Shown here: positions 1 to 64,000 of the stretch, one piece after another
Position numbering within the stretch: the stretch's first letter is position 1
How the letters are laid out: every line of letters begins with the position of its first letter
NCBI RefSeq assembly: GCF_000026545.1
Contig: NC_011601.1
Reading direction: 5' to 3' (one strand)
Length of the DNA: 64,000 nt
DNA from: Escherichia coli O127:H6 str. E2348/69
GTDB lineage: Bacteria; Pseudomonadota; Gammaproteobacteria; Enterobacterales; Enterobacteriaceae
Notes under the pieces: generated by a model
Told to the model about the DNA's origin: nothing
Database searches by the model: none
What the model saw: only the letters and a program-made list of their open reading frames with translations
Made by a program: the position numbers and the translations under genes

Positions 1-1901
<1,901 letters not shown>

Positions 1902-2102
1902 TTATTTCGCATCCTCTTCGCAAACACAGTGCTGACAATTCAGCAGCCTGATATTAGGCACTCAACTAATACGCTGCTGACGCTGTCCTCAACACCAGAT
2001 ATTTTCCCTAACCCGATAGTGTATGAGAAAAGATTTAACGCTGATAAACTAATCCTTTATGGTTAGGAGAAAAAATAATGTGATTATTCTGGGCTCTTAA
2101 CA

Positions 2103-2116
2103 TTGATCGTTATCAA
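2103..2116. promoter_or_regulatory. FNR-type box TTGAT-N4-ATCAA upstream of ydhY operon
   Basis: Perfect ttgatcgttatcaa palindrome ~200 bp upstream of ydhY start in an AT-rich leader; ydhY operon is known to be FNR-dependent. Confidence 0.55.
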
Positions 2117-2356
2117 TTAAAATCACAAAGCAAGAAATTATAAGTGAACTGATATTTATTATCATTTGAAATAAATTTAACTTAACCGACAATTATTTGT
2201 GAAGTTCATCGCAGAAAATAAAAATAACTTTATCGCTATAAATTAAAATACACACCGAAATTCATATAATTTCAGCAGTTGTTATTTAGAATGATTAACT
2301 GGACCGCAACTGAACTAACAATATCAGGATGAAGCTTACCGCCTCATCCTGAATGG

Positions 2357-2566
2357 TCATTTTACCAGTGCGTTAATGACTGTCTCCATCGCCTGCTTTT
2401 CCAGCTCACTGCGCTGAATGCGTTTATTGGCTAATGCTGTACGTAATACGCCTGCGATAACAATATGCTTTGGTTCCTGCCCCAGATCGCGCATTTCCAG
2501 CACAACTTTACCGACAACTCTGCACATTTCTCGGTACAGTTCATCCTCTTTTGTCCGGTTTCCCAT
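2357..2566 (-). CDS. fumD: Small protein YdhZ/FumD (69 aa)
   Basis: 69-aa ORF at the K-12 position between ydhY and pykF. Confidence 0.65.
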   Translation of the reverse strand: MGNRTKEDELYREMCRVVGKVVLEMRDLGQEPKHIVIAGVLRTALANKRIQRSELEKQAMETVINALVK

Positions 2567-3122
2567 TCTTTATACCTATTTATCATGCCAACTATCAGCA
2601 TATATCAATCTAACCAATTAAACAAAAATCAAACAAAATCAGACAAATAACGTGATAAATTATTTTAACTGTAGCAATTGAGCGATGATGTATTTATACA
2701 CCGGATGAACTTTCACTTATCCTCACACTGACAACCCCGGCACCAGACGTTGCGCAAACAACGAAGTTTTTGCGTAACCTTTTCCCTGGAACGCTGAATC
2801 TTTGATAACAATTTATTGTCTTACAAGTTGTATATTTTTTGAAACGCTGTTTTTGTTTTCCTTTTGGATTAATTTCAGCGTATAATGCGCGCCAATTGAC
2901 TCTTGAATGGTTTCAGCACTTTGGACTGTAGAACTCAACGACTCAAAAACAGGCACTCACGTTGGGCTGAGACACAAGCACACATTCCTCTGCACGCTTT
3001 TTCGATGTCACCTATCCTTAGAGCGAGGCACAACCACTTTCGTAATACCGGATTCGCTTTCCGGCAGTGCGCCCAGAAAGCAAGTTTCTCCCATCCTTCT
3101 CAACTTAAAGACTAAGACTGTC

Positions 3123-4535
3123 ATGAAAAAGACCAAAATTGTTTGCACCATCGGACCGAAAACCGAATCTGAAGAGATGTTAGCTAAAATGCTGGACGCT
3201 GGCATGAACGTTATGCGTCTGAACTTCTCTCATGGTGACTATGCAGAACACGGTCAGCGCATTCAGAATCTGCGCAACGTGATGAGCAAAACTGGTAAAA
3301 CCGCCGCTATCCTGCTTGATACCAAAGGTCCCGAAATCCGCACCATGAAACTGGAAGGCGGTAACGACGTTTCTCTGAAAGCGGGTCAGACCTTTACTTT
3401 CACTACTGATAAATCTGTTATCGGCAACAGCGAAATGGTTGCGGTAACGTATGAAGGTTTCACTACTGACCTGTCTGTTGGCAACACCGTACTGGTTGAC
3501 GACGGTCTGATCGGTATGGAAGTTACCGCCATTGAAGGTAACAAAGTTATCTGTAAAGTGCTGAACAACGGCGACCTGGGCGAAAACAAAGGTGTGAACC
3601 TGCCTGGCGTTTCCATTGCCCTGCCAGCACTGGCTGAAAAAGACAAACAGGACCTGATCTTTGGTTGCGAACAAGGCGTAGACTTTGTTGCTGCTTCCTT
3701 TATTCGTAAGCGTTCTGACGTTATCGAAATCCGTGAGCACCTGAAAGCGCACGGCGGCGAAAACATCCACATCATCTCCAAAATCGAAAACCAGGAAGGC
3801 CTCAACAACTTCGACGAAATCCTCGAAGCCTCTGACGGCATCATGGTTGCGCGTGGCGACCTGGGTGTAGAAATCCCGGTAGAAGAAGTTATCTTCGCCC
3901 AGAAGATGATGATCGAAAAATGTATCCGTGCACGTAAAGTCGTTATCACTGCGACCCAGATGCTGGATTCCATGATCAAAAACCCACGCCCGACTCGCGC
4001 AGAAGCCGGTGACGTTGCAAACGCCATCCTCGACGGTACTGACGCAGTGATGCTGTCTGGTGAATCCGCAAAAGGTAAATACCCGCTGGAAGCGGTTTCT
4101 ATCATGGCGACCATCTGCGAACGTACCGACCGCGTGATGAACAGCCGTCTCGAGTTCAACAATGACAACCGTAAACTGCGTATTACCGAAGCGGTATGCC
4201 GTGGTGCCGTTGAAACTGCTGAAAAACTGGATGCTCCACTGATCGTGGTTGCTACTCAGGGCGGTAAATCTGCTCGCGCAGTACGTAAATACTTCCCGGA
4301 TGCCACCATCCTGGCACTGACCACCAACGAAAAAACGGCTCACCAGTTAGTACTGAGCAAAGGTGTTGTGCCGCAGCTGGTTAAAGAGATCACTTCTACT
4401 GATGACTTCTACCGTCTGGGTAAAGAACTGGCTCTGCAGAGCGGTCTGGCACACAAAGGTGATGTCGTAGTTATGGTTTCTGGTGCACTGGTACCGAGCG
4501 GCACTACTAACACCGCATCTGTTCACGTCCTGTAA
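3123..4535 (+). CDS. pykF: Pyruvate kinase I
   Basis: 470-aa product starting [20 protein letters not shown]; ORF-track ORF begins earlier but the in-frame ATG at 3123 gives canonical length. Confidence 0.95.
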
Positions 4536-4566
4536 TATTGCTTTTGTGAATTAATTTGTATATCGA

Positions 4567-4590
4567 AGCGCCTTGATGGGCGCTTTTTTT
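4567..4590 (+). terminator. Rho-independent terminator after pykF
   Basis: GC hairpin agcgcc-ttgatg-ggcgct followed by T7 run. Confidence 0.7.
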
Positions 4591-4833
4591 ATTTAATCGA
4601 TAACCAGAAGCAATAAAAAATCAAATCGGATTTCACTATATAATCTCACTTTATCTAAGATGAATCCGATGGAAGCATCCTGTTTTCTCTCAATTTTTTT
4701 ATCTAAAACCCAGCGTTCGATGCTTCTTTGAGCGAACGATCAAAAATAAGTGCCTTCCCATCAAAAAAATATTCTCAACATAAAAAACTTTGTGTAATAC
4801 TTGTAACGCTACATGGAGATTAACTCAATCTAG

Positions 4834-5082
<249 letters not shown>

Positions 5083-5100
5083 TAGTACCTGTGAAGTGAA

Positions 5101-5129
5101 AAATGGCGCACATTGTGCGCCATTTTTTT
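5101..5129. terminator. Bidirectional terminator between lpp and ldtE
   Basis: Hairpin aaatggcgcac-attg-tgcgccattt flanked by A-run and T-run. Confidence 0.7.
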
Positions 5130-5144
5130 GCCTGCTATTTACCG

Positions 5145-6149
5145 CTACTGCGTCGCGCGTAACATATTCCCTTGCTCTGGTTCCCCATTCTGCGCTGACT
5201 CTACTGAAGGCGCATTGCTGGCTGCGGGAGTTGCTCCACTGCTCACCGCAACCGGATACCCTGCCCGACGATACAACGCTTTATCGACTAACTTCTGATC
5301 TACAGCCTTATTGTCTTTAAATTGCGTAAAGCCTGCTGGCAGCGTGTACGGCATTGTCTGAACGTTCTGCTGTTCTTCTGCCGATAGTGGTCGATGTACT
5401 TCAACATAACGCATCCCGTTAGGTTCCACGGAATATTTCACCGGTTCGTTGATCACTTTCACCGGCGTTCCCGTCCGCACGCTGGAGAATAAAGCTTTAA
5501 TATCCGGTGCATTCATGCGAATACAGCCCGAACTGACGCGCAAACCGACGCTGTCCGGCGCACTGGTGCCATGAATGAGGTATTCGCCATTACCATGCGC
5601 GAGGCGCAGTGCGTAACGTCCTAGTGGGTTATTGGGCCCGGCAGGAACGACTGGTGGTAATTTAATGCCACGCTCCAGCGAACGTTGACGAATGCCCGCC
5701 GTAGGCGTCCAGGTTGGGTTAGGGATTTTCTGCCCCACACGCGTTTCCATCACCGGCGTTTCCAGCCCCTGCAAACCAATACCTATCGGATAAACCTGCA
5801 CGATATTTTCTCCCGGCGGATAATAATAAAGGCGCAGCTCTGCAAGGTTTACAATAATCCCCTGACGCGGCGCATCAGGTAATAATAGTTGTGAAGGAAT
5901 AGTTATCGTCGTACCGGGTTTTGGCAGCGGGGCGATAGTGTTATTGGCTTCAAGGATCAACATTGCCGCAGTATCAAAACGTCGGGCGATGGCCTGAAGG
6001 TTTTTATCCCCTTCTTGCACCGTATACGTTTGATTTTGCCCAACCAGTCGACTGCCGGTTGGTGGTAGCGGATAATCAACCGCCCAGGCAGCCTGGATGG
6101 CGCTAAAAGCGCCGATAAGCGTGAGTGTAAGCAAAGACGCGCGTTTCAT
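5145..6149 (-). CDS. ldtE: L,D-transpeptidase (LysM + YkuD domains)
   Basis: 334-aa ORF with signal peptide and catalytic SSGCIRM motif; synteny next to lpp/sufE. Confidence 0.85.
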
Positions 6150-6297
6150 TGTAAACCTCCTGTATTTGCCGGAGACTCACGCTGAAACGTCGGATGGCGC
6201 TTATGTTCACCTGAAACCAAAACACTCCTGTGCAGGCCAGTGTAAACATTGACCACCCGGCAATGTGAGCCAACCGGATGAAAGCTGTCCCTTTAGT

Positions 6298-6714
6298 TTA
6301 GCTAAGTGCAGCGGCTTTGGCGCGAATTGCGCGAATCATCGCTTCCAGACCTTGTGAGCGTGATGGGGTGAGATGTTGGGTGAGCGCCATTTTTTCAAAC
6401 CACGGGCGCACATCGAAATTGACAATATCCTGCGGCGTCATTTGATCGTAAAGAATAAAGACGACCGCAATAAGCCCTTTTACAATGGCCGCATCGCTGT
6501 CGCCCTGTAATTCAATAATTCCCTGCGCATTTTGACGCATCACAATCCACACCTGACTCTGGCAGCCCTGGATGCTATTTTGCGGGCTTTTGTCTTCGTC
6601 ACGTAATTCTGGCAGACGCTGACCCAACTCAATAATGTAGAGATATTTCTCTTCCCAGTTGGCGCAGCGTAAAAAATTACGCAGCAATTTTTCTTTATCC
6701 GGCAATAAAGCCAT
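6298..6714 (-). CDS. sufE: Cysteine desulfuration protein SufE
   Basis: 138-aa ORF; position downstream of sufS. Confidence 0.9.
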
Positions 6715-6726
6715 AGTGCCTCCCTG

Positions 6727-7947
6727 TTATCCCAGTAGACGGTGAATACGTTGCAGGCCGGTCACCAGACGATCCACTTCTTCATGGGTGTTATACATGG
6801 CCAGCGATGCCCGACACATCGCAGGGACGTTGTAATAGGCCATTAATGGCATTGCGCAGTGATGTCCGGTACGCACAGCAATGCCGTAATTATCGAGAAA
6901 ACTGCCAACATCATAGGCGTGGTGTTTACCGAGATTAAAAGCAATAACGCCAAGTCTGTCCGGCGGACCATAGAGCGTAAGATCCGGCACCGCTGCCAAC
7001 TGCGACAATGCGTAATGCATCAGATTTTGTTCATACTCGGCAATGTTGTTAAGCCCCAGCGCCGAAACATACTCCAGCGCCGCGCCAAGGCCAATAATAC
7101 CTCCGGTATTGGGCGTACCGGCTTCAAACCGCCACGGCGCTTTGGTCCAGGTAGTGCCTTCACTCAGGCTAACGGTGGCAATCATAGAACCGCCCCCTTC
7201 CCACGGCGGCATCTCCTGCAACAAGGCTTCTTTGACATAAAGAATGCCAATTCCGGTAGGGCCATACAGTTTATGCCCGGAGAACACGTAAAAATCGCAA
7301 TCCAGCGCCTGAACATCCACCGGATGATGCATCACCGCCTGAGCGCCATCCACCAGCACTTTTGCGCCATGTTGATGCGCAAGTGTGATCATCTCCGCCA
7401 GCGGATTTTCTGTCCCAAGCACGTTGGAGACATGAGTAATTGCCAGCAGGCGAGTTTTCTCATCAAACAGCGTAGGCAGCGTCTCCAGTTGCAGAGTACC
7501 GTCGGGGTTGAGCGGGATCACACGCAGCTCTGCGCCAACGCGTGCACAAAGCATCTGCCAGGGGACAATGTTAGCGTGGTGCTCCATCTGACTGATGATG
7601 ATGTTATCGCCCGCCCGCACATTGCTGTTGCCCCAGCTATTGGCGACCAGATTGATCCCTTCCGTCGTACCGCGGACGAACACCAGCTCTTCCGCCGAAC
7701 GGGCATTAATAAACAGCGATGCCCGCTTGCGCACGTTCTCCATTTTCTCGGTCGCCTGGGCGCTTAAGGTATGAATACCGCGATGCACCGCCGCGTAGCC
7801 GTGACGATAAAACTCAGCCTCGGCGTCAATCACCTGGCTTGGTTTCTGCGCACTGGCGGCACTGTCGAGATAAGCCAGCGGCAAACCGTTTACCTCACGA
7901 GAAAGCACCGGAAAGTCGGCCCGCACTTTGTCGACGGAAAAAGTCAT
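6727..7947 (-). CDS. sufS: Cysteine desulfurase SufS (PLP-dependent)
   Basis: 406-aa class-V aminotransferase-like ORF in the suf operon. Confidence 0.9.
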
Positions 7948-9215
7948 CTTGCACCTCCTGGCAGTCGTTGACCGATTCGGGCCAGCACCTGCTGTTTAAG
8001 CCCCTCATCACGCAGTGCTTCCGTCAGTTCGGCAGCAAAGGCGTAAATGATCATCTGCTGGGCATCTTGCTGATTGATCCCGCGCGAGCGCAGATAAAAC
8101 ATCTGTTCGTTATCAATACGCCCCACCGTCGCGCCGTGGCTGCATTTCACATCATCTGCATAGATTTCCAGCTGCGGTTTCGTATCCACTTCCGCCAGTT
8201 TGCCCATCAGCAGATTATTGTTGGTCATCTGACCATCCGTTTTGATGGCGTGCTGCGCGACGTTGATCAAACCGTTAAATACCGCGCGGCCTTTGTCGCT
8301 GACGATAGTTTTGTGCAACTGTCGGCTGTTACAAAAACCTTTATTGTGTTCCAACCAGGTACGAGTATCACACACCTCGTTTTTCACCGGCATCGCCAGG
8401 CTATTGATCCGCACCGTGCTGTTTTCGCCATTGAGTTGCGTACTGGTGTTGTGTCGTAACACTGCGCCACCCAGCAGGAAACTGTGGCTAAATGCGGTGG
8501 CATCGTCAGCCAGCAACAAATCGTTATGAGCAAAGTGGTGACTGAGCGGGTTTTCAAACGCCAGCTTGATATGCTGCAAATGGGCGTTCGCTGCGACGTT
8601 GATAGTGAACCGTGCGCCGGTGAAGTGACGAGCATCATTAAGGCTGACAAAATGTTCGATCACCGTTGCTTCGGCACCTTCCGCCAGATCCAGATGATGC
8701 CGGTAATGGGCAGTATTCACCTCTTCACCTGCCACGCCCTGGGTGATATGCATTAACAGCAATGGCTTTGCCGGCCGTTGACCGCGCTTCACGGCGATAT
8801 GCGTCACGCTTTGTGCCAGGCTTTCCGTCAAATGCAGAAACACTTCCGCCTGAATAGCGTCGGGTAACCCCTGACGGTCGTCGTTAATGCTCACTTCATA
8901 TCCGCTGCCTTCAGTTGCATCGCTCAGTGCGGGCACGTAACGTCCATCGACAAACACCAGCCGCACGGCGTCTAATGTTAACGCTAAGGCATCACGCTGC
9001 TGTGGGGATATCTCCCCCGCAATGCTGACAAACTGGCTATTGGTCAGCCCGTCCAGCGGCGTATATTTCCAGTTTTCATGTTTACGTGTCGGCAGTCCGG
9101 TACGCAGCAATTGTTGTAAATGCTGCTGTGCTTGCGGGGAGCGTTTCGCCCCTTCAGCTTCAAACAAATGATTCCACTGTTGCAGTGCGTTACTGCTGTT
9201 CGGTAAGCCAGCCAT
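7944..9215 (-). CDS. sufD: Fe-S cluster assembly protein SufD
   Basis: 423-aa ORF, 4-nt overlap with sufS. Confidence 0.9.
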
Positions 9216-9936
9216 AACCCTGCTCCTCCAGTTGTTTGACCAACGTGAAATCGCTGGATTTCACAATTCGTCCCTGATACAGCACATGGACGTAATCAGG
9301 CTTGATGTAGTCGAGAATGCGTTGGTAGTGCGTAACAATGATGAATGAACGCTTGCCGTCACGCAGCGAGTTCACGCCATCGGCAACCACTTTTAATGCG
9401 TCAATATCCAGCCCGGAGTCTGACTCATCAAGAATGCATAACTCCGGTTCCAGCACCGCCATTTGCAAAATATCGTTGCGCTTTTTCTCGCCGCCGGAAA
9501 AACCAACGTTTACCGAACGGGTTAATAAATCTTCCGGCATCTTCAGGAGAGCGATTTTCTCTTCCATCAAATCCTGAAAATCAAAGCGGTCGAGCGTTTC
9601 CTGGCCGCGATAGCTGCGCACCGCATTAAGTGCCGTTTGCAGGAAAAACTGGTTACTGACGCCGGGAATTTCCACCGGATACTGGAAGGCCATAAAGATG
9701 CCTTCACCTGCACGATCTTCCGGCGACAGCGCAAGCAAATCTTTGCCTTTAAACTCAACCGTGCCGCTCGTCACTTCATAATCTTCTCGCCCGGCAAGCG
9801 TTGCCGATAAGGTACTTTTGCCCGAACCATTGGGCCCCATAATGGCGTGAACTTCGCCGGGACGAACGTCGAGGCTTAATCCACGCAGGATAGCTTTATC
9901 TTCCACGCTGACGTGTAACTCTTTAATACTTAACAT
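9190..9936 (-). CDS. sufC: Fe-S cluster assembly ATPase SufC
   Basis: 248-aa ABC-type ATPase ORF (GPNGSGKST Walker A). Confidence 0.92.
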   Translation of the reverse strand: MLSIKELHVSVEDKAILRGLSLDVRPGEVHAIMGPNGSGKSTLSATLAGREDYEVTSGTVEFKGKDLLALSPEDRAGEGIFMAFQYPVEIPGVSNQFFLQTALNAVRSYRGQETLDRFDFQDLMEEKIALLKMPEDLLTRSVNVGFSGGEKKRNDILQMAVLEPELCILDESDSGLDIDALKVVADGVNSLRDGKRSFIIVTHYQRILDYIKPDYVHVLYQGRIVKSSDFTLVKQLEEQGYGWLTEQQ

Positions 9937-9945
9937 ATTTATTCC

Positions 9946-11433
9946 TTATCCGACGCTGTGTTCAAGACTGATGGCGAGGAGTTTTTGTGCTTCAACGGCA
10001 AATTCCAGCGGCAGTTCCGAGAACACGTCTTTGCAAAAACCGTTAACAATCATCGAGATGGCATCTTCTTCGCTGATCCCGCGTTGCAGGCAGTAAAACA
10101 GTTGATCTTCACCAATACGTGATGTCGTTGCCTCGTGCTCCAGCTGAGCGCTGTTATTGCGACATTCGACATACGGGAAGGTATGCGCCCCACAATTAGC
10201 GCCAATCAGCATTGAGTCGCACTGAGTGAAATTGCGCGCATTGGTTGCCGTCGGCATGATTTTCACTAAGCCGCGATAACTGTTCTGACTATGTCCGGCA
10301 GAGATCCCTTTCGAGATAATGGTCGATTTGGTGTTTTTACCGATGTGGATCATCTTGGTGCCGGTATCCGCTTGCTGATGACCGCTGGTCAGCGCCACTG
10401 AGTAAAACTCACCAATGGAGTTATCGCCGCGCAAAATGCAGCTGGGATATTTCCACGTAATCGCTGAGCCGGTTTCTGATTGCGTCCATGACATTTTGCT
10501 GTTTTCGCCTTCGCACAAAGCACGCTTAGTGACGAAGTTGAGAATACCGCCGGTGTTGTTATCGCCAGGGAACCAGTTTTGTACCGTGGAATATTTCACC
10601 TCGGCGTTTTTATGGATGATGACTTCCACCACCGCCGCGTGTAACTGATAGCTGTCACGCACCGGAGCGGAACAGCCTTCAATGTAGCTAACGTAGCTGT
10701 CTTCGTCGGCCACCAGAATGGTGCGCTCAAACTGCCCGGTTTTTTCCGCGTTAATACGAAAATAGGTGGAAAGTTCCATCGGGCAACGCACGCCTTTAGG
10801 CACATAAATAAACGTACCGTCAGAGGCTACCGCCGCATTAAGTGCGGCAAAGAAGTTGTCATTCCCCGGCACCACGGTGCCGAGATATTTACGCACCAGT
10901 TCCGGGTGATCGTGGATCGCCTCGCCAAAGGAACAAAAAATAATTCCCTGCTCCGCCAGTTTTTCGCGATAAGTAGTGGCAACCGAAACAGAGTCGAAAA
11001 TGGCATCCACTGCCACCTCTTTGCCTTCCCGCACGGGAACGCCCAACTGCTCAAACGCCGCCTCCACCTCTTTACTTAAAAAGGCGTTCGCGCCAGTTTG
11101 CTGCACCGCGCCGGGTTCAGACGCGCAGTTGTCGTCACAATGACCGCACGATGGTGCCGAGTAGTAGCTGTAATCCTGATAATTCAGCTTGTCGTAGTGC
11201 GCTTTCAACCAGTGTGGTTCTTCCATCTCCAGCCATGCGTGATAGGCATTGAGACGAAACTCCAGCATCCACTCCGGCTCATTACGCTTCGCCGAAATTG
11301 CGCGCACCACCTCTTCGTTTATCCCCTTTGCCAGCTCATCGGTGGCTAACTGGGTGAAGAATCCTTCTTTATAATTCAGCGGGCCGCCGGTCCAGGTTTT
11401 GACATCGTCAGTTGCTTCAGTATTACGAGACAT
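9946..11433 (-). CDS. sufB: Fe-S cluster assembly scaffold SufB
   Basis: ORF-track ORF is 508 aa; start set at internal Met ([10 protein letters not shown]...) giving 495 aa. Confidence 0.9.
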
Positions 11434-11441
11434 AGTACCGC

Positions 11442-11810
11442 CTATACCCCAAAGCTTTCGCCACAGCCACATTCATTCTGGGCTTTAGGGTTGTGAAATT
11501 TGAATATCTGATTAAGTCCTTCACGAACGAAATCGACTTCCGTGCCATCAATAAAAGGCATCGCTTGCAGCGGGACAAACAGCTTCGCGCCGTCGTGTTC
11601 AAACAGCAGATCGTCTTTGTCCGGCTCGCTAACACTGTCGAGCACATAGCCAAAGCCCGCGCAGCCCGTTTGCTTCACGCCTAAGCGCACGCCGATCATA
11701 CCAGGCTGCTTTGCCACCAGTTCGCGGATGTGTATCGCCGCTGCGGGTGTCAGCGTTAAGCCTTGCCAGGCGAAATCCTGTGGATTAAAGGTTCCTGAAT
11801 GCATGTCCAT
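11442..11810 (-). CDS. sufA: Fe-S cluster A-type carrier SufA
   Basis: 122-aa ORF ending ...CGCGESFGV. Confidence 0.92.
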
Positions 11811-11854
11811 CGATTTACCTCACTTCATCGCTTTCAGCGTATAACAGCATGTTA

Positions 11855-11871
11855 GTGATAATGATTATCAG
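11855..11871. promoter_or_regulatory. Fur-box-like site in suf promoter (gataatgattatc)
   Basis: Close match to the GATAATGATAATCATTATC Fur consensus ~50 bp upstream of sufA start; a second similar AT palindrome (tagataatgattattatcta) at ~11988-12007. Confidence 0.5.
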
Positions 11872-12089
11872 TTCAACCCAGCAAACGCAGGGGCTTTAGC
11901 GTAAAACATGCTTTTTACCTGCTTTTAATAAGCATAGACCCTGATTTGTGGGTTAACAGGCACGCTAAGAATTAGGTATCTCATTGTTAGATAATGATTA
12001 TTATCTAAGGAGCATTAAGGCTGTGATGAAAAAGAAAAAGTTGTATTGAAAATGACTATTTAAGGGATAGGTAAAAAAGTGCAGCGTTC

Positions 12090-12175
12090 AGAAATAAGAA
12101 AACCCTTAAGTCTGTGCGACACAGGCTTAAGGGTTTCTACCCCATCCGGCGCTTATCTCCGGCACTCACAGTGGC
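12090..12175 (-). ncRNA. Candidate small RNA (position expected for rydB): two stem-loops, the second followed by a U-rich tract on the minus strand
   Basis: Long perfect inverted repeat aacccttaag...cttaagggtt plus a second ccgg hairpin in the sufA–ydiH intergenic region; identity to RydB not confirmed. Confidence 0.35.
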
Positions 12176-12358
12176 TTAGCTCTTGAAGGGGCAATAAGGA
12201 TAATCTCATAAAGCTAACCCACTGTTTTAACACAAACTGCGATTTGTATTATTTTTGAACGTTATCAGTCGGGTAGATAGGCAGTATTAAGAAGGCCCTC
12301 GAACCTGGACGAAGATTAATCCAGGCCGATTTGGCGAACTCGCGACATTAAATCAGGA

Positions 12359-12547
12359 TCAATGCACGCCCAGACGCCAGGCGAAGTAGATTTCTTCTTT
12401 TAATTCAGCAGAAGAGAGAGTAAGCAGGTCAGCAAATTCAAGTTCTAATTGTTTCAGACGCTTGAGATATTGGGCAGGTGAAAGATTGCTTTGGTCACGG
12501 CGTAAAAATTCAATGGCCAGTTGGGTGGGATCAAGTTGAGTAGACAT
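12359..12547 (-). CDS. ydiH: Small protein YdiH
   Basis: 62-aa product from internal Met of the 72-aa ORF; synteny. Confidence 0.6.
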   Translation of the reverse strand: MSTQLDPTQLAIEFLRRDQSNLSPAQYLKRLKQLELEFADLLTLSSAELKEEIYFAWRLGVH

Positions 12548-12646
12548 AGCATCCTCGCTTTTAGACAAGACCTGCACAGTATACCACCGTTTACTGTGCA
12601 GATAACAACCAAAAGCAATATGCGTCTCACTTTTCTGGTTACAACG

Positions 12647-13057
12647 TCACAAAATGGCGGTCGTCAATCGTGAAGAACAGCACAAACGCCCTTTCTCATC
12701 GAAGATTTCAATCTGCCAGACCTGGTGACGCGAACCGAGATGCAACGGTTTGCATACGCCGCGCACCCGCCCTTCTCGTGCCGAGCGGACGTGGTTAGCA
12801 TTGATTTCCAGACCAACCACTTTTTGCTCACCTTCGGTACATAAATAACCGGCAACGGAACCGATACTTTCGGCCAGTACCACGGATGCACCTCCATGCA
12901 GCAACCCGAAAGGCTGCTTTGTCCGCGAGTCTACTGGCATTGTCGCTTCAAGGGTGTCATCACCAATATGTTCAAAGCGAATATCCAGCAACCCCACCAT
13001 GTTTCCTTCACCCATGGCATTCAGTGCTTCCAGGGTGATTTTTCGTTTCCATATCAT
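12647..13057 (-). CDS. menI: Hotdog-fold thioesterase (1,4-dihydroxy-2-naphthoyl-CoA hydrolase type)
   Basis: 136-aa ORF with LHGGAS motif; synteny (ydiI). Confidence 0.85.
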   Translation of the reverse strand: MIWKRKITLEALNAMGEGNMVGLLDIRFEHIGDDTLEATMPVDSRTKQPFGLLHGGASVVLAESIGSVAGYLCTEGEQKVVGLEINANHVRSAREGRVRGVCKPLHLGSRHQVWQIEIFDEKGRLCCSSRLTTAIL

Positions 13058-16000
13058 TTAATAATCTCCAGTAAAGCCTGCACAGGATGGCGTACCCCTG
13101 TGCCTTCAACCCGTTTTACCTGACTACGGCAGGAATATCCGGTCGCCAGACAGCGGTTACGCGGCAGTCGCTGCATAGCCTGATGCCAGGATAATTCATA
13201 GATCCCGAGCGAATTTTTATGGTTTTTCGCTTCATGTCCGTAAGTCCCTGCCATGCCGCAGCACCCCACGCTGACATTTTCCAGTTTCGCGCCAAAACGG
13301 GCAAATATTGCCGCCCATTGTGCTGGCGCGCCTGGCAAGGCGGTAACTTCGGTACAGTGACCAAAGAAATACCATGATTCACCGCTGACTGTAGCCACTG
13401 GCTGTGACTCAAGTGCGCTTGCCAGCCATTCATTTGCCAGTAAGACGTTAAACTCGCCACGCTCCTCGCCCAGAGCCAGTTTATATTCATCGCGATAACA
13501 AAGTACCAGCGCCGGGTCGACGCCTACCATTGGCATACCCAGCTTCGCCATACGGTTGAGGAAATCCGCCGTCTTTTTCGCCGTCTTCGCAAAACGATTA
13601 AGAAAACCTTTGATATGCTGGGCTTTTCCATTTGGCGAAAATGGCAGTAACACGGGCTGGAAACCTAATTTTTCGACCAGACGGACAAAATCCGCCACCA
13701 CTTGAGCATCGTAATAGCTGGTAAAGGGGTCCTGCACCACCAGCACCGTGCGCGCTTTCTGCTCTGCATTGAGAGCTTCAAGCTGTTCCAGCGTCATGTT
13801 TGCCGAGCGATGCCCCACCATTTGTTGTTGTAGCGAGGGGACCGACAGCAGCGGCAAATCAACCATGCCGATATGTTTTTCCGAGAGTTTGCGCACCAGC
13901 GGCTGGTTAATGAAGAAGTTAAAGGTTTTCGGCGCGCGTGCCATCAGCGGTGCGTAACTCTCAACCGTAGCGACGAGGTGGTCGCGCAGCGGGCGTAAAT
14001 AACGGGTGTGATAGAGTTGCAGGAAACGAGAGCGAAACTCCGGCACATCAATTTTGATGGGGCACTGAGTCGAACAAGCTTTACAGGCCAGACAGCCCGA
14101 CATCGCCTCTTTGACTTCGTGTGAGAAGTCATATTCGCCTTTATTCGCATGCCAACTATTGCGCGTGCGGGCAATTAACGTCCGCAAACTGACGCCGGAT
14201 TCAGGCAGTTCTTGTTCCAGTTTGAGTGGGTCAACGCCGCGATCCGCCAACAAACGCAGCCATTCACGTACCAGCGTTGCGCGCCCTTTCGGTGAATGAA
14301 TCCGGTTCTGGGTGATCTTCATCGACGGGCACATCGGACTACGAGCATCAAAGTTGAAGCATAAACCGTTGCCGTTACACTCCATTGCACCACGCCACTG
14401 CTGGCGTACCGCAATGGGGATCTGTCGATCGAATGTACCGCGCTTCACCGCGTCCACTTTCATCATCGGCGCATCGAGACATTCTGGCGGGCAAATCTTC
14501 CCAGGGTTGAGTCGGTTATGCGGGTCAAATACCGCTTTCACTTTACGCAGTTCTGCAAAAAGTTCCTCACCGAAAAACGCCGGGCTGTATTCGGCGCGAA
14601 AACCTTTGCCGTGTTCGCCCCACAACAAACCACCGTATTTCGCGGTAAGCGCCACTACATCATCAGAGATTTGCTTCATCAAAATCTCTTGTTGCGGATC
14701 GCACATATCCAGTGCAGGACGGACGTGCAAGACACCTGCGTCGACGTGACCGAACATACCGTAGCTTAAGCCGTGGCTGTCGAGCAGCGCGCGAAATTCA
14801 GCAATATAATCCGCCAGGTGTTCCGGCGGTACGCAGGTATCCTCAGCAAACGGAATTGGCTTAGCAGCACCTTTGGCATTGCCAAGCAGACCAACGGCTT
14901 TTTTGCGCATCGCATAGATACGTTCAACACCCGCCAGCTCGCGGCACACCTGCCAGCCGATCACTCCTGCCTGTTGGCTGGCAATCAGCTCATCAAGCCG
15001 CACACAGAGTGCATTAACTCGCTCGTCAATCAGTGCCTCATCATCACCAGCAAATTCCACAATGTTCAGCCCGAGCATCTCTTTATCAGGCACATCGGTA
15101 ATCAACTCGCTGACGGAATGCCAGACAATATCTTCCCGCGCCAGATTCAGCACTTTTGAGTCCACCGTCTCTACCGAAAGCGCCCGCGCCTCAACCATAA
15201 ACGGCGCGTTACGCAGCGCGGAGTCAAAAGAGTCATATTTGACGTTCACCAGACGGCGTACTTTAGGCAAGCGCGTAATATCCAGTCGCGCTTCGGTAAT
15301 AAAGGCCAGCGTCCCTTCTGAACCCGTCAGAATGCGCGTCAGATCGAACTCGGTCATCTCATCGTTAAAGACATGACGCAGATCGTAACCGGTAAGAAAG
15401 CGGTTAAGCTTGGGGAAGTTGTCGATGATTAACTGGCGTTGCTGACGGCAACGTTGATAAACCGTGTTATAAATTCGCCCGATTGTGGTATTGGATTTAC
15501 CCAGCGTTTCCGCCAGTTCGACGGGTAAAGGTTGCGTATCGAGAATATCGCCCCCCAACAACACCGCGCGTACGCCAAGTACGTGATCTGACGTTTTGCC
15601 ATAGACCAGCGATCCCTGACCGGATGCATCGGTATTGATCATCCCGCCGAGCGTTGCCCGGTTGCTGGTCGAAAGTTCTGGCGCAAAAAAGTAGCCAAAG
15701 GGTTTCAGGTACTGATTGAGTTGGTCTTTAATCACCCCGGCCTCAACGCGCACCCAGCCCTCTTCAGGGTTAATTTCGATGATGCGGTTCATATGGCGGG
15801 ACATATCAACAATAATCCCCTGGTTGAGCGCCTGACCGTTAGTGCCGGTGCCGCCGCCGCGGGGGGTAAAGATCAACGATGAATAGCGTTCCTGCGCGGC
15901 AAGACGGGCGATCAGCGCCACATCTGCGGTTGAACGCGGAAATACCACCGCATCGGGGAGAAGTTGATAAATACTGTTGTCAGTCGACATTGTCAGACGA

Positions 16001-16110
16001 TCGGCATAACTTGTCGCCGTATCGCCGGTAAAACCCTGTTGCTCCAGCTCTTGCAAAAAATTAAGCACCAGTTGAACGACGCCGGGTGCCTGGGAAATCT
16101 GTGGAATCAT
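13054..16110 (-). CDS. ydiJ: FAD-linked oxidoreductase with C-terminal Fe-S domain, YdiJ
   Basis: ORF-track ORF is 1042 aa; start at internal Met (MIPQISQAPG...) gives ~1018 aa. Confidence 0.85.
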   Translation of the reverse strand: MIPQISQAPGVVQLVLNFLQELEQQGFTGDTATSYADRLTMSTDNSIYQLLPDAVVFPRSTADVALIARLAAQERYSSLIFTPRGGGTGTNGQALNQGIIVDMSRHMNRIIEINPEEGWVRVEAGVIKDQLNQYLKPFGYFFAPELSTSNRATLGGMINTDASGQGSLVYGKTSDHVLGVRAVLLGGDILDTQPLPVELAETLGKSNTTIGRIYNTVYQRCRQQRQLIIDNFPKLNRFLTGYDLRHVFNDEMTEFDLTRILTGSEGTLAFITEARLDITRLPKVRRLVNVKYDSFDSALRNAPFMVEARALSVETVDSKVLNLAREDIVWHSVSELITDVPDKEMLGLNIVEFAGDDEALIDERVNALCVRLDELIASQQAGVIGWQVCRELAGVERIYAMRKKAVGLLGNAKGAAKPIPFAEDTCVPPEHLADYIAEFRALLDSHGLSYGMFGHVDAGVLHVRPALDMCDPQQEILMKQISDDVVALTAKYGGLLWGEHGKGFRAEYSPAFFGEELFAELRKVKAVFDPHNRLNPGKICPPECLDAPMMKVDAVKRGTFDRQIPIAVRQQWRGAMECNGNGLCFNFDARSPMCPSMKITQNRIHSPKGRATLVREWLRLLADRGVDPLKLEQELPESGVSLRTLIARTRNSWHANKGEYDFSHEVKEAMSGCLACKACSTQCPIKIDVPEFRSRFLQLYHTRYLRPLRDHLVATVESYAPLMARAPKTFNFFINQPLVRKLSEKHIGMVDLPLLSVPSLQQQMVGHRSANMTLEQLEALNAEQKARTVLVVQDPFTSYYDAQVVADFVRLVEKLGFQPVLLPFSPNGKAQHIKGFLNRFAKTAKKTADFLNRMAKLGMPMVGVDPALVLCYRDEYKLALGEERGEFNVLLANEWLASALESQPVATVSGESWYFFGHCTEVTALPGAPAQWAAIFARFGAKLENVSVGCCGMAGTYGHEAKNHKNSLGIYELSWHQAMQRLPRNRCLATGYSCRSQVKRVEGTGVRHPVQALLEIIK

Positions 16111-16194
16111 TATATTGACCCTTTCCTGCGGTCTGTGATGTAGGTCGATACATTGTTCTTTCAGGCTGCTGCAATAGCGCACTGAAAGGTGATG

Positions 16195-16330
16195 TTTGTT
16201 TACTCTATGGATTTCGAGTTGCAGGAAGGCGGCAAGCGAGTGAACTCCAGGAGCTTACAAAAGTAAGTGACTGGGGTGAGCGAACGTAGCCGCAGCATAT
16301 GCAACTTGAAATACAACGAGTAAATCGTTT
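16195..16330. repeat. ERIC / intergenic repeat unit element
   Basis: Contains aagtaagtgactggggtgagcg (ERIC2 primer sequence) and the partner arm gtgaactccaggagcttaca in imperfect-palindrome arrangement, between ydiJ and ydiK. Confidence 0.8.
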
Positions 16331-16498
16331 GCGTGTTGCCTGAGTTGTTGTACCACATTTTTTTCTTACACGCCCATCAGAATTAAGGGCAGAATCGACC
16401 TGTTAAAAACCGCTGAAATTGCTCATCATTATGCAGGTGAGTTTCGCGTGTTCACGTCGCGTCGACGATTTGACGCACAAAAAAGGTGAAAAGTAGTT

Positions 16499-17611
16499 AT
16501 GGTAAATGTTCGTCAGCCCAAGGATGTCGCACAAATTCTGCTTTCGGTGCTGTTTTTAGCCATCATGATTGTGGCATGTCTGTGGATTGTACAACCCTTT
16601 ATTCTCGGCTTTGCATGGGCCGGTACAGTGGTTATCGCCACCTGGCCGGTATTGTTACGTTTGCAAAAGATCATGTTTGGTCGCCGCTCTCTCGCCGTTC
16701 TGGTGATGACGCTGTTATTAGTGATGGTGTTTATCATCCCTATTGCTTTGCTGGTTAACAGTATCGTCGACGGCAGCGGCCCGCTAATTAAAGCCATTTC
16801 CAGTGGTGACATGACATTACCCGATCTGGCGTGGCTTAAAACCATTCCGGTGATTGGCACGAAGCTATATGCAGGCTGGCACAATTTGCTGGATATGGGG
16901 GGGACGGCGATCATGGCGAAAGTCCGTCCTTATATTGGCACCACCACCACCTGGTTCGTTGGGCAGGCGGCGCATATCGGGCGCTTTATGGTGCATTGTG
17001 CGCTGATGCTTCTCTTCAGCGCCCTGCTGTACTGGCGCGGTGAACAGGTGGCACAAGGCATTCGCCATTTTGCAACCCGTCTGGCAGGCGTTCGCGGAGA
17101 TGCCGCCGTGCTGCTGGCGGCACAGGCTATCCGCGCGGTGGCGCTGGGTGTGGTGGTGACGGCGTTAGTACAGGCAGTGCTTGGCGGTATCGGCCTCGCC
17201 GTATCCGGCGTACCTTATGCAACTTTGCTAACGGTGTTAATGATCCTCTCCTGCCTTGTCCAGCTTGGACCGTTGCCGGTACTGATTCCGGCGATTATCT
17301 GGCTCTACTGGACTGGCGATACCACCTGGGGAACGGTATTGTTAGTTTGGAGCGGTGTGGTTGGCACGCTCGATAACGTCATCCGCCCAATGTTAATTCG
17401 CATGGGTGCCGATTTACCGCTGATCCTGATCCTCTCTGGCGTTATTGGTGGTTTGATTGCTTTCGGGATGATCGGTCTGTTTATTGGTCCGGTTCTGTTA
17501 GCCGTTTCCTGGCGTCTGTTTGCCGCGTGGGTGGAAGAAGTCCCACCACCGACGGACCAACCGGAAGAAATTCTCGAAGAACTTGGCGAAATCGAGAAAC
17601 CGAATAAGTAA
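16499..17611 (+). CDS. ydiK: AI-2E family transporter YdiK
   Basis: 370-aa polytopic membrane ORF. Confidence 0.85.
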   Translation: MVNVRQPKDVAQILLSVLFLAIMIVACLWIVQPFILGFAWAGTVVIATWPVLLRLQKIMFGRRSLAVLVMTLLLVMVFIIPIALLVNSIVDGSGPLIKAISSGDMTLPDLAWLKTIPVIGTKLYAGWHNLLDMGGTAIMAKVRPYIGTTTTWFVGQAAHIGRFMVHCALMLLFSALLYWRGEQVAQGIRHFATRLAGVRGDAAVLLAAQAIRAVALGVVVTALVQAVLGGIGLAVSGVPYATLLTVLMILSCLVQLGPLPVLIPAIIWLYWTGDTTWGTVLLVWSGVVGTLDNVIRPMLIRMGADLPLILILSGVIGGLIAFGMIGLFIGPVLLAVSWRLFAAWVEEVPPPTDQPEEILEELGEIEKPNK

Positions 17612-17796
17612 TTTCTCATCAGGCGGCTCTGCCGCCTGATTGTTAACCCTGGCTAATTGATATTTGCTTGCTCTTCCCCATATTTTCCTGCTTACCGCTA
17701 TTCAGCTGGTAGTACCTGTCGCAAATTCTTTACAGTTTTTAAACTAATGAGACGAATCTGATCGACGCAAAAAGTCCGTATGCCTACTATTAGCTC

Positions 17797-17901
17797 ACGG
17801 TTATAAATCAACATATTGATTTATAAGCATGGAAATCCCCTGAGTGAAACAACGAATTGCTGTGTGTAGTCTTTGCCCATCTCCCACGATGGGCTTTTTT
17901 T
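17797..17901 (+). ncRNA. rprA: RprA small regulatory RNA
   Basis: Sequence acggttataaatcaacatattgatttataagcatggaaatcccctgagtgaaacaacgaattgctgtgtgtagtctttgcccatctcccacgatgggcttttttt matches remembered RprA, ending in hairpin + T-run. Confidence 0.85.
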
Positions 17902-18039
17902 TAACATTTTTCCGCTTCGCTACCTCGCCCCTCACTCTTTCCAATAATGTTGCACAAGATACTGTGACTCTCTTCAAGCCGTCAGCAGGCTGATAATGTT
18001 ATTTATATTTTATTGTTTATTTCATGCAGCCATTACACG

Positions 18040-18396
18040 ATGAACGCTTATGAACTCCAGGCACTTCGCCATATTTTTGCCATGACTATTGATGAATGCG
18101 CGACCTGGATTGCCCAGACCGGTGACAGTGAAAGCTGGCGTCAGTGGGAAAATGGCAAATGCGCCATTCCTGATTGTGTAGTAGAGCAACTGTTGGCTAT
18201 GCGTCAGCAACGAAAAAAACATCTTCATGCCATCATAGAGAAAATAAATAACCGCATCGGCAACAACACCATGCGTTTTTTCCCCGACTTAACCGCGTTT
18301 CAACAAGTCTACCCTGATGGCAATTTTATTGACTGGAAGATCTATCAATCGGTAGCCGCTGAATTATATGCACACGATCTGGAGCGGCTTTGTTAA
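18040..18396 (+). CDS. ydiL: Uncharacterized protein YdiL
   Basis: 118-aa product from internal Met (MNAYELQALRH...). Confidence 0.7.
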   Translation: MNAYELQALRHIFAMTIDECATWIAQTGDSESWRQWENGKCAIPDCVVEQLLAMRQQRKKHLHAIIEKINNRIGNNTMRFFPDLTAFQQVYPDGNFIDWKIYQSVAAELYAHDLERLC

Positions 18397-18495
18397 TTTC
18401 TCCACAGAAAGGAATTGTCGTTGTTACAACAATAATGAACGGATACTGACACAACATCGCTACACTTTTTAAAGCACCTTTGCTAAGTAGAACCT

Positions 18496-19710
18496 ATGAA
18501 AAATCCCTATTACCCTACCGCACTTGGGTTGTATTTTAATTACCTGGTGCATGGTATGGGCGTCATTTTGATGAGCCTGAATATGGCCTCGCTGGAGACG
18601 CTTTGGCAGACTAATGCCGCGGGCGTCTCGATAGTTATCTCATCACTGGGCATTGGTCGATTAAGTGTCTTGCTTTTTGCAGGATTATTATCCGATCGCT
18701 TTGGTCGCCGCCCTTTTATCATGCTCGGGATGTGCTGCTATATGGCCTTCTTTTTTGGCATCCTGCACACCAATAACATCATTATCGCTTATGTTTTTGG
18801 CTTTCTGGCGGGAATGGCAAACAGTTTTCTCGATGCAGGCACCTATCCCAGTTTGATGGAAGCTTTTCCACGCTCACCGGGTACAGCCAATATTTTAATT
18901 AAAGCATTTGTTTCCAGTGGACAATTTTTATTACCGCTAATCATCAGCCTGCTAGTGTGGGCTGAACTGTGGTTCGGTTGGTCCTTTATGATTGCCGCAG
19001 GCATTATGTTTATTAACGCTCTGTTTTTATACCGTTGTACGTTCCCACCCCATCCGGGTCGTCGCTTACCTGTCATAAAGAAAACCACCAGCTCTACGGA
19101 ACATCGCTGTTCAATTATCGATTTAGCCAGTTATACCTTATATGGCTATATCTCAATGGCAACGTTTTATCTGGTTAGCCAGTGGCTGGCACAGTACGGA
19201 CAATTTGTTGCAGGCATGTCATACACTATGTCGATCAAACTACTTAGTATCTACACCGTGGGTTCGCTGCTTTGTGTATTTATTACCGCTCCACTCATTC
19301 GTAATACCGTTCGCCCAACAACATTACTGATGCTGTACACCTTTATCTCATTTACTGCTCTGTTTACCGTCTGTCTGCATCCCACATTTTATGTGGTGAT
19401 AATATTTGCTTTCGTCATCGGTTTTACCTCCGCAGGCGGTGTTGTACAAATTGGCCTGACGTTAATGGCGGAACGTTTTCCCTACGCTAAAGGAAAAGCA
19501 ACGGGGATCTATTACAGTGCGGGCAGCATTGCAACATTTACCATTCCGTTGATTACGGCTCATCTTTCGCAAAGAAGTATTGCCGATATTATGTGGTTCG
19601 ATACCGCCATCGCTGCTATCGGCTTTATACTGGCACTGTTTATTGGCTTACGCAGTCGCAAAGAAACGCGGCATCACACGCTAAAGGAAAATATCGCTCC
19701 GGGTGGGTAA
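18496..19710 (+). CDS. ydiM: MFS transporter YdiM
   Basis: 404-aa 12-TM-like ORF. Confidence 0.8.
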   Translation: MKNPYYPTALGLYFNYLVHGMGVILMSLNMASLETLWQTNAAGVSIVISSLGIGRLSVLLFAGLLSDRFGRRPFIMLGMCCYMAFFFGILHTNNIIIAYVFGFLAGMANSFLDAGTYPSLMEAFPRSPGTANILIKAFVSSGQFLLPLIISLLVWAELWFGWSFMIAAGIMFINALFLYRCTFPPHPGRRLPVIKKTTSSTEHRCSIIDLASYTLYGYISMATFYLVSQWLAQYGQFVAGMSYTMSIKLLSIYTVGSLLCVFITAPLIRNTVRPTTLLMLYTFISFTALFTVCLHPTFYVVIIFAFVIGFTSAGGVVQIGLTLMAERFPYAKGKATGIYYSAGSIATFTIPLITAHLSQRSIADIMWFDTAIAAIGFILALFIGLRSRKETRHHTLKENIAPGG

Positions 19711-19936
19711 TGCAATATTCTTTTCAGGTTATGCAAGATCTTACGGATAAATAACTCTTTCTGCGCTAACTAAGGAAAATCGCGATCAAAAACAAACTAT
19801 GACATGCAATATTCCTGGAAACATAAACTTTATGCCATGTACCCAGGGAAAATCATCTTCAGTATAGTAATTATGTAAACCGTCGGAGAACAATACGTAC
19901 GGTAACGAAATTATCTTTCAGCAAGGAGCTGTGAAA

Positions 19937-21202
19937 ATGTCTCAAAATAAGGCTTTCAGCACGCCATTTATCCTGGCTGTTCTTTGTATTTACTTCAGCT
20001 ATTTCCTGCACGGCATTAGTGTTATTACGCTTGCCCAAAACATGACATCTTTGGCAGAAAAGTTTTCCACTGACAACGCGGGCATTGCCTATTTAATTTC
20101 CGGTATCGGATTGGGGCGATTGATCAGTATTTTATTCTTCGGAGTGATCTCCGATAAGTTTGGTCGTCGGGCGGTGATATTAATGGCAGTAATAATGTAT
20201 CTGCTATTCTTCTTTGGTATTCCTGCTTGCCCGAATTTAACTCTCGCCTACTGTCTGGCAGTGTGCGTAGGTATCGCTAACTCAGCGCTGGATACGGGTG
20301 GCTACCCCGCGCTCATGGAATGCTTTCCGAAAGCCTCTGGTTCGGCGGTCATACTGGTTAAAGCGATGGTGTCATTTGGGCAAATGTTCTACCCAATGCT
20401 GGTGAGCTATATGTTGCTCAATAACATCTGGTACGGCTATGGGCTGATTATTCCGGGTATTCTGTTTGTACTGATCACGCTGATGCTGTTGAAAAGCAAA
20501 TTCCCCAGCCAGTTGGTGGACGCCAGCGTAGCTAATGAATTACCGCAAATGAACAGCAAACCGTTAGTCTGGCTGGAAGGTGTTTCATCAGTACTGTTCG
20601 GTGTAGCCGCATTCTCGACCTTTTATGTGATTGTGGTGTGGATGCCCAAATATGCGATGGCTTTTGCTGGTATGTCAGAAGCTGAGGCATTAAAAACCAT
20701 CTCTTATTACAGTATGGGTTCGCTGGTCTGTGTCTTTATTTTTGCCGCACTGCTGAAAAAAATGGTCCGGCCCATCTGGGCTAATGTATTTAACTCTGCA
20801 CTGGCAACAATAACAGCTGCCATTATCTACCTGTACCCTTCTCCATTGGTGTGTAATGCCGGAGCCTTTGTTATCGGTTTCTCAGCAGCTGGCGGCATTT
20901 TACAGCTCGGCGTTTCGGTCATGTCAGAGTTTTTCCCAAAAAGCAAAGCCAAAGTCACCAGTATATATATGATGATGGGTGGACTGGCTAACTTTATTAT
21001 TCCGCTGATTACCGGTTATCTGTCGAACATCGGCCTGCAATATATCATTGTTCTCGATTTTACTTTCGCGCTGCTGGCCCTGATTACCGCAATTATTGTT
21101 TTTATCCGCTATTACCGCGTTTTCATTATTCCTGAAAATGATGTGCGGTTTGGCGAGCATAAATTTAGCACCCAGTTAAACACAATTAAGCATAGAGGTT
21201 AA
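19937..21202 (+). CDS. ydiN: MFS transporter YdiN
   Basis: ~421-aa membrane ORF, paralogous in sequence to ydiM. Confidence 0.8.
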
Positions 21203-21213
21203 AGGAGTTAATT

Positions 21214-22080
21214 ATGGATGTTACCGCAAAATACGAATTGATTGGGTTGATGGCCTATCCCATCCGCCACAGTTTATCGCCCGAAATGCAGAATAAAGCC
21301 TTAGAAAAAGCGGGATTGCCATTTACCTATATGGCCTTTGAAGTGGATAACGATAGTTTTCCCGCAGCAATTGAAGGATTAAAAGCCCTCAAAATGCGCG
21401 GAACTGGTGTATCAATGCCGAACAAACAACTGGCGTGTGAATATGTTGATGAATTAACGCCAGCAGCCAAACTGGTGGGTGCCATCAACACCATCGTAAA
21501 TGATGATGGCTATCTGCGTGGCTATAACACCGACGGCACGGGCCATATTCGCGCCATTAAAGAGAGCGGTTTTGATATCAAAGGCAAAACGATGGTGCTG
21601 TTAGGGGCCGGAGGTGCCTCAACGGCAATTGGCGCGCAGGGGGCAATTGAAGGTTTAAAAGAAATTAAACTCTTTAACCGTCGGGATGAGTTCTTCGATA
21701 AAGCCCTCGCCTTCGCGCAGCGGGTTAACGAAAACACCGATTGCGTCGTGACAGTCACCGATCTCGCCGATCAGCAAGCCTTTGCTGAAGCCCTGGCTTC
21801 CGCCGACATTTTAACCAATGGCACCAAAGTGGGTATGAAACCCCTTGAGAATGAATCATTGGTTAATGATATCAGTCTGTTACATCCGGGACTTCTGGTC
21901 ACTGAATGCGTGTATAACCCGCATATGACGAAGTTATTGCAGCAGGCGCAACAAGCGGGTTGCAAAACGATTGATGGATACGGCATGTTGTTGTGGCAAG
22001 GGGCTGAACAGTTCACGTTATGGACTGGCAAAGATTTCCCTCTGGAATATGTTAAACAGGTCATGGGGTTCGGTGCCTGA
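21214..22080 (+). CDS. ydiB: Quinate/shikimate dehydrogenase
   Basis: 288-aa ORF with GAGGAS NAD(P)-binding motif. Confidence 0.9.
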
Positions 22081-22110
22081 CAGGCTGACCGCGTGCAGAA
22101 AGGGTAAAAA

Positions 22111-22869
22111 ATGAAAACCGTAACTGTAAAAGATCTCGTCATTGGTACGGGCGCACCTAAAATCATCGTCTCGCTGATGGCGAAAGATATCGCCAGCGTG
22201 AAATCCGAAGCTCTCGCCTATCGTGAAGCGGACTTTGATATTCTGGAATGGCGTGTGGACCACTATGCCGATCTCTCCAATGTGGAGTCTGTCATAGCGG
22301 CAGCAAAAATTCTCCGTGAAACCATGCCAGAAAAACCGCTGCTGTTTACCTTCCGCAGTGCCAAAGAAGGCGGCGAGCAGGCGATTTCCACCGAGGCTTA
22401 TATTGCACTCAATCGTGCAGCCATCGACAGTGGCCTGGTTGATATGATCGATCTGGAGTTATTTACCGGCGATGATCAGGTTAAAGAAACCGTCGCCTAC
22501 GCCCACGCGCATGATGTGAAAGTTGTCATGTCCAACCATGACTTCCATAAAACGCCGGAAGCCGAAGAAATCATTGCCCGTCTGCGCAAAATGCAGTCCT
22601 TCGACGCCGATATTCCTAAGATTGCGCTGATGCCGCAAAGTACCAGCGATGTGCTGACGTTGCTTGCCGCGACCCTGGAGATGCAGGAGCAGTATGCCGA
22701 TCGTCCAATCATCACGATGTCGATGGCAAAAACTGGCGTAATTTCTCGTCTGGCTGGTGAAGTATTTGGGTCGGCGGCAACTTTTGGTGCGGTAAAAAAA
22801 GCCTCTGCGCCAGGGCAAATCTCGGTAAATGATTTGCGTACGGTATTAACTATTTTACATCAGGCATAA
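22111..22869 (+). CDS. aroD: 3-dehydroquinate dehydratase, type I
   Basis: 252-aa [29 protein letters not shown]... Confidence 0.95.
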
Positions 22870-23013
22870 GCAATAATATTTCGGCGGGAATACCCTCCCC
22901 CGCCGAACTAAAAAAGTATTTTTAACCGTATTTAATAAAAATATTTCGTGAGTCTCTGTGCGCTAATTCTCCATCTGGCGTAGGGAAAATCACACCTGAA
23001 TCAGGAATTAACA

Positions 23014-24609
23014 ATGAAACCTGTAAAACCACCTCGTATTAATGGACGAGTGCCGGTCCTGTCGGCACAGGAAGCGGTGAATTATATTCCCGACGAAGCA
23101 ACACTTTGTGTGTTAGGCGCTGGCGGCGGTATTCTGGAAGCCACCACGTTAATTACTGCTCTTGCTGATAAATATAAACAGACTCAAACGCCACGTAATT
23201 TATCGATTATAAGTCCAACAGGGCTTGGCGATCGCGCCGACCGTGGTATTAGTCCGCTGGCGCAAGAAGGTCTGGTGAAATGGGCATTATGCGGTCACTG
23301 GGGACAATCGCCGCGTATTTCTGATCTCGCAGAACAAAATAAAATTATTGCTTATAACTATCCACAAGGTGTACTTACACAAACCTTACGCGCCGCCGCA
23401 GCCCACCAGCCTGGTATTATTAGTGATATTGGCATCGGAACATTTGTCGATCCACGCCAGCAAGGCGGCAAACTGAATGAAGTCACTAAAGAAGACCTGA
23501 TTAAACTGGTCGAGTTTGATAACAAAGAATATCTCTATTACAAAGCGATTGCGCCAGATATCGCCTTCATTCGCGCTACCACCTGCGACAGCGAAGGCTA
23601 CGCCACTTTTGAAGATGAGGTGATGTATCTCGACGCATTGGTTATTGCCCAGGCGGTGCACAATAACGGCGGTATTGTGATGATGCAGGTGCAGAAAATG
23701 GTTAAGAAAGCCACGCTGCATCCTAAATCTGTCCGTATTCCGGGTTATCTGGTGGATATTGTGGTGGTCGATCCGGATCAAACCCAACTGTATGGCGGTG
23801 CGCCGGTTAACCGCTTTATTTCTGGTGACTTCACTCTTGATGACAGCACCAAACTTAGCCTGCCCCTAAACCAACGTAAATTAGTTGCACGGCGTGCATT
23901 ATTCGAAATGCGCAAAGGCGCAGTGGGGAATGTCGGCGTCGGTATTGCTGACGGCATTGGCCTGGTCGCCCGGGAAGAAGGTTGTGATGATGACTTTATT
24001 CTGACGGTAGAAACAGGTCCGATTGGCGGTATTACTTCACAGGGGATCGCCTTTGGCGCGAACGTGAATACCCGCGCCATTCTGGATATGACGTCCCAGT
24101 TTGATTTTTATCACGGCGGTGGTCTGGATGTTTGTTATTTGAGTTTTGCTGAAGTCGACCAGCACGGTAACGTCGGCGTGCATAAATTCAATGGTAAAAT
24201 CATGGGCACCGGTGGATTTATTGATATCAGTGCCACTTCGAAGAAAATCGTGTTCTGCGGCACATTAACTGCGGGCAGTTTAAAAACAGAAATTACCGAC
24301 GGCAAATTAAATATCGTCCAGGAAGGACGGGTGAAGAAATTTATTCGGGAACTACCGGAAATAACTTTCAGCGGAAAAATCGCTCTCGAGCGAGGGCTGG
24401 ATGTTCGTTATATCACTGAGCGCGCCGTATTCACGTTAAAAGAAGACGGCCTGCATTTAATCGAAATCGCTCCTGGCGTCGATTTACAAAAAGATATTCT
24501 CGACAAAATGGATTTCACCCCAGTGATTTCGCCAGAACTCAAACTGATGGACGAAAGATTATTTATCGATGCGGCGATGGGTTTTGTCCTGCCTGAAGCG
24601 GCTCATTAA
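23014..24609 (+). CDS. ydiF: Acyl-CoA:acetate CoA-transferase family protein YdiF
   Basis: 531-aa ORF; synteny. Confidence 0.85.
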   Translation: MKPVKPPRINGRVPVLSAQEAVNYIPDEATLCVLGAGGGILEATTLITALADKYKQTQTPRNLSIISPTGLGDRADRGISPLAQEGLVKWALCGHWGQSPRISDLAEQNKIIAYNYPQGVLTQTLRAAAAHQPGIISDIGIGTFVDPRQQGGKLNEVTKEDLIKLVEFDNKEYLYYKAIAPDIAFIRATTCDSEGYATFEDEVMYLDALVIAQAVHNNGGIVMMQVQKMVKKATLHPKSVRIPGYLVDIVVVDPDQTQLYGGAPVNRFISGDFTLDDSTKLSLPLNQRKLVARRALFEMRKGAVGNVGVGIADGIGLVAREEGCDDDFILTVETGPIGGITSQGIAFGANVNTRAILDMTSQFDFYHGGGLDVCYLSFAEVDQHGNVGVHKFNGKIMGTGGFIDISATSKKIVFCGTLTAGSLKTEITDGKLNIVQEGRVKKFIRELPEITFSGKIALERGLDVRYITERAVFTLKEDGLHLIEIAPGVDLQKDILDKMDFTPVISPELKLMDERLFIDAAMGFVLPEAAH

Positions 24610-24622
24610 CAGGAGTATAATG

Positions 24623-25774
24623 ATGGATTTTTCTTTAACTGAAGAACAAGAACTGCTGCTGGCCAGTATTCGCGAACTGATTACGACTAACTTTCCGGAA
24701 GAGTATTTCCGCACCTGCGATCAAAACGGGACATACCCGCGTGAGTTTATGCGGGCACTGGCGGATAACGGTATTTCCATGCTTGGCGTGCCGGAAGAAT
24801 TTGGTGGTATCCCTGCGGATTACGTCACCCAAATGCTGGCGCTGATGGAAGTGTCAAAATGCGGTGCTCCGGCATTTTTGATTACCAACGGTCAATGTAT
24901 TCACAGTATGCGCCGTTTCGGTTCTGCAGAGCAGCTACGTAAAACGGCAGAGAGCACCCTAGAAACGGGTGATCCCGCCTATGCCCTGGCATTGACGGAG
25001 CCAGGCGCAGGCTCAGACAACAACAGTGCCACTACCACTTACACGCGTAAAAACGGCAAGGTTTACATCAACGGACAGAAAACCTTTATTACCGGTGCGA
25101 AAGAGTATCCATATATGCTGGTGTTGGCGCGCGATCCGCAACCGAAAGATCCGAAAAAGGCCTTTACTCTGTGGTGGGTCGACTCCAGTAAGCCCGGCAT
25201 TAAAATCAATCCACTGCATAAAATCGGCTGGCATATGCTCAGCACCTGCGAAGTCTATCTCGACAACGTGGAAGTTGAAGAGAGCGACATGGTGGGCGAA
25301 GAAGGAATGGGTTTCCTCAATGTGATGTACAACTTTGAGATGGAGCGCCTGATCAACGCCGCGCGCAGCACCGGCTTTGCCGAATGCGCATTCGAAGATG
25401 CCGCCCGCTATGCCAACCAGCGTATCGCTTTTGGTAAGCCCATTGGTCATAACCAGATGATACAGGAAAAACTTGCGCTGATGGCGATTAAGATCGACAA
25501 CATGCGCAACATGGTGTTGAAAGTGGCATGGCAAGCCGATCAGCATCAGTCACTGCGCACCAGCGCGGCGCTGGCAAAACTGTACTGCGCACGTACCGCA
25601 ATGGAAGTCATTGATGATGCGATTCAAATCATGGGCGGTCTGGGCTATACCGATGAGGCGCGCGTCTCCCGCTTCTGGCGTGATGTCCGTTGTGAACGTA
25701 TCGGCGGCGGTACAGACGAAATTATGATTTACGTAGCAGGTCGGCAGATCCTGAAAGATTATCAGAACAAATAA
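24623..25774 (+). CDS. ydiO: Acyl-CoA dehydrogenase family protein YdiO
   Basis: 383-aa product from MDFSLTEEQELL; ORF-track ORF starts 18 codons earlier. Confidence 0.85.
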   Translation: MDFSLTEEQELLLASIRELITTNFPEEYFRTCDQNGTYPREFMRALADNGISMLGVPEEFGGIPADYVTQMLALMEVSKCGAPAFLITNGQCIHSMRRFGSAEQLRKTAESTLETGDPAYALALTEPGAGSDNNSATTTYTRKNGKVYINGQKTFITGAKEYPYMLVLARDPQPKDPKKAFTLWWVDSSKPGIKINPLHKIGWHMLSTCEVYLDNVEVEESDMVGEEGMGFLNVMYNFEMERLINAARSTGFAECAFEDAARYANQRIAFGKPIGHNQMIQEKLALMAIKIDNMRNMVLKVAWQADQHQSLRTSAALAKLYCARTAMEVIDDAIQIMGGLGYTDEARVSRFWRDVRCERIGGGTDEIMIYVAGRQILKDYQNK

Positions 25775-25816
25775 TCTGCAGGCGGCGCAGCTTCTTAACA
25801 AACTGCGCCGCCAGAT

Positions 25817-26728
25817 TTATCCGGCAAGACTTACCGGTTGAGGAAATTCAGATAGGATTTCTTGTTCCGCAAAACAGTTTTTAAATTGCCTGCGGTAATC
25901 GCTGGGCGAACAGCCGACATGGCGCAAAAACAGTTTGGCAAAGTGATCGACATTTTCATAACCCACACGCCAGGAGATCTCTGCCTGTGATAATTCAGTA
26001 TTAGTGAGTGACCATTTCGCTTCCGTCATACGCCGTTGAATAACATAGTTAATAGGGGAAATACGATACTCTTTGGTAAATTCATGGCAGATATAACTGA
26101 CGCTGGCACGAAATTTTTTCGATAACTGCTCTAAAGTGATTTTTTCGCGATAGTTATTATTCAGATAGAAAAGAATATCTTTTATCAGAACATCTTTTTT
26201 AATATACCCCTGCTCCGAACGATAAGCATTTTTAAAGTTTTCGTAGTAAAGAATTGCTAACGTATAGGCAAATGCGTCCCATAACGAAGATGTTTGGCTA
26301 TTTTTACTTTGCGGCAAAATCACACTTAGCTCATTAAATAAGGTTTTAATGACTTCTTTTCCCTGCCCTGCGGCAATTACCGGGCAAGAATGCGGTTGCA
26401 GTAGCTGATTTTCCTCAGCCCCCTGAAACTGAAAGCCGTACAGCGCACAGGTACACGTCGTTGCCGGATCGTTAACGTCAGAGGCCACCGCATGCAGCCT
26501 GCCACGTTCTATCACCACAATGTCATCGGCATGCGCGACATATAACGAAGAATCGATGGTAAACCTTGCTACCCCTTTCTTGACGTAAATCAGCTCGGTT
26601 TCATTGTCATGAACGTGATGTCCAGACTCCCATTTTGGATCATCGCTAAATGCGAAACGTGAAAGCCGTGGCGTTTTACCGGCGACAAACAGCGTTTCAC
26701 TGGCATTATCAAAACAGCGTTGATACAT
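25817..26728 (-). CDS. ydiP: AraC-family transcriptional regulator YdiP
   Basis: 303-aa ORF with cupin-like N-terminus and C-terminal AraC HTH. Confidence 0.8.
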   Translation of the reverse strand: MYQRCFDNASETLFVAGKTPRLSRFAFSDDPKWESGHHVHDNETELIYVKKGVARFTIDSSLYVAHADDIVVIERGRLHAVASDVNDPATTCTCALYGFQFQGAEENQLLQPHSCPVIAAGQGKEVIKTLFNELSVILPQSKNSQTSSLWDAFAYTLAILYYENFKNAYRSEQGYIKKDVLIKDILFYLNNNYREKITLEQLSKKFRASVSYICHEFTKEYRISPINYVIQRRMTEAKWSLTNTELSQAEISWRVGYENVDHFAKLFLRHVGCSPSDYRRQFKNCFAEQEILSEFPQPVSLAG

Positions 26729-27043
26729 GACAACCTCCCTATTCCATGAGCAAACAAAAACAATATATGCCGGATAAAATACGGCGTGTATTGCGGTTAT
26801 ACAACCGCGTTTAGCGAGAGCTAAACAAGATTATTTACACTGAATGCAAGATTGCACGGTCATGGAATAACTATATTGCCGCAAATTGCACTTTTGTTTT
26901 AGCGATCGCATTTTTTTTGCAAGATTGTTGGCAAGGAAAACAGCTTGCTCCGTCGAAAACCCCGCACCGCTATCGCACACTATTTTCAGGCCATTTTTAC
27001 CTTCCATCGGAGATGGTTCCGTATGCGACTCACAGGAGAAATC

Positions 27044-27808
27044 ATGAAAATAATAACCTGCTTTAAGCTGGTGCCTGAAGAACAGGACATTGTTGTCACT
27101 CCAGAATACACCCTGAATTTCGACAATGCCGACGCCAAAATCAGCCAGTTCGATCTCAATGCCATTGAAGCTGCAAGCCAGCTTGCAACAGATGACGATG
27201 AGATAGCCGCGTTGACCGTCGGCGGCTCTTTGTTGCAGAACTCGAAAGTGCGCAAAGACGTGCTATCCCGCGGGCCGCACAGCCTGTATATGGTGCAGAA
27301 TGCACAACTTGAGCATGCACTGCCTCTCGATACCGCAAAGGCGCTGGCGACAGCAGTTGAAAAGATCGGCTTCGATTTACTGATCTTTGGTGAAGGTTCC
27401 GGCGACCTTTATGCCCAGCAGGTTGGCTTGCTGGTCGGAGAAATTCTGCAACTTCCGGTGATTAATGCAGTGAGTGCCATTCAGCGTCAGGGCAATACAC
27501 TGGTGATTGAACGCACGCTTGAAGATGATGTTGAAGTTATTGAACTCTCTGTTCCAGCCGTGCTCTGCGTCACCTCCGATATTAACGTACCACGTATTCC
27601 TTCGATGAAAGCCATCCTCGGCGCGGGTAAAAAACCGGTAAATCAGTGGCAGGCAAGTGATATTGGCTGGAGCCAGAGCGCACCACTTGCTGAACTGACC
27701 GGTATTCGCGTACCGCCGCAAACAGAACGTAAGCACATCATTCTCGATAACGATTCGCCGGAGGCCATTGCCGAGCTGGCGGAACATCTGAAAAAAGCCC
27801 TGAACTGA
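27044..27808 (+). CDS. ydiQ: Electron-transfer flavoprotein beta-subunit-like YdiQ
   Basis: 254-aa product from MKIITCFKLVPEEQD. Confidence 0.85.
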   Translation: MKIITCFKLVPEEQDIVVTPEYTLNFDNADAKISQFDLNAIEAASQLATDDDEIAALTVGGSLLQNSKVRKDVLSRGPHSLYMVQNAQLEHALPLDTAKALATAVEKIGFDLLIFGEGSGDLYAQQVGLLVGEILQLPVINAVSAIQRQGNTLVIERTLEDDVEVIELSVPAVLCVTSDINVPRIPSMKAILGAGKKPVNQWQASDIGWSQSAPLAELTGIRVPPQTERKHIILDNDSPEAIAELAEHLKKALN

Positions 27809-27827
27809 AGCCTACGGAGAAGAAACG

Positions 27828-28766
27828 ATGAGTCAATTAAACAGCGTCTGGGTCTTTAGCGATAATCCTGAACGTTATGCTGAACTGTTTGGCGGCGCTC
27901 AGCAATGGGGCCAACAGGTGTATGCCATTGTACAAAATACCGACCAGGCGCAGACAGTTATGCCTTATGGGCCAAAATGCATTTATGTTCTTGAGCAAAA
28001 CGACGCGCTGCAACGTACTGAAAATTACGCCGAAAGCATTGCTGCCCTGCTGAAAGATAAACACCCCGCTATGTTGCTATTGGCCGCGACGAAACGTGGT
28101 AAAGCTCTGGCAGCACGGTTAAGTGTGCAACTGAATGCGGCGCTGGTGAACGATGCCACGGCGGTGGATATTGTCGATGGTCACATTTGCGCCGAACACC
28201 GGATGTATGGCGGGTTAGCGTTCGCTCAGGAAAAGATCAACAGCCCGCTGGCGATCATTGCCCTTGCGCCCGGTGTTCAGGAACCGTGCACCCGTGATAT
28301 CTCTCATCAGTGCCCGACAGAAACGGTACCTTATGTTGCCCCGCGTCATGAAATTCTCTGTCGCGAACGCCGTGCGAAAGCGGCAAGCAGCGTGGACCTG
28401 AGCAAAGCAAAACGTGTGGTTGGCGTCGGTCGTGGTCTGGCGGCGCAGGATGACCTGAAAATGGTCCACGAACTGGCGGCAGTGCTGAATGCTGAAGTTG
28501 GCTGTTCACGTCCAATTGCCGAAGGCGAGAACTGGATGGAGCGTGAACGTTATATCGGTGTCTCCGGTGTGTTGCTGAAATCCGATCTCTACCTGACGCT
28601 GGGGATCTCCGGGCAGATCCAGCATATGGTTGGCGGCAACGGCGCAAAAGTGATTGTCGCCATTAATAAAGATAAAAATGCGCCAATCTTCAACTATGCC
28701 GACTACGGTCTGGTGGGCGATATCTACAAAGTCGTCCCTGCCCTGATTAGCCAGTTGAGTCGCTAA
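27828..28766 (+). CDS. ydiR: Electron-transfer flavoprotein alpha-subunit-like YdiR
   Basis: 312-aa ORF. Confidence 0.85.
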   Translation: MSQLNSVWVFSDNPERYAELFGGAQQWGQQVYAIVQNTDQAQTVMPYGPKCIYVLEQNDALQRTENYAESIAALLKDKHPAMLLLAATKRGKALAARLSVQLNAALVNDATAVDIVDGHICAEHRMYGGLAFAQEKINSPLAIIALAPGVQEPCTRDISHQCPTETVPYVAPRHEILCRERRAKAASSVDLSKAKRVVGVGRGLAAQDDLKMVHELAAVLNAEVGCSRPIAEGENWMERERYIGVSGVLLKSDLYLTLGISGQIQHMVGGNGAKVIVAINKDKNAPIFNYADYGLVGDIYKVVPALISQLSR

Positions 28767-28820
28767 TTCCCTTTCAACCACATCTCCCGCTGTAAACGCA
28801 GCGGGAAGGGAGCATAACGC

Positions 28821-30110
28821 ATGTCGGATGACAAATTTGATGCCATTGTGGTCGGTGCGGGCGTTGCCGGTAGCGTTGCCGCACTGGTCATGGCGCGAGC
28901 CGGGCTGGATGTCCTGGTGATAGAACGCGGCGACAGTGCCGGATGTAAAAACATGACCGGCGGGCGTCTTTATGCCCACACACTCGAAGCAATTATTCCA
29001 GGCTTTGCAGCATCAGCGCCGATAGAACGCAAGGTCACACGCGAGAAAATCTCCTTCTTAACCGAAGAAAGCGCCGTTACCCTCGATTTTCACCGCGAGC
29101 AACCAGATGTTCCGCAACACGCGTCTTATACCGTATTGCGTAATCGTCTGGACCCGTGGTTGATGGAACAAGCCGAGCAGGCGGGCGCGCAGTTTATCCC
29201 GGGCGTACGCGTCGATGCACTGGTTCGTGAAGGAAACAAGGTCACTGGCGTCCAGGCCGGGGATGATATTCTCGAAGCGAATGTGGTGATTCTGGCTGAT
29301 GGCGTTAACTCGATGCTTGGCCGCTCGCTGGGAATGGTTTCCGCTTCCGATCCGCATCATTACGCTGTTGGTGTTAAAGAGGTTATAGGCCTGACACCAG
29401 AACAGATCAACGATCGCTTTAATGTTACGGGCGAGGAAGGTGCCGCCTGGCTGTTTGCCGGTTCCCCTTCTGACGGCCTGATGGGCGGCGGATTCCTCTA
29501 TACCAACAAGGATTCCGTATCGTTGGGGCTGGTTTGTGGATTGGGTGATATCGCCCATGCGCAAAAAAGCGTGCCGCAAATGCTGGAAGATTTTAAACAA
29601 CACCCCGCCATTCGCCCGCTGATTAGCGGCGGCAAACTGCTTGAATATTCCGCGCATATGGTGCCGGAGGGCGGTCTGGCAATGGTGCCGCAGCTGGTTA
29701 ACGATGGCGTGATGATCGTTGGTGACGCCGCAGGCTTCTGCCTGAATTTGGGTTTTACAGTTCGCGGCATGGATTTAGCCATTGCATCAGCTCAGGCTGC
29801 CGCCACAACGGTGATCGCCGCCAAAGAACGCGCGGATTTCTCCGCCAGCAGTCTGGCGCAATACAAACGTGAGCTGGAACAAAGTTGTGTTATGCGCGAT
29901 ATGCAGCATTTCCGCAAGATCCCGGCGCTGATGGAAAACCCGCGCCTGTTTAGCCAATACCCACGAATGGTCGCCGACATCATGAACGATATGTTCACCA
30001 TTGACGGCAAACCAAACCAGCCGGTACGCAAAATGATCATGGGACACGCGAAGAAAATTGGGCTGATCAACTTGCTGAAAGATGGCATTAAGGGAGCAAC
30101 CGCGCTATGA
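28821..30110 (+). CDS. ydiS: FAD-dependent oxidoreductase (FixC/ETF-QO-like) YdiS
   Basis: 429-aa ORF with N-terminal GAGVAG dinucleotide-binding motif. Confidence 0.85.
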   Translation: MSDDKFDAIVVGAGVAGSVAALVMARAGLDVLVIERGDSAGCKNMTGGRLYAHTLEAIIPGFAASAPIERKVTREKISFLTEESAVTLDFHREQPDVPQHASYTVLRNRLDPWLMEQAEQAGAQFIPGVRVDALVREGNKVTGVQAGDDILEANVVILADGVNSMLGRSLGMVSASDPHHYAVGVKEVIGLTPEQINDRFNVTGEEGAAWLFAGSPSDGLMGGGFLYTNKDSVSLGLVCGLGDIAHAQKSVPQMLEDFKQHPAIRPLISGGKLLEYSAHMVPEGGLAMVPQLVNDGVMIVGDAAGFCLNLGFTVRGMDLAIASAQAAATTVIAAKERADFSASSLAQYKRELEQSCVMRDMQHFRKIPALMENPRLFSQYPRMVADIMNDMFTIDGKPNQPVRKMIMGHAKKIGLINLLKDGIKGATAL

Positions 30111-30400
30111 GCCAGAACGCTACGGTTAACGTCGACATCAAATTAGGCGTCAATAAATTCCATGTTGATGAGGGCCACCCGCATATCATTTTGGCGGCAA
30201 ATCCCGATATCAATGAATTCCGTAAATTAATGAAAGCTTGCCCTGCCGGACTTTATAAGCAGGATGACGCAGGAAACATTCATTTCGATTCCGCCGGTTG
30301 TCTGGAGTGCGGCACCTGTCGGGTGCTGTGCGGCAACACTATTCTCGAACAGTGGCAATATCCCGCAGGCACCTTCGGTATTGAATTTCGCTACGGCTAA
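30107..30400 (+). CDS. ydiT: Ferredoxin-like protein (FixX-like) YdiT
   Basis: 97-aa ORF with CxxCxxC motif, overlaps ydiS stop. Confidence 0.85.
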   Translation: MSQNATVNVDIKLGVNKFHVDEGHPHIILAANPDINEFRKLMKACPAGLYKQDDAGNIHFDSAGCLECGTCRVLCGNTILEQWQYPAGTFGIEFRYG

Positions 30401-30456
30401 TCATGCATCCCACAGGCCCGCATCTCGGGCCTGATGTTCTGTTTCGAGAGTCCAAA

Positions 30457-32103
30457 ATGAAAGTGACATTAACGTTCAACGAACAACGTCGTGCGGCGTA
30501 TCGTCAGCAAGGGTTATGGGGCGATGCTTCGCTGGCCGATTACTGGCAGCAGACCGCTCGTGCGATGCCAGACAAAATTGCCGTGGTCGATAATCATGGT
30601 GCAACGTACACCTATAGCGCGCTCGATCACGCCGCGAGCTGTCTGGCAAACTGGATGTTAGCGAAGGGTATTGAATCAGGCGATCGCATCGCATTTCAAC
30701 TGCCAGGCTGGTGTGAATTTACCGTTATCTATCTTGCCTGCCTGAAAACCGGTGCGGTTTCCGTGCCGCTGTTACCTTCCTGGCGGGAAGCAGAACTGGT
30801 GTGGGTGCTCAATAAGTGTCAGGCAAAAATGTTCTTTGCACCGACGTTGTTTAAACAAACGCGTCCAGTAGATTTAATCCTGCCGCTGCAAAATCAGCTT
30901 CCACAACTACAACAAATTGTCGGCGTGGACAAACTGTCTCCCGCCACCTCTTCCCTCTCATTAAGTCAGATTCTCGCCGACAATACCCCTCTGACCACGG
31001 CGATAACGACCCACGGCGATGAATTAGCCGCTGTGCTATTTACCTCCGGAACCGAGGGTCTGCCAAAGGGCGTGATGCTAACGCATAACAATATTCTCGC
31101 CAGTGAGCGGGCTTATTGCGCGCGGCTAAATCTGACCTGGCAGGATGTCTTTATGATGCCTGCGCCACTTGGTCACGCAACGGGCTTTCTGCATGGCGTA
31201 ACAGCACCTTTTTTGATTGGTGCTCGCAGCGTGTTGTTAGATATTTTCACTCCTGATGCGTGTCTCGCGCTGCTTGAGCAGCAGCGTTGCACCTGTATGC
31301 TCGGCGCAACGCCGTTTGTCTATGATCTTTTGAATTTACTAGAGAAACAACCCGCAGACCTTTCAGCGCTGCGCTTCTTTCTTTGCGGAGGTACCACAAT
31401 CCCCAAAAAAGTGGCGCGAGAATGCCAGCAGCGCGGCATTAAATTATTAAGTGTTTATGGTTCCACAGAAAGTTCGCCGCATGCGGTGGTGAATCTCGAC
31501 GATCCTTTGCCGCGCTTTATGCACACCGACGGTTACGCTGCCGCAGGTGTAGAGATTAAAGTGGTCGATGACGCACGCAAGACTTTACCGCCAGGTTGCG
31601 AAGGTGAAGAAGCCTCGCGTGGCCCCAATGTGTTTATGGGGTATTTTGATGAACCTGAATTAACCGCCCGTGCGCTGGATGAAGAAGGCTGGTATTACAG
31701 CGGCGATCTCTGCCGCATGGATGAGGCTGGCTATATAAAAATAACCGGGCGCAAGAAAGATATTATTGTCCGCGGCGGCGAAAATATTAGCAGCCGTGAA
31801 GTAGAAGATATTTTATTGCAGCATCCTAAAATTCACGATGCCTGTGTGGTTGCGATGCCCGATGAACGTTTAGGTGAACGTTCATGCGCTTATGTCGTGC
31901 TGAAAGCGCCGCATCATTCATTATCGCTGGAAGAGGTGGTGGCTTTTTTTAGCCGTAAACGGGTCGCAAAATATAAATATCCTGAACATATCGTGGTAAT
32001 CGAAAAACTACCGCGCACTGTCTCAGGTAAAATACAAAAGTTTTTGTTAAGGAAAGATATTATGCGGCGATTAACTCAGGATGTCTGTGAAGAGATTGAA
32101 TAA
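30457..32103 (+). CDS. fadK: Short-chain acyl-CoA synthetase
   Basis: 548-aa AMP-binding enzyme from MKVTLTFNEQRR; ORF-track ORF starts upstream. Confidence 0.85.
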   Translation: MKVTLTFNEQRRAAYRQQGLWGDASLADYWQQTARAMPDKIAVVDNHGATYTYSALDHAASCLANWMLAKGIESGDRIAFQLPGWCEFTVIYLACLKTGAVSVPLLPSWREAELVWVLNKCQAKMFFAPTLFKQTRPVDLILPLQNQLPQLQQIVGVDKLSPATSSLSLSQILADNTPLTTAITTHGDELAAVLFTSGTEGLPKGVMLTHNNILASERAYCARLNLTWQDVFMMPAPLGHATGFLHGVTAPFLIGARSVLLDIFTPDACLALLEQQRCTCMLGATPFVYDLLNLLEKQPADLSALRFFLCGGTTIPKKVARECQQRGIKLLSVYGSTESSPHAVVNLDDPLPRFMHTDGYAAAGVEIKVVDDARKTLPPGCEGEEASRGPNVFMGYFDEPELTARALDEEGWYYSGDLCRMDEAGYIKITGRKKDIIVRGGENISSREVEDILLQHPKIHDACVVAMPDERLGERSCAYVVLKAPHHSLSLEEVVAFFSRKRVAKYKYPEHIVVIEKLPRTVSGKIQKFLLRKDIMRRLTQDVCEEIE

Positions 32104-32127
32104 GTTTCATCTTCGGGGATCACATAA

Positions 32128-32165
32128 ACCCGGCGACAAAACGCCGCCGGGTATTTATTTTATTT
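32128..32165. terminator. Terminator hairpin between convergent fadK and ppsA
   Basis: acccggcg-N8-cgccgggt stem followed by T-rich tract. Confidence 0.6.
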
Positions 32166-34538
32166 CTTCAGTTCAGCCAGGCTTAACCAGGTTTGCACCA
32201 CGGTGTCCGGGTTCAGAGACAGGCTATCGATCCCCTCTTCCATCAACCATGCAGCAAAGTCTTCGTGGTCGGATGGACCCTGACCGCAAATCCCGACATA
32301 TTTGCCCTGTTTCTTCGCGGCACGAATCGCCATCGACAGCAGTGCTTTCACCGCATCGTTGCGCTCATCGAACAGTTCAGACACCACGCCGGAGTCACGA
32401 TCCAGACCGAGCGCCAGCTGCGTCATGTCGTTTGAGCCAATTGAGAAGCCGTCGAAATATTCCAGGAACTGCTCTGCCAGCAAGGCGTTGGACGGAATTT
32501 CACACATCATGATGATTTTCAGCCCGTTCTCGCCACGTTTCAGCCCCTGACGCGCCAGTTCCTCAACCACCGCTTTCGCCTGATCAACGGTACGCACGAA
32601 CGGGATCATGATCTCAACGTTAGTCAGCCCCATGTCGTTGCGCACACGTTTCACTGCTTCACACTCCAGCGCGAAGCAGTCGCGGAAGCTGTCGGAAACA
32701 TAGCGGCCCGCGCCACGGAAGCCGAGCATCGGGTTCTCTTCATCTGGCTCGTAACGCTCACCACCGACCAGATTGGCATATTCGTTCGATTTAAAATCAG
32801 AGAGACGGACAATGACGCGCTTCGGATAAAACGCGGCACCCAGCGTCGCGATCCCTTCAGTCAAACGCCCAACGTAAAATTCACGCGGAGAATCAAAACC
32901 TTTCATCATCTCGCGGATTTCGTTTTGCAACTGCGGTTCCTGATCGTCAAACTCAAGCAGTGCGCGTGGGTGGACGCCAATCATACGGTTGATGATAAAT
33001 TCCAGACGCGCAAGGCCCACGCCTTCGTTCGGCAGGCAGGCGAAGTCGAAAGCACGGTCCGGATTACCGACGTTCATCATCACCTTCAACGGCAGGTCCG
33101 GCATCGTTTCTACGCTGGAGCTTTTCACGCTAAATTCCAGCAACTCCGCATAGACGTAACCGGTATCACCTTCGGCACAAGAAACAGTGACGTTCTCGCC
33201 GTCTTTCATCCGTTCTGTTGCATCACCACAGCCCACTACCGCCGGAATGCCGAGTTCACGAGCGATGATCGCCGCGTGACAGGTACGACCGCCACGATTG
33301 GTGACGATGGCAGATGCTTTCTTCATGATCGGTTCCCAGTCCGGGTCGGTCATGTCAGTAACCAGCACGTCGCCAGGTTCGATGCGGTTCATTTCGCTGA
33401 TGTCATGGATGACTTTCACCGGACCCGCGCCGATGCGATGACCGATAGCACGGCCTTCGGCGATAATCTTACCCTGTGAATGCAGCGTATAACGCTCCAT
33501 GACCTGACCGCGTGAGCGCACGGTTTCCGGACGCGCCTGCACAATGAACAGTTTGCCGGTGTGGCCATCTTTCGCCCACTCAATATCCATCGGGCGACCG
33601 TAGTGTTTCTCAATTTGTACGGCCTGTTTTGCCAGTTCCTGCACTTCTTCGTTGGTCAGCGAGAAGATGTCACGCTGTTCCTGCGGTACGTCTTCGATTT
33701 TAACCTGCTTGCCGTGCTCCTGGGTCGGCGCGTAAACCATGCGGATTTTTTTCGACCCCATGGTGCGGCGCACGATAGCCGGGCGATTCGCCGCAAGTGT
33801 CGGTTTATGCACATAAAACTCATCCGGGTTAACCGCACCCTGCACGACCATTTCACCAAGGCCCCATGCGGAAGTGATAAACACCACCTGGTCAAAGCCG
33901 GATTCGGTATCAATGGAGAACATCACGCCAGAAGATGCGAGGTCGGAGCGCACCATCCGCTGAACACCGGCGGAGAGCGCTACGCCACGATGGTCGTAAC
34001 CCTGGTGCACACGATAAGAGATGGCGCGATCGTTAAACAGAGAAGCAAATACATGCTTCACTGCCACGAGAACGGCGTCAAAACCCTGAACGTTGAGGAA
34101 AGTTTCCTGCTGACCGGCAAAAGAAGCGTCCGGCATATCTTCTGCAGTAGCGGAGGAACGCACCGCAAACGAAGCGTTTTCGTCATCGGCGGAAAGCTGT
34201 GCATAGGCTTCGCGGATGGCGTTTTCCAGCTCAGGCTGGAAGGGAGTGTCGATAATCCACTGGCGGATTTGCGCGCCCGCTTTCGCAAGCTGGGTAACAT
34301 CGTCAATATCCGTTTTATCCAGCAGTTCATAAATGCGCTGGTTTACGCCGCTTTGGTCCAGAAACTGGTTAAACGCGTCGGCGGTTGTGGCGAAACCATT
34401 CGGAACGGAAACACCCATTCCGGAAAGGTTAGTAATCATTTCACCCAGGGAGGCATTTTTGCCCCCAACCCTGTCTACATCATTCATGCCGAGTTGGTTA
34501 TACCAAAGCACCAGCGGTGACGAGCCATTGTTGGACAT
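32160..34538 (-). CDS. ppsA: Phosphoenolpyruvate synthase
   Basis: 792-aa ORF with PEP-utilizing and pyruvate phosphate dikinase-like domains. Confidence 0.95.
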
Positions 34539-34624
34539 CGAACAATCCTTTTGTGATAAATGAACGGTTTGAGAAACACATTTCTGCGCATTTATCTTTG
34601 CATATTTAACCGGATGAAAAAAAC

Positions 34625-34640
34625 GGTGAATCGTTCAAGC
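34625..34640. promoter_or_regulatory. Cra (FruR)-like site in ppsA promoter
   Basis: ggtgaatcgttcaagc resembles Cra consensus, ~90 bp upstream of ppsA start; ppsA is a known Cra-activated gene. Confidence 0.45.
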
Positions 34641-34870
34641 AAATATATTTTTTTACTTTTTAAGACTGATCCCAGCGTTGCGCAAATCTGCTCTCTTCGA
34701 CAATTTCCACATAAACCATCGGTATAAACGAAACCATAAAAATGAAATACTGTTTTCATAAAAAATAAAATTTAAGTTTCATTTTATAAACCAGACATAA
34801 CGTTCTACGCTTCTGTGCGTTTTTAATTTATGCTTTCATAGAATTATGTCTGCATCACGGGAAGAACAAA

Positions 34871-35704
34871 ATGGATAATGCTGTTGATCGCCACGTTTTT
34901 TATATTTCTGATGGTACGGCAATAACTGCGGAGGTATTAGGACACGCAGTAATGTCACAATTTCCCGTCACTATCAGCAGCATTACGCTGCCGTTTGTCG
35001 AAAATGAGAGCCGTGCACGGGCAGTGAAGGATCAGATTGACGCAATTTATCACCAGACAGGTGTGCGCCCGCTGGTCTTCTACTCCATCGTGTTGCCGGA
35101 GATTCGCGCTATCATCTTGCAAAGTGAAGGCTTTTGCCAGGATATCGTTCAGGCGCTGGTTGCCCCGCTACAACAAGAGATGAAACTGGATCCAACGCCG
35201 ATTGCTCATCGTACCCATGGCCTTAACCCTAATAATCTCAATAAATATGATGCGCGCATTGCGGCGATTGATTACACCCTTGCCCACGATGACGGTATTT
35301 CGTTGCGCAATCTGGACCAGGCTCAGGTGATCCTGCTCGGTGTTTCTCGCTGTGGTAAAACCCCCACCAGTCTGTATCTGGCAATGCAATTTGGTATCCG
35401 CGCGGCAAATTACCCCTTTATTGCCGACGATATGGATAATCTGGTGCTACCCGCGTCGCTCAAACCGCTTCAGCACAAATTGTTCGGCCTGACTATCGAC
35501 CCGGAACGTCTGGCGGCGATTCGCGAGGAACGTCGGGAGAACAGTCGCTATGCCTCGCTTCGTCAGTGCAGGATGGAAGTCGCGGAAGTGGAAGCGTTGT
35601 ACCGTAAAAATCAGATCCCGTGGATTAACAGTACCAATTATTCGGTAGAAGAGATTGCCACCAAGATCCTCGATATCATGGGCCTTAGCCGCCGAATGTA
35701 CTAG
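34871..35704 (+). CDS. ppsR: PEP synthase regulatory protein (kinase/pyrophosphorylase)
   Basis: 277-aa ORF with GVSRCGKT P-loop; divergent from ppsA. Confidence 0.9.
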
Positions 35705-35717
35705 AGAACTAGTGCAT
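35698..35717. promoter_or_regulatory. TrpR operator of aroH
   Basis: gtactagagaactagtgcat matches Trp-repressor operator half-sites (GTACTAG..CTAGT) immediately upstream of aroH promoter. Confidence 0.6.
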
Positions 35718-35860
35718 TGGCTTGTTTTTTTGTTATCATGCTAACCACCCGGCGAGGTGTGACACACCTCGCACTTGAAATCAGCTGCGATTGGTTTATC
35801 GTGATGCGCATCACTTCCCGGTAGTCCTGCCGTAGAAGCAACAAATTTCTGAGACTTGTA

Positions 35861-36907
35861 ATGAACAGAACTGACGAACTCCGTACTGCGCGTATTGAGA
35901 GCCTGGTAACGCCCGCCGAACTCGCGCTACGGTATCCCGTAACGCCTGGCGTCGCCCCCCATGTCACCGACTCCCGCCGTAGAATTGAAAAAATACTGAA
36001 TGGTGAAGATAAGCGACTGTTGGTCATTATTGGCCCCTGCTCGATCCACGATCTCACCGCTGCGATGGAGTACGCCACCCGTCTGCAGTCGCTACGCAAC
36101 CAGTACCAGCCACGGCTGGAAATCGTAATGCGCACCTATTTTGAAAAACCACGAACGGTTGTCGGCTGGAAAGGACTCATCTCCGATCCAGATTTAAACG
36201 GTAGCTATCGGGTAAATCACGGTCTGGAGCTGGCGCGCAAATTACTTTTACAGGTAAATGAGCTGGGCGTCCCTACCGCGACTGAGTTCCTCGATATGGT
36301 GACCGGTCAGTTTATTGCTGATTTAATCAGTTGGGGCGCGATTGGCGCACGTACTACCGAAAGTCAGATCCACCGCGAAATGGCTTCGGCACTCTCCTGT
36401 CCGGTGGGTTTTAAAAATGGTACCGATGGCAACACGCGGATTGCCGTGGATGCTATCCGCGCAGCCCGCGCCAGCCATATGTTCCTCTCGCCAGACAAAA
36501 ATGGTCAGATGACCATCTATCAGACCAGCGGCAACCCGTATGGCCACATTATTATGCGTGGTGGCAAAAAACCGAATTATCATGCCGATGATATCGCCGC
36601 AGCCTGCGATACGCTGCACGAGTTTGATTTACCTGAACATCTGGTGGTGGATTTCAGCCACGGTAACTGCCAGAAGCAGCACCGTCGCCAGTTAGAAGTT
36701 TGTGAGGATATTTGTCAGCAAATCCGCAATGGTTCTACGGCGATTGCTGGAATTATGGCGGAAAGTTTCCTGCGCGAAGGAACGCAAAAAATCGTCGGCG
36801 GTCAGCCGCTCACTTACGGTCAATCCATTACCGACCCGTGTCTGGGCTGGGAAGATACCGAACGCCTGGTCGAAAAACTCGCCTCTGCGGTAGATACTCG
36901 CTTCTGA
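35861..36907 (+). CDS. aroH: DAHP synthase, Trp-sensitive
   Basis: 348-aa ORF MNRTDELRTARIESLVTPAEL... Confidence 0.95.
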   Translation: MNRTDELRTARIESLVTPAELALRYPVTPGVAPHVTDSRRRIEKILNGEDKRLLVIIGPCSIHDLTAAMEYATRLQSLRNQYQPRLEIVMRTYFEKPRTVVGWKGLISDPDLNGSYRVNHGLELARKLLLQVNELGVPTATEFLDMVTGQFIADLISWGAIGARTTESQIHREMASALSCPVGFKNGTDGNTRIAVDAIRAARASHMFLSPDKNGQMTIYQTSGNPYGHIIMRGGKKPNYHADDIAAACDTLHEFDLPEHLVVDFSHGNCQKQHRRQLEVCEDICQQIRNGSTAIAGIMAESFLREGTQKIVGGQPLTYGQSITDPCLGWEDTERLVEKLASAVDTRF

Positions 36908-37038
36908 ATGCGTGCCCATTCCTGACGGGATGGGCATTTCTGCGCAACTTGTTGTCTTCTCAACAAATTACTACTTGCTCTGGCTCGCCATAATATTGAT
37001 AATAAGAATCATTGTTATATAAATTATTATTAATTTTT

Positions 37039-37230
37039 ATGCGTTATACGGATAGCAGAAAACTCACGCCTGAAACGGATGCCAATCACAAGACCGCTTC
37101 CCCGCAGCCCATCCGGCGAATTACCAGCCAGACACTGTTAGGTCCGGATGGCAAACTGATTATCGATCATGACGGGCAAGAATATCTGCTCCGTAAAACT
37201 CAGGCTGGCAAGCTGCTGTTGACCAAGTAG
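37039..37230 (+). CDS. ydiE: HemP-like small protein YdiE
   Basis: 63-aa product from internal Met of 72-aa ORF. Confidence 0.65.
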
Positions 37231-37233
37231 CCT

Positions 37234-38709
<1,476 letters not shown>

Positions 38710-38732
38710 CTAAACACCAGCAAACAGGAGGG

Positions 38733-39446
38733 TTATCGCTGAACTAACGTCGTTATCTGATTTATAGGAACCGCAGGCCACAGGCATCCCTGGAGAGCAT
38801 GGAAATCAAAGGGGATAATCTGTGCCAATATTTCTGGCGTATCAATGCCCCCCGCGATGATGCAATTGCAACAAGGGGAAATTTGCGCCTGGATCGCACG
38901 AATAAACGGTTCGAAGGAACGATGCGTGATTTGTTGCTGAATAAAACTTTTATCCAGCATGACGCGGGTGAAAAGACCATCAAAAACCGCTTTCATTGTG
39001 CTATTACCTGCTCCCAAATTACCTAACACAAGGGGATACATTTGCGATAAGGATAAAAGATCGCGATTATCTTTTCCTTCATTGAAATGCGGGTAATTCT
39101 CATTAATCAACAGTTCAATAAACGGATATTTTAATAGTTCGCCTGCGAAATTATCCCTGTCTAATAATAATGTAGCCACGTGTGGCGTTAAATTAAGCCA
39201 GGCAAAGAGTTTATGTTGAATAAAAAAGTGTTGGCATGATTTTAGTAATTCCAACTGCTCTGAAAATAATTGCCAATGTTGCTCCTCGGTAAGTTGCGCT
39301 ATAACCCGACTCGTCGGGATACGAACCGTACCATCTTCACTGGAGAAATGGGTAATTAACTCAACGCCGACAAGGTCTTGCTGGTTATCTCTTATCGGCA
39401 GGAAATAGCAATCAGAATGATAAAGATTCTCCAAAAAAATCTTCAT
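38733..39446 (-). CDS. ydiV: EAL-like anti-FlhDC factor YdiV
   Basis: 237-aa ORF. Confidence 0.85.
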   Translation of the reverse strand: MKIFLENLYHSDCYFLPIRDNQQDLVGVELITHFSSEDGTVRIPTSRVIAQLTEEQHWQLFSEQLELLKSCQHFFIQHKLFAWLNLTPHVATLLLDRDNFAGELLKYPFIELLINENYPHFNEGKDNRDLLSLSQMYPLVLGNLGAGNSTMKAVFDGLFTRVMLDKSFIQQQITHRSFEPFIRAIQAQISPCCNCIIAGGIDTPEILAQIIPFDFHALQGCLWPAVPINQITTLVQR

Positions 39447-39692
39447 GGTAACCGTCCCTCTCGAAGGATGTTTTTCAGTATCCGGCTAAAAGGGATGAGG
39501 CCATAAGACATAACAATTACAGAAGGAGTAACTTTCATTTGTTCCATGTTAACCACTTTTTCAGGGGTCCTTTTTTTAGATTATCCTGATTATAAACGAA
39601 GAATCCATTTACGGAATTTTTGTCTGCAAAATACTACTGTATTCAGGAGTAAATGGACGGCGATGTATCATCGCCGTCCATTTTTCGACATA

Positions 39693-40157
39693 CTAGATTC
39701 GTCTCGCCTGCCAGAAATTTTTCTGCCAATAGACATTATCAAGTGAGGAACGCATCACTCCCTTGCTGGTAGAGGCGTGGATAAATTGGTTGTTGGTATC
39801 GTAAATACCTACATGCAAACCATTTTGTCCGGAACCCGTTTTGAAAAAGACCAGGTCACCTGGCAGCAACTCGTCTTTATCAATTTGCGTGCCAATAGCG
39901 GCTTGTTGTTTGGTTTCACGGGGCAGCTGCAAATCGAAACGATCACGCATCGTCACAACCACAAATCCCGAACAGTCCACACCGCGCCGCGTCATGCCAC
40001 CATAACGATACGGCGTGCCATGCCAGCTTTGTAGCTGGTCGTTCAAACCGGCAATAACGGTGATCGAATCAGAAAGTCTGGCATTTGGCGGCGGTGCTTT
40101 ATGGTGGCTACACCCGGCCAGAAACAGTGCTGTGATCAAAATAAGGCAGAAACGCAT
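39693..40157 (-). CDS. nlpC: NlpC/P60 lipoprotein endopeptidase
   Basis: 154-aa ORF with lipobox LAGCS and Cys-His NlpC/P60 core. Confidence 0.85.
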   Translation of the reverse strand: MRFCLILITALFLAGCSHHKAPPPNARLSDSITVIAGLNDQLQSWHGTPYRYGGMTRRGVDCSGFVVVTMRDRFDLQLPRETKQQAAIGTQIDKDELLPGDLVFFKTGSGQNGLHVGIYDTNNQFIHASTSKGVMRSSLDNVYWQKNFWQARRI

Positions 40158-40234
40158 TCCGTACGGTTCCTCTGTTTTTTATTCTTGCATTAATTTAGCG
40201 TCGTAATTACCCGATTTTCAAGATACTAATGAAA

Positions 40235-40984
40235 TCAGATGGTCGAAATCAGCATTCTGTGACCTTCGATATCCAGACGGCGAAAATTCATCCCATAGGC
40301 CTGCGCCAGATTTGCCGGCGTGAGCACCTCTTCTCTGCGTCCACTGGCCAGCATTTTTCCACCTTTTAGCAACCACGCCCGATGCGCATGACGCAATGTG
40401 TGGTTGAGATCGTGACTGCTCATCACAATCGCCAGTCCTTGCTGACACAGCGCGCTCAGAATTTTGTCTAAGGCGCTTTGTTGCGCAACATCAAGACTGT
40501 TCATCGGCTCATCAAGAAGCAGCAATTGGCCTGCGGGATTGGCTTGTGGTGTGATTTGCAGCACCACCGCAGCAAGACGTACGCGTTGCCATTCACCGCC
40601 GGAAAGTTGATTGGTGCTACGTCCGAGTTTGTCATCAAGAGCCAGCGCCCCTGCGACATCATTCAGTAGTTCGGTACGCGTTTTATCGTGCTGATGCAGT
40701 GTCAGGTAGTGCCAGACCGGCATTGCAAACGGCGGCGTCTGCTGTTGTGAAAGATAGGCGCGATGCAGCGCGAGCTTTGTTGCAGACCATGCTTCCAGTG
40801 GTTGCCCCGCGAACTGAATGCTTCCCTTACCGCTGGTCATTCCGGCCATTCGCGCCAGTAAGGTACTCTTACCCGCGCCATTCGGCCCCACCAGGTGCAG
40901 GATCTCCCCAGCCCGAACCTCGCCAGAAAGCGGCCCCAGGCGGGTAGATTCCGCAACATCCTGTAACTGCATCACAATAGACAT
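40235..40984 (-). CDS. btuD: Vitamin B12 ABC transporter ATPase
   Basis: 249-aa ABC ATPase (GPNGAGKST). Confidence 0.9.
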
Positions 40985-41535
40985 TATTTTGCCAACGCCA
41001 GTTTAATGCTTTCCATCACAATGGGATCTTCCGGCGTCATATCCGGGGAAAAACGCTGGATGACCTTTCCGTCCCTGCCAACTAAAAATTTCTCAAAATT
41101 CCATAAAATATCATCAGGGTACAGCGGTGCACGACCTTTGCTGACCATTCGGGCATAGAATCCGCTCTCTTCCGGCGCGACTGCAGTCGGCGCTGCGGCA
41201 ATCAATTTTTGATACAGCGGATGACGTCCTTCGCCATTAACTTCAATCTTACTGAACATCGGGAACGTCACCCCCCATGTGGTGGTGCAATAAGTTTTAA
41301 TCTCTTCATCGCTACCCGGTTCTTGCTCCAGAAACTGGTTACACGGGAATCCCAGCACCACAAAACCACGATCAGCCCAAGCTTTCTGAATATTCTCCAA
41401 CTGCTCATATTGCGGCGTTAAGCCACACTTTGAGGCGACATTGACAATCAACAGCACATTACCGGCGTACTTCTCTAGCGTGGTCACTTCACCGTCGATA
41501 TCTTTCACTACGGTCGTCAGAATGGAATCTTGCAT
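40984..41535 (-). CDS. btuE: Glutathione peroxidase-family protein BtuE
   Basis: 183-aa ORF. Confidence 0.9.
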
Positions 41536-41596
41536 CGTTTCTCCTGGGTGTGGTCAGTAAAAATCTTAGCTTTTAATCATAGACCGTCTTTTGCGG

Positions 41597-42577
41597 CTAA
41601 CGTCCTGCTTTTAACAATAACCAGATAAACACCGGCGCACCCAACGTTGCGGTGACCACGCCAATTGGCAGCTCTGCGGCAGCTAATGCCAGGCGCGCTA
41701 CAATATCGGCCAGCAGCAATGCGCTCGCCCCTGCCAGCGCGCAGCCGGGAAGTAATACGCGATGATCGGTTAAACCACACAGCCGGAGAATATGTGGGAT
41801 CACCAGACCAATAAAGCCGATAGCACCCGCCAGCGCCACACTGACGCCAACCATCCAGCCGGTCGCTGCCACCAGCACATTGCGCCAGAACCACAGGGGT
41901 AAACCCAGTTGCCGCGCCGAGATCTCGCCAAGTGCTAATATATTCATCGGCCTGGACTGACAACAGATCCACAACAACACGGGGATCAATGCCAGCATCA
42001 GCCAGCTTTGCCGCCAGTCTACGCCGCCAAAACCGCCCATCATCCAGTACATCAGCTGACGTAAATCAACAGAGGTGGAAAAGTAGATAGCCCACGTCAT
42101 TAGTGCGCTACAGATAATCCCTAATGCAACGCCAGCCAGCAATAACCGACTGGTCGAAAGATGACGACGGGCGAAACGTAAGAGTATTAAAGTGATGATA
42201 AGTGCGCCTGCAATCGCACACAGCCCTAGCGCCCAGTTGGGGAGTTGCCCTTGCCCAAGCAATACCGCGGCGATAAGCCCCACGCCTGCGCCGTTAGAGA
42301 CGCCAAGTAGTCCAGGTTCTGCCAGAGGATTTTCAAACAACGCCTGCATTACAGCGCCGGATATAGCCAGCGCCGCACCAACCAGCAATACAGCCAGCGT
42401 ACGTGGCAGGCGAATTTGCCAGACGAACAGTTCGCCACGAGGAGAAAACCAGTCACCTGGCAAAATCCATAGTTCACCGGCGCAAAGGCTTAAGAGAAGC
42501 GCCAGTAGCATCAAAACTGACAAGCATAATAACCAGCGAATATTTTGTCGCTGTTGTTGGCGGGCAAGTGTCAGCAT
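41597..42577 (-). CDS. btuC: Vitamin B12 ABC transporter permease
   Basis: 326-aa polytopic membrane ORF. Confidence 0.9.
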
Positions 42578-42766
42578 GGTATCCGTTCTGCTGAAGTGTC
42601 ATGGCGTTGATTTTACGGTGACTCTTCGACAGTGAAAAGAAAAAAGGCCGCAGAGCGGCCATAAACACAAACAAAAATCAATAAGTTAGATAATTATCAA
42701 AGACTTACAGACACACAAAAACACAGCCAACCACAACAAATAACAGGGATGTGGTCACTTTGTGGA

Positions 42767-43183
42767 TCATTCGCTCCCCTCTTTTTCCTTATTTCGTTGA
42801 ACGCCAATTGCGACACACGTACTAAGCAAATCTTTACATTTCTCTACATCTTCAGACTTACGCAATTTGATGCTTTTTACAGACTGCGGGCTACTGTCCG
42901 TAGCACGATACATCGTTATTTCAATATCATTTCGGTCTAAGAGTCCCATAATGGCTTTTGCAACCTCCACACCCTTCTTCGCGAAATCAAAGAACAGAGC
43001 AAGTTTATATGGATTTTCGACGGAAAAAACTTCAATTTTGCTAAAACCAACATCGTGTAGAGAAAAATATTGCTCAACCTCATCTCGAAGTTCTGGATCG
43101 CATACAATGTCTATTCTCCAGTACTGACCTAAATGCAAATCGCTATTAACTGTTTTTTCCACAACATCCTCCTTACCCAGCAA
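42767..43183 (-). CDS. Hypothetical protein (138 aa), AT-rich, immediately downstream of and overlapping the int stop
   Basis: Complete ORF with acidic/lysine-rich composition; no family recognised. Confidence 0.45.
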   Translation of the reverse strand: MLGKEDVVEKTVNSDLHLGQYWRIDIVCDPELRDEVEQYFSLHDVGFSKIEVFSVENPYKLALFFDFAKKGVEVAKAIMGLLDRNDIEITMYRATDSSPQSVKSIKLRKSEDVEKCKDLLSTCVAIGVQRNKEKEGSE

Positions 43184-44147
43184 TAGGATTAAATCTCACC
43201 GCATCCTGCAAGTAATCCGGCGCAAGATGGGCATAAATCATCGTTGTCTGAATCTTTGCGTGCCCCAGAATTTTCTGGAGCGTCAGAATATTGCCGCCGT
43301 TCATCATGAAATGACTGGCGAAGGTGTGGCGCAGCGCATGAACAGCCTGGCCGTCAGGAACATCAGGTGCGACCGTTTTGATGACATCGCGAACCAATGG
43401 ATAATCCAGCGTCGGAAACACCAGTTTCCCGCCCCGTTTTTTGATCTTTTCAAACAGGCTTTCAGAAATAGGAACGGTACGGTTTTTGCTGTTCTTCGTT
43501 TTTGAAAAAGTGATTCGACAATGAAGAACACGGCGCTGCTCCAGTGCCGCTACCTCGCCCCATCGCGCCCCGGTCGACAGAAGGATTTCGACAGCCAGCC
43601 GTTCATCGGGATTTTCAGCCAGTGCATCCAGCAACTGAACACATTCAGACTTACTCAGATATCCCATTTCGCGCTCGTTAACCTTCATTCCTTTAAGGCC
43701 TTGAACGGGGTTATCGTTAAGAAAATGGCCGGATGAGATGAGTGCGGTAAACATCGCGCTTAACGCCCCAATCTCTCGATTAATGGTGCTGGGCTGTATC
43801 CCCTGCTCTATCCTGGACACACGTAGCTCGGTGAGCATCGTTGTATTAAGTTTATGCACACACGGGTCATCCATTGCCTCACTCAAGCGCAGCAATTTAA
43901 GGCGCGTGTTATGCCCTGACTTCATTAGCTGGCCGTGGTATTTCCACCACAAGTCAATAAGCACCGACAGCGGACGGCGATCAATGGAGTTTCCTTTCCA
44001 CTCATTGTTATGCTGTTGCGCCAGCACCCACCGCTCATATAAAACTGCATCCGATTTCGTTTTAAATTTTTTGCGAATGCGTTTGCCTTTACGCCCCTCA
44101 GGGCGCATGTCAAGAAGATACCCTCCCGGAATTGATTTTATGCTCAT
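43173..44147 (-). CDS. int: Tyrosine integrase (P2 Int-like)
   Basis: Strong similarity to P2 integrase (…EGRKGKRIRKKF…, …LSTGARWGE…, …HALRHTFASHFMMNGGNILTLQKILGH…MIYAH…); start taken at internal Met (MSIKSIPGGY) of the 374-aa ORF. Confidence 0.9.
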   Translation of the reverse strand: MSIKSIPGGYLLDMRPEGRKGKRIRKKFKTKSDAVLYERWVLAQQHNNEWKGNSIDRRPLSVLIDLWWKYHGQLMKSGHNTRLKLLRLSEAMDDPCVHKLNTTMLTELRVSRIEQGIQPSTINREIGALSAMFTALISSGHFLNDNPVQGLKGMKVNEREMGYLSKSECVQLLDALAENPDERLAVEILLSTGARWGEVAALEQRRVLHCRITFSKTKNSKNRTVPISESLFEKIKKRGGKLVFPTLDYPLVRDVIKTVAPDVPDGQAVHALRHTFASHFMMNGGNILTLQKILGHAKIQTTMIYAHLAPDYLQDAVRFNPIAG

Positions 44148-44196
44148 TCGTGAAACCCCAGCGTTACAAGACCACCATGCCCCCAGCGTTCCATGA

Positions 44197-44505
44197 TTAA
44201 CCGGGCTGTGTACCAGTCTTGCGGGATTTTTGAGAAGACGATGTGTTTTCTGGCCCATCAGGGGAGAGAGAGGGACTGATCTGCCCAGCAGCCTCATTTG
44301 TTTTTCCCGTCATAAGCCAATTCATGTACTTAAAAAAGCGAGGGTGATTAACAATCTTGATAAGCACTTCGCCCCCTATGTTTTCAATCCGCCCCGTTTC
44401 ATAACGACGCAAAGTGCCGATAGGCACATCAATCAGGCCGCAAAATTCTTCGCGCGTTAAATCCTCTGATTCACGAATCACTCTAATTTTTTCACCGATA
44501 AGCAT
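44197..44505 (-). CDS. C: Immunity repressor (P2 C-like, HTH)
   Basis: 102-aa ORF divergent from cox, HTH at N-terminus, resembles P2-family C repressors. Confidence 0.75.
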   Translation of the reverse strand: MLIGEKIRVIRESEDLTREEFCGLIDVPIGTLRRYETGRIENIGGEVLIKIVNHPRFFKYMNWLMTGKTNEAAGQISPSLSPDGPENTSSSQKSRKTGTQPG

Positions 44506-44515
44506 TGACAGTGTT

Positions 44516-44563
44516 CCTATAAGTACACTAAGCTTGCGCGCAAGGTGTACTTATAAGTACACC
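44516..44563. promoter_or_regulatory. Candidate operator in the C/cox divergent promoter region
   Basis: tataagtacac half-site followed 16 nt later by the 18-bp perfect palindrome gtgtacttataagtacac. Confidence 0.5.
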
Positions 44564-44601
44564 AAGTCACAAACAACCACAGATAGCGCAGGTTATCACA
44601 C

Positions 44602-44880
44602 ATGGCAAAAGTCCTGAACACACACGAACAGGCAGACTTTGAGCGTTTAGCAGCGTTCTATCCCTACCGCGATGAGCATGGGTTACCAGTACTTGAAGAA
44701 AGCCTGAAAGATTACGCAAAGCGTACCAACCAAGCTGTTAACACAGTGAAAAGACAGGCTGACAGAGGTTCAATTCCCATCAACCAGGATGAAAAGAACT
44801 CAAGACGCACAGTAAATCTCTTCGCTCTTTTCCTGAAAACAATCAGGAGCGCAGAAAAATACGTGCAGATGACAAAATAA
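44602..44880 (+). CDS. cox: Cox/Apl-like excision-directionality and early-promoter regulator (positional call)
   Basis: 92-aa first gene of rightward early operon; weak sequence support. Confidence 0.45.
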   Translation: MAKVLNTHEQADFERLAAFYPYRDEHGLPVLEESLKDYAKRTNQAVNTVKRQADRGSIPINQDEKNSRRTVNLFALFLKTIRSAEKYVQMTK

Positions 44881-44894
44881 CGAGGTGTCATTTT

Positions 44895-45233
44895 ATGCTG
44901 AAGCAACGCCGTAATTTTCGTACCGGAACAGAACGCCACGCTAACCGTTTCACTACTAGTGCATCACGCAGCAACATCCGCTACAGCCTGAGTGATACAC
45001 ACGCAACGCCGGATGGCTACCCAGTAAAACAAATCGGCGAGCACGCCTGGCTGATTGAGAAAGCTGGAATCGTGATCCACAAATGCCCACGCAATCCGTT
45101 TACCGGAAACCGCATTTTTGCATTGAGCTGTGGTGACAATCAGTTCGGGCAGGATTTCACATTATACGAAGCACTTCGCACGGTTGATCGTCTGCTTCGC
45201 GGGCAAAGTTTTATTAAACAGGCTGATTTATAA
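44895..45233 (+). CDS. Hypothetical early protein (112 aa)
   Basis: ORF with upstream GAGG RBS. Confidence 0.4.
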   Translation: MLKQRRNFRTGTERHANRFTTSASRSNIRYSLSDTHATPDGYPVKQIGEHAWLIEKAGIVIHKCPRNPFTGNRIFALSCGDNQFGQDFTLYEALRTVDRLLRGQSFIKQADL

Positions 45234-45243
45234 CAGGTGCTTT

Positions 45244-45531
45244 ATGACCAAAGACCATGCACAAGGTGTATTTATCCGTTTTATTGATTTTCGCGGTGAA
45301 CTGTTATTACGTGCATCCGCTATTGACGGAGTGACTCCGGCGGGTAAAAACGGAGCCGACGAAGCCACTTACGTTTATCTGAACGGCACGCGACTGCTTG
45401 CGGAACTTCCGTACCAGACCGTACGAGAAATCATTAGCGAAGCTGAAAAGGCACGCCAGGTTAATGGCGATGAACCCTATATCGAAATTATTTGTATGGA
45501 TTCAGAAGCTGAAATACAGAAAGCAGATTAA
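45244..45531 (+). CDS. Hypothetical early protein (95 aa)
   Basis: Internal-Met start of ORF 45130..45531. Confidence 0.4.
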   Translation: MTKDHAQGVFIRFIDFRGELLLRASAIDGVTPAGKNGADEATYVYLNGTRLLAELPYQTVREIISEAEKARQVNGDEPYIEIICMDSEAEIQKAD

Positions 45532-45539
45532 AGGGCGTT

Positions 45540-45785
45540 GTGATGGGCAAAGAATATAAAACTCTCATTAACAAAGCACTTGAGCGTTTTTATTTTCGCT
45601 TAAGTGCATCTGGCGCTCATGCTGAACGTGCGGCCCGTGACTCATTGACCAGAGCAATCCGAAGTCTGTATGACGTGGCTTTTTACGCTGATGATCTGGA
45701 TGCACTTAACGAACTTTCCGAGCTGATCTGTGCCGCAGAATGCGGGGAACATATTGAACCGTATAAGCTGGGAAATATCGCATGA
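45540..45785 (+). CDS. Hypothetical early protein (81 aa)
   Basis: Complete ORF, overlaps next gene by ATGA. Confidence 0.4.
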   Translation: MMGKEYKTLINKALERFYFRLSASGAHAERAARDSLTRAIRSLYDVAFYADDLDALNELSELICAAECGEHIEPYKLGNIA

Positions 45786-45895
45786 GTATATTTATCTCAT
45801 GGCTTGTTCTGATTATTTCGGTGGTCTGCGCCATTGGGATTATGCGAATTATTAATTCAGTAAAAAAGATTGAACGCTTTTTCACTGAAGAATAA
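45782..45895 (+). CDS. Small hydrophobic peptide (37 aa, single predicted TM helix)
   Basis: MSIFISWLVLIISVVCAIGIMRIINSVKKIERFFTEE; below ORF-track size cutoff. Confidence 0.35.
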   Translation: MSIFISWLVLIISVVCAIGIMRIINSVKKIERFFTEE

Positions 45896-45981
45896 CCGCG
45901 CAAATAAGCCCCCAGGTTAAATAAGAAAATGTGAAAACAATCCGCATTCGCGGAGGTATTCGCACACGCCAAGGAGGCGTA

Positions 45982-46185
45982 ATGGCAATTAAGCATTTTC
46001 CTGTCGTTCGTTTCACCTCCAGAGGACGTGAATACGAAGTTGACGAACGCCTGATTACCACAATCGACAAACACCGTTCAGAAAAGGATGCACATCACAT
46101 CTATCTCACTGACGGCACTTACTTCTGCGCCACCAACGTGGTGCAGGTGAATCTTATCAGACAGGTACAGGAGTCACGCAGATGA
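45982..46185 (+). CDS. Hypothetical early protein (67 aa)
   Basis: AGGAGG RBS 7 nt upstream of ATG. Confidence 0.45.
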   Translation: MAIKHFPVVRFTSRGREYEVDERLITTIDKHRSEKDAHHIYLTDGTYFCATNVVQVNLIRQVQESRR

Positions 46186-46427
46186 CCATTCTGGACTACA
46201 TCGCTGCCAATCCGGGTTGTAGCGGTGGAGAAATCGCCGCAGCACTGAATACACCAACCACAACCATTAATGCGGAGCTACGCCGTCTCTGGCGCAGCGG
46301 TTCAGTCATAAGAAAAGAGCGCAAAACAGGCGGTCGCTTTTCTTATCAGGTAAACCCGATGCCGTTTGGGTGTAGCAACCCACTAACCCAGATGTTCAAC
46401 CAGCTACTGAGGGAAATCAGAGCATGA
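46182..46427 (+). CDS. Small winged-helix-like DNA-binding protein (81 aa)
   Basis: Pattern GEIAAALNTPTTTINAELRRLWRSGSV resembles MarR/wHTH recognition helix; inference only. Confidence 0.4.
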   Translation: MTILDYIAANPGCSGGEIAAALNTPTTTINAELRRLWRSGSVIRKERKTGGRFSYQVNPMPFGCSNPLTQMFNQLLREIRA

Positions 46428-46568
46428 GCACCTCCAACTGCCGGAAACCACGTCGGGCTTCAGCAGCTCATCCGGCAGCAAAACAAACTCCATTAATTCC
46501 TGTTCCGGGCCTTTCCTGCACCTTGTGGCGGGAGGCCTTCGCACATCTGTAACAAGAGGATTGCCGCA

Positions 46569-46934
46569 ATGATTCTCGCCAACGACTTTCTTGAATACCT
46601 GCTCAACACAGAGCGTGATCTTGCCGTTCGCGTGCGTGAACGTTATGACATGTACCTGAAATCCCTGCCTGTACCGCAGCTCGCTGACGGAAAGATTGTT
46701 ATTGATGGTCGCTACATGATTGACAGCCACGAGGGAAATTACAGGCTTTACCGCATTGAAGGTGGCACCCCGTCCGTTATTGGCATTTACCAGCGCCCAT
46801 CCTCTGCAATCGTCGATGTGATTGCCGACAGCATCCGCATCACACATCGCCATGCCGACACAGAAGACACCGTGCTGGAAATTCAGCGGCTGGCTACAGT
46901 CTGCCGCGACACCCTGAATGGCATGACGAAGTAA
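46569..46934 (+). CDS. Hypothetical early protein (121 aa)
   Basis: Complete ORF directly upstream of gene A. Confidence 0.4.
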   Translation: MILANDFLEYLLNTERDLAVRVRERYDMYLKSLPVPQLADGKIVIDGRYMIDSHEGNYRLYRIEGGTPSVIGIYQRPSSAIVDVIADSIRITHRHADTEDTVLEIQRLATVCRDTLNGMTK

Positions 46935-46940
46935 ATCACT

Positions 46941-49763
46941 ATGACGGCAGAGTACATCAGGGACTGGCAACAACCGCGCCACGCAGTGGGGCGTGAAGGA
47001 ACGGGGATCCCCGCTCCTGAATCCGCGCTTTCCTCCTGGCTGGATGCCTACCGGGCAGAGAACGAGCACCGCCAGGAAATGGCTGATGCGGCGTTCTCCG
47101 CCACGCCGCTGGGCAACCTGATTAATAAAAGCCTGGACGCACAGGAAAAACAGGACAAAACCATCACACTGGCAGGAGACGCCAGAAAACAGGCACGCGG
47201 CGCGGTGGATGAAGCCATGGCCTCGCTGCGCCTGCTGCCGTCCTATCTGCGCGATCCGCTTATTCGCCACCTCTCCTTCCTGCGCAAAAAACAGGAAGCC
47301 GATCGTCAGAAAGGAAAAAACGCCAGGCAGGCAGAACGCTATGCGCGTGGGACCCTGCGCAAAATATTCGAACGTCTGGAGCGCACCGATCACCGCTGGC
47401 TGACACCGGGTTATCGCTCCCTTGCCGGACGCGAACGCCTGGACGATTTGCTTTACCTGCCGCAGCTCAACAAACACCAGATAAAGACGCTGGCAACCAT
47501 GACGGCGGCGATGTTCAGCAGCACCTTCGAAAAACTCTGCGATGGCTTTGGCGCGACCGATGGCGAGCTGACCATGGATGTAACCCTGAAGGCGTATCAG
47601 ATGCTGGCCCGCATGGCGTTACACCTGCACGCCATGCCTCCACATTATGACGCACTGACAACAGACAAAGACCGGAGGAACGAACCGGACACGGAGCTGC
47701 TGCCGGGCGCAATCCTTCGCCTGACCTGTGCGGAATGGTGGAAACGCAAACTGTGGCTGTTACGTTGCGAGTGGAGAGAAGAACAACTCCGCGCCGCCTG
47801 TCTGGTTTCCAGAAAAACATCGCCCTATCTGAGCCAGGACGCGTTAAGCGAGTTTCGCGCACAGCGCGAGAAAACACGCGATTTCCTGAAAAGTTTCATG
47901 CTGGAAAACGAAGACGGGTTCACGATTGATCTCGAGACAGTGTATTACGCGGGAGTAAGTAACCCGGTTCACCGTAAGGCAGAAATGATGGCCACCATGA
48001 AGGGACTGGAACTTCTGGCCGAAGCCCGTGGCGACAGAGCGGTGTTTCTGACTGTCACCTGCCCGTCAAAATACCACGCAACAACGGAGAACGGTCATCC
48101 GAACCCCAAATGGAACGGGGCCACCATGCGCGACTCCAGCGATTACCTGGTTAACACGTTTTTTGCGGCGGTCCGCAAAAAACTGAACCGCGACGGCCTG
48201 CGCTGGTATGGCATCCGCACGGTGGAGCCTCACCATGACGGCACCGTGCACTGGCATATGATGGTCTTTGCTCATCCGGAAGAAATCGACAGCATCGTGA
48301 CCATCACCCGCGATATTGCCATTCAGGAAGACCGCCACGAGCTGGGCAATGATATTACTCCGCGCTTTAAGGTGGAGTACGTCGACGGCACCAAAGGCAC
48401 GCCAACCAGCTACATCGCCACCTACATCGGAAAAAACCTGGACAGCCGCGCCGTGGATGGCATCGACCCGAAAACGGGCAAACCACGCGTTGACCACGAA
48501 ACCGGAAAATCAATGGCCGAGAGCGTGGAGCGCGCCATCGGTTGGGCACGCCTTCACCGGGTCCGCCAGTTCCAGTTCTTTGGCATCCCCTCCCGTCAGG
48601 TGTGGCGTGAACTCCGCCGCCTTGCCAGCCAGATGGCACGCAACCCGGAAGGCCCGCAACGGCTGAAGGATGACGCAATGGATGCGGTACTCGCTGCCGC
48701 TGATGCCGGATGTTTTGCCACCTACATAGAGAAACAGGGCGGTGTACTTGTTCCACGCAAAGACTACCTGATTCGCACCGCCTACGACCTCGCCGATGAG
48801 CTGAACGATTACGGCGAACAGAGTGTACAGATTTACGGGATCTGGTCACCACTCATCGGGGAATCCTCCCGTGTGTGCACGCACCCGGATAACTGGAAGC
48901 TGGTAAGACGTAAACCGGAACAGGAAGGCAGCGCCCACGAAAATGGTTTTGACCTTCAGGGCGGCCCTGCCGCCCCTTGGACTCGTGGCAATAACTGTCC
49001 CCGTGTACAGGAAACGGACAACAACGGGACAGAACAGCCGGAAGAACGGCCAGCACCGTGGCCGCAGCTCCCTGACGGCGTTGAAGTGAACGAATGGGTG
49101 CGCTCACTGAAACGGCACGAACGCCGGGCGCTGATGCGTTCGCTTCGTGACAAACAGGCAAAAAACAGCAGTGATGAAATGCAGAGCTGGACACAGAGCC
49201 GCAAACAGCAGCGGCCTTTGCCTGATAACCACGAATTACTCGCTAAAGAATGGCGGGAGTCTGCTGAATCTCTCGGCCTGCATATCGGTGAACAGCAGAT
49301 GCAGCACCTGTTACGGGGCGGCAGCCTGTACGTTGACGGCAGCATCATTGCACCGCAGGGATATGAAATTGTACGTAAACCGGATACCCGCCCGGACAGC
49401 CGAATCACGCAGCTCTGGCAACGCCTGAGCCGTAACCACGGCGTAAGCAGCACGGAGATCCGCCATAACCCGGTCGCCAGCTATCTGGAACAACTAGGGG
49501 CATCAGACCCTGAAGCCGCCGCACGCCTGGCATCCACACTTCAGCAAGACCAGAACACCATGAAAACACCCGTTACCGTACTTTCTGACATGCTGCGCGC
49601 CATCCGCGACGCAGAGCACGAACAGAGAATCAGTGAAACAACTGAACGCGCCCGCCGCAAAGCAGACCTGCTGCGGGGTGGCCTGACCAGTGGAAACAAA
49701 AAACAGACAAAAACGGGATTCACAAATCCCGTAAATGAGCAAAAAACGCGCCGCGATATATGA
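46941..49763 (+). CDS. A: Rolling-circle replication initiator (P2 gpA-like HUH endonuclease), 940 aa
   Basis: HUH motif (GTVHWHMMVF) and Y-x3-Y active-site pair (YIATYIGKN) as in P2 A. Confidence 0.85.
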   Translation: MTAEYIRDWQQPRHAVGREGTGIPAPESALSSWLDAYRAENEHRQEMADAAFSATPLGNLINKSLDAQEKQDKTITLAGDARKQARGAVDEAMASLRLLPSYLRDPLIRHLSFLRKKQEADRQKGKNARQAERYARGTLRKIFERLERTDHRWLTPGYRSLAGRERLDDLLYLPQLNKHQIKTLATMTAAMFSSTFEKLCDGFGATDGELTMDVTLKAYQMLARMALHLHAMPPHYDALTTDKDRRNEPDTELLPGAILRLTCAEWWKRKLWLLRCEWREEQLRAACLVSRKTSPYLSQDALSEFRAQREKTRDFLKSFMLENEDGFTIDLETVYYAGVSNPVHRKAEMMATMKGLELLAEARGDRAVFLTVTCPSKYHATTENGHPNPKWNGATMRDSSDYLVNTFFAAVRKKLNRDGLRWYGIRTVEPHHDGTVHWHMMVFAHPEEIDSIVTITRDIAIQEDRHELGNDITPRFKVEYVDGTKGTPTSYIATYIGKNLDSRAVDGIDPKTGKPRVDHETGKSMAESVERAIGWARLHRVRQFQFFGIPSRQVWRELRRLASQMARNPEGPQRLKDDAMDAVLAAADAGCFATYIEKQGGVLVPRKDYLIRTAYDLADELNDYGEQSVQIYGIWSPLIGESSRVCTHPDNWKLVRRKPEQEGSAHENGFDLQGGPAAPWTRGNNCPRVQETDNNGTEQPEERPAPWPQLPDGVEVNEWVRSLKRHERRALMRSLRDKQAKNSSDEMQSWTQSRKQQRPLPDNHELLAKEWRESAESLGLHIGEQQMQHLLRGGSLYVDGSIIAPQGYEIVRKPDTRPDSRITQLWQRLSRNHGVSSTEIRHNPVASYLEQLGASDPEAAARLASTLQQDQNTMKTPVTVLSDMLRAIRDAEHEQRISETTERARRKADLLRGGLTSGNKKQTKTGFTNPVNEQKTRRDI

Positions 49764-49808
49764 AGCGCGCACAAAACAGGCGAAAACGGGATTTAAAAAT
49801 CCTGTAAC
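49710..49808. repeat. Two ~27-bp near-identical interrupted palindromes (aaaacgggattNANAAATCCNGTAA), candidate parC-like centromere or ori element
   Basis: Copy 1 at ~49710-49736 (inside the 3' end of A), copy 2 at ~49782-49808 (32 bp upstream of parM start). Confidence 0.45.
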
Positions 49809-49839
49809 CGATTAATTAATCAACATAAGGAAAAGCGAC

Positions 49840-50799
49840 ATGAAAATTTGTATCGACGACGGCTCCACCAACATCAAGCTGGCATGGACTGAGAACGGCG
49901 AACACCGCAACGCCATCAGCCCGAACAGCTTCAAGTCGGAATGGTCTGCGCCGTTCGGTGGCACGCAGCCCGCGAACTACATGCTTGATGGCGTGCGCTA
50001 TGGTTTTGATCCGGTCAGCGATCGCTTTGTCCAGACGACCGACACGCAATACCAGTACAGCGATGTGAATGTCATTGCCATTCATCATGCGCTGGTCAAA
50101 TCAGGCATCACGCCACAGGAGGTGGATGTGGTTGTCACCCTGCCACTGAGCGAGTATTTCGACACAAACGCACAGCCGGACATGGCCAACATCAACCGCA
50201 AAAAAGCGAACGTTATGCGCCCGGTGGAGTACCAAAACGGCGAGGCATTCACTATCCGTAACGTGCGGGTTATGCCTGAATCCATTCCGGCTGGCTTTAA
50301 AGCACTGGCTGACATGAGTCCGTTTGAATCCCTGCTGATTGTGGATTTGGGCGGAACCACGCTGGATGTGGCAAAGGTTCAGGGGCAACTGGCAGGTATC
50401 AGCCAGGTGTTTTGCGATCCACACGTAGGCGTTTCTCTGATGGCCGATGCCGTGCTGTCGGTGATGGCCACCAACGGTATGCGCACCAGTCACCACATCG
50501 CCAATACCATTATCGAACATCGCCACGATGAAGCCTGGCTGCGCCAGCACATCCACAATGACGCGCATTACGCCAGCCTGATGGCAGTTATTCGTGAAAA
50601 GGAGGAAACACTGAAACAACGCGTGATCCGCGCGCTGGCGGTTTTTTCGGGTTACGGGCGGGTGATGGTTGTCGGTGGAGGGGCGGAGATTGTGGCACCC
50701 GCTATCCGCGAAGCCTGCGGAGTTAATGCGACTTTCATCGCGGACGGGGTGCCACAGTTTGCTCTGGTTAATGGGCTGTACGCAATGGACAAGGAGTAA
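49840..50799 (+). CDS. parM: ParM/StbA-like actin-type partition ATPase
   Basis: IDDGSTNIKL...ISPNSFK...YSDVNVIAIHHAL...RKKANV...VMPESIPAG...DLGGTTLD...VVGGGAE closely parallels plasmid R1 ParM. Confidence 0.85.
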   Translation: MKICIDDGSTNIKLAWTENGEHRNAISPNSFKSEWSAPFGGTQPANYMLDGVRYGFDPVSDRFVQTTDTQYQYSDVNVIAIHHALVKSGITPQEVDVVVTLPLSEYFDTNAQPDMANINRKKANVMRPVEYQNGEAFTIRNVRVMPESIPAGFKALADMSPFESLLIVDLGGTTLDVAKVQGQLAGISQVFCDPHVGVSLMADAVLSVMATNGMRTSHHIANTIIEHRHDEAWLRQHIHNDAHYASLMAVIREKEETLKQRVIRALAVFSGYGRVMVVGGGAEIVAPAIREACGVNATFIADGVPQFALVNGLYAMDKE

Positions 50800-50803
50800 A
50801 CCA

Positions 50804-51115
50804 ATGACGACTCCAACCAGACGGATAAGTTTCTATCTGAAGCCCACCGCCGTCAAGAACGAAGGAGAAGCATGCGCCTGGCTGGACAGCCTTACACCAG
50901 AAGCCCGCAAAAGCGGCCAACGCGTGGCTTTTCTGGCCGGGCTGGCACTTCTGAAAATGAATCCGGCAGAGGCTTACCGACTGGCTGCATGGGCTGATGA
51001 TGAGGTGTTATCAGTGACACAAACCAAGACAGAACGCCCCGCGTCACAGCCAGTATCAACCGCACAGATAACCAGTCAGATGGCCGGAAATATCCGGGCG
51101 TTATTTCCTGAATAA
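50804..51115 (+). CDS. parR: ParR-like centromere-binding adaptor
   Basis: RRISFYLKP...WLDSLTPEARKSGQRVAFLAGLAL...RALFPE parallels R1 ParR (RTIAFKLNP...TLDSIP..RS..RAALTAGLAL...SLFPKE); internal-Met start. Confidence 0.7.
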   Translation: MTTPTRRISFYLKPTAVKNEGEACAWLDSLTPEARKSGQRVAFLAGLALLKMNPAEAYRLAAWADDEVLSVTQTKTERPASQPVSTAQITSQMAGNIRALFPE

Positions 51116-51493
51116 CATCAGGGCGTATTCGCCCTGCCACCAATCCCATAACATAAAGAACGGGGTGCAAATCACTATACACCCCGTTCCAATACAAACC
51201 ATCAGAAGATCTACACATCTTTCTCAAATGGCCAAGTAATCGAGCTGGTTCAGGAATAAGCATGCTGCCAACACAAGTGAAGGAGATAAAACTGTAGAAC
51301 TGATCAATCGTTGGAAACAAGTATTGACAGTATGTTCGAGTAACCCAACTGGATAGATTTTATGCTGATTATCCATACAGTAAAAAAGTAAGGATACTCT
51401 TTGAATTACGCCAGCAAGAGTGGTAACATTAGTCAATGATTTTCATTAATGTAGTTACCAGCTTACACAAGCTGATGTTTTATTGGGGGTTTT

Positions 51494-52576
51494 ATGGTAA
51501 ACGTGAGGGAGGATGAACTTTTCAAACTCATCGAGCAAGGCATCAAAGGCAACGCAAATGCATTTACACTCCTATGCAGAAAGATGATTAACAACATCCG
51601 TAAAAATGATGAGGCTTTAGCTTCTAAGCTGGCTTCGTTAGTTGCTGAGGGAACAGTATTACGTGGGGCATCTAGTAAGGCTCCTATGCCTGTGGATGGA
51701 GACTCCAGACGAAACCTTTTGCAGGAAACATCTGTCAACGCAATTGTTGAAGAACCTGTATGGAATACGGATATCTCAAAGAAGCTGGAGTCAATTGTTA
51801 ACGAAAGAGAGAATGCGGTTTCTTTGTTCAAAGCTGGTCTTGAACCTGTGAAGACGGTTTTACTTTCTGGCCCGCCAGGCGTAGGCAAAACAATGTCCGC
51901 ACATTGGCTTGCTGCAAAGTTAAATTTACCTCTTTTAACATTGGATCTCTCATCTGTAATGAGTTCTCTTTTGGGAAAAACAGGTAATAATATTAAATCC
52001 GTTATGGATTATGCCAAAGAGAAACCATGTGTCCTTTTGCTTGATGAATTTGATGCTGTTGCAAAAAGACGTGATGATGACAGGGACGTTGGAGAATTAA
52101 AACGTTTAGTTACTGTACTCCTACAGACCATAGATGAGTGGCCAGCGACCTCGCTTCTTGTTGCTGCGACTAATCACCCTGATATCTTAGATCCGGCTGT
52201 TTGGCGTCGATTTGAGCACATCCTTAAATTTAATATGCCATCAGTAGAACTGATAGATAGATATTTAGTCAATCATAATATTGAACCTGAACTATCTAAA
52301 AAACTTGCACCATTATTAGATGGCATGTCCTTTGCCATCATTAACCGTATTTTGAATTTCTCCAAAAAGAATGAGGTACTTAGAAATATTCCATTTGAAA
52401 GCTCATTAATAGAAGCCGTAATTACGGAGAGGGTTTCATTGGATGAGTTTAGCGATAATGATCTCAATATAATTAAATATCATTTTGACGGTTTTTCAAA
52501 TAGGAAGATAGCTGAATTAGTTGGTGTTTCACATCCAACAATCGCGAATAAATTACAAAAGTGGGGGATTAAATGA
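51494..52576 (+). CDS. Classic-clade AAA+ ATPase with C-terminal LuxR/GerE-like HTH (360 aa); candidate defence component
   Basis: Walker A GPPGVGKT (aa 126-133), Walker B LLLDEFD (aa 181-187), sensor-1 ATN, second-region-of-homology-like DILDPAVWRRFEH; C-terminal NRKIAELVGVSHPTIANKLQKWGI HTH. Confidence 0.85.
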   Translation: MVNVREDELFKLIEQGIKGNANAFTLLCRKMINNIRKNDEALASKLASLVAEGTVLRGASSKAPMPVDGDSRRNLLQETSVNAIVEEPVWNTDISKKLESIVNERENAVSLFKAGLEPVKTVLLSGPPGVGKTMSAHWLAAKLNLPLLTLDLSSVMSSLLGKTGNNIKSVMDYAKEKPCVLLLDEFDAVAKRRDDDRDVGELKRLVTVLLQTIDEWPATSLLVAATNHPDILDPAVWRRFEHILKFNMPSVELIDRYLVNHNIEPELSKKLAPLLDGMSFAIINRILNFSKKNEVLRNIPFESSLIEAVITERVSLDEFSDNDLNIIKYHFDGFSNRKIAELVGVSHPTIANKLQKWGIK

Positions 52577-54777
52577 TGGAAAGGAACTTACTTTTAGGTA
52601 ACGGTCATGTTCTGACAAAAAAGGAACCTTTGCCTAAAGGAAGGGATGGTAAGCGCTATCCCTATACTCTTGAAGAAGTAAGGGAGCATTTAAACCCAGA
52701 GATTGATACTTTACTCTCACGCTTTCGCAGTTTGGATGATGCGGCTAAGCCAAGGGGGGAGAGTGTATTCAATTTAACTTTACACCCAGCGTTTTTGGGT
52801 AAAAGCTACTTTCCGGAAGGATTGCTTAGAGCGACAGGTTTACGGGATGTCGGCAGCCGTCAGGTAATCATTCGCCCACGGAAAGCGGCACGTCAGTGCG
52901 ATCAGAATAAGGACTTAGTAACGGCGCAACTGTTTGTTAGCGGTGATGATGATGCCGTTATAAGATTTAAGGAAATTTTAAATTCCCCTACAGCTCCGAA
53001 GGGCGTACAAAAGGATTTGATCGAAATTGAAAGTGTTAGCTTTTTTGAAGGAAAAGAGAGAGCACGCAATTTTGAGCATGCGAAAAGTGATTTGATAAAA
53101 TTTGAAGTGGTTCTTCATGCTGGGGTTGAAGACGATGATATCGTTAAAGCCTATATTAGCTATGCGGCACAATATGATGTCTCTGTTGATTACAAAAGTA
53201 GAATCCAAGTTGGTGGGCTGACTTTCATCGTTGCACACGCGCGACCTGAAGATATGAAAAAAACACTCGATTTTTCATTAATCCGCGTTGTGCGGCCGAT
53301 GCCGTCTCTCAGGTGTACTCAGCCGAACATTGTCAGAAAGTTATCTAATATAGTTACACCGGAGCTCCCTAATTCTAAAGCTGTTCTTGAATCCGAACGT
53401 ATTGCCATTTTTGATGGTGGCTTGGGGACAGCTGACTTGAGTAATTGGGTTACGGAATACGTGTATCCAGACACCAAAGAAACAAGCGGATTATTATTGC
53501 AGCACGGTAATGAAGTGACATCCACTTTCTTATTCGGACGTGTCGAGGAAAATGCACCTTCTTTTAAAAGACCGTTTATGAATGTAGATCATTATAGAGT
53601 TCTTTCACCGACATCAGGTGACAATGGCAATTGGGATTTATTTGATGTCCTTAAGAAAATACAGTCCGTTCTTGATAGTGGTGACTATAAGTTCGCTAAT
53701 CTAAGTATTGGTCCTCATCTTCCAATTGGTGATGATGAGGTTCATGTATGGACTGCTGTTTTAGACCAAATCTGTGCTAAGCATGGGATATTACTTACTG
53801 TTGCTGTTGGGAATGATGGCAATGAGGACGGTGATGCAGCGAGAATACAACCTCCTTCCGATATGGTAAACGCGCTAGCGATTGGTGCTGCTGATCGTAG
53901 CGGTGAAAAATGGGGGCGGGCACCATATAGCTGTATTGGGCCAGGCAGAAGCCCCGGATTCGTTAAACCTGATGGTGTTATTTTTGGTGGAAGCGACGAC
54001 GAGCCTTTTTACACTTACAACCCTCTGCTTGGTTCTATAGTTGGAGTTCAAGGAACCAGTTATGCCTCTCCATTAGCATTGAGAACGGCCGCTGGAGTTG
54101 CGGCTCTATCAGGAACTCCATTGAACACCATTGCATTGAAAGCGTTGCTTGTTCATCATGCTGAAACATCAAGAAAATATTCGCGTGAACATATCGGTTG
54201 GGGACGGTTTAGTGAGGATCCTAACGTTTTAATCGATTGTCCAAATGATACTGCTACAGTAATTTACTATGGTTCATTAGCAAAAAATAAATATTTAAGG
54301 GCACCGATCCCATTCCCTGATGTTCCCTTTGACGAAGCATTTGAGCTTACCGCTACTTTATGCATTCAAACCCCAGTAGATCCTGAACATTCAGTAAACT
54401 ATACAAGGGCCGGTATGCAGGTAACTTTCCGCCCAAGATTCGGCCTTGACGATACCGATACAGATGATTTCTTTGGTCAAAAAAGCCAGTATAAGACTGA
54501 AAGGGAGTGTAGGAGTGAAGGTCATAAGTGGGAAACTTGTTTGCACAGAAGCAAAAAGTTCAGTGCTGATACATTATTAAGCGATCCAGTTTTTGATATA
54601 CGGTATCATGCCCGAGATTCTTCGCGCCATGTTAAGGGAGTTTCAGCCCCTGATATGCAATATGCGATGGTAATAAGCGTAAGGGTAAAAGACTTTGATT
54701 TATATAATGTTATTCGCCAGCGATATACAATTCTGAATCCTATTCAACTGCGCACACAAATTTCTCTCGACACGTAA
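52573..54777 (+). CDS. Subtilisin-like (S8) serine peptidase, 734 aa, no signal peptide; candidate defence effector
   Basis: Catalytic order D-H-N-S: IAIFDGG (D281), HGNEVTS (H311), VAVGNDG (N414), GTSYASPLA (S496); ~270-aa N-terminal and ~230-aa C-terminal regions unassigned; start overlaps ATPase stop (ATGA). Confidence 0.85.
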   Translation: MMERNLLLGNGHVLTKKEPLPKGRDGKRYPYTLEEVREHLNPEIDTLLSRFRSLDDAAKPRGESVFNLTLHPAFLGKSYFPEGLLRATGLRDVGSRQVIIRPRKAARQCDQNKDLVTAQLFVSGDDDAVIRFKEILNSPTAPKGVQKDLIEIESVSFFEGKERARNFEHAKSDLIKFEVVLHAGVEDDDIVKAYISYAAQYDVSVDYKSRIQVGGLTFIVAHARPEDMKKTLDFSLIRVVRPMPSLRCTQPNIVRKLSNIVTPELPNSKAVLESERIAIFDGGLGTADLSNWVTEYVYPDTKETSGLLLQHGNEVTSTFLFGRVEENAPSFKRPFMNVDHYRVLSPTSGDNGNWDLFDVLKKIQSVLDSGDYKFANLSIGPHLPIGDDEVHVWTAVLDQICAKHGILLTVAVGNDGNEDGDAARIQPPSDMVNALAIGAADRSGEKWGRAPYSCIGPGRSPGFVKPDGVIFGGSDDEPFYTYNPLLGSIVGVQGTSYASPLALRTAAGVAALSGTPLNTIALKALLVHHAETSRKYSREHIGWGRFSEDPNVLIDCPNDTATVIYYGSLAKNKYLRAPIPFPDVPFDEAFELTATLCIQTPVDPEHSVNYTRAGMQVTFRPRFGLDDTDTDDFFGQKSQYKTERECRSEGHKWETCLHRSKKFSADTLLSDPVFDIRYHARDSSRHVKGVSAPDMQYAMVISVRVKDFDLYNVIRQRYTILNPIQLRTQISLDT

Positions 54778-54784
54778 TTTTTAT

Positions 54785-54806
54785 GGCCGCGAAAGCGGCC
54801 TTTTTT
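54785..54806 (+). terminator. Rho-independent terminator after the peptidase gene
   Basis: ggccgc-gaaa-gcggcc hairpin followed by T6. Confidence 0.65.
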
Positions 54807-54953
54807 CTGTAATTTTTTTATGAATTTACATGCACGATAGTGCACAAATTTGCACAATTTTTTTGAACGAATTTTTGCCCTTCTGGCCCGCGTGGCGGCT
54901 GGATCCGTCAGGGATCCGTGCGTGCACAAAAAAACGCGCTTTTTCTGCGCGCA

Positions 54954-54972
54954 GGTGACGGGGGAACAGCCC
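54954..54972. other. Candidate cos (cohesive-end) site
   Basis: ggtgacgggggaacagc resembles the P2/186 cos core GGCG(A/T)GGCGGGGAAAGCA(C/T) and lies at the expected place upstream of the Q 3' end. Confidence 0.3.
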
Positions 54973-55281
54973 GCGTTTCAGGGGGTAAATAGCATCCCCT
55001 GAACGATGTCGCAGCGACACAACAGAATGGCTGTATTTCTCACGCTGAGCGTGAAAAAGACGTGAGGGCTTTTGATTTGATGGGGTGACAGATAAGGCCG
55101 TCAAAATCGCACTGAGGCGGCGAGAACATGCAGTCAACGCGGTGGGATTGCGTAAGAGCCTGACCGTCGATGATGGCGATAAGCTGGAAGACGTCGTGAA
55201 ATTATCTGATTGATACAGGAGCTGGAGAGTCGGGGCATAAATTTTTTATGCCCCGACGAAGCAGCAGACAAGCGAAGCGCG

Positions 55282-56328
55282 TCAGGATGTGGGCTGGGTG
55301 TCTAACAGTGCGTAAGGGTTAAAGCGGATCACCTCTTCGCCAAGCCAGTCATTGATGTGCTTCATAGCCTCCATAACGGGCATCAGCTCGTTAATTGCAT
55401 AAACCCGCGCGGCCTTCTCCACATCACCAAACGCACTTTTTTCGCCCGGCATCGCCCCCATCAGTTGCGGCGGAACGCGGTGCGCAGCCAGTACATCATC
55501 ACGGGATGCCGCCTTAACATTCATGAACTCATCCTTTGCGGTGATCTGCTGGAACGGCAAAATTTGCACCCCCTCTTTGCCCCCGTTGGGCGCATGAATG
55601 AGCACGTTTTTAAATGCACCACCACCACGCGCACCCTGTAACGTTTCTTTCAGGGAGTCCATGCTTTCGCGGTTTACCTGCGCTGCACCGATGTAGATGA
55701 TGCACCCGGCGTGGGATCCGTTGTCGTAGTACAGTTTTCTGAACATGTCCGCCGAATGAGAAAGGCTGGCCGAGAGTAATGCGCCAAGATATTCCGGCAT
55801 GCCGTAGATTTCCTGGTTAATATCCGGATTCATCAGGTGGCATACTTTGCCAGGGCGAAACTGAAACGCGTCCTTACCATCCTGCACATACCACCATGAT
55901 TCAAGATCGCTTCCGCGTCGCATGTATTTCGCCAGGGCGTGCCGTAATTTAAGCGGTTCGCCGAGCATATTGCTTCGAAGCTCAAGGAATGCATTACCGA
56001 ACACAAACCAGTCCAGCGCCAGCGCCGAGAAATCCTGCCGGGAAAGCAGCGGGTGCGGGATGTAGCAACCGAGTAATACATTGCGCTTAAAGTAAAGCGC
56101 AGACTGATGCCAGGACGTTTGCCGGGCTGCTCTTGCCAGACCGTACCAGTCCACCGGGGTTTCATACCACCGCCCGTTATCAGCACAGTACATATTGTCC
56201 AGCAGGTCATGCCCGGTCAGGCGATAAGGACCATCAAATGTGAATGCACTGAGCGATGATTCTTTCCTGAGCGCATCAGCGAGATCAATGCGTGAACTCA
56301 TGCGCACTTTTTTGTTTTTTCTGCTCAT
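55282..56328 (-). CDS. Q: Portal protein (P2 gpQ-like)
   Basis: 348-aa ORF, size and position as P2 Q, paired with P on minus strand. Confidence 0.88.
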   Translation of the reverse strand: MSRKNKKVRMSSRIDLADALRKESSLSAFTFDGPYRLTGHDLLDNMYCADNGRWYETPVDWYGLARAARQTSWHQSALYFKRNVLLGCYIPHPLLSRQDFSALALDWFVFGNAFLELRSNMLGEPLKLRHALAKYMRRGSDLESWWYVQDGKDAFQFRPGKVCHLMNPDINQEIYGMPEYLGALLSASLSHSADMFRKLYYDNGSHAGCIIYIGAAQVNRESMDSLKETLQGARGGGAFKNVLIHAPNGGKEGVQILPFQQITAKDEFMNVKAASRDDVLAAHRVPPQLMGAMPGEKSAFGDVEKAARVYAINELMPVMEAMKHINDWLGEEVIRFNPYALLDTQPTS

Positions 56329-58079
56329 CAGAACTCCATAACCGTGAAACGCTCGTTTTCTCCTTCGCCGCCAATCGGTTCGTTAATGACAGCAAGCATG
56401 GTTGCCCACGCAAGGTCGCCGTGGCTGATCCCCCTCGCGCGGTCCGTTTCGTAAGTGATAAAGCCGCCCGGTGTTTTCACCTTACGCACGGCGTTAAAGG
56501 CCGCGACCAGCTCGCGTTCGGCGCGATCGTATTCCCACCGCCCGGCACGCATTATGTGCAGCATTTTCAGTACCAGCGACCGTTTTGATGACAGCGTGAA
56601 GGTGTACGGAATAGCAGCAGGGAAAAACCGTTTCACTATCTGATAAACAGCCTCCCCGTTCCCGCCCGTCACATCAATGCCGATGTGTTCCACGTTGTAG
56701 CGATACGTGAACTCTTCAATGACTCTGGCCTGTTCTTCAAACTCCAGCCCTTGAACGCGTCGCGTCTCCACCGTTCGAAAACGGCCACCAGGAACAGCCG
56801 GAGGAACCACCACGGACACAGCGCCGCTGTCGCCGTTGCCACTACTGCCGTTTGCGTCATACCCAATCCATACCGGACGATTCCCCATCGGGCGGGGAGC
56901 AAAAGGTTTCCAGTCTTTCCAGTCGTCGTATCCGTCAACACCGCAGCCAATCAGGATATTCAGGTTAAATGCCGATTCCCCTTCGCGGACAAACTCACAC
57001 ATATAGAGATTGAGGAACTCGTCTTCGGTGTTTTCATCACGAATTTCGTCGATATCAGTGTGTTTCCAGCCGTGATTAACCACATCTTCCAGCGTGACAA
57101 TTTGCCGCCACGTCCGGTCAGGGCAGATAAGCCCGTTATGCAGCGTTTTCCAGTCCACAGAAAAACGCTGGCGTTTATGCGAGGCCTTTTTCTCATTCCA
57201 GCGGTCGCCGTTCCAGTAGGCGTATGCCTCGTGCGTTTCGGTGGATGGCGTGGAGAAGTAGGTGCGCCGCAGTCCGCTGAGGGTTGCCATAGCGCCAGCC
57301 ACCTTGCGCAGTTCAGCAAAGCGACTGACCCAGAAAAATTCATCAAAATAAAAATTGCCCGTATAGGACTGTGCCGACGCAGCAGAAGTGCCGAGAAAAT
57401 GCAGCTCTGCGCCGTTGGAGAGGATGATTTTATCGCCCCCTTTCAGCTCCACATCAACTTCAGCCGCGGCCTTCTGAATAATGCTTTTAAACTGGAACGC
57501 CTGACGACGCGACGCAGACAAAAAAATCTGGTTACGCTGGTAAGGTTGCGCCACATCGTCACGCAGCGCCATCAGCAGTGCTTCCTGTGCAAAATACCAG
57601 GTCGCCCCAATCTGTCGGGATTTCAGGATCATCCTGTTACGTATCCCGGCTTCCCTGCAAAGGGTCAGGGAGTCAAACCAGCCCCGCTGATGCCACTCCA
57701 GCCTGCTGATGATTTTTTCCCGCAGTGCGGCAATCTGTTCCGGCGTGAAATGATTTTTGAGTTTTTTCGCCCGGCCTTTCTTTCCTGCGGCCGTCGCATC
57801 CGGCTGGCCATCATGCAGCTTTTTAAGCTGCCGGGTCAGCAGGTCTATTTCCTTAAAGTCACCGCCTGTTTTATTCTGTTTTTCAGTAAGCTGGATGAGA
57901 CGCGCATCGATGGACTGCGTGACACGCTGCACGGGTGGCGTTTCATCCCACTGGTCACGTTTTTTCCACGCATAAATCGTGTTCGGGTTTATTCCCATCA
58001 GACGTGATATTTCTGCGGGCGGATAACCCTGCCAGTAAAGTTGCCGCGCACGCTGGCGCACAAAAGCGTCCTGAATCAT
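56328..58079 (-). CDS. P: Terminase large (ATPase) subunit (P2 gpP-like)
   Basis: 583-aa ORF; Q/P divergent from O N M L as in P2. Confidence 0.88.
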   Translation of the reverse strand: MIQDAFVRQRARQLYWQGYPPAEISRLMGINPNTIYAWKKRDQWDETPPVQRVTQSIDARLIQLTEKQNKTGGDFKEIDLLTRQLKKLHDGQPDATAAGKKGRAKKLKNHFTPEQIAALREKIISRLEWHQRGWFDSLTLCREAGIRNRMILKSRQIGATWYFAQEALLMALRDDVAQPYQRNQIFLSASRRQAFQFKSIIQKAAAEVDVELKGGDKIILSNGAELHFLGTSAASAQSYTGNFYFDEFFWVSRFAELRKVAGAMATLSGLRRTYFSTPSTETHEAYAYWNGDRWNEKKASHKRQRFSVDWKTLHNGLICPDRTWRQIVTLEDVVNHGWKHTDIDEIRDENTEDEFLNLYMCEFVREGESAFNLNILIGCGVDGYDDWKDWKPFAPRPMGNRPVWIGYDANGSSGNGDSGAVSVVVPPAVPGGRFRTVETRRVQGLEFEEQARVIEEFTYRYNVEHIGIDVTGGNGEAVYQIVKRFFPAAIPYTFTLSSKRSLVLKMLHIMRAGRWEYDRAERELVAAFNAVRKVKTPGGFITYETDRARGISHGDLAWATMLAVINEPIGGEGENERFTVMEF

Positions 58080-58233
58080 TGCTCCCCCTGAGTAATTACA
58101 GGAAGATTACCCGCGCGCGAAACTGTTCTCCTTAACCCCCTGTTCTGGCCGTTTTCTTACAACAAAAGCCCTTTGTATCAGCCTGTTACGCTTTGCCATC
58201 ATGACTGAAGAACCAGTCAGAGGGGCAAAAACT

Positions 58234-59070
58234 ATGGCTAATGAAAAAAAGACATCCCGCAAAAAGTTTCGCGTGGCTGTCTCCGGATCAACTGTTGATG
58301 GCCGTGAAATCAGTCCGGTGCATCTGCGTGAAGCCGCCGAGAACTTCAACCCGGATGTTTACGCTGCCCGCGTGAACGTTGAGCACTATCTCTCGCCATG
58401 CCCGTCAAGCGAATTTTCCGCAATGGGCGATGTCACCGCACTGAGTACGGAAGACATTACGGAAGGTCCGCTGGCCGGACGTACTGCGCTGTATGCAGAA
58501 ATCGAACCGACCGAGCGCATGAAGCAGCTTGTCGCGGACGGCAAGAAAATCTATTCCAGTATCGAACTGCACCCGCAGTTCTCCGTTAACGGGCGCGCCT
58601 ATCTGGTCGGGCTGGCGATGACCGACACCCCGGCAAGCCTGGGCACTGAGCGCCTGAAATTCACGGCACAGCAACGTCAGGCGGTGATGACGTTCAACAG
58701 TATCCAGGGTGAAGCGCCGCTTATCTCCGAAGCCATCGAGTCTGAAATCATCGAAATGGCAGAACAACGCCAGGAAGAAGGCACCCAGTGGTTTAACCGC
58801 GTAATGGGGATTATTGGCCGTGGCCGCAAAGCGGATGACGCCAGTTTTTCCCGTATTCAGGAAGCGGTGGAAGGCGTCGCAACGTCACAGGCCGACATTA
58901 TCGACCGTTTTAATGTGCTGGAAACCCGCCATCAGCAGGACCGCCAGAAAATTACGTCACTGACCACAGAGCTGGCAGCACTGAAGGAAAAACTGCGCAC
59001 GCAGGACGGCGATCCGCAGAACCGGTTCACCGCAACAGGTGCAGCCTCCGACCAGCTGGCTGACTTCTGA
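58234..59070 (+). CDS. O: Capsid scaffolding protein (P2 gpO-like)
   Basis: Similarity to P2 O (…YLVGLAMTDTPASLGTE…); start at internal Met MANEKK. Confidence 0.85.
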   Translation: MANEKKTSRKKFRVAVSGSTVDGREISPVHLREAAENFNPDVYAARVNVEHYLSPCPSSEFSAMGDVTALSTEDITEGPLAGRTALYAEIEPTERMKQLVADGKKIYSSIELHPQFSVNGRAYLVGLAMTDTPASLGTERLKFTAQQRQAVMTFNSIQGEAPLISEAIESEIIEMAEQRQEEGTQWFNRVMGIIGRGRKADDASFSRIQEAVEGVATSQADIIDRFNVLETRHQQDRQKITSLTTELAALKEKLRTQDGDPQNRFTATGAASDQLADF

Positions 59071-59093
59071 TAAGACAAAGGAGCAAATTTTTT

Positions 59094-60146
59094 ATGAATC
59101 TGGTGATGTCAGATATTACCCGCAACAAGCTGGGTTGCTATATGGCGCAGCAGGCGTCGCTTAATAATATTCCGGTTTCCGCACTGGTATCGCGATTTAC
59201 CGTGGAACCCTCGGTGCAGCAGCGTTTTGAAAACGCCTCAAAGGAAAGCACCGAATTTACAAAAAGAATTAACGTGATCGGCGTGACCGACCAGAAAGGC
59301 GAAAAAATCCTCCTGGACACCACCGGGCCAATTGCACGCACGAATACCGGTTATGACGGCACAAAACGCCGTAACCCGAATAACGTGGTTGATCTGAAAA
59401 ACCGCAAATACCAGTGCGAACAGGTGAACTACGACACGTTTATTTCATATCCGCAGCTTGATGCCTGGGCGGCACATCCTGATTTTCAGTCCCGCATCAG
59501 CGCACAGATTGCCCGGCAGGTGGCGCTTGACCGCATCATGATCGGTTTCAACGGCACGTCTCACGCGGATGAGTCCAACTTCAGCACCAACAAGCTGCTT
59601 CAGGACGTTAACGTGGGATGGCTGGAGCACATCAGAACCGACGCCAGCGAACGCGTTATGAATGACGTGACGCTGACCTCCCGCAACATGGACAACACCG
59701 TGGCGCACGCGGGTAAGTATGCGAACGCTGATGCACTGGTACAGGACGCGCGTTCATCCCTGCTGGATGAATGGCACAAGGAAGCTGACGACCTTGTGGT
59801 GATTATGGGGCGCAACCTGTTTAACTCGCTGCGTCTGCCCGTGCTGAACAGCATCAGCGGCCAGAATCCCAATGCGGAATTACTTGCCGGGCAGCTCATC
59901 CTGTCATCGCGCACCATTGGCGGGCTGGGCGTGTTCCTTGCACCGTTCTTCCCGGATGCAACGATGCTGATCACCTCGTTCAACAACCTGTCGATTTACT
60001 GGCAGAAAGGTTCAATGCGTCGCCTGATGAAAGACGAGCCGGAATACAACCGCATCGCCACCTACCAGTCCATCAATGACGCTTATGTCGTTGAAGACTA
60101 TGGCAAGTGCGCGATGGTTACTGGCCTGAAGTTCGCCGACAGCTAA
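59094..60146 (+). CDS. N: Major capsid protein (P2 gpN-like)
   Basis: 350-aa ORF after scaffold gene. Confidence 0.88.
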   Translation: MNLVMSDITRNKLGCYMAQQASLNNIPVSALVSRFTVEPSVQQRFENASKESTEFTKRINVIGVTDQKGEKILLDTTGPIARTNTGYDGTKRRNPNNVVDLKNRKYQCEQVNYDTFISYPQLDAWAAHPDFQSRISAQIARQVALDRIMIGFNGTSHADESNFSTNKLLQDVNVGWLEHIRTDASERVMNDVTLTSRNMDNTVAHAGKYANADALVQDARSSLLDEWHKEADDLVVIMGRNLFNSLRLPVLNSISGQNPNAELLAGQLILSSRTIGGLGVFLAPFFPDATMLITSFNNLSIYWQKGSMRRLMKDEPEYNRIATYQSINDAYVVEDYGKCAMVTGLKFADS

Positions 60147-60191
60147 TCAACTCACGGCGGGCATCATGCCCGCCTGTAACGGAGAGAAAAA

Positions 60192-60992
60192 ATGATTACT
60201 CCTGCACAGCAACACTGGCAGAACGTGATGGCACAGCGCGCAGGCCGGGCGAATGAAGGCGTGGACCACGCCGCGCGTACCGCGCATGAAGAGGTGCTGT
60301 ATCGTCTGCGTCTGGCACAGGCCCGGCTTAAGGGCGTACAGGCCAGAAGCGCGAAAGCCGCCATCAAAAAAGAGTTGTTGCCGGATTTTTCCGGCTGGAT
60401 TGAGGGAACGCTGGAGGCTGACGGCGGGCAGCAGGATGAAGTGATTGCCACGCTGATGGTGTGGGCGATTGACTGTGGCGATCTTCCGCTGGCGTTGCGT
60501 ATTGGTGCGTATGTGGTCCGTCACAACCTCATCATGCCGGATAACTTTGGCCGTACTGCTGCCACGGTACTGACCGAAGAAATCTGTAATCCGGTACTGA
60601 CGCAGGCCGGGACGGATGCCGACGCGGATTTGTCCGCCTTTATCGAACCACTGGACACCCTCCGGGAGATTGTCACCGACCAGGACATGCCGGACGAAGT
60701 GCGCGCCAAATTATGCAAAGCGTGCGCCTTTGCCCGCCGTGGCCTGAGTGATGCGGACAGCATGGCCCTGTCACTGAAGCTGCTGCGCGAAGCAATGCAC
60801 CTGAACCCGAACGCAGGTGTGAAACGCGAGATTGCAACCCTTTCCCGCGCCCTGAAAAAAGCCGATTCCGCAGCCGCACCAGAAGATGCCAGCACACCGC
60901 AGGCGCAGGACGAAAGCAGCAAAAGTAAAAAGACAACGCGGAAGCCTGCAACACGAAAAACCACCGCGACGCAGAAGGCGAAGCGCGGTTAA
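60192..60992 (+). CDS. M: Terminase small/endonuclease subunit (P2 gpM-like)
   Basis: Contains MPDEVRAKL motif shared with P2 M. Confidence 0.85.
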   Translation: MITPAQQHWQNVMAQRAGRANEGVDHAARTAHEEVLYRLRLAQARLKGVQARSAKAAIKKELLPDFSGWIEGTLEADGGQQDEVIATLMVWAIDCGDLPLALRIGAYVVRHNLIMPDNFGRTAATVLTEEICNPVLTQAGTDADADLSAFIEPLDTLREIVTDQDMPDEVRAKLCKACAFARRGLSDADSMALSLKLLREAMHLNPNAGVKREIATLSRALKKADSAAAPEDASTPQAQDESSKSKKTTRKPATRKTTATQKAKRG

Positions 60993-61084
60993 CGACTGAC
61001 CCCGTCAGCGGGCGGCGTGCGCGGTGTTCCGGTTTGACTCCGTGACCGCTTACACCGCGCACCCACCGCCCGATTTTTTCAGGA

Positions 61085-61588
61085 GTGAACCCCATGAGTA
61101 TGGTTGCCAGAACCAACCCCGGACCCGCAGAGGACGACATCACCGATACCGATGATGGCGATACCCGCATTTCAGCGGGTGCATTCTGGCCGGATATTGT
61201 GCTGCGCGAGCTGCGTCTGGCGGTACGACTGCCGGGGCGCGTGACCACCTCCCGCCTGCTGCATACTGCCACCGGGGCTGTGGCACACGTTACCCGCGAG
61301 CTGGAAGCATGGCAGCAGGAACAGCAGGCAGCTGGCCATCAGACGCTGGCCGATGTTCCGGCACCCGTAATTAACGGAGAAAGCGTCAATCTCTGGCACT
61401 GGCGCAATGCTGTTTATACCGCCACGCGCGCCCTGATTCTGGAGCGTTATCGTGATGCAGACACTACGGACAAGGGCGACCGCCGGGCGGACGCTCTGGA
61501 TATACAGACATCGGATTTGTGGCGTGATGTGAGCTGGGCCATCTCTGACATTCTGTGCCGCCCGCGAATCTTTGCGGAGTTGTGCTGA
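61085..61588 (+). CDS. L: Head completion/stabilisation protein (P2 gpL-like)
   Basis: 167-aa ORF, position. Confidence 0.8.
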   Translation: MNPMSMVARTNPGPAEDDITDTDDGDTRISAGAFWPDIVLRELRLAVRLPGRVTTSRLLHTATGAVAHVTRELEAWQQEQQAAGHQTLADVPAPVINGESVNLWHWRNAVYTATRALILERYRDADTTDKGDRRADALDIQTSDLWRDVSWAISDILCRPRIFAELC

Positions 61589-61788
61589 TGAAAGTGAAGG
61601 CACTGGAAGGCGACACCGTGGATTCGCTCTGTTTCCGGTACTACGGCACGACGCAGGGCGTCACCGAAAAGGTGCTGGATGCCAACCCCGGACTCTGTCA
61701 GCAGGTATTTCTGGACGCCGGGCAGGAAGTGGAGATGCCGGAGCCGGAGAAGAAGAAACGAGAAATGATTCAGTTGTGGGGGGAGTAG
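61588..61788 (+). CDS. X: Tail protein X (LysM-like)
   Basis: MKVKALEGDTVDSLCFRYYGTTQGV...LWGE parallels P2 gpX; TGATG overlap with L. Confidence 0.75.
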   Translation: MKVKALEGDTVDSLCFRYYGTTQGVTEKVLDANPGLCQQVFLDAGQEVEMPEPEKKKREMIQLWGE

Positions 61789-61790
61789 CA

Positions 61791-62114
61791 GTGAGCACCA
61801 TTCAAACAGGGATCACAGAGCAGGTTATTGCGTGGCTCTTTGACCACCTGCCAACGGTGTATGCAGTAGGCGCGGCGGTCAGCATTTCCGCGCTGATGAG
61901 CCTTTATGACGGACGAACACTGGTTCAGACCGTAACGGGATCGCTGGCGTGCGGCGTTCTTGCCATGGCCGTGGCCGGGTCGTTGCGCTTCTTCGGGTTT
62001 CCTGAAGATGCCGTGACGTTTATCGGCGCATCAATCGGTTTTATGGGTGCAGAGAAAGCACGCGACAAGGTTATTGCGGCCTTTAATCGCAGGGTGAAGG
62101 AGAAGGACGAATGA
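61791..62114 (+). CDS. Y: Holin (P2 gpY-like), GTG start assumed
   Basis: Hydrophobic ~107-aa product with two or three predicted TM segments directly upstream of endolysin. Confidence 0.55.
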   Translation: MSTIQTGITEQVIAWLFDHLPTVYAVGAAVSISALMSLYDGRTLVQTVTGSLACGVLAMAVAGSLRFFGFPEDAVTFIGASIGFMGAEKARDKVIAAFNRRVKEKDE

Positions 62115-62503
62115 GCAACACATTTAAATTCAGCAGCCGGAGCGAAAAGAATTTGCAGGGCGTAAATCCTGATCTGGTGAAAGTGACCCGACGGGCACTG
62201 GAAATCTCGGAAGTGGATTTTGGTATCACCGAAGGGTTGCGCAGCCGTTACCGCCAGAAGCAACTGGTGGCCACGGGTAAGAGCCAGACCATGAACAGCC
62301 GCCACCTTACGGGGCATGCCGTGGATGTTGTGGCTTATATCGGCAGCCAGGTGTCATGGGAATGGCCGCTGTACGAAAAAATCGCAGCAGCATTCAGACA
62401 GGCCAGCCGGGAACTGAATATTCCGGTGGAATGGGGCGGCGACTGGAAGACCCTGAAAGACGGACCGCATTTTCAGTTACCACACGGAGCCTATCCGGCA
62501 TGA
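62111..62503 (+). CDS. Endolysin, peptidase M15 family (L-alanyl-D-glutamate endopeptidase type)
   Basis: 130-aa ORF resembling T5-type endolysin (MS..FKF...SEKNL..V.P.L..V.RRALE....DF.I.EG.R....Q......G.S....SRH.TG.A.D...Y). Confidence 0.8.
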   Translation: MSNTFKFSSRSEKNLQGVNPDLVKVTRRALEISEVDFGITEGLRSRYRQKQLVATGKSQTMNSRHLTGHAVDVVAYIGSQVSWEWPLYEKIAAAFRQASRELNIPVEWGGDWKTLKDGPHFQLPHGAYPA

Positions 62504-62907
62504 AGCTCTGGCCCACGCTTGGCGTCGCTTTCCTTCTGACTGCCGGATGGGGAACATCCATGCGTCTGTCGTGGTCGCTGGGCCGGGAGAACGCCAGAAA
62601 CGAAGCGCAGGCCAGCACCCTGAAAAGTACCGCCGACACCCTGAATATCATCAGCGCCGGGGTACAGGATATGCAGCAGGTGCTGGCGCAACTCCGCGTG
62701 GAAAATCAGCAACGCAATCAGGACGGAGAGGTAAGACGTGAACAGCTACGCAACGATATTGCAAAAGATGAATGCGCCCACGCTTTGCCTGACGCTCGTT
62801 TTACTGACAGGCTGCGCAGGCACGCAGAACGCGCCACTGCCAGCGCCGTCAGTCCGGCTTATACCGCAGACGCTGACCATACCGGTAACGCCTCCCCCCT
62901 TCCCTGA
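62500..62907 (+). CDS. lysB: i-spanin (LysB/Rz-like)
   Basis: N-terminal TM segment MKLWPTLGVAFLLTAGWG then coiled-coil-like periplasmic part; start overlaps endolysin stop. Confidence 0.6.
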   Translation: MKLWPTLGVAFLLTAGWGTSMRLSWSLGRENARNEAQASTLKSTADTLNIISAGVQDMQQVLAQLRVENQQRNQDGEVRREQLRNDIAKDECAHALPDARFTDRLRRHAERATASAVSPAYTADADHTGNASPLP

Positions 62908-63058
62908 CACTCCCACATGGGGAAAACTCGGTATATGGGGCGACCACCTTCTGGATGCACTGGAAACCTGTAACGCGGATAAACGGGCCATTGAATTACT
63001 GGAACAGCGCAGGCTGCAACGACTGAACAACGAGGATAACAACCATGCTGAAAACTGA
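62768..63058 (+). CDS. lysC: o-spanin lipoprotein (LysC/Rz1-like), starts inside lysB in another frame
   Basis: Signal peptide with lipobox LTGC and Pro-rich mature region. Confidence 0.55.
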   Translation: MNAPTLCLTLVLLTGCAGTQNAPLPAPSVRLIPQTLTIPVTPPPFPDTPTWGKLGIWGDHLLDALETCNADKRAIELLEQRRLQRLNNEDNNHAEN

Positions 63059-63512
63059 TTCCCTGCGTGAAGCCATGACCCGTTCATGCCGATGGTGTCA
63101 GGCCAACCCGGAAAAATTCACCATTTTCGTGGAGAGCGGCAACATTGAAACGACCGGAGAAACTCCCTCGTTTGTTTACCGCTATCAGATGGTGATGTTT
63201 GTCATGGATTACGCCGGAGAGCTGGACGACCTCACGCTGCCGCTGCTGGCCTGGTTATCCGAAAATCAGCCACAGTTGTTGCTCAATCCGGAGCGTAATC
63301 AGGACATCAAATTTTCTGCCGTTATCAATGACGATGACAGCGCCGATCTCCTGTTTACGCTCCCCCTGCGGGAACGCGTTCGCATCACGCGCAGCAGTCA
63401 GGGTACACCGCAGGCAGAACACCTGCCGGAGCCAAAACCCCGCCTGCCCTCTTCCGAAGGCGAATGGTCGCATGTATTCCAGGATGTGACGTGGGGTGAA
63501 AGCGATGGATAA
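63045..63512 (+). CDS. R: Tail completion protein (P2 gpR-like)
   Basis: 155-aa ORF, size/position as P2 R. Confidence 0.7.
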   Translation: MLKTDSLREAMTRSCRWCQANPEKFTIFVESGNIETTGETPSFVYRYQMVMFVMDYAGELDDLTLPLLAWLSENQPQLLLNPERNQDIKFSAVINDDDSADLLFTLPLRERVRITRSSQGTPQAEHLPEPKPRLPSSEGEWSHVFQDVTWGESDG

Positions 63513-64000
63513 GGCATTCATCCGCGTGGATGAAACCCTTGAGGCCATCCGCGACAGCCTGAATCAGCAGGCCATCAATAACATCGCCAGAAAGCTGGCA
63601 CAGGATTTACGCCGCGCCCAGCAGGCGCGCATCCGGTCACAGAAAGCGCCGGACGGGACCGCGTGGACACCACGCAGACGCCGCGTAACCCGGATACAGG
63701 AGCGCATTCGCTTTATCTGGAATAACGAAGCACGCACGCTGAAAAACTGGCATCACGACACGGGGAAATACGGGCGAACCATTACCGGGTGGGATGAGGA
63801 TAAAAACAATATCCGCACGTTTTACCGGGATGACATCGACCGTTTTCTGGAAATACGCACCCGGCGCATCAACCAGGACAGTACAAAGCGCGTCCCCATG
63901 TTCGTAAAACTGCGCACCGCCCGCTACCTGAAAGCCCGTGCAGATGCTTCCGGTGTGACGGTGGGTTACAGCGGCGTGGCCGCACGTATTGCACGCGTTC
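63505..64000 (+). CDS. S: Tail completion protein (P2 gpS-like), 3' end beyond window
   Basis: Open frame from ATG ~63505 (MDKAFIRVDETLEAIRDSLN...) to window end. Confidence 0.7.
   Translation, partial: MDKAFIRVDETLEAIRDSLNQQAINNIARKLAQDLRRAQQARIRSQKAPDGTAWTPRRRRVTRIQERIRFIWNNEARTLKNWHHDTGKYGRTITGWDEDKNNIRTFYRDDIDRFLEIRTRRINQDSTKRVPMFVKLRTARYLKARADASGVTVGYSGVAARIARV

Follow-up and report, generated by a model that had tools for sequence, protein, structure and literature searches.

The stretch of DNA analysed here, referred to as the window, comprises 64,000 nucleotides of enteropathogenic Escherichia coli (EPEC) O127:H6 E2348/69, and the 1.8-kb part compared with that strain (positions 1200-3000) is 100% identical to it. 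At the left end of the window lie the first two genes of the ydhYVWXUT operon, both on the minus strand. The first operon gene, ydhY (1275-1901), encodes a 208-residue ferredoxin-like 4Fe-4S protein. The second, ydhV, encodes an aldehyde ferredoxin oxidoreductase and is represented by its 5' part (1-1254), which runs off the window; ydhY and this part of ydhV are all of the operon that the window holds. Upstream of ydhY, also on the minus strand, is fumD (2357-2566), which is followed by a terminator-like hairpin (2324-2352, minus strand) that separates it from the ydhY promoter. The genes ynhH and pykF are located farther right on the plus strand. The spacer between fumD and ydhY spans 455 bp (1902-2356) and has a G+C content of 33%, against 50% for the window; it is one of the published 'promoter islands', being rich in promoter-like signals (PMC3661553).

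Within this spacer, the plus strand at 2103-2116 reads TTGATCGTTATCAA. The half-sites of this box are palindromic, its ydhY sense strand reads TTGATAACGATCAA, and its centre (2109.5) is located 208.5 nt upstream of the ydhY ATG. The original prediction had described a perfect TTGAT-N4-ATCAA motif at these positions, and sequence analysis bore this out: the box matches all ten specified positions and is the sole perfect match within the 64-kb window. Over the window as a whole, 0.12 perfect boxes are expected, and one or more appeared in 11 of 100 dinucleotide shuffles; boxes with one mismatch numbered five, compared with 3.2 expected. Judged on this scale, the perfect match alone is weak evidence. 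The location in the ydhY spacer matters more than the match itself. When the 455-nt upstream spacer was shuffled with its dinucleotides retained, a perfect box arose in 60 of 20,000 cases (analytic expectation, 0.0018), and the box is thus unlikely to be found there by chance. A GATC site for Dam methylation (2105-2108) overlaps one of the two half-sites.

The published K-12 site

E. coli K-12 has its ydhYVWXUT promoter at the same locus. K-12 MG1655 carries the identical 14-mer at 1754678-1754691 (NC_000913.3), and its promoter core aligns with that of the window without gaps. The -10 hexamer, the start region and the 7-2-7 site described below are likewise identical, and across the core from -57 to +36 E2348/69 differs from K-12 by three substitutions, at -57, -28 and -25. 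Table S6 of Myers et al. 2013 lists TTGATCGTTATCAA at 1752702 (in older coordinates) for ydhY as a predicted, ChIP-positive FNR site with a PatSer score of 14.78, and the FNR ChIP-seq peak in their Table S5 is centred at 1752706, 2.5 bp from the box centre (PMC3688515). Their Table 1 assigns ydhYVWXUT to Category 1, 'directly activated by FNR', and gives -42.5 as the position of the site relative to the transcription start. It further records that both sigma70 occupancy and expression of the operon go up without O2, and credits the earlier binding evidence to Partridge et al. 2008 (PMC3688515). The operon is also flagged as FNR-activated in Table S8, the aerobic/anaerobic expression ratio is 0.25 for both ydhY and ydhV in Table S12, and sigma70 occupancy at ydhY rises from 47 to 177 without O2 (PMC3688515). 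Between the older coordinates and version 3 of the K-12 genome, the ydhY site is offset by 1976 and the narG site by 777. The difference presumably reflects an IS5 element of 1199 bp by which the two genome versions differ, as 777 plus 1199 agrees with 1976.

For the identical K-12 sequence, therefore, the motif, its position, in vivo occupancy by FNR, FNR-dependent anaerobic induction and the rise in sigma70 are documented. On the assumption that E2348/69, with its identical 14-mer and gap-free promoter core, behaves like K-12, these data would apply to the present strain as well. The box had been proposed to be consistent with anaerobic, FNR-dependent expression of ydhYVWXUT, a proposal that agrees well with the same 14-mer lying under an FNR ChIP-seq peak in K-12, upstream of a directly activated operon (PMC3688515). 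The comparison with published ydhY start mapping, suggested at the same time as a check, gives a site at -42.5, a class II position compatible with the proposal, and there are no indels between K-12 and E2348/69 from the box to the start. The description of the site as ordinary but well defined was also apt, given that it is an FNR site already in print. Altogether, we assign a probability of about 95% to the reading that the box is the FNR-binding site of the class II FNR-dependent ydhYVWXUT promoter, which is already known.

Because CRP and FNR recognise related palindromes, cross-recognition is conceivable in principle, and one might ask whether the main protein at the site is a different regulator of the CRP/FNR family, such as CRP. 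We consider this very improbable: the half-sites are TTGAT and ATCAA rather than GTGA and TCAC, the motif TGTGA-N6-TCACA is matched at 6 of its 10 core positions, and direct measurements in K-12 showed both occupancy by FNR and expression that depends on fnr (PMC3688515).

Architecture of the promoter

The published distance of -42.5, which we took second-hand from Myers 2013 and which traces to Partridge 2008, sets the register of the remaining promoter elements. Calculated in this way, transcription of ydhYVWXUT would start at 2067 (minus strand), give or take 1-2 nt. In older K-12 coordinates the derived start is 1752666, which coincides with an anaerobic sigma70 ChIP-seq peak at 1752666 (Myers Table S1, PMC3688515). 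As the derived +1 base is C, an unusual start base, the true start may shift by a base or two. The box itself occupies -49 to -36, the location of a normal -35 hexamer, and a generic sigma70 scan found no -35/-10 pair for the 2067 start. By its spacing, we infer that the hexamer CATTAT at -13 to -8 (2075-2080, minus strand), as read from the sequence, is the -10 element.

The ydhY 5' leader (1902-2066, minus strand) measures 166 nt including the start base at 2067, compared with 165 nt in K-12, relative to which it has a 1-nt insertion. A search of Rfam with positions 1700-3000 of the window gave no match at E values up to 1, and the z-score of the leader fold (-1.8) is unremarkable. The leader thus gives no support for a riboswitch or another known type of RNA element.

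At the beginning of the transcribed region, the inverted heptamer pair TAACCAT-AA-AGGATTA at +3 to +18 (2050-2065, minus strand) resembles a NarL/NarP 7-2-7 site and is a candidate site for repression by nitrate or nitrite. Both heptamers match TACYYMT at 6 of 7 positions; the ydhY promoter region contains such 6/7 matches only and no exact TACYYMT heptamer. The candidate site lies over the start region, a placement that would fit repression by occlusion. The title of Partridge et al. 2008 (Microbiology 154:608) names NarL and NarP as regulators of ydhYVWXUT, and a paper on sigmaS lists the operon as FNR/NarL-regulated (PMC3141248).

In overall design, the promoter shares with the class II FNR promoters of narG, nirB, dmsA, fnrS and yfiD a TTGAT-N4-ATCAA box over the -35 region, a weak or absent -35 hexamer and anaerobic induction, and several class II FNR promoters are co-regulated by NarL/NarP. 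Its box is centred at -42.5 rather than at the usual -41.5, one base farther out, and only ydhY and fnrS are listed at that distance (Myers Table 1, PMC3688515). At narG, moreover, NarL activates from far upstream, whereas the NarL-like candidate of ydhY lies just downstream of the start, which would imply repression. The FNR box of K-12 narG is the same 14-mer, TTGATCGTTATCAA, including the 4-nt spacer. However, it is in the opposite orientation to its gene and its flanks are unrelated, so that we regard the shared 14-mer as a coincidence.

The upstream Fur-like box and a putative second promoter

Farther upstream, centred near -93, the minus strand at 2151-2169 carries a Fur-box-like sequence, TCAAATGATAATAAATATC, which matches GATAATGATAATCATTATC at 14 of 19 positions, a score equalled by 27 of 500 shuffles. 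In an Escherichia-like metagenome contig (L011), 16 of 20 positions of this block are conserved, against about 50% identity in the surrounding spacer. Banerjee et al. 2020 reported a Fur ChIP-seq peak of strain CFT073 in the ydhY promoter at 1910890 (PMC7157518), for which the Fur-like box is a candidate: about 15 bp separate the peak from the block, and the FNR box centre lies 65 bp downstream of the peak. In the fur mutant, ydhY expression was 0.07 of the wild-type level, and the authors report Fur-dependent activation of ydhYVWXUT (PMC7157518).

The Fur-like box overlaps the -35 element of a promoter-like pair on the minus strand, in which ATGATA (2165-2160) is separated by a 17-nt spacer from the -10 element TATAAT (2142-2137). 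This pair scores 10/12, and the FNR box might serve it as a second promoter. FNR bound at about +14 to +27 would then block the upstream ATGATA-17-TATAAT promoter while it activates the downstream one; alternatively, the palindromic box could drive a divergent plus-strand transcript from TATAAG at 2139-2144. Beyond the score and the overlap with the Fur-like box, such a role would fit the in vitro finding that RNA polymerase needs no FNR to transcribe the cloned promoter region of ydhY, and prefers sigmaS (PMC3141248), and the listing of the spacer as a promoter island (PMC3661553). However, six promoter-like sites were found in this AT-rich region against 4.1 expected, and the upstream pair may itself be a chance occurrence. 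No mapped start is reported at the pair in the literature examined, and Myers et al. report activation only (PMC3688515). In addition, TATAAG is devoid of the critical final T of a -10 hexamer, and the block at 2150-2131 is poorly conserved in the metagenome contig, with 9 of 20 positions retained. We consider this additional role of the box decidedly unlikely. Alternatively, the upstream pair could give rise to the sigmaS-preferring transcription that is seen in vitro without FNR (PMC3141248).

An even more elaborate scheme can be drawn, in which the ydhY region would integrate three signals through closely packed sites. The conserved Fur-like box would underlie the published activation by Fur, perhaps by displacing H-NS from the AT-rich promoter island, while the FNR box would activate one promoter and silence the upstream TATAAT one. 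We regard this scheme as unlikely, and keep to the reading of the box as an FNR site that activates the ydhYVWXUT promoter.

Conservation of the site

Of 5426 complete E. coli genomes, 5423 contain the spacer, at 94% to 100% identity. Alignment of seven diverse E. coli revealed that 34 of its 455 columns are variable. Only one of these is located within the box, in the N4 segment, which reads AACG or AATG on the sense strand; both half-sites, the -10 hexamer and the 7-2-7 site are invariant. An exact 28-nt core with a perfect box occurs with AACG in 4994 genomes and with AATG in 325, including O157:H7 and O145. The sum, 5319 of 5426, is a lower bound for the perfect box.

Outside the species, YdhY orthologues identified by protein search are patchy in distribution: after Escherichia come a metagenome protein (88%), Budvicia (81%), Brenneria (78%), Edwardsiella (73%) and Symbiopectobacterium (71%). 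An AOR-type (aldehyde ferredoxin oxidoreductase) gene is found downstream of each ydhY orthologue except that of the Escherichia-like metagenome contig, where the downstream gene has no Pfam match. This contig has a fumD-like gene upstream, a perfect box, TTGATGACGATCAA, the hexamer CATTAT at the same distance and the heptamer pair TAACCCT-AA-AGGATTA. The blocks containing its box, -10 hexamer and 7-2-7 site are identical at 13-17 of 20 positions, whereas most of the spacer is near 50%; the last 20 nt of the leader, including the GAGGA ribosome-binding site, are identical.

Edwardsiella tarda has TTGACAATGATCAA together with TACTAT at -13 to -8. In Budvicia, the corresponding elements are TTGAGCTTGATCAC, CATTAT at -13 to -8 and TACCCAG-TA-AGAGGTA at +1 to +16. 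Since two-mismatch boxes are frequent in such AT-rich spacers, the case of Budvicia rests on the shared spacing. E. coli, the metagenome contig, Edwardsiella and Budvicia all retain the G that precedes the promoter-proximal ATCA. Brenneria carries a degenerate box, ATGACGTTAATCAC, with at least three mismatches, 454 nt upstream of the ATG, and in Symbiopectobacterium the corresponding place holds no box with up to two mismatches. In the leader of Brenneria roseae (L010, about 1330-1450), what we take to be an ERIC-like repeat has apparently been inserted between the degenerate box and ydhY, which lengthens the distance from box to ATG to these 454 nt. In two more distant relatives (L014 and L016), ydhY follows moaA/fdhD-like genes after a gap of 42-64 bp, without a promoter of its own to compare.

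The arrangement of box, -10 hexamer and NarL-like site predates the genus. The low G+C content of the spacer, its listing as a promoter island and the jump of orthologues from Escherichia to Budvicia, Brenneria and Edwardsiella suggest that the operon was horizontally acquired.

These comparisons also bear on whether the box might be a chance match without function. Perfect boxes do arise in whole-window shuffles at the frequency given above, and many strong predicted FNR sites are unbound in vivo (Myers, PMC3688515). The ydhY site, however, is located under a ChIP-seq peak, at the class II distance from a mapped start and in front of an operon that FNR activates. At least 98% of E. coli genomes have its half-sites unchanged, and other genera carry the site as well. 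A functionless coincidence is thus improbable in the extreme, and we exclude it because of the ChIP data and the conservation.

Elsewhere in the window, further FNR-like sites have counterparts in K-12. One is the FNR-bound TTGACGTAAATCAA, which lies inside ydiP and precedes ydiQ (Table S6 of Myers et al., PMC3688515). Its E2348/69 counterpart at 26580-26593 reads TTGACGTAAATCAG, with the last half-site base changed. Two one-mismatch FNR-like boxes, at 23768-23781 and 24101-24114, correspond in sequence and spacing to sites within ydiF, which in K-12 are predicted but not bound in vivo and are covered by H-NS and/or Fis (Myers et al., PMC3688515).

A putative model of ydhYVWXUT regulation

The arrangement of sites around the box enables us to propose a putative model for the class II FNR-dependent promoter. 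Without O2, dimeric [4Fe-4S]-FNR binds the TTGAT-N4-ATCAA box centred at -42.5. Positioned across the -35 region, the bound FNR would bring RNA polymerase holoenzyme to the weak -10 hexamer CATTAT (2080-2075), through the polymerase contacts generally known from class II FNR and CRP promoters. Transcription would then begin near 2067 on the minus strand and proceed through the 166-nt leader into ydhY and ydhV. Upon exposure to nitrate or nitrite, NarL/NarP would most likely repress the promoter at the candidate 7-2-7 site, to which sequence and conservation point, by blocking the polymerase.

In summary, the ydhY FNR site is already known and experimentally characterised in K-12, and it is conserved here. 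The present analysis adds little beyond this confirmation: the site defined in K-12 is intact in enteropathogenic E2348/69, as it is in at least 98% of the E. coli genomes sequenced. The operon ydhYVWXUT encodes a putative aldehyde ferredoxin oxidoreductase complex, and its regulation by oxygen, nitrate and iron, already in the literature, is among the few clues to its role.

Follow-up and report, generated by a model that had tools for sequence, protein, structure and literature searches.

A Fur operator and a Fur-like palindrome that probably flanks the IHF site upstream of sufA in Escherichia coli E2348/69

The DNA upstream of sufA in Escherichia coli O127:H6 strain E2348/69 carries two palindromic A/T-rich elements that both look like binding sites for Fur, which raises the question of whether this promoter region has two Fur operators or one. 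The window analysed here is a stretch of 64,000 nucleotides; the E2348/69 record matches it at 100% over 11400–12700 and, in its RefSeq annotation, has sufB, sufA, ydiH, menI and ydiJ on the minus strand, in keeping with the assignment of the region to the suf promoter in the initial annotation. The two strings that had been described there as resembling the Fur consensus, gataatgattatc and tagataatgattattatcta, are found at 11857–11869 and 11988–12007, respectively. Both elements lie in the first 200 bp upstream of sufA, inside the spacer between sufA and the small RNA rydB, which is annotated between sufA and ydiH in K-12. The elements and the genes that bound them are as follows.

11442–11810, minus strand: sufA coding sequence, first gene of sufABCDSE (open reading frame and RefSeq annotation of the identical E2348/69 record)
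11851–11870, no strand assigned: proximal Fur box, -9 to -28 from the transcription start, made up of a 19-mer (11851–11869) and a 7-1-7 core (11856–11870)
11987–12008, no strand assigned: distal palindrome TTAGATAAT-gatt-ATTATCTAA, a Fur look-alike at -145 to -166 from the transcription start, read here as the probable A/T-rich 5' flank of an IHF site
12132–12192, minus strand: rydB small RNA, which bounds the suf regulatory region upstream (Rfam RF00118, 83 bits)

The promoter was anchored with the table of transcription start sites of Kim et al. 2012 (PMC3415461, supplementary file 2), which gives a sufA start at NC_000913.2 position 1762442 with an untranslated region of 32 nt. The upstream 51-mer in that table is identical to the window sequence and sets +1 at 11842. 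It is the sole sufA start in the table, which contains none between it and the rydB start at 1762792 (window 12192), the next one upstream. K-12 and the window are identical from the sufA ATG up to 11898, a segment that includes the Fur box, both promoter hexamers and the transcription start. The elements of the promoter are listed below.

11842, minus strand: sufA transcription start (+1), giving a 32-nt leader before the ATG (Kim et al. 2012)
11849–11854, minus strand: putative -10 hexamer of PsufA, TAACAT, read from the sequence at -7 to -12 from the start and assigned by its geometry
11871–11876, minus strand: putative -35 hexamer of PsufA, TTGAAC, with a 16-nt spacer, likewise read from the sequence
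11877–11897, minus strand: conserved block AAAGCCCCTGCGTTTGCTGGG at -35 to -55, from the alignment, where the published IscR site (ORE-III) lies

The -35 hexamer is kept across genera in the alignment as TTGAAG or TTGAAC. The promoter that fits the mapped start is TTGAAC-16-TAACAT (11849–11876), and not the pair ATCACA-16-GATAAT reported by Shimada et al., which is considered below.

The proximal element is a perfect TGATAATnATTATCA. Its best match to the Fur 19-mer GATAATGATAATCATTATC is GTTAGTGATAATGATTATC at 11851–11869 (16/19), which is the sole site with three or fewer mismatches in the 64 kb, against a mean of 0.01 in shuffled sequences, and positions 11856–11870 form a perfect copy of the 7-1-7 motif TGATAATgATTATCA (15/15). 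The box covers the -10 hexamer and the spacer of the only transcription start mapped for sufA. Its conservation was followed in a species scan with SufA, one genome per species, which yielded 80 enterobacterial loci. The 7-1-7 box is present with zero to two mismatches and an invariant core in all 80 of these, and it stands at -60 to -63 from the ATG in 76 loci, being displaced in the other four.

Occupancy by Fur in vivo was taken from the Fur pan-regulon paper PMC10164565, which gives ChIP-exo peak coordinates for nine E. coli strains. The peaks were mapped onto the sufA start codon in the record of each strain, and six strains were mapped in this way; Sakai, the coordinates of which were irreconcilable with the record version, and KO11FL were left out of the count of peak positions. 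The positions of the Fur peaks upstream of the sufA ATG are as follows.

MG1655: 63–75 nt
W3110: 63–75 nt
Strain W: 63–75 nt
ATCC 8739: 57–69 nt
CFT073: 31–43 and 65–77 nt
042: 30–42 and 63–75 nt

The proximal box, which spans 41–59 nt upstream of the ATG and has the same sequence in all six mapped strains, is bracketed by these peaks, and sufA is up by log2 3.1–7.4 in fur mutants of eight strains (PMC10164565). This box is the Fur operator of PsufA already described for K-12 by Patzer & Hantke 1999, Lee 2003, Outten 2004 and Lee 2008, as these are cited in passages of PMC8593673, PMC12683245 and PMC7229158. The initial annotation was right about this site: it overlaps the -10 hexamer and the spacer, is kept in 80 species and lies between ChIP-exo peaks, and it is a textbook Fur operator of a stress-inducible Fe-S cluster assembly operon.

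No Fur ChIP-exo peak was found at the distal element (178–197 nt upstream of the ATG) in MG1655, W3110, W, ATCC 8739, CFT073 or 042. CFT073 and 042, as well as Sakai, carry exactly the distal allele of the window, and MG1655, W3110, W and ATCC 8739 have the K-12 variant. The ChIP-exo experiments were done under particular growth conditions, and a weak Fur site could be masked by IHF occupancy.

The distal element consists of two 9-nt arms, 11987–11995 and 12000–12008, that are perfect inverted copies of each other with 4 nt between them. Counting perfect arms of at least 9 nt with loops of at most 6 nt, there are 20 such repeats in the window (about 11 distinct loci once nested ones are merged) against about two in first-order Markov simulations, a roughly ten-fold excess, and judged by eye most of the others resemble RNA hairpins. 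The element matches the 7-1-7 motif at 12 of 14 positions, and sites with two or fewer mismatches number four in the window against 0.18 expected. Against the Fur 19-mer it scores 14/19, and nine positions in the 64 kb score equally well or better. The 12-mer GATAATGATTAT is exactly common to the proximal and distal elements, 133 bp apart, and in the sense of sufA the distal element reads GATAAT followed by AATCATTATC, that is, the 19-mer consensus without GAT. The arms are spaced by 4 nt, a distance unlike the 1 nt or 7 nt that separate GATAAT and ATTATC in the Fur models. As a sequence match the element falls below typical functional sites, though above chance. The palindrome is statistically unusual, and we are not comfortable with pure coincidence because it combines perfect 9-nt arms, a place among the nine best 19-mer matches and a 12-nt identity with a true Fur box. 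Measured against chance, the match counts make the resemblance to Fur boxes real for both elements, as had been proposed, and function is a separate question.

Two further sites in the window come within reach of the 7-1-7 motif. The site TGATATTTATTATCA at 2150–2164 is one mismatch from it and lies in the spacer between two minus-strand open reading frames, whose sizes suggest ydhY (208 aa) and ydhZ (69 aa); Fur ChIP-exo peaks for ydhZ or the ydhY operon in W and 042 (PMC10164565) would be about 130 bp away from it if the strains are colinear. The site TGATAATAAGAATCA at 36997–37011 lies about 30–45 nt upstream of an ATG near 37040 that we take to be the start of ydiE, and it coincides with the Fur ChIP-exo peak that is given for ydiE in MG1655 and corresponds to window positions 37005–37017.

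The published description of the suf upstream region comprises three elements: ORE-I for OxyR, ORE-II for IHF, and ORE-III, at which IscR and Fur are mutually exclusive (PMC8300815). The OxyR site is far upstream, and IHF is required to bring OxyR to the promoter (PMC8593673; PMC7229158). The demonstration of IHF binding and bending on the K-12 sufA region is credited to Lee et al. 2004 in the reviews PMC8300815 and PMC8593673. An alignment of Escherichia, Citrobacter and Salmonella contains four conserved blocks besides the Fur box, namely 11877–11897, approximately 11926–11945, the block of the distal element, and 12045–12070. The distal element and the IHF core beside it are positioned between the last of these, which is OxyR-like, and the promoter.

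11977–11989, minus strand: IHF core assigned by orthology, TAACAATGAGATA, at -135 to -147, with two mismatches to WATCAANNNNTTR
12045–12070, minus strand: OxyR-like block CTAT-n7-ATAG-n7-CAAT (CTAT in place of CAAT in other genera), at -203 to -228, strongly conserved in the alignment

The conserved blocks at -203 to -228, -135 to -147 (the core) and -35 to -55 agree with the coordinates that we take to be those of ORE-I (-236 to -197), ORE-II (-156 to -127) and ORE-III with the IscR site (-56 to -35). With these coordinates ORE-II presumably spans the promoter-proximal half of the distal palindrome. The remaining block, 11926–11945 (about -84 to -103 from the start), reads GGTCTATGCTTA(T/A)TAAAAG, is near-invariant from Escherichia to Salmonella and Citrobacter, and has no counterpart among the three published ORE elements. 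The inverted repeat TGCTT-attaa-AAGCA lies within the block, which by eye is loosely like the half-site pattern of NsrR, which is reported to repress suf; a mapped NsrR site of suf was not found in the literature search.

The placement of the IHF core comes from the species loci. The consensus WATCAANNNNTTR is present with at most one mismatch, and in many cases perfectly, on the sufA-sense strand in 60 of the 75 non-Escherichia species, its start being exactly 119 nt upstream of the start of the Fur box. The E. coli 13-mer TAACAATGAGATA, running from 11989 to 11977, stands at the identical 119-nt offset and adjoins the palindrome with an overlap of 2–3 bp; it has two mismatches to the consensus on either strand. 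In Intestinirhabdus alba, a perfect 7-1-7 box stands farther out, 158 nt before the start of the SufA match instead of the usual 61 nt or so, and a palindromic perfect IHF consensus, AATCAATTGATTA, is still at the usual 119-nt offset from that box, an arrangement that suggests a longer sufA leader or a different start codon in this species. A scan of the whole window for the IHF consensus was non-predictive (62 matches against 60.9 expected) and gave none in the suf spacer at one mismatch or fewer. A perfect palindrome at 17802–17825, TATAAATCAACATATTGATTTATA, matches the IHF consensus perfectly on both strands and is located near the 5' end of the RprA small RNA (17797–17904; Rfam RF00034, 118.5 bits), so the consensus alone means little.

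The sequence next to the core shows how the two halves of the palindrome differ. Across the family, the consensus of the 12 nt that precede the core on its 5' side is AAATCCATTATT, the commonest base at each position being found in 31–69 of the 75 species (mean of about 71%), and the E. coli sequence at these positions is ATAATCATTATC; the 20 nt 5' of the core are 80% A+T. Under the far arm the columns are unconserved, the top base occurring in at most 52% of the species. The Fur-like motif itself, at two or fewer mismatches, is confined to the window, CFT073, 042, E. whittamii and one other Escherichia species. Citrobacter, Salmonella, Enterobacter, Klebsiella and the remaining genera lack it: their best 7-1-7 match has 3–7 mismatches and at least four in all but one locus. 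Inside Escherichia the far arm decays, to 8/9 in two lineages, 7/9 in E. whittamii and 5/9 in E. albertii. The conserved near flank and the unconserved far-arm columns together argue that the promoter-proximal half of the palindrome is the flank of the IHF core and that the other half is a recent feature of Escherichia.

The element is also polymorphic within E. coli. At its central base, 11997, the window has A where K-12 has G; E. albertii and E. whittamii share the window state. Among 5414 complete E. coli genomes, 1977 (about 36%) have the window sequence throughout the 61-nt segment 11968–12028, and the other 3437 depart from it. The K-12 G lowers the 7-1-7 match to 11/14, and this base, one on which a Fur dimer would depend, is not fixed in E. 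coli.

These results lead us to read the proximal element as the Fur operator of PsufA and the distal one as A/T-rich DNA that flanks the IHF site (ORE-II) on its upstream side, rather than as a working Fur operator, and we put the probability of this reading at about 0.72. In the proposed mechanism, iron-loaded Fur bound to the 7-1-7 and 19-bp box over the -10 hexamer and spacer (-9 to -28) would exclude RNA polymerase, and it would also exclude the activator apo-IscR, the site of which adjoins the box at -35 to -55; with both excluded, suf would be repressed when iron is sufficient. For K-12 it is established that Fur blocks RNA polymerase and the IscR site, and E2348/69 has the same sequence. 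At the distal site, IHF would bend the DNA so that OxyR, bound at about -203 to -228, could reach RNA polymerase. The lambda H' IHF site is 35 bp long, 18 bp of which lie 5' of the core, and IHF bound in the conserved orientation would by analogy with it cover approximately 11973–12007, including the 20-nt string at 11988–12007. We infer contact of IHF with the palindrome itself, as well as the orientation of IHF, on which that contact depends and which is uncertain, the E. coli core being as degenerate on one strand as on the other. The resemblance to a Fur box probably arose because the conserved IHF flank, ...AAT(C)CATTAT(T/C), is already like the right half of a Fur box, and the lineage-specific GATAAT in E. 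coli would then happen to complete the palindrome. The suggestion in the initial annotation that the distal element could be an IHF site is the one we favour, given the alignment, the IHF consensus at a fixed offset and the conserved flank, and a reading of both elements as Fur boxes does not hold up for the distal one, which has no ChIP-exo peak in any mapped strain, is a weaker match in K-12 and most E. coli, is missing outside a few Escherichia lineages and has arms spaced by 4 nt.

The distal palindrome could instead be a second, low-affinity Fur operator, at which Fur would bind under iron excess, possibly by cooperation with or spreading from other sites, compete with IHF and so veto activation by OxyR. 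The match counts of 12/14 and 14/19 speak for this, as do the sufA-sense reading that lacks only GAT and the exact 12-mer held in common with a proven site; moreover, two of the three other 7-1-7 matches in the window coincide with Fur ChIP-exo peaks (11856 at sufA and 36997 at ydiE), and the third, at 2150, is about 130 bp from mapped peaks of two other strains. Against it stand the lack of a peak in the six mapped strains, even though that data set has many weak intragenic sites, and the form of the element, in which a 3-bp deletion shifts the half-site register and the best 7-1-7 reading has a G-to-A change in one half-site; the base removed by this change is presumably one that Fur contacts directly. 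The majority allele of E. coli, that of K-12, is a worse match, neither allele is fixed, and the motif is missing in other genera, and on balance a second Fur operator seems unlikely to us. A narrower form of the same idea is that in the window allele the IHF flank doubles as a weak Fur operator, so that competition between Fur and IHF would act as an iron veto on OxyR-driven suf induction that the K-12 G allele has lost. We give this only a slim chance; if it were true, a common A/G polymorphism would tune the cross-talk between iron and peroxide at PsufA, a modest story in regulatory evolution. The distal element is placed at -145 to -166 from the only mapped start, and the promoter-like match that overlaps it is one of consensus only. 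That match is the basis for taking part of the palindrome as the -10 hexamer GATAAT (12005–12000) of a second, upstream sufA promoter with its -35 hexamer ATCACA at 12027–12022, which would be repressed by iron through the Fur-like sequence. A consensus scan finds ATCACA-16-GATAAT with 9/12 matches on the minus strand (12027–12000), and Shimada et al. 2014 (PMC3946193) give the same hexamers for a sufABCDSE 'constitutive promoter', the spacer being bound by sigma-70 holoenzyme in genomic SELEX. The hexamers of Shimada et al. are, however, the best match picked in silico inside the bound spacer and are for this reason not independent evidence; promoter-like matches in this region occur at the level of chance (2 against 1.3 expected), the table of transcription starts has only 1762442 for sufA, and ATCACA and the far arm are unconserved outside Escherichia. 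A second promoter was rejected as the main reading on account of the in silico origin of its hexamers and the lack of support among mapped starts, and we consider it highly improbable.

The palindrome might also be the operator of another, Escherichia-specific regulator that binds as a dimer and is neither Fur nor IHF. Such a regulator is favoured by the perfect 9-nt arms around a 4-nt spacer, a form rarer than chance would give, and by an arm spacing that fits neither Fur model; the decay of the arms within the genus speaks against it, and the published suf regulators Fur, IscR, OxyR, IHF and NsrR leave no orphan. We hold this to be very unlikely, and we know of no regulator with such a site. 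SlyA, Lrp, Fis, H-NS, DnaA, Zur, MntR and IscR were compared with the palindrome by eye through their consensus sequences, and none of them fit.

Published data sets were consulted for an IHF position at this locus. The supplements of the paper on FNR and nucleoid-associated proteins (PMC3688515) contain no base-level IHF position, a paper on promoter architecture has nothing on sufA, and a full-text literature search with the site sequences returned nothing on suf. The paper on FNR and nucleoid-associated proteins also lists an FNR ChIP peak 'rydB (w/i ydiH)' at NC_000913.2 1763161, which corresponds to window position 12561 approximately and to the 5' end of ydiH, and its table of differential-expression ratios has a value of 0.23 for ydiH (PMC3688515).

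With the proximal element as the Fur operator and the distal one as the probable IHF flank, both belong to the already described architecture of PsufA, and the outcome matters little beyond housekeeping. A by-product is the placement of the IHF core at the level of the base through phylogenetic footprinting over 80 species, and a caution follows for motif scans, in which A/T-rich IHF flanks may score as Fur boxes.

Compared with known systems, the proximal site shows no difference from the Fur operator of the K-12 sufABCDSE promoter other than its occurrence in strain E2348/69 and not in K-12, and K-12 and pathogenic strains agree in the position of the Fur peak in vivo. The distal element resembles canonical overlapping 7-1-7 Fur boxes, such as that of ydiE (36997–37011), in its GATAAT/ATTATC hexamers, its A/T richness and its palindromic form, and differs from them in that it lacks 3 bp of the 19-mer, is located 145–166 bp upstream of the transcription start and is without Fur signal in vivo. 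It is like the K-12 IHF site (ORE-II; Lee, Yeo & Roe 2004) in its position between the OxyR-like block and the promoter, and canonical WATCAANNNNTTR is found at the orthologous position in most Enterobacteriaceae. Its A/T-rich 5' flank is a likeness to the lambda H' site. What sets it apart from the ORE-II type is a degenerate E. coli core with two mismatches, a flank that is a perfect palindrome mimicking a Fur box, and the A at 11997 in the window allele as opposed to the G in K-12, the strain in which binding of IHF was shown.

Follow-up and report, generated by a model that had tools for sequence, protein, structure and literature searches.

Genomic Context and Identity of rydB

The window, a 64,000-nucleotide stretch of the genome of Escherichia coli O127:H6 str. 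E2348/69, carries the genes sufA (11442–11810), ydiH (12359–12547) and menI (12647–13057), all on the minus strand. The sufA–ydiH intergenic region matches strain E2348/69 at 100% identity and, of 5426 complete E. coli genomes, 5421 contain it, each in a single copy. A search with Rfam covariance models pointed to the small RNA RydB (RF00118) at 12132–12192 on the minus strand, with a score of 83 bits (E = 3.5e-18) against a curated gathering score of 50 bits. The match is full length (model positions 1–61 of 61), and within 11700–12700 no other Rfam family matched, even at E ≤ 1.

The rydB gene of K-12 MG1655 (b4430, 1764713–1764780) aligns without gaps to 12137–12204, with 65 of 68 nucleotides identical; one of the three substitutions falls in the P2 loop and two are near the 5′ end. 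Both the gene order sufA–rydB–ydiH and the strand are the same in K-12 and in the window. The window copy is thus essentially the same as the RydB sRNA (RF00118; b4430; synonyms tpe7 and IS082). The gene is not annotated in the RefSeq genome of E2348/69.

An earlier note, made from the sequence alone, had flagged 12090–12175 as a strongly structured element, possibly rydB, and had named alignment to the K-12 gene and an Rfam scan as ways of checking it. Both agree with the identification, as does the synteny with K-12; however, the long hairpin that the note took for RydB is its 3′ terminator. The flagged interval does cover the terminator and the 3′ part of rydB, but misses the 5′ third of the gene (12176–12194) and the promoter (12200–12247). 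We consider it very probable that 12090–12175 comprises the 3′ two-thirds of rydB on the minus strand together with the intrinsic terminator of the primary transcript. The feature is a gene already known and ordinary as a scan match: the scan gave a true positive for a catalogued feature, and sRNA genes can be spotted from structure and position.

Terminator Hairpin

The Rho-independent terminator of the rydB primary transcript was assigned to 12087–12136 (minus strand) by folding, the U tract and the conserved position of the hairpin. The underlying inverted repeat (12100–12116 and 12120–12136) has 17-nt arms that are 94% complementary and a 3-nt loop, and forms the longest tight near-perfect hairpin of the 64-kb window. 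Read on the minus strand, the stem arms are 12136–12120 and 12116–12100 and the loop is 12119–12117. At the one odd position of the stem, the plus strand has a T.G wobble and the minus strand a C.A mismatch. The hairpin RNA of the minus strand has a folding energy of −22 kcal/mol and runs into the U-rich tail UUUUCUUAUUUCU (12102–12090; U-rich over 12099–12087), which is found on the minus strand only, the plus-strand tail being UUUCUACCCC. The inverted repeat described in the earlier note is therefore real but, with one mismatch, not perfect; its U-rich tract on the minus strand is confirmed, and its second hairpin exists, though it is small (CCGG-AGAUAAGCG-CCGG at 12146–12162). Of these two hairpins, only the small one is part of RydB.

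The 105-nt transcript 12194–12090 folds with −38.4 kcal/mol (z = −3.0; 1 of 200 shuffles was as good), while the RydB core without the terminator is thermodynamically ordinary (z = −0.52). Hence, the structural signal noticed at first reading comes from the terminator. The consensus terminator scan did not call the hairpin, since that scan disallows an internal mismatch; RepRanger lists rydB with a Rho-independent terminator. Similar to a canonical intrinsic terminator, such as that of lpp (window 5099–5127), the element is a stem-loop followed immediately by a U-rich tract; it ends a short unit, and its structure is conserved while its sequence is not. It differs in the unusually long stem (17 bp, A-U pairs included), which is moderately G+C-rich and has the internal C.A mismatch, and in the position of the dominant K-12 3′ end, which lies inside the 5′ arm and outside the U tract.

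A hairpin of 14–20 bp with a folding energy of −17 to −36 kcal/mol directly follows the core in all 14 of the orthologues compared, and a terminator-like hairpin also follows it in plasmid and phage copies. In Citrobacter (NCU1 and Awk4), Pseudenterobacter, Klebsiella, Pantoea and phage copies, the terminator sequence is unrelated. Judged from these sequences, the hairpin is apparently a generic module, freely replaced by unrelated hairpins. Among the nine hairpins that are homologous, 93% of the alignment cells pair on the rydB strand versus 87% on the opposite strand, and double changes occur at three pairs.

These data also bear on the idea that the palindrome acts as DNA, being a binding site for a suf regulator or a REP-like repeat instead of an RNA hairpin. 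It is a near-perfect DNA palindrome containing CTTAAG and is situated approximately 280–330 bp upstream of sufA, as such a site might be. However, copies of the hairpin occur at a median of one place per genome in 5420 genomes, and this single-copy state led us to reject the reading as a REP or dispersed repeat. Moreover, the sequences that replace it elsewhere are unrelated and keep only a hairpin with a one-sided T tract, one-sided changes yield G.U pairs on the rydB strand, and in Salmonella the palindrome stays with rydB and not with sufA. A role as DNA is accordingly considered very unlikely.

Transcript Ends and Proposed Processing

The transcript ends are K-12 data carried to the window by alignment, the window coordinate being the U00096.3 position minus 1752576; U00096.2 positions were converted by adding 1976, calibrated on RprA. 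In the supplement of Romero et al. 2014 (PMC4681348), rydB is represented by two species that share their 5′ end (1762794, U00096.2), one of 104 nt (1762690–1762794), corresponding to 12090–12194 of the window, and one of 64 nt (1762730–1762794), corresponding to 12130–12194. The Term-seq data of Adams et al. 2021 (PMC7815308, supplement) place a minus-strand 3′ end at 1764708, i.e., 12132 of the window (...GGGGUAGAAACC-3′). It is the single 3′ end called within 1764500–1764999, is reported for the listed conditions and has scores of 2.2 and 4.1 million. These values are comparable to those of ssrA, csrB and glmY and exceed that of the lpp terminator more than 10-fold.

Two forms of the RNA can be delineated on the minus strand from these data. 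The primary full-length transcript of about 104–105 nt (12090–12194) is taken from the Romero 2014 supplement, mapped from K-12, and mature RydB of about 61–63 nt (12132–12194), which begins 5′-UUGCCCC and ends in GGGGUAGAAACC-3′, is defined by RF00118 and the K-12 ends. The 104-nt species ends about 13 nt past the GGG of the stem, while the Term-seq end is at 12132 only, and no 3′ end was called at the U tract in the K-12 Term-seq tables (PMC7815308). As Term-seq calls only 12132, termination at the U tract is indicated by one RNA-seq study and by the annotation of Salmonella rydB as 105 nt (Sittka 2008). The Cappable-seq supplement has no entry at the rydB coordinates, and PMC5371410 does not mention rydB.

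The dominant K-12 3′ end (12132) is located 7 nt past helix P1 and 5 nt into the 5′ arm of the hairpin. Mature K-12 RydB ends in ...GUAGAAACC and has neither the terminator nor a U tail. Since the abundant RNA ends inside the 5′ arm, the terminator appears to be removed after transcription and to be lost in this way from the 61–63-nt RNA. A dominant 3′ end inside a terminator arm is typical of terminator-trimmed RNAs (cf. GlmY, M1 RNA and 6S RNA). A new finding for RydB is therefore that its prominent hairpin is a disposable terminator and is missing from the mature RNA. As the K-12 annotation and the Rfam model both stop at the foot of the long hairpin, and the dominant RNA just inside it, structure-based detection finds the disposable terminator and not the functional RNA.

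The following course of events is proposed. Transcription would most likely start at about 12194–12192 from an extended −10 promoter, and the first ~55 nt would fold into the P1 closing helix around the small hairpins P2 and P3. RNA polymerase would then meet the 17-bp hairpin and the U tract (12136–12087) and terminate near 12090, the hairpin presumably being the cause of the ~104-nt end. The terminator would be removed, probably in two steps, an endonucleolytic cut in or beside the stem and then 3′ trimming as far as P1. In addition to rydB transcription, the hairpin may stop any read-through from ydiH before the suf promoter region. The latter region is co-directional with rydB and is situated just downstream of the hairpin.

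Putative Promoter

The putative rydB promoter was assigned to 12200–12247 (minus strand) on the basis of conservation and spacing. It contains an extended −10 of the TRTG type, with TATG at 12210–12207 and the hexamer GATTAT at 12205–12200. All chromosomal and plasmid copies, as well as the phage copies of classes A and B, have the motif T[AC]TGAGAnnAT 6–7 nt ahead of GCCCC. The K-12 5′ end (12194) maps 6 nt downstream of GATTAT; taken as a −10, this hexamer predicts a start at 12193 ± 1, in agreement with both the mapped end (12194) and the start of the Rfam match (12192). Two other −10 candidates were rejected: TATGAG, at a distance of 11 nt from the 5′ end as mapped, and TATTCT, which shows no conservation in Rahnella. 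Judged from sequence and spacing, GATTAT with the upstream TRTG is probably the best-fitting −10 among the candidates.

No −35 hexamer was found at the canonical spacing, and a simple sigma-70 scan did not call this promoter. About 5 bp upstream of where the −35 would sit there is a conserved A/T-rich block (...GCAAAWATTGTTAAA...; ACAAATCGCAGTTTGTGTTAAAAC in the window, 12247–12224), which might be an UP-like element or a regulator site. On the opposite strand, TAAGAATAATCTCA overlies the −10 region and presumably represents an RcsB-box-like match.

The 68-nt K-12 annotation begins inside the putative −10 hexamer (window 12204), so that it differs from the ~104-nt primary transcript and does not coincide exactly with the 61–63-nt mature RNA. 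Its 5′ end has probably been placed about 10 nt too far upstream.

Structure and Conservation of the RNA Core

The core comprises three helices on the minus strand. In the closing stem P1, which spans 12139–12193, (U)GCCCC (12193–12188) pairs with GGGGU(A) (12143–12138), as derived from covariation. P2, in which GCU (12180–12178) pairs with AGU (12166–12164), follows the Rfam consensus structure, and the Rfam structure also gives P3, CCGG-A-G-AUAAG-C-G-CCGG, at 12146–12162.

Covariation was analysed in an alignment of 24 distinct variants of chromosomal, plasmid and viral origin, including five divergent ones. Changes on both sides were found at 6/6 tested pairs of P1, examples of the closing stem being GCCCC/GGGGC, AUCCC/GGGAU, GCUCC/GGAGC and GUUCAA/UUGAAC. 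The covariation score of P1 (0.140) exceeded those of all 500 shuffles and of every slid register. In the divergent copy L093, CCUUU/AAAGG occupies the place of P1, one column out of register. The P1 helix is thus demonstrated by covariation. The base of P2 and the whole of P3 are invariant in 24/24 variants, and covariation neither supports nor contradicts these helices because they never vary. The sole variant found in P3 is a change of the loop from AUAAG to ACAAG. Between genera, free variation within the core is confined to 3–5 nt of the P2 loop; divergent phage copies have an apical P2 extension of 3–4 bp with one compensatory change.

About 50 of the 55 nt of the core are invariant across three Enterobacterales families, in stems and loops alike. 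The core is 87–94% identical where the third codon positions of ydiH are 42–55% identical and the terminator segment 43–81%. The extreme constraint on the sequence of this 55-nt core, whose closing helix covaries, is a new finding for RydB. The three-helix core of the RNA family as a whole is near-invariant across Enterobacteriaceae, Erwiniaceae and Yersiniaceae.

A small protein was considered as an alternative product of the region, as the window contains a 35-aa ORF on the plus strand (12079–12186) and an 18-aa ORF on the minus strand. Among orthologues, however, the sense-strand products would have 4, 10, 18 or 23 aa, single-base indels shift the frame, and on the antisense strand three different frames are open; in addition, the sense ATG lies upstream of the mapped rydB 5′ end. 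Because frames shift between orthologues, the small ORFs of both strands were rejected, and a coding role of the region is regarded as extremely improbable.

Distribution beside ydiH

The chromosomal distribution was studied at 78 loci encoding YdiH relatives, taken from species-representative genomes. rydB adjoins ydiH in 12 of them and is absent at the remaining 66. The 12 loci belong to Escherichia species, two Salmonella subspecies, three Citrobacter, Pseudenterobacter and a Leclercia MAG, and each of them passes the RF00118 threshold; eight sampled ydiH loci without rydB gave no RF00118 match.

The neighbourhood of ydiH suggests another role for the hairpin: it might mainly be the terminator of ydiH, with RydB cut from the ydiH 3′ UTR and having no promoter of its own. 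ydiH is co-directional and ends 167 nt upstream of rydB, and the interval between them contains no other strong terminator, only one weak site at 12315–12296. No separate ydiH 3′ end was called in K-12 Term-seq, and rydB stays beside ydiH in 12/12 loci having both, even where sufA has moved away. On the other hand, the spacing between a conserved extended −10 and the mapped 5′ end is that expected of a promoter, and this motif accompanies the core at loci lacking ydiH, namely in Klebsiella, Pantoea, Rahnella and phages. The abundance of RydB is far above what poorly expressed ydiH could supply, and 66 of the 78 ydiH loci lack rydB. We therefore consider it improbable that RydB is a product of the ydiH 3′ UTR, and regard it as transcribed from its own putative promoter. 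The two roles of the hairpin are compatible, as it can terminate both the rydB and the ydiH transcripts.

Plasmid and Phage-Borne Copies

A blastn search of plasmid records located the promoter together with the core at unrelated loci of Klebsiella, Pantoea and Rahnella. The copy on the Klebsiella pneumoniae chromosome lies downstream of patD, and those of Pantoea and Rahnella are on megaplasmids, one Rahnella copy being located between a DNA methyltransferase gene and a holin–lysozyme–lysis cassette. All of these copies score 73–81.5 bits on RF00118, and their terminators differ in sequence and in distance from the core.

Exact-match scans with two core motifs found RydB units in 53 IMG/VR viral contigs, and 12 of 14 sampled contigs pass the RF00118 threshold; among the divergent copies, L103 and L124 are above it, and L093 and L107 are below. 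In 42 of the first 49 contigs, genes for a P21-type holin (PF04971) and/or lysozyme (PF00959) follow on the same strand, 120–1200 nt downstream, and the other seven contigs are mostly truncated or divergent. Where the sequence is available, genes for Q antiterminators (PF03589, PF06530 and DUF1133) are found upstream, with a recognisable Q within 1.5 kb in 19 phage loci. The RydB unit is thus widespread in prophage late regions, which is a further new finding. Lambdoid prophages carry RydB, together with a terminator and a putative promoter of its own, immediately before the lysis genes. No RydB match was found in the 50,697 sequenced phage genomes of INPHARED. A literature search, weak in that its ranking favoured papers without rydB, returned no paper linking RydB to phage late regions.

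Such RF00118-positive units, lying between Q genes of three families and same-strand lysis genes, raise the question of whether RydB is a relic or domesticated form of a lambdoid late leader, with a promoter equivalent to pR′, a core equivalent to the leader RNA and a hairpin equivalent to tR′. RydB would then correspond to lambda 6S RNA or, in Stx phages, to StxS. StxS and lambda 6S are short RNAs transcribed from the constitutive pR′ and ended at tR′ (PMC7547250; Sy, Lan and Tree 2020). In the viral contigs, a promoter and a short RNA are followed by a strong terminator and the lysis genes, an arrangement that matches the pR′–tR′ scheme of StxS, and the phage copies of RydB share with StxS both this layout and the position in the Q-to-lysis interval. 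RydB is also very abundant, as a constitutive promoter would make it. Like StxS, it appears to be processed from a primary transcript to a shorter stable form, and both RNAs are linked to rpoS expression in the literature. There is, however, no sequence similarity between them. StxS is a 3′ fragment that keeps the terminator and binds Hfq, whereas RydB is a 5′ fragment that loses the terminator and is reported to be Hfq-independent; the effect on rpoS is activation in the case of StxS and a reported decrease in that of RydB; and in contrast to StxS, a start of RydB at pR′ is only a candidate. The class D phage copies have TAAATT as the −10, which we take to be the −10 of lambda pR′ and which also favours a late leader.

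The organisation of individual loci argues against a strict equation of RydB with the pR′ leader. In L090, L095 and L119, other promoter-like or terminator-like sites, STnc100 (RF02076) and tRNA genes separate Q from the RydB unit; in L090 and L095, the stretch from the Q-like gene to the unit holds both promoter-like sites and intrinsic terminators. In L110, no other such sites were seen between Q and the core. Given the additional sites and the STnc100 and tRNA genes sharing the interval, RydB does not in every case come first among the transcription units behind Q, and it resembles one among several RNA genes carried as cargo between Q and the lysis genes. Furthermore, Q genes of three unrelated families precede one and the same core, although a Q-specific loading site would not be expected to behave in this way; the sequenced phage genomes of INPHARED lack a match; and in the window no phage genes flank rydB, its neighbours being ydiH and sufA. 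The strict form of the late-leader hypothesis was downgraded because of the extra terminators, STnc100 and tRNA genes, and we rate descent from a late leader as rather unlikely.

Phage morons are self-contained promoter–gene–terminator units inserted between phage genes. The RydB unit resembles them in that promoter, core and terminator move together among unrelated chromosomal, megaplasmid and prophage sites, and in its position in the Q–S hot spot beside tRNA and STnc100 genes; it differs in being an RNA, while morons are usually protein-coding. In view of the extra sites and the unrelated Q families, a moron-like RNA cargo is rated above the late leader itself. Taken together, the viral units preceding lysis genes and the unrelated loci of Klebsiella, Pantoea and Rahnella make RydB look like a phage-borne, moron-like RNA family.

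Functional Implications

In literature citing Wassarman 2001, overproduction of RydB is stated to lower rpoS expression. RydB is further described in the literature as having no known direct targets and as Hfq-independent; in a Salmonella Hfq co-immunoprecipitation, its enrichment was 2.5-fold, with 4 vs 10 reads (Sittka 2008). Deletion of rydB is reported to cause modest persister and oxidative-stress phenotypes, and the literature on rydB and CsrA contains no evidence of binding. RydB is among the strongest small-RNA 3′ ends in K-12 Term-seq, yet has no known target.

Duplex folding of mature K-12 RydB with the 567-nt rpoS leader and 60 nt of coding sequence gave a pairing that 3% of dinucleotide shuffles equalled. 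The predicted duplex needs the whole RNA to be unfolded, and this pairing was set aside as uninformative.

RydB would act in trans. An Hfq-dependent base-pairing sRNA keeps its terminator hairpin and 3′ U tail, whereas mature RydB has neither. The invariance of about 50 of 55 core nucleotides in stems and loops, the weak or absent association with Hfq and the loss of the terminator and U tail point to recognition by a conserved partner, and a protein or RNA partner of this kind seems likelier than Hfq-dependent pairing through a short seed.

It can be tentatively suggested that RydB, far from being an orphan sRNA restricted to Escherichia and Salmonella, is in the window a chromosomal copy of a mobile, phage-borne family of structured RNAs bound to a conserved host factor, a possibility that we hold to be less likely than not. 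If so, the extreme constraint and the very high abundance might both reflect binding of the host factor, and, speculatively, the RNA could serve the stress and RpoS physiology of lysogens or the control of late and lysis genes. The family found in prophage late regions gives an angle on the function of RydB, namely through a conserved partner, lysogen physiology or late-gene control.

RydB Units in Viral Contigs

RydB units positive for the Rfam family RF00118 were found in 53 viral contigs from IMG/VR (L088–L140), among them L090 (4894–4954), L110 (7482–7542), L095 (4290–4350, minus strand) and L126 (7430–7490, minus strand). In these contigs, the units nearly always lie directly upstream of the holin–lysozyme–Rz lysis genes and are co-directional with them, while genes for Q antiterminators belonging to three Pfam families are located upstream of the units. 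The viral units can be divided into four promoter classes (A–D), to which one core is common.

The interval between Q and the lysis genes of several phage contigs contains a cluster of small RNA genes, where STnc100 (RF02076) and tRNA genes adjoin the RydB unit. STnc100 is located at 4591–4770 in L090, 441–641 in L119 and 8937–9117 in L107. The neighbouring tRNA genes (Asn-GTT, Gly-TCC and Phe-GAA) occupy positions 4412–4567 in L095, 2399–2474 in L135 and 1249–1404 in L119. In class C contigs, RydB comes directly after tRNA genes, and the unit itself lacks a recognisable promoter.

Divergent RydB-like variants were revealed in four viral contigs. They keep AGAGCUAA and the P3 hairpin, and feature a different P1 helix and a longer P2 helix. 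Contig L124 carries two such copies in tandem, 180 nt apart (9520–9587 and 9699–9766); the others are located in L093 (oriented core 3202–3255), L103 (888–950, minus strand) and L107 (about 8772–8830). No recognisable lysis genes adjoin the variants in L093, L103 and L124. The variants in L093 and L107 do not reach the Rfam threshold for RF00118; hence, the RydB family is wider than RF00118 captures.

RydB Copies at Other Loci and the ydiH Neighbourhood

In three Enterobacterales families, RydB copies are also present at loci that have no relation to ydiH or suf. They were found after patD in Klebsiella (L083, 2518–2578), on megaplasmids of Pantoea (L082, 2520–2580; L087, 1520–1580) and Rahnella (L084, 1516–1576; L085, 1501–1561) and on a plasmid of P. 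stewartii (L086, 1502–1562). Each of the copies in L082–L087 has a different terminator. In the P. stewartii copy, which contains two core substitutions, the conserved promoter is missing and no clear terminator is present; hence, this copy may be decaying. Several rydB-carrying records labelled as plasmids are 4.8–5.4 Mb long (e.g., NZ_OL790696.1 and CP125156.1); evidently, these are chromosomes to which the source collection gives the wrong label.

Of the 78 ydiH loci, 66 (in the range L007–L079) lack rydB. They include most representatives of Citrobacter, Enterobacter, Lelliottia, Kluyvera, Kosakonia and Trabulsiella, where the genes after ydiH are unrelated and often convergent, with neither rydB nor sufA within 1.5 kb. 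The Salmonella locus has a transporter-like gene between rydB and the suf operon.

Annotation Limits and Self-Complementarity of rydB

RefSeq (PGAP) leaves the sufA–ydiH intergenic region without annotation, both in E2348/69 and in the other top hits. The 68 nt K-12 annotation of rydB corresponds to window positions 12137–12204, whereas the RNA-seq and Term-seq ends delimit 12132–12194. The annotated 5′ end precedes the RNA-seq end by about 10 nt and is located within the putative −10 hexamer, and the annotated 3′ end falls 5 nt short of the Term-seq end. The 14 nt RydB segment AGCUAAGCCACUGU (12168–12181) shows 93% complementarity to the spacer in the rydB promoter region (12212–12225). Since K-12 has a weaker match and other species have none, this complementarity is probably due to chance or strain-specific.

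Other Features in the Window

A perfect 9 nt palindrome, TTAGATAAT-gatt-ATTATCTAA (11987–12008), overlaps a promoter-like site, ATCACA-16-GATAAT, on the minus strand (12027–12000). Both are located within the regulatory region upstream of suf, a short distance downstream of the terminator of rydB. This hexamer pair is listed among constitutive RpoD promoters, with a position between sufA and rydB (Shimada 2014). The RprA sRNA gene was identified at full length on the plus strand (17797–17904; RF00034, 118.5 bits), and the inverted repeat at 17796–17831 represents its 5′ hairpin. The perfect hairpin with 14 nt arms, AAAAATGGCGCACA/TGTGCGCCATTTTT (5099–5127), has exactly the sequence given for the lpp terminator in the Term-seq table of Adams 2021 (PMC7815308). 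The whole-window scan also showed an inverted repeat with 28 nt arms of 71% complementarity just upstream of ydiH (12557–12616), the inverted repeat GTGTTCCTATAAGTACAC/GTGTACTTATAAGTACAC with a 16 nt gap (44511–44562) and a perfect hairpin with 15 nt arms, AAATGGACGGCGATG/CATCGCCGTCCATTT (39651–39683).

Follow-up and report, generated by a model that had tools for sequence, protein, structure and literature searches.

An ERIC/IRU element between ydiJ and ydiK in Escherichia coli O127:H6 E2348/69, carried by one of two spacer alleles

ERIC elements have been known since 1990-91 and are described in reviews as miniature inverted-repeat elements, imperfect palindromes of approximately 127 bp with terminal inverted repeats and TA ends; those reviews name no partner transposase for them. 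In Yersinia, ERICs that are co-transcribed with genes have been reported to alter transcript stability in an orientation-dependent manner, through exposure of an RNase E site (De Gregorio et al. 2005, as cited in reviews). The copies studied there occupy positions between cistrons or downstream of a gene, and the same reviews describe them as destabilising the upstream mRNA via that site. The Correia or NEMIS elements of Neisseria are alike in kind, according to reviews, being small palindromic inverted-repeat elements with TA ends that are co-transcribed and form hairpins cleaved by ribonucleases. Promoter and IHF-site motifs, together with their nature as RNase III substrates, are given in these accounts as features of the Correia elements, whose sequence family is unrelated to ERIC.

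The copy described here resembles the ERIC/IRU family (Wilson and Sharp 2006, as cited in reviews) in its length of 126 bp, its conserved core, its imperfect palindrome and its terminal inverted repeats. It also resembles the family outlined there in being extragenic yet transcribed, in the many copies found per genome and in a presence that varies between strains. Nothing essential sets it apart. It differs from the family in an ERIC1R half with a 1-nt deletion and two mismatches, in flanks of TT and AA in place of TA, and in a strain difference that also takes in a 54-nt piece foreign to ERIC. With the Yersinia ERICs, as reviews characterise those, it shares its family and co-transcription with neighbouring genes as a long hairpin; unlike them, it would lie at the 5' end of its transcript with no gene upstream.

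Identity and limits of the element

The window, that is the whole 64-kb stretch of DNA analysed, derives from E. coli O127:H6 E2348/69, its positions 15800-16800 being 100% identical to that genome. The element is flanked by two genes:

13054-16110, minus strand: ydiJ coding sequence, D-2-hydroxyglutarate dehydrogenase, with its start codon at 16110 (RefSeq annotation)
16499-17611, plus strand: ydiK coding sequence, AI-2E family transporter (RefSeq annotation)

To the right of ydiK the RefSeq gene order continues with rprA, ydiL and ydiM. The ydiJ-ydiK spacer measures 388 bp (16111-16498) in E2348/69, and no feature is annotated within it in either the E2348/69 or the K-12 MG1655 record. A search of the 64-kb window against Rfam at gathering thresholds returned no ERIC family and matched RprA and rydB alone. 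Both of these (rydB at 12132-12192 on the minus strand, RprA at 17797-17904 on the plus strand) scored well over the Rfam thresholds and are expected for the region.

A preliminary description of this DNA had placed an ERIC/IRU repeat with ERIC primer-site sequences between the two genes, at 16195-16330. The element was borne out by a profile HMM, by its inverted arms and by an exact ERIC2 site, with limits that the arms draw slightly tighter. Of the primer sites, ERIC2 held and ERIC1R did not. The following features were delimited:

16199-16324, plus strand (the ERIC2-primer sense strand): ERIC/IRU element of 126 bp, from its inverted arms, the profile HMM and the full-length consensus alignment
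16199-16223, no strand assigned: left terminal inverted-repeat arm of 25 nt, 84% complementary to 16300-16324
16300-16324, no strand assigned: right terminal inverted-repeat arm of 25 nt, paired with 16199-16223
16240-16260, plus strand: degenerate complement of ERIC1R, from direct reading and the profile alignment
16261-16282, plus strand: exact ERIC2 primer sequence with 0 mismatches, within the central conserved core

The profile HMM drew on 89 ERIC copies from other loci and species, with neither the present locus nor the orthologous K-12 locus among them. On the 64-kb window it yielded a single match, at 16197-16325 on the plus strand (105.2 bits, E 8e-32), which covers model positions 3-132 of 135; no second ERIC copy was detected in the window by this profile. 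Further copies were obtained by scanning representative genomes for an 18-nt core pattern, which returned 120 loci; these lay in Superficieibacter and in Yersinia, Serratia, Citrobacter, Enterobacter, Lelliottia and E. albertii, where ERIC copies were found. None of the five core-pattern loci in E. albertii corresponds to the ydiJ-ydiK locus. Together with E. coli loci, the 120 loci supplied 122 copies, and the consensus derived from these aligns with the window copy along its entire length. Among the individual copies that align with it are some of Yersinia aldovae and Y. artesiana. Identity of the window copy to the cross-species consensus was 103/126 (82%), against a family median of 83%. 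The alignment over approximately 127 bp to which the preliminary description had looked is therefore a full-length one, and the poor alignment that would have spoken against an ERIC was not seen.

The sequences used for primers ERIC2 and ERIC1R are printed together, as a pair, in 233 papers. ERIC2, AAGTAAGTGACTGGGGTGAGCG, occurs exactly at 16261-16282 and was matched in none of 100 shuffles. For ERIC1R no match with up to three ungapped mismatches was obtained. Positions 16240-16260 read GTGAACTCCAGGAGCTTACAA, which agrees with the ERIC1R complement at 19/22 positions, with a 1-nt deletion and two mismatches, and the missing base is also visible in the profile alignment. Since the ERIC1R site is degenerate, the ERIC2 site is the sole intact one, and for ERIC-PCR this copy offers one primer site of two.

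The element thus shows the length of about 127 bp, the full-length alignment, the core, the imperfect palindrome, the dispersed multi-copy occurrence and the extragenic position within a transcribed region that characterise ERIC/IRU, and window positions 16199-16324 are a full-length, ordinary ERIC/IRU copy. Elements of this kind are familiar, and K-12 has this copy too; the details of the locus are context, none of them surprising.

Across 5425 complete E. coli genomes the 126-bp element was found at 59,832 places; a genome carried between 2 and 20 of them, the median being 12. Paralogues with 87-89% identity occupy the pgk/fbaA and ybhJ/ybhI spacers of E. coli. ERIC fragments on E. coli plasmids account for 63 of the 59,832 places, for example NZ_AP038229.1 122927-122998.

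Two spacer alleles and their history

A long spacer of 388 bp containing ERIC was found in 4255/5424 complete E. coli genomes. The 60 bp directly to the left of ERIC occur in the same 4255 genomes, at a single place in each, and the best ERIC match reached at least 90% in 4256 records. The remaining genomes (approximately 1169), among them JJ1886, other ST131 genomes and Nissle 1917, carry a short spacer of 213 bp without ERIC; JJ1886 and Nissle 1917 have 175 bp fewer than E2348/69 at this position. No intermediate form of the spacer was encountered in samples of 39 and 60 records. K-12 carries the same 388-bp spacer as E2348/69. The exact E2348/69 version occurs in only three records, the next best match being 98.0% identical. 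The variable presence between strains that had been put forward for this repeat therefore holds at this locus, and the comparison of the spacer across E. coli genomes, also proposed then, resolves it into two forms whose difference in length includes sequence that is not ERIC. Within E. coli the locus can serve as a clean marker with two states, found in 78% and 22% of complete genomes respectively. In NZ_CP018109.1 (E. coli MRSN346595) the 5' part of ydiK is interrupted at a point corresponding to approximately window position 16590; from query position 263 the match continues, and next to ydiJ the record annotates a hypothetical protein.

Alignment of E2348/69, K-12, JJ1886 and Nissle, together with direct reading of the sequence, delimited the parts of the long allele:

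16141-16322, no strand assigned: long-allele-specific block of 182 nt, in whose place the short allele reads AGAGATT
16142-16195, no strand assigned: single-copy non-ERIC piece of 54 nt, at one place per genome in 4255 genomes
16135-16141 and 16189-16195, no strand assigned: 7-bp direct repeat GTGATGT bracketing the 54-nt piece
16158-16164 and 16182-16188, no strand assigned: stem CTTTCAG/CTGAAAG of the 54-nt piece, a hairpin in the predicted leader fold

The 54-nt piece accompanies ERIC in every long-allele genome. Judged by this alignment, the long allele is not a clean insertion, as its 182-nt block comprises both ERIC and the 54-nt piece. The ends of the ERIC family consensus read TA-TACCC...GGGTA-TA, the hyphens marking the limits of the element, whereas TT and AA are the dinucleotides that flank this copy. 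At the junction the short allele does contain a TA (GAT-TA-ATCG), but its left flank is not collinear with the long allele, so that a clean target-site duplication cannot be demonstrated. The most probable history is that ERIC inserted between ydiJ and ydiK in a lineage early in the history of E. coli, at or beside the TA in GATTAATCG. Such an entry would have been messy, or would have taken two events, and would also have left the single-copy 54-nt piece, with the long allele and an ancestral-like short allele both persisting in E. coli today.

The orthologous spacers of other genera were reached through homologues of YdiK. The short allele is collinear with those of Enterobacter (199 bp), Pseudescherichia (205 bp) and two Citrobacter (213 and 205 bp); for two of these loci the species labels derive from protein-cluster names. 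At the junction Citrobacter reads GTCTGTGTTGTGAATTTAATCG and the short allele of E. coli GTCTGTGATGAGAGATTAATCG. No ERIC was present at this spacer in these two Citrobacter, in Enterobacter or Pseudescherichia, nor in Serratia oryzae. Because the short allele is collinear with other genera, it looks ancestral in structure and the long allele derived. The ERICs of O127:H6 and K-12 differ at 5/126 positions, with two departures from the consensus in O127:H6 and three in K-12; by this divergence the long form is evidently old, and the timing of the insertion is bounded loosely. Proteins 91-94% identical to YdiK proved to belong to E. coli contigs, and no divergent clade was found at this locus in the E. 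coli genome collection.

In Salmonella enterica approximately 51 extra nucleotides without ERIC are found at the same point of the spacer (locus L130, about 1272-1322). Their last 20 nt resemble the 54-nt piece of E. coli at 16/20 positions, a value equalled by 21/2000 shuffles. This resemblance may or may not reflect shared ancestry, and the order of events proposed above is accordingly tentative.

A diverged ERIC also occupies the ydiJ-ydiK spacer of Citrobacter amalonaticus, oriented as in E. coli (locus L132, 1142-1222 and 1308-1349). An internal insertion of about 85 bp interrupts it, and its two profile matches have E-values of 3e-9 and 2e-6; the same kind of internal insertion is found in several ERIC copies of other species. 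The C. amalonaticus element lies at a different point from that of E. coli, directly abutting the conserved ydiJ -10 block GTTGTATCACATTTTTTT, and is an independent insertion. Past mobility of the element would be read from two observations and from these only, the difference in presence and absence between strains and this independent insertion.

Position in the ydiJ leader and predicted RNA structure

Start sites of K-12 on NC_000913.3 coordinates are given in SMRT-Cappable-seq Supplementary Data 2 (PMC6131387). There, operons b1687/b1686 and b1687/b1686/b1685 (ydiJ-menI-ydiH) start at 1768914/1768915 on the reverse strand; the ydiK starts, on the forward strand, are given as 1768976 and 1769011 (PMC6131387). 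Window coordinates were obtained as the K-12 coordinate minus 1,752,575; the start table gives thrL as 147, so the transferred starts may be offset by 1 nt. The Cappable-seq 2016 supplements contained no entry for this region. The transferred positions are:

16339-16340, minus strand: ydiJ-menI-ydiH transcription start, transferred from K-12 1768914/1768915, with a possible 1-nt offset
16347-16355, minus strand: putative extended -10 element TGgTACAAC for ydiJ, from its spacing to the published start and its conserved block
16401 and 16436, plus strand: the two published ydiK starts, from K-12 1768976 and 1769011, both to the right of ERIC

The ydiJ start lies 15-16 nt to the right of ERIC, whose other end is 88 nt from the ydiJ start codon, ERIC being on the upstream side. 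With the K-12 start in this position, ERIC and the 54-nt piece would be transcribed as part of the 5' leader of ydiJ-menI-ydiH, and since both ydiK starts lie to the right of ERIC, the element would be absent from ydiK mRNA. The influence on the mRNA stability of neighbouring genes that the preliminary description mentioned is a trait reported for the family in Yersinia, and the leader would give it a concrete setting at this locus. We infer that the start used in K-12 is also used in E2348/69; it was transferred from one K-12 dataset, across a -10 and start region that is identical in the two strains, with one substitution further upstream. The extended -10 sits seven bases upstream of the ydiJ start on the minus strand and is contained in the block GTTGTAyCACATTTTTTT, which is conserved in six genera; TGgTACAAC would thus be the promoter element of ydiJ.

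A scan for promoters and terminators found nothing in or beside ERIC. A looser promoter scan returned weak sites alone, near 16403-16455 and identical in both alleles, among which a weak -35/-10 match, TTAAAA-18-CATTAT, ends at 16432, near the ydiK starts. A minus-strand promoter candidate near 16403-16455 was superseded by the published ydiJ start.

A long, G+C-containing hairpin between two divergent genes might be taken for a terminator or insulator acting between ydiJ and ydiK at the DNA or RNA level. On neither strand, however, is the hairpin followed by a T-run, and the terminator scan was negative. Moreover, the ydiJ start precedes the element in the direction of ydiJ transcription, so that full-length reads of the ydiJ operon run through the hairpin, and both ydiK starts are downstream of it. 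We consider such a role highly improbable. Even less can be said for a small protein encoded by the 52-codon ORF that runs through ERIC on the minus strand (16200-16358). The ORF is present in the mechanical ORF list, and open reading frames within ERICs are mentioned in reviews. That list is purely mechanical, though, and the ORF is wholly missing from approximately 22% of genomes. Its ATG at 16358 is moreover upstream of the ydiJ start at 16339/16340, so that the known transcript does not contain it, and translation of this ORF is to be regarded as exceedingly improbable.

As RNA, the plus strand of the element is predicted to fold with -63.8 kcal/mol (z -8.3) and the minus strand with -42.8 kcal/mol (z -4.7); the strand transcribed at the ydiJ locus is the weaker-folding one. 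A consensus structure on 91 full-length copies comprises 29 pairs, of which 95.3% are canonical, compared with 31-37% in a control with the partners slid. Sixteen of the consensus pairs show changes on both sides (compensatory changes) among these copies. For the 18 pairs outside the search core the canonical fraction was 93.2% vs 83.6 ± 0.4% in column shuffles, with 0/500 shuffles reaching the observed value. The window copy pairs at 29/29 consensus positions. Asymmetry between the strands is a feature of the ERIC family, 90 of the 91 copies folding better as ERIC2-sense RNA (family medians of -55.5 kcal/mol against -42.6 kcal/mol for the other strand), because G-U pairs become A-C mismatches on the opposite strand.

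A stable predicted hairpin of this kind could also be imagined as an independent small-RNA gene, similar to V_AS5 (RF02818, Vibrio) and Ysr49 (RF02766, Yersinia) of Rfam. Both match ERIC across their whole models, at window positions 16198-16363, with 37.4 bits (E 1.6e-6) and 25.2 bits respectively. These full-length matches fall well short of the respective gathering cut-offs (96 and 95 bits), and the element is not a member of either family. They suggest instead that the annotated V_AS5 and Ysr49 RNAs are themselves ERIC-derived, which would most likely account for the resemblance. There is, furthermore, no promoter-like site in or next to ERIC and no terminator-like site after it, and the start of the ydiJ operon is the only reverse-strand start listed in the spacer. 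The element has very little probability of being a small-RNA gene.

The two alleles would give the ydiJ transcript leaders of different length, approximately 230 nt for the long allele and approximately 55 nt for the short one, with predicted folds of -67.8 and -8.9 kcal/mol respectively. Two hairpins are predicted in the long leader, one formed by ERIC and the other by the 54-nt piece. The ribosome-binding region is predicted to fold identically in both. A pairing of ERIC positions 16221-16235 with the ydiJ ribosome-binding region was considered and rejected, as the leader fold keeps the ERIC hairpin intact and gives the ribosome-binding region the same structure in either allele.

This copy is very probably a typical, immobile ERIC, an old insertion in the ydiJ-menI-ydiH leader for which a small or neutral effect is most likely. 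The element would have been copied into the leader in its weaker-folding orientation, extending it from about 55 to about 230 nt and adding two hairpins. The structured leader would at most modulate the processing or stability of ydiJ mRNA, as is reported for ERIC-bearing transcripts in Yersinia through RNase E, and the element would otherwise be a relic of that insertion, carried along in the ydiJ leader as a passenger. An effect on ydiJ expression is inferred, and a small or neutral one appears the most likely. Nothing relevant was found in the literature pairing ERIC with ydiK, ydiJ with ydiK, or ydiJ with RNase III.

The one rival to this reading that would raise interest is that ERIC and the 54-nt hairpin have been co-opted as a cis-regulatory leader. 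Altered processing, stability or translation of the ydiJ-menI-ydiH mRNA would then produce allele-specific levels of D-2-hydroxyglutarate dehydrogenase and MenI, both alleles being kept by selection. Such a role would fit the placement of the element within the leader, to which it contributes approximately -59 kcal/mol of predicted structure, the commonness of both alleles and the age of the long one; C. amalonaticus carries an independent ERIC in the same leader and the same orientation, and ERICs alter transcript levels in Yersinia according to reviews. On the other hand, the ribosome-binding region folds alike in the two leaders, the alleles may simply follow lineage history, and many transcribed spacers hold ERIC copies without known roles. 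Co-option is accordingly regarded as unlikely. It is also decidedly unlikely, and a little more so, that ERIC has landed recurrently in the ydiJ leader (in E. coli and C. amalonaticus, in the same orientation) and that the long and short forms make up a regulatory polymorphism. Were this so, levels of D-2-hydroxyglutarate dehydrogenase and MenI would differ between K-12, EPEC O127:H6 and most other strains on one side and ST131 and Nissle 1917 on the other. Since the 5' leader that holds ERIC has been mapped, comparison of the two natural alleles would be a ready test of the effect of such a hairpin on the downstream gene.

Right beside the insertion point, at positions 16326-16334, which read ACGCAAACG on the minus strand and correspond to approximately +7 to +15 of the ydiJ transcript, a block, AATCGTTTGCG, is conserved in all genera compared. 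It resembles half of a PurR operator, the other half being absent.

Follow-up and report, generated by a model that had tools for sequence, protein, structure and literature searches.

The 428-nt spacer between ydiK and ydiL in the enteropathogenic Escherichia coli (EPEC) O127:H6 strain E2348/69 raises two related questions: what occupies so long a non-coding gap and, if the occupant is the small RNA gene rprA, what such a gene would be able to do in this strain. A first-pass annotation had named the element as RprA, complete over its length and including its terminator, and had offered it as the explanation of the gap. The answer reached here is that the locus is the chromosomal rprA gene, encoding a 105-nt, Hfq-dependent, trans-acting small RNA (probability about 0.97). 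All coordinates refer to the window, which is the whole 64,000-nt stretch of DNA that was analysed, unless another sequence is named.

The locus and its genomic setting

The gene lies among the following features.

16499..17611, + strand: ydiK (AI-2E family transporter), the upstream neighbour; RefSeq, and Pfam PF01594 (AI-2E_transport) at 8.8e-64
17618..17640, + strand: hairpin ATCAGGCGGC-TCT-GCCGCCTGAT, read from the sequence just 3′ of the ydiK stop codon; identical in K-12
17797..17901, + strand: rprA, the 105-nt primary transcript; Rfam RF00034 and identity to K-12 b4431
18040..18396, + strand: ydiL (Aca2/YdiL family), the downstream neighbour; RefSeq, and Pfam PF08965 (Aca2_YdiL) at 7.1e-62 over its full length

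Rfam 15, applied to the entire window at gathering thresholds, gave two matches, RprA (RF00034) and rydB (RF00118). The RprA match extends from 17797 to 17904 on the + strand and covers model positions 1-108 of 108, with a score of 118.5 bits against a gathering score of 70, an E-value of 1.6e-16 and a posterior probability of 1.00 at every position. Scoring above the gathering score of this covariance model, the element is a full-length member of the RprA family in both sequence and structure. Other Rfam matches that overlap rprA, to Ysr49 and anti-hemB, fall far below their own gathering scores and are treated as chance. The rydB match is likewise full length (12132..12192, - strand, between sufA and ydiH; 83 bits against a gathering score of 50, E-value 3.5e-18), and the features that RefSeq lists for the identical E2348/69 sequence do not include this sRNA.

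Comparison with K-12 MG1655 leads to the same identification. The K-12 gene b4431 (1770372..1770477, 106 nt) maps to 17797..17902, and alignment of the spacers shows rprA and the 97 nt upstream of it to be base-for-base identical, with zero mismatches within the gene. Four positions differ across the 428-nt spacer, all of them upstream of the promoter (17649-17651, CTG against ACC in K-12; 17699, T against C in K-12), while the stretch from the promoter through the sRNA down to ydiL is the same in both. The Rfam scan and the K-12 alignment were the two checks that the first-pass annotation had suggested, and both came out in its favour; the covariance model, the terminator scan and the alignment agree on an RNA that is present over its whole length with its terminator. 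The 3′ end is placed at 17901 in the first-pass annotation, at 17902 in the K-12 annotation and at 17904 by Rfam and RefSeq, differences that arise because residues of the T8 run and the AA that follows it are counted differently; the RprA length used in the literature, 105 nt (PMC3465796), matches an end at 17901.

Nor is the gene new: RefSeq names rprA at 17797..17904 (+) in the EPEC O127:H6 E2348/69 sequence that is identical to the window, and the element, which is also annotated in K-12 (b4431), had rightly been called a known feature. Among 5426 complete E. coli genomes, 5421 have its 108-nt sequence at an identity of 99% or more. Over the segment 17400-18400, the window matches three EPEC O127:H6 E2348/69 assemblies at 100%, and one of them, NZ_LT827011.1, reproduces window 1..50000 base for base at 1783214-1833213. 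The gene is thus an ordinary, textbook, previously annotated sRNA gene whose own sequence shows nothing unusual, and its value for the window is that of a correct annotation which accounts for part of the ydiK-ydiL spacer.

The placement between ydiK and ydiL is upheld by the RefSeq tables and by Pfam. The three genes are co-oriented on the + strand, and the synteny is the same in the RefSeq tables of E2348/69 and K-12. The Pfam family to which ydiL belongs, PF08965 (‘Aca2/YdiL-like’), also includes the anti-CRISPR-associated Aca2 regulators. As an explanation of the gap, RprA holds in part: the RNA with its promoter and RcsB box spans 17748..17902, about 155 nt, or roughly a third of the 428-nt spacer. 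The remainder is made up of the terminator-like hairpin of ydiK and of two stretches, one of about 105 nt upstream and one of about 135 nt before ydiL. Judged from its sequence and position, the hairpin at 17618..17640 is a probable ydiK terminator that would separate ydiK transcription from rprA; it was not reported by the terminator scan, which missed it because its T-run is weak.

Two further features of the window can be described in passing. The spacer between ydiJ and ydiK contains an imperfect palindrome of about 127 nt (~16198..16325, + strand) that folds at -65.3 kcal/mol (z = -5.15, with 0 of 200 shuffles as good) and gives weak, sub-threshold Rfam matches to V_AS5 and Ysr49. Within it lies AAGTAAGTGACTGGGGTGAGCG, which we take to be the ERIC2 primer sequence, so that the palindrome is probably an ERIC/IRU repeat. 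Farther downstream, a P2-family prophage is inserted next to btuC (~42767..64000). Its P2-family capsid and terminase genes lie downstream of the two genes given below, and an S8 peptidase and an AAA ATPase are also encoded in it. Only 88 of the 5426 genomes contain 80% or more of window 40000-64000.

43173..44147, - strand: prophage integrase
46941..49763, + strand: prophage replication endonuclease

Target pairing and the rpoS status of E2348/69 stocks

The founding function of RprA is the activation of rpoS translation in anti-antisense fashion (PMC3465796), and two portions of the RNA are of importance for its action on targets.

17829..17858, + strand: linker, RprA nt 33-62, complementary to the rpoS leader at -118..-93; the best duplex site within the linker
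17855..17901, + strand: last 47 nt, the processed species RprAproc (PMC9262595), which holds anti-csgD site I and the invariant core

The published pairing regions crowd into the same part of the molecule. Pairing with csgD involves a site II at nt 28-45 and a site I at nt 60-97, and pairing with ydaM/dgcM involves nt 45-75 (PMC3465796), so that linker nt 33-62 overlaps anti-csgD site II and the ydaM/dgcM region. The processed form has been defined as the last 47 nt (PMC9262595), and a degradation product, RprA60-105, has also been noted (PMC3465796).

Two broad searches for the rpoS pairing site were set aside. An unrestricted RNAduplex calculation of RprA against the K-12 rpoS leader gave -55.9 kcal/mol by zipping the whole RNAs together through large loops, a value equalled by 84 of 1000 shuffles and hence uninformative, and an all-against-all scan of 32-nt windows, in which accessibility is ignored, placed the GC-rich arm of the terminator on top (21 of 54 shuffles equal). 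With RprA limited to linker nt 31-77, the top-ranked duplex joined nt 33-62 to leader -118..-93 and so fell on the published site. The duplex has a core of -23.1 kcal/mol and reaches -27.9 kcal/mol when extended, with 41 of 500 shuffles as good. Because these energies are unexceptional, the case for pairing between RprA and rpoS rests on the coincidence of the sites and on published genetics rather than on duplex energy. Of 5426 E. coli genomes, 5411 share without change the 56-nt segment of the rpoS leader that holds the pairing site; in E2348/69 the site is intact at -118, and both partners are identical to the K-12 pair.

By this complementarity, and by identity to K-12, linker nt 33-62 would pair, at -118..-93, with the arm on the upstream side of the inhibitory stem in the 5′ leader of rpoS, the activation of rpoS itself being known from the literature. 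The linker and the 3′ half would also repress csgD, ydaM/dgcM, hdeD, narP and lrhA at or near their translation start regions, and the processed 47-nt 3′ species would keep part of this repressive activity, both as described in the literature.

Whether the activating arm leads anywhere appears to depend on the stock. The rpoS gene lies outside the window and is annotated as frameshifted in NZ_LT827011.1 (3060687..3061680, corresponding to 15688..16681 on the - strand of the extracted locus L128), where one additional G after nt 389 (GCGC-GG to GCGCGGG, the altered allele being at rpoS nt 386-392) brings the frame to a stop at codon 135. This exact allele is confined to NZ_LT827011.1 and NZ_LT903847.1; in NZ_CP059840.2, the third E2348/69 assembly, rpoS is intact at 993 nt. 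Wherever the three assemblies were compared with the window, they are identical to it. No mention of an rpoS frameshift in E2348/69 was found in a literature search.

These observations give rise to the most serious alternative account of the locus, in which rprA is intact but its sigma-S arm is non-productive owing to the frameshift, and only the sigma-S-independent repression of csgD, dgcM, hdeD, narP and lrhA is left. The annotated lesion and its presence in two assemblies that match the window at 100% speak for this account; the intact gene in NZ_CP059840.2, which matches equally at 100%, speaks against it, and its probability is put at somewhat below even. It also concerns downstream output only and leaves unchanged the identification of the locus as chromosomal rprA. 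In frameshift stocks, RprA could still open the rpoS leader, but this would yield no functional sigma-S, and the repressive targets would be unaffected; for functional sigma-S to result from the rpoS arm of the mechanism, the stock would thus need to have its rpoS intact. If the account is true, Rcs- and RprA-dependent phenotypes of E2348/69 could differ by stock. That rpoS status varies among the sequenced stocks bears in any case on how RprA and sigma-S phenotypes of this strain are read.

Promoter, transcript and RNA structure

The remaining alternatives question whether the locus is a separate RNA gene at all, and the evidence that bears on them comes from the promoter, the terminator and the fold of the RNA.

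17748..17761, + strand: RcsB box TGAGACGAATCTGA, at -49..-36 from the transcription start; fits TN(G/A)GAN4TC(T/C)NA
17762..17767, + strand: weak -35-like element TCGACG, directly after the RcsB box
17785..17790, + strand: putative -10 hexamer TACTAT, placed with reference to the annotated 5′ end and by conservation
17801..17826, + strand: 5′ stem-loop, RprA nt 5-15 paired with nt 20-30, in the minimum-energy and centroid folds
17875..17902, + strand: rho-independent terminator, from the terminator scan and the fold; 7-bp stem (17875..17894, 5 GC pairs), 6-nt loop and T8

The consensus TN(G/A)GAN4TC(T/C)NA is the structurally defined box of the RcsB homodimer, and a 23-mer from the Salmonella rprA promoter, spanning -53..-33, has been co-crystallised with RcsB (PMC7913699). 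The candidate box upstream of rprA matches this motif and is identical to its K-12 counterpart; its core is that of the Salmonella 23-mer, from which one flanking base differs. The pattern occurs three times in the window against an expectation of 2.2, that is, at chance frequency, and the motif by itself is therefore no evidence; its conservation among orthologs carries the assignment, the strict box being kept in 114 of 116 Enterobacterales loci among the matches listed, most often at -49/-50. The two other occurrences, TAAGATGAATCCGA about 180 nt upstream of lpp (4656..4669, +) and TAAGACTGATCCCA about 200 nt upstream of ppsR (34661..34674, +), are probably not meaningful, given that count.

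Farther downstream in the promoter, the string ‘cctactatt’, in which the -10 hexamer is embedded, is conserved among Enterobacteriaceae rprA orthologs. A generic sigma-70 scan scored the rprA promoter below its threshold (8 of 12 matches), which fits the expectation for an activator-dependent promoter. According to the literature, rprA is activated by RcsB and CpxR and repressed by LrhA (PMC5861431), and transcriptional control by the Rcs phosphorelay, CpxR and LrhA is also stated elsewhere (PMC9262595). Envelope stress would thus act through the Rcs phosphorelay so that a phospho-RcsB dimer binds the box at -49..-36 and the weak promoter is activated, a step for which the box and its conservation come from the present analysis and the regulation from the literature. 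Transcription would begin at 17797 and proceed to the intrinsic terminator, releasing an RNA in which an unstructured linker joins a 5′ hairpin to a terminator hairpin. The EPEC strain would in this respect carry the standard regulatory link from Rcs to RprA.

The predicted fold of the whole RNA has this same layout: a 5′ hairpin, a largely unstructured linker and a terminator hairpin in which nt 79-85 pair with nt 92-98, followed by a U-run. The whole-RNA z-score is only -2.26. The terminator and its oligo-U tail form a 3′ module of the Hfq type, and the U-tail of such terminators is the Hfq-binding module. For the identical K-12 RprA, Hfq binding and dependence are known from the literature (PMC3708529); elsewhere, the role of Hfq in RprA action is described as auxiliary (PMC3465796).

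Comparison across species provides a more searching view of this structure. The 25-nt core GAATTGCTGTGTGTAGTCTTTGCCC was used as an exact query against a collection holding one genome per species, which yielded at least 120 loci; among the matches listed, the genera that bear the core are Escherichia, Salmonella, Citrobacter, Enterobacter, Kluyvera, Pantoea, Erwinia, Serratia, Pectobacterium, Dickeya, Brenneria and Hafnia. In an alignment of 104 distinct Enterobacterales rprA sequences drawn from the matches listed, the two-hairpin structure has standard pairs in 91.1% of its cells and shows both-side, compensatory changes in 12 of 18 pairs; 0 of 500 column shuffles reached any of the observed measures, and sliding the 3′ partners by 1-3 columns reduced the pairing to 25-48%. 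Most of the covariation lies in the 5′ stem-loop (both-side changes in 10 of 11 pairs, with about 85% of cells paired). The terminator stem is 99.9% paired across the 104 orthologs, with compensatory changes in two pairs, the retrieval 25-mer spanning the first 4 nt of its 5′ arm (nt 79-82, GCCC). The invariance of nt 58-82 in the alignment is partly by construction, since retrieval by an exact 25-mer fixes those positions. The 5′ and terminator hairpins are both maintained by compensatory substitutions.

Seen against this evidence, it is extremely improbable that the locus is conserved sequence without a gene of its own, such as the 3′-UTR or terminator of ydiK or a leader element of ydiL. 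The shared orientation with both neighbours and the silence of the generic sigma-70 scan at the expected promoter would suit such an element. The position of a separate hairpin right after the ydiK stop codon is at odds with it, as are the RcsB box and -10 that are identical to K-12 and conserved in 114 of 116 of the loci among the matches listed, the RNA's own strong terminator 135 nt before ydiL, and the annotation of a separate ncRNA gene in K-12. Scarcely credible is the idea that the region codes for a small protein instead of, or besides, an RNA regulator: the two open reading frames in the program-made list that would serve it (17801..17977, - strand, 58 aa; 17844..17993, + strand, 49 aa) start with TTG and GTG, have no Pfam match and are annotated in neither K-12 nor E2348/69, and the conservation takes the form of RNA helices with compensatory changes and of linker indels, and is not codon-like. 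The reading of the locus as rprA, an sRNA gene with its own promoter and terminator, is thus retained.

RprA look-alikes and comparison with known systems

Sequences that resemble RprA in part occur on mobile elements. Partial matches are carried by P1-like phage-plasmids of 44-99 kb from Enterobacter, Citrobacter, Klebsiella quasipneumoniae and E. coli, represented by PLSDB hits H51-H55 and placed in two of the extracted loci as follows.

L125, 3955..4057: RprA look-alike of a phage-plasmid
L126, 3947..4049: RprA look-alike of a phage-plasmid

Only RprA nt ~62-105 are conserved in these elements, almost exactly, which corresponds roughly to the processed form with the terminator. With 63.4 bits for RprA in Rfam, they fall short of the gathering score of 70. 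The look-alikes reside in a non-coding stretch near pacA, lpa, the terminase and phage tRNAs. A search of the INPHARED phage collection gave no match to RprA-like sequence, and a literature search found no description of an ‘RprA-like’ phage-plasmid module. This small set of phage-plasmids with a look-alike of the processed RprA 3′ half may be of modest practical interest.

A proposal with two separate parts could be built on these look-alikes and on the frameshift stocks, although we consider it unlikely. In its first part, which starts from the fact that rprA, its RcsB-dependent promoter and the rpoS pairing site are all intact in the frameshift stocks, RprA would be a purely sigma-S-independent repressor in a widely used EPEC reference strain; in its second, P1-like phage-plasmids would have captured the processed 3′ module, conceivably as a mobile mimic or competitor of RprAproc.

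Other rprA loci also show some variety. Phytobacter massiliensis (NZ_HE578945.1) has a canonical rprA (L052) and a second copy (L053, 1165..1284, + strand, 77.8 bits). Some 500 nt separate this additional copy from a match to C4 antisense RNA (RF01695, 65.8 bits), and it adjoins a phage repressor-like open reading frame (phrog_769, 6.7e-30), so that its context looks like a prophage. Among loci of the Pectobacteriaceae type (L098, L104, L110 and L123), some are much longer on the 5′ side, where their RcsB box precedes the core by about 135 nt. Three of these, L098, L104 and L110, were at one point taken for extra rprA copies that lack an RcsB box; they are in fact ordinary orthologs in which the 5′ region is longer and the box lies further upstream. 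In L123, a short internal tandem duplication places GAGTTAGTAACGAA twice just before the conserved core.

Set beside the known RprA (RF00034; K-12 b4431), the E2348/69 locus has the same sequence, promoter, terminator and genomic position. Within the gene there is no difference, and the four substitutions in the spacer lie outside the known promoter elements; the K-12 system differs from that of two E2348/69 stocks in that the target gene rpoS is frameshifted in the latter. The P1-like modules, for example those of p60214CZ_1 of Enterobacter hormaechei and of plasmid unnamed5 of E. coli CH468, share nt ~62-105 with RprA but have another 5′ part and a mobile-element context, and they lack both the RcsB box and the rpoS-pairing segment. 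The second Phytobacter copy shares nt ~37-105 with RprA and likewise lacks the RcsB box. DsrA and ArcZ are other Hfq-dependent sRNAs that activate rpoS translation, neither of which was detected in the window by the Rfam scan. They act as anti-antisense RNAs on the upstream arm of the rpoS leader that RprA also targets, whereas their sequences are unrelated, their loci are distinct and the signals that induce them are different. For RprA, the mechanism is summarised in PMC3465796.

Follow-up and report, generated by a model that had tools for sequence, protein, structure and literature searches.

The stretch of DNA analysed here (64,000 nucleotides of Escherichia coli O127:H6 str. E2348/69, referred to as the window) contains, at positions 42578–42770, what is very probably the attL of a complete-looking 36.46-kb P2-like prophage that has integrated site-specifically at the terminator of ihfA. 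The window is 100% identical to the E. coli E2348/69 record NZ_CP059840.2, with the plus strand of the window corresponding to the minus strand of the record, and the right-end locus taken from this record (L003, 26.5 kb) serves as the attR reference. The empty site (attB) is represented by strain CP52E (locus L002), a second prophage at the btuC–ihfA site by strain 2014C-4587 (locus L005) and a diverged relative by GCA_917069455.1 (locus L006), which is another enterobacterial assembly.

The last host gene before the prophage is btuC (41597..42577, minus strand, from both the open reading frame list and the RefSeq annotation), which is the first gene of btuCED and has btuE, btuD and nlpC downstream. 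A 1-kb junction query (window 42300–43300) was matched in 5,425 of the 5,426 complete E. coli genomes against which it was compared, and in most of the matching genomes homology covers query positions 1–361 only, ending at window position 42660. In the empty site of CP52E, ihfA is located 100 bp upstream of btuC and is followed by pheT and pheS. This site aligns with the window without a mismatch as far as ...GGCCGCAGAGCGGCC at 42660; the alignment breaks after GGCC, between 42660 and 42661, beyond which the two sequences are unrelated. The 58 bp of host leader upstream of btuC (42578..42635, minus strand) are identical to those of the empty site, and phage DNA starts at 42661. An earlier, sequence-only reading of the window had proposed that host synteny runs to btuC and is then followed by a prophage that separates btuC from ihfA. 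CP52E, in which both genes are adjacent, agrees with this, as do the P2-family integrase, repressor, replication and capsid genes annotated beyond the junction, and the comparison with an uninterrupted btuC–ihfA region that had been recommended for locating the breakpoint places it at 42660/42661.

The att core was defined by three-way alignment of attL (window), attR (L003) and attB (L002), together with exact string comparison. It consists of the 25-bp sequence AAAGAAAAAAGGCCGCAGAGCGGCC at 42636..42660, which is perfectly identical across the three sites and is flanked on the left by host DNA in attL and attB, and on the right by host DNA in attR and attB. A search of the window finds no second copy, even with up to three mismatches allowed; the two copies in the E2348/69 record are 36,459 bp apart and there is a single copy in CP52E. 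The prophage covers the window from 42661 to 64000 and continues for about 15.1 kb past the window end to attR beside ihfA. At this other end pheS, pheT and ihfA are intact, with ihfA located 36.46 kb from the btuC side and its protein carrying the same accession as in CP52E (WP_001229265.1). The ihfA gene, the 18 nt downstream of it and its terminator are unchanged at attR, and ihfA is followed by the same 25-bp core and then by the phage hok/gef, ogr, D, tail tube and tail sheath genes. The right junction had been expected to lie outside the window, which indeed ends inside the prophage baseplate genes, and the junction was recovered from the E2348/69 record; the matching direct repeat that had been suggested as a check is present there, perfect over its 25 bp. 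The same reading had considered the att core to be undefinable, a view that is superseded by the public record and the empty-site genomes, and had named an intact ihfA immediately upstream of btuC as the arrangement that would speak against it; ihfA is intact, but on the far side of the prophage.

The core coincides with a copy of the ihfA intrinsic terminator (42636..42660, minus strand), which a terminator scan resolves into a stem-loop at 42660..42646 (GGCCGC-TCT-GCGGCC) and a T-run at 42645..42636. On the minus strand, GGCCGCTCTGCGGCC, with six G–C pairs and a 3-nt loop, is followed by TTTTTTCTTT, and the RNA fold has a free energy of −12.3 kcal/mol (z = −3.5 against shuffles). The sequence-only reading had noticed a hairpin with flanking A/T runs here and had suspected a host terminator, and on both counts it was right: the hairpin is real and belongs to ihfA, with the core beginning 18 nt beyond the stop codon of ihfA both in the empty site and at attR. 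By its sequence features the att core itself is the canonical intrinsic terminator of ihfA, its activity being predicted. The copy in attL is located downstream of the phage transcription unit formed by int and a 131-residue open reading frame (ORF131), which runs leftward like btuC, and upstream of btuC, and on the right of its hairpin ATAAA replaces TTTTT. The only promoter-like match for btuC, a weak σ70-like match found by consensus scan on the minus strand (−35 TTTTCA at 42638..42633, −10 TAAAAT ending at 42610), is fully kept in attL.

Very probably, the P2-family tyrosine integrase of the phage recombined attP with attB, the latter being the ihfA intrinsic terminator in the 100-bp ihfA–btuC spacer. 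We infer that strand exchange took place somewhere inside the 25-bp identity (42636..42660). As attP brings its own copy of the terminator, integration rebuilds a terminator at both junctions. At attR, ihfA retains a terminator and its own 3′ end and is intact, and at attL the terminator sits between the phage C–int–ORF131 unit and btuC, with the 58-bp btuC leader untouched. Because the att core is the ihfA terminator, neither ihfA nor btuCED is disrupted, and, with a terminator rebuilt on both sides and the leader untouched, the insertion is expected to be neutral for the expression of both host genes. The predicted excision products would be the btuC leader + AAAGAAAAAAGGCCGCAGAGCGGCC + TTTTTAGTTAGATCAG...ihfA for attB and ...AATCAATTAGTTATTG + core + ATAAACACAAAC... 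for attP, which is known only as a reconstruction from the prophage ends.

To the right of the attL core, 108 bp of phage DNA (42661..42768) form the P′ arm of attP. They are missing from empty-site genomes, and the homology of two prophages with different cargo ends directly after 42771. The arm contains a pair of predicted tandem integrase sites of the P2 type, TGTGGTC-actt-TGTGGAT (42750..42767, plus strand), with the same motif, spacer and orientation as the P2 pairs; in the P2 genome record, two tandem TGTGGAC-nnnn-TGTGGAC pairs, both on the same strand, flank the int-proximal non-coding region on either side. The pattern TGTGGWCNNNNYGTGGA (tandem TGTGGWC-N4-YGTGGA) has one match in the window (42750..42766, 89 nt to the right of the core) and one in the 26.5-kb right-end locus, on the phage side of the attR core, 39 nt from it and in the same orientation. 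The pattern was written after the sequences had been inspected, which makes chance figures for it optimistic; the placement of the motif beside both cores nevertheless mirrors the P2 attP and is hard to put down to coincidence.

The integration host factor (IHF) consensus WATCAANNNNTTR has four matches in the window, two of which are located within the P′ arm. The first, AATCAATAAGTTA (42676..42688, plus strand), is a predicted IHF site; the second, TATCAAAGACTTA (42695..42707, plus strand), also fits the pattern, and was rejected as a functional site on the grounds that it has no counterpart in the diverged relative and is probably fortuitous. The two remaining matches overlap on opposite strands at 17806..17821 (AATCAACATATTG and AATCAATATGTTG), together make up a palindromic site and lie far from the prophage. 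The right-end locus has a single match, 3 nt from the attR core, such that perfect matches are present on both arms of attP, the consensus being short and the DNA AT-rich. The P arm at the other prophage end would, in the proposed scheme, provide its own tandem arm sites and IHF site, and we infer from the motifs that Int and IHF would bind the P′ arm.

The diverged relative lends weight to these assignments. Its layout (int-ORF-attL-btuC-btuE-btuD-nlpC) matches that of the window, with an Int that is 83% identical to the window Int and a homologue of the 131-residue reading frame that is 61% identical, whose own protein relatives carry Salmonella enterica labels. A related core is located in the orthologous terminator upstream of btuC (L006 4496..4521; GGCCGC-AAT-GCGGCC) and keeps the stem and the T-run, with AAT in the loop instead of AGA, suggesting that changes in the loop are tolerated by the integrase or accompanied by changes in it, or else that the loop belongs to the overlap region. 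The P′ arm of this relative is mostly diverged, yet it retains AAATCAAnnAGTTA and the 20-nt GTGGTCACTTTGTGGATCAT at the same distances from the core. The first IHF site is conserved as AATCAACTAGTTA, and the 20 bases at the arm sites are identical, which supports a probable function of the arm sites and of the first IHF site.

The occupied site is found in a minority of the species. Of 5,425 complete E. coli genomes, 5,118 match a 401-bp probe for the empty attB without a break and about 307 match it in split form; in the three split genomes listed, the break leaves query positions 1–212 or 188–401, which overlap by exactly the 25 nt of query 188–212. The 108-bp P′ arm is present in 300 genomes, in one full-length copy each, the int gene in 298 (at ≥95% identity in 292) and the junction including ORF131 in 157. 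About 5.5% of complete E. coli genomes (about 1 in 18) thus have an occupied site, and strains of O55:H7, O157:H7, O111 and O145 are among them. Judged by these matches, a single integrase/attP type is behind nearly all occupancy of the btuC–ihfA site.

The gene content of the element is that of a P2-like phage. The RefSeq order after btuC is a 131-aa hypothetical protein, the integrase, a helix-turn-helix (HTH) repressor, small rightward open reading frames and a replication endonuclease. The integrase (324 aa; 43173..44147, minus strand) is a P2-family tyrosine integrase containing a Pfam catalytic domain (PF00589 Phage_integrase, E 8e-20) and an N-terminal arm-binding domain (PF24624 Int_N, E 1.5e-28), and is 48% identical to the Int proteins of P2 and Wphi over its full length. 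The HTH repressor (44197..44505, minus strand; Pfam HTH_3 and HTH_31) occupies the position of P2 C according to annotation and gene order, and the gpA-type replication endonuclease of the RefSeq annotation (46941..49763, plus strand) follows after the small rightward reading frames, so that the early region has the P2-like arrangement of int and C leftward and the A endonuclease rightward, beside the att site. After the endonuclease come a ParM-like protein and partition genes, an AAA ATPase and an S8 peptidase, and then the late genes, annotated as portal, terminase, scaffold, P2-family capsid, small terminase, head completion, tail X, holin, endolysin and tail. In the identical record Q, terminase P/M, scaffold O, capsid N, sheath, tube, D and ogr are all annotated and follow the P2 order. 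On its gene set, early gene order and flanking repeats, the element is classed as a P2-like (Peduoviridae) temperate phage present as a prophage, and the domains of its integrase, together with predicted arm sites on either side of the core, assign it to the heterobivalent tyrosine integrase systems of the lambda/P2 type.

Free relatives were sought among deposited phages. When the reconstructed attP was compared with 50,697 deposited phage genomes, only its hok/mok segment was matched and none of the genomes spans the core and both arms; a tblastn search with Int found no deposited phage above 60% identity. Since neither search found a close match, no named free phage can be assigned to the prophage.

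The attachment site admits of other placements and the element of other interpretations, which differ in how well they fit the comparisons above. The sequence-only reading took the hairpin to be purely host DNA outside att and put the attL core further right, at about 42665–42766, a misplacement that arose because the host terminator was assumed to lie outside the attachment site. The hairpin is present in empty-site genomes, and hence is host in origin, and 42665–42766 is non-coding and AT-rich, as such a placement would have it. However, attL–attB identity stops at 42660, attL–attR identity spans 42636..42660 only, and the split attB halves in other genomes (the three listed) share exactly the 25 nt that make up hairpin and T-run. 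Nothing in 42661–42768 is repeated at attR or in attB, with the exception of the short AGTTAGAT, a coincidence between the P′ arm and the host DNA to the right of attB; it was considered as an extension of the core and discarded, being displaced by 18 nt and located outside the repeat shared with attR. A second direct repeat derived from 42665–42766 was looked for at the right end (L003 9480–10100) and none was seen. The three-way comparison refutes this placement, to which we assign next to no chance, and leaves the 25-bp core at 42636..42660 with phage P′ arm from 42661 to 42768. With the core in the terminator, the insertion might still alter btuCED or ihfA expression, either through loss of read-through from pheST–ihfA, through added phage transcription or through changed DNA upstream of the btuC promoter. 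Phage DNA does replace the sequence upstream of −84 relative to the btuC ATG, the −35 element of the sole promoter-like match overlaps the T-run of the core, and the right flank of the attL hairpin changes from TTTTT to ATAAA. Against these changes stand the full 58-bp leader and 25-bp core that are still upstream of btuC, a terminator predicted to be able to stop upstream transcription that is rebuilt at both junctions, an ihfA gene unaltered together with its downstream 18 nt and terminator, and the tolerance of the insertion in some 300 genomes; an effect on expression is therefore judged very improbable.

The element might also be a decayed and fixed remnant, or a satellite, that merely keeps its junctions and is no longer a functional integrated phage. 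RefSeq marks an ash fragment and a tail-fibre fragment in the prophage as pseudogenes, because of which its viability is not guaranteed; the deposited phages include no matching free phage, and a few genomes carry a truncated int (81%, 63% or 20% coverage). Set against this, the element retains 36.46 kb and, between int and ogr inclusive, a full set of P2 genes with intact reading frames, both att copies are perfect, and the tail-fibre fragments adjoin an invertase, as an invertible host-range segment would. The patchy spread through about 5.5% of genomes, in many lineages and serotypes and as one copy each, argues for ongoing mobility. We regard a remnant as unlikely and favour a complete-looking P2-like prophage integrated at the ihfA terminator.

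Between the P′ arm and int lies ORF131, a cargo gene of 131 codons (42767..43162, minus strand; RefSeq CDS, WP_000416304.1). The sequence-only reading had listed it as a 138-aa reading frame; the frame is real, but that length counts from an upstream TTG, and 131 aa from the GTG at 43162 is the better choice. Five bases upstream of this GTG ends an AAGGAGG sequence that overlaps the stop codon of int, and because of this overlap ORF131 is probably co-expressed with int. ORF131 has no match in sequence searches of Pfam, NCBIfam, PADLOC and the PDB, and its sole family match is phrog_14142, of unknown function. Its homologue family comprises 11 clusters, which carry E. coli or Salmonella labels where a source is named. 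A Foldseek comparison of the AF2 model of the protein (mean pLDDT 75) with the PDB gave nothing significant (best E 0.05, TM ≤0.37).

In 2014C-4587 this part of the prophage is exchanged. Its sequence is identical to that of E2348/69 through the core and P′ arm to about 42771, and homology resumes at about 43193, in the last int codons; the slot between these points (42772..43193 in the window) is filled in 2014C-4587 by L005 3487..4286, which contains two reading frames, of 145 and 120 aa, that are unrelated to ORF131. The E2348/69 version of the slot, with ORF131, is found in about 157 of the roughly 300 prophages at the site. Since 2014C-4587 replaces ORF131 between identical flanks, the segment that separates int from the P′ arm can be read as an exchangeable cargo slot. 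A broader proposal is that these 400–800 bp form an unrecognised cargo slot that is co-transcribed with C and int during lysogeny, ends at the ihfA terminator and supplies new lysogen functions; we put it forward tentatively and think it rather doubtful. If it were true, the functions of the occupants could be, for example, superinfection exclusion or anti-phage defence.

Further genes were observed in the prophage and near it. The AAA ATPase (360 aa) and S8 peptidase (734 aa) at 51494..54777 match the PADLOC profiles IetA (E 4e-89) and IetS (E 7e-41), and by these matches form an anti-phage defence pair of the IetAS type. The pair is flanked by the replication/partition genes on one side and the portal gene on the other, where the P2 map has tin/old. 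Directly after the P2-type endonuclease, 49840..51115 encodes a ParM-like plasmid segregation ATPase and a protein of the “plasmid partitioning/stability family”, which are unusual cargo for an integrating P2-like phage. Towards the right end, a Hok/Gef-family toxin gene (L003 9887..10027; record 2259886..2260026) is located between ogr and attR, convergent with ihfA; it has its own terminator hairpin, and its mok-like upstream sequence is common to many Stx phages and P88-type phages. A recombinase-family invertase gene outside the window (L003 18358..19944) lies beside tail-fibre fragments, which fits an invertible host-range segment. Inversions have been reported in two P2-like prophage loci of E2348/69 (PMC4272514), one of which may be the btuC–ihfA prophage. 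Also outside the window, in the yniD–thrS interval of E2348/69, L003 962..1742 contains a frameshifted, truncated pseudogene of a ShET2/EspL2-family type III effector.

The exact left boundary of the E2348/69 prophage is fixed by this analysis, with the core at 42636..42660 and phage DNA from 42661, a gain that is mainly one of annotation. The 25-bp attB and the attP of about 190 bp could serve as a further orthogonal integration module of the P2 family, and the variable slot beside int offers a modest lead to genes expressed in lysogens.

A prophage at this site has been described before. The genome paper of strain SE11 (Oshima et al. 2008, DNA Res 15:375, PMC2608844, Table 2) lists PP_SE11-4, a P2-like prophage of about 36 kb that lies “between btuC and ihfA” and is accompanied by a duplication of 25 nt. 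It shares site, phage type and duplication length with the E2348/69 prophage, but it belongs to a different strain, and as the comparison was made through the published table, the cargo of the two may differ. The btuC–ihfA site and the 25-nt length of the core are thus already published and the prophage junction is ordinary, although the SE11 paper says nothing of the duplication being the ihfA terminator, nor of the arms. A full-text literature search returned no direct statement on the P2-like prophage of E2348 at ihfA.

The closest model for the attachment site is P2 itself, in which Int acts with IHF and Cox at attP (PMC3936717). The E2348/69 prophage resembles P2 in its gene order (attP-int-C-cox...A...Q-P-O-N...D-ogr-attP), in an Int of the heterobivalent type with an N-terminal arm-binding domain, in tandem arm sites resembling TGTGGAC that are present on both arms, equally oriented and spaced by 4 nt, and in a match to the IHF consensus, a candidate site, lying between them and the core. 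What IHF and Cox do at the P2 attP was reportedly worked out by Yu and Haggard-Ljungquist. In contrast to P2, the Int of the E2348/69 prophage is only 48% identical, both the core sequence and the place of insertion in the chromosome (here the ihfA terminator) are different, an extra cargo gene is present between int and the P′ arm, and the P′ arm also carries an IHF-consensus site.

P4, P22, 186 and Fels-2 integrate at the 3′ ends of tRNA or tmRNA genes and carry a replacement copy of the sequence concerned. The E2348/69 prophage is similar to these elements in that its attP core repeats a structural element at the 3′ end of the target, in this case a terminator hairpin, because of which the host gene and its 3′ end would stay functional, and the dyad symmetry of the hairpin suits the core site of a tyrosine recombinase. 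It differs from them in targeting a protein-coding gene, at its intrinsic terminator, and in that no coding sequence is duplicated.
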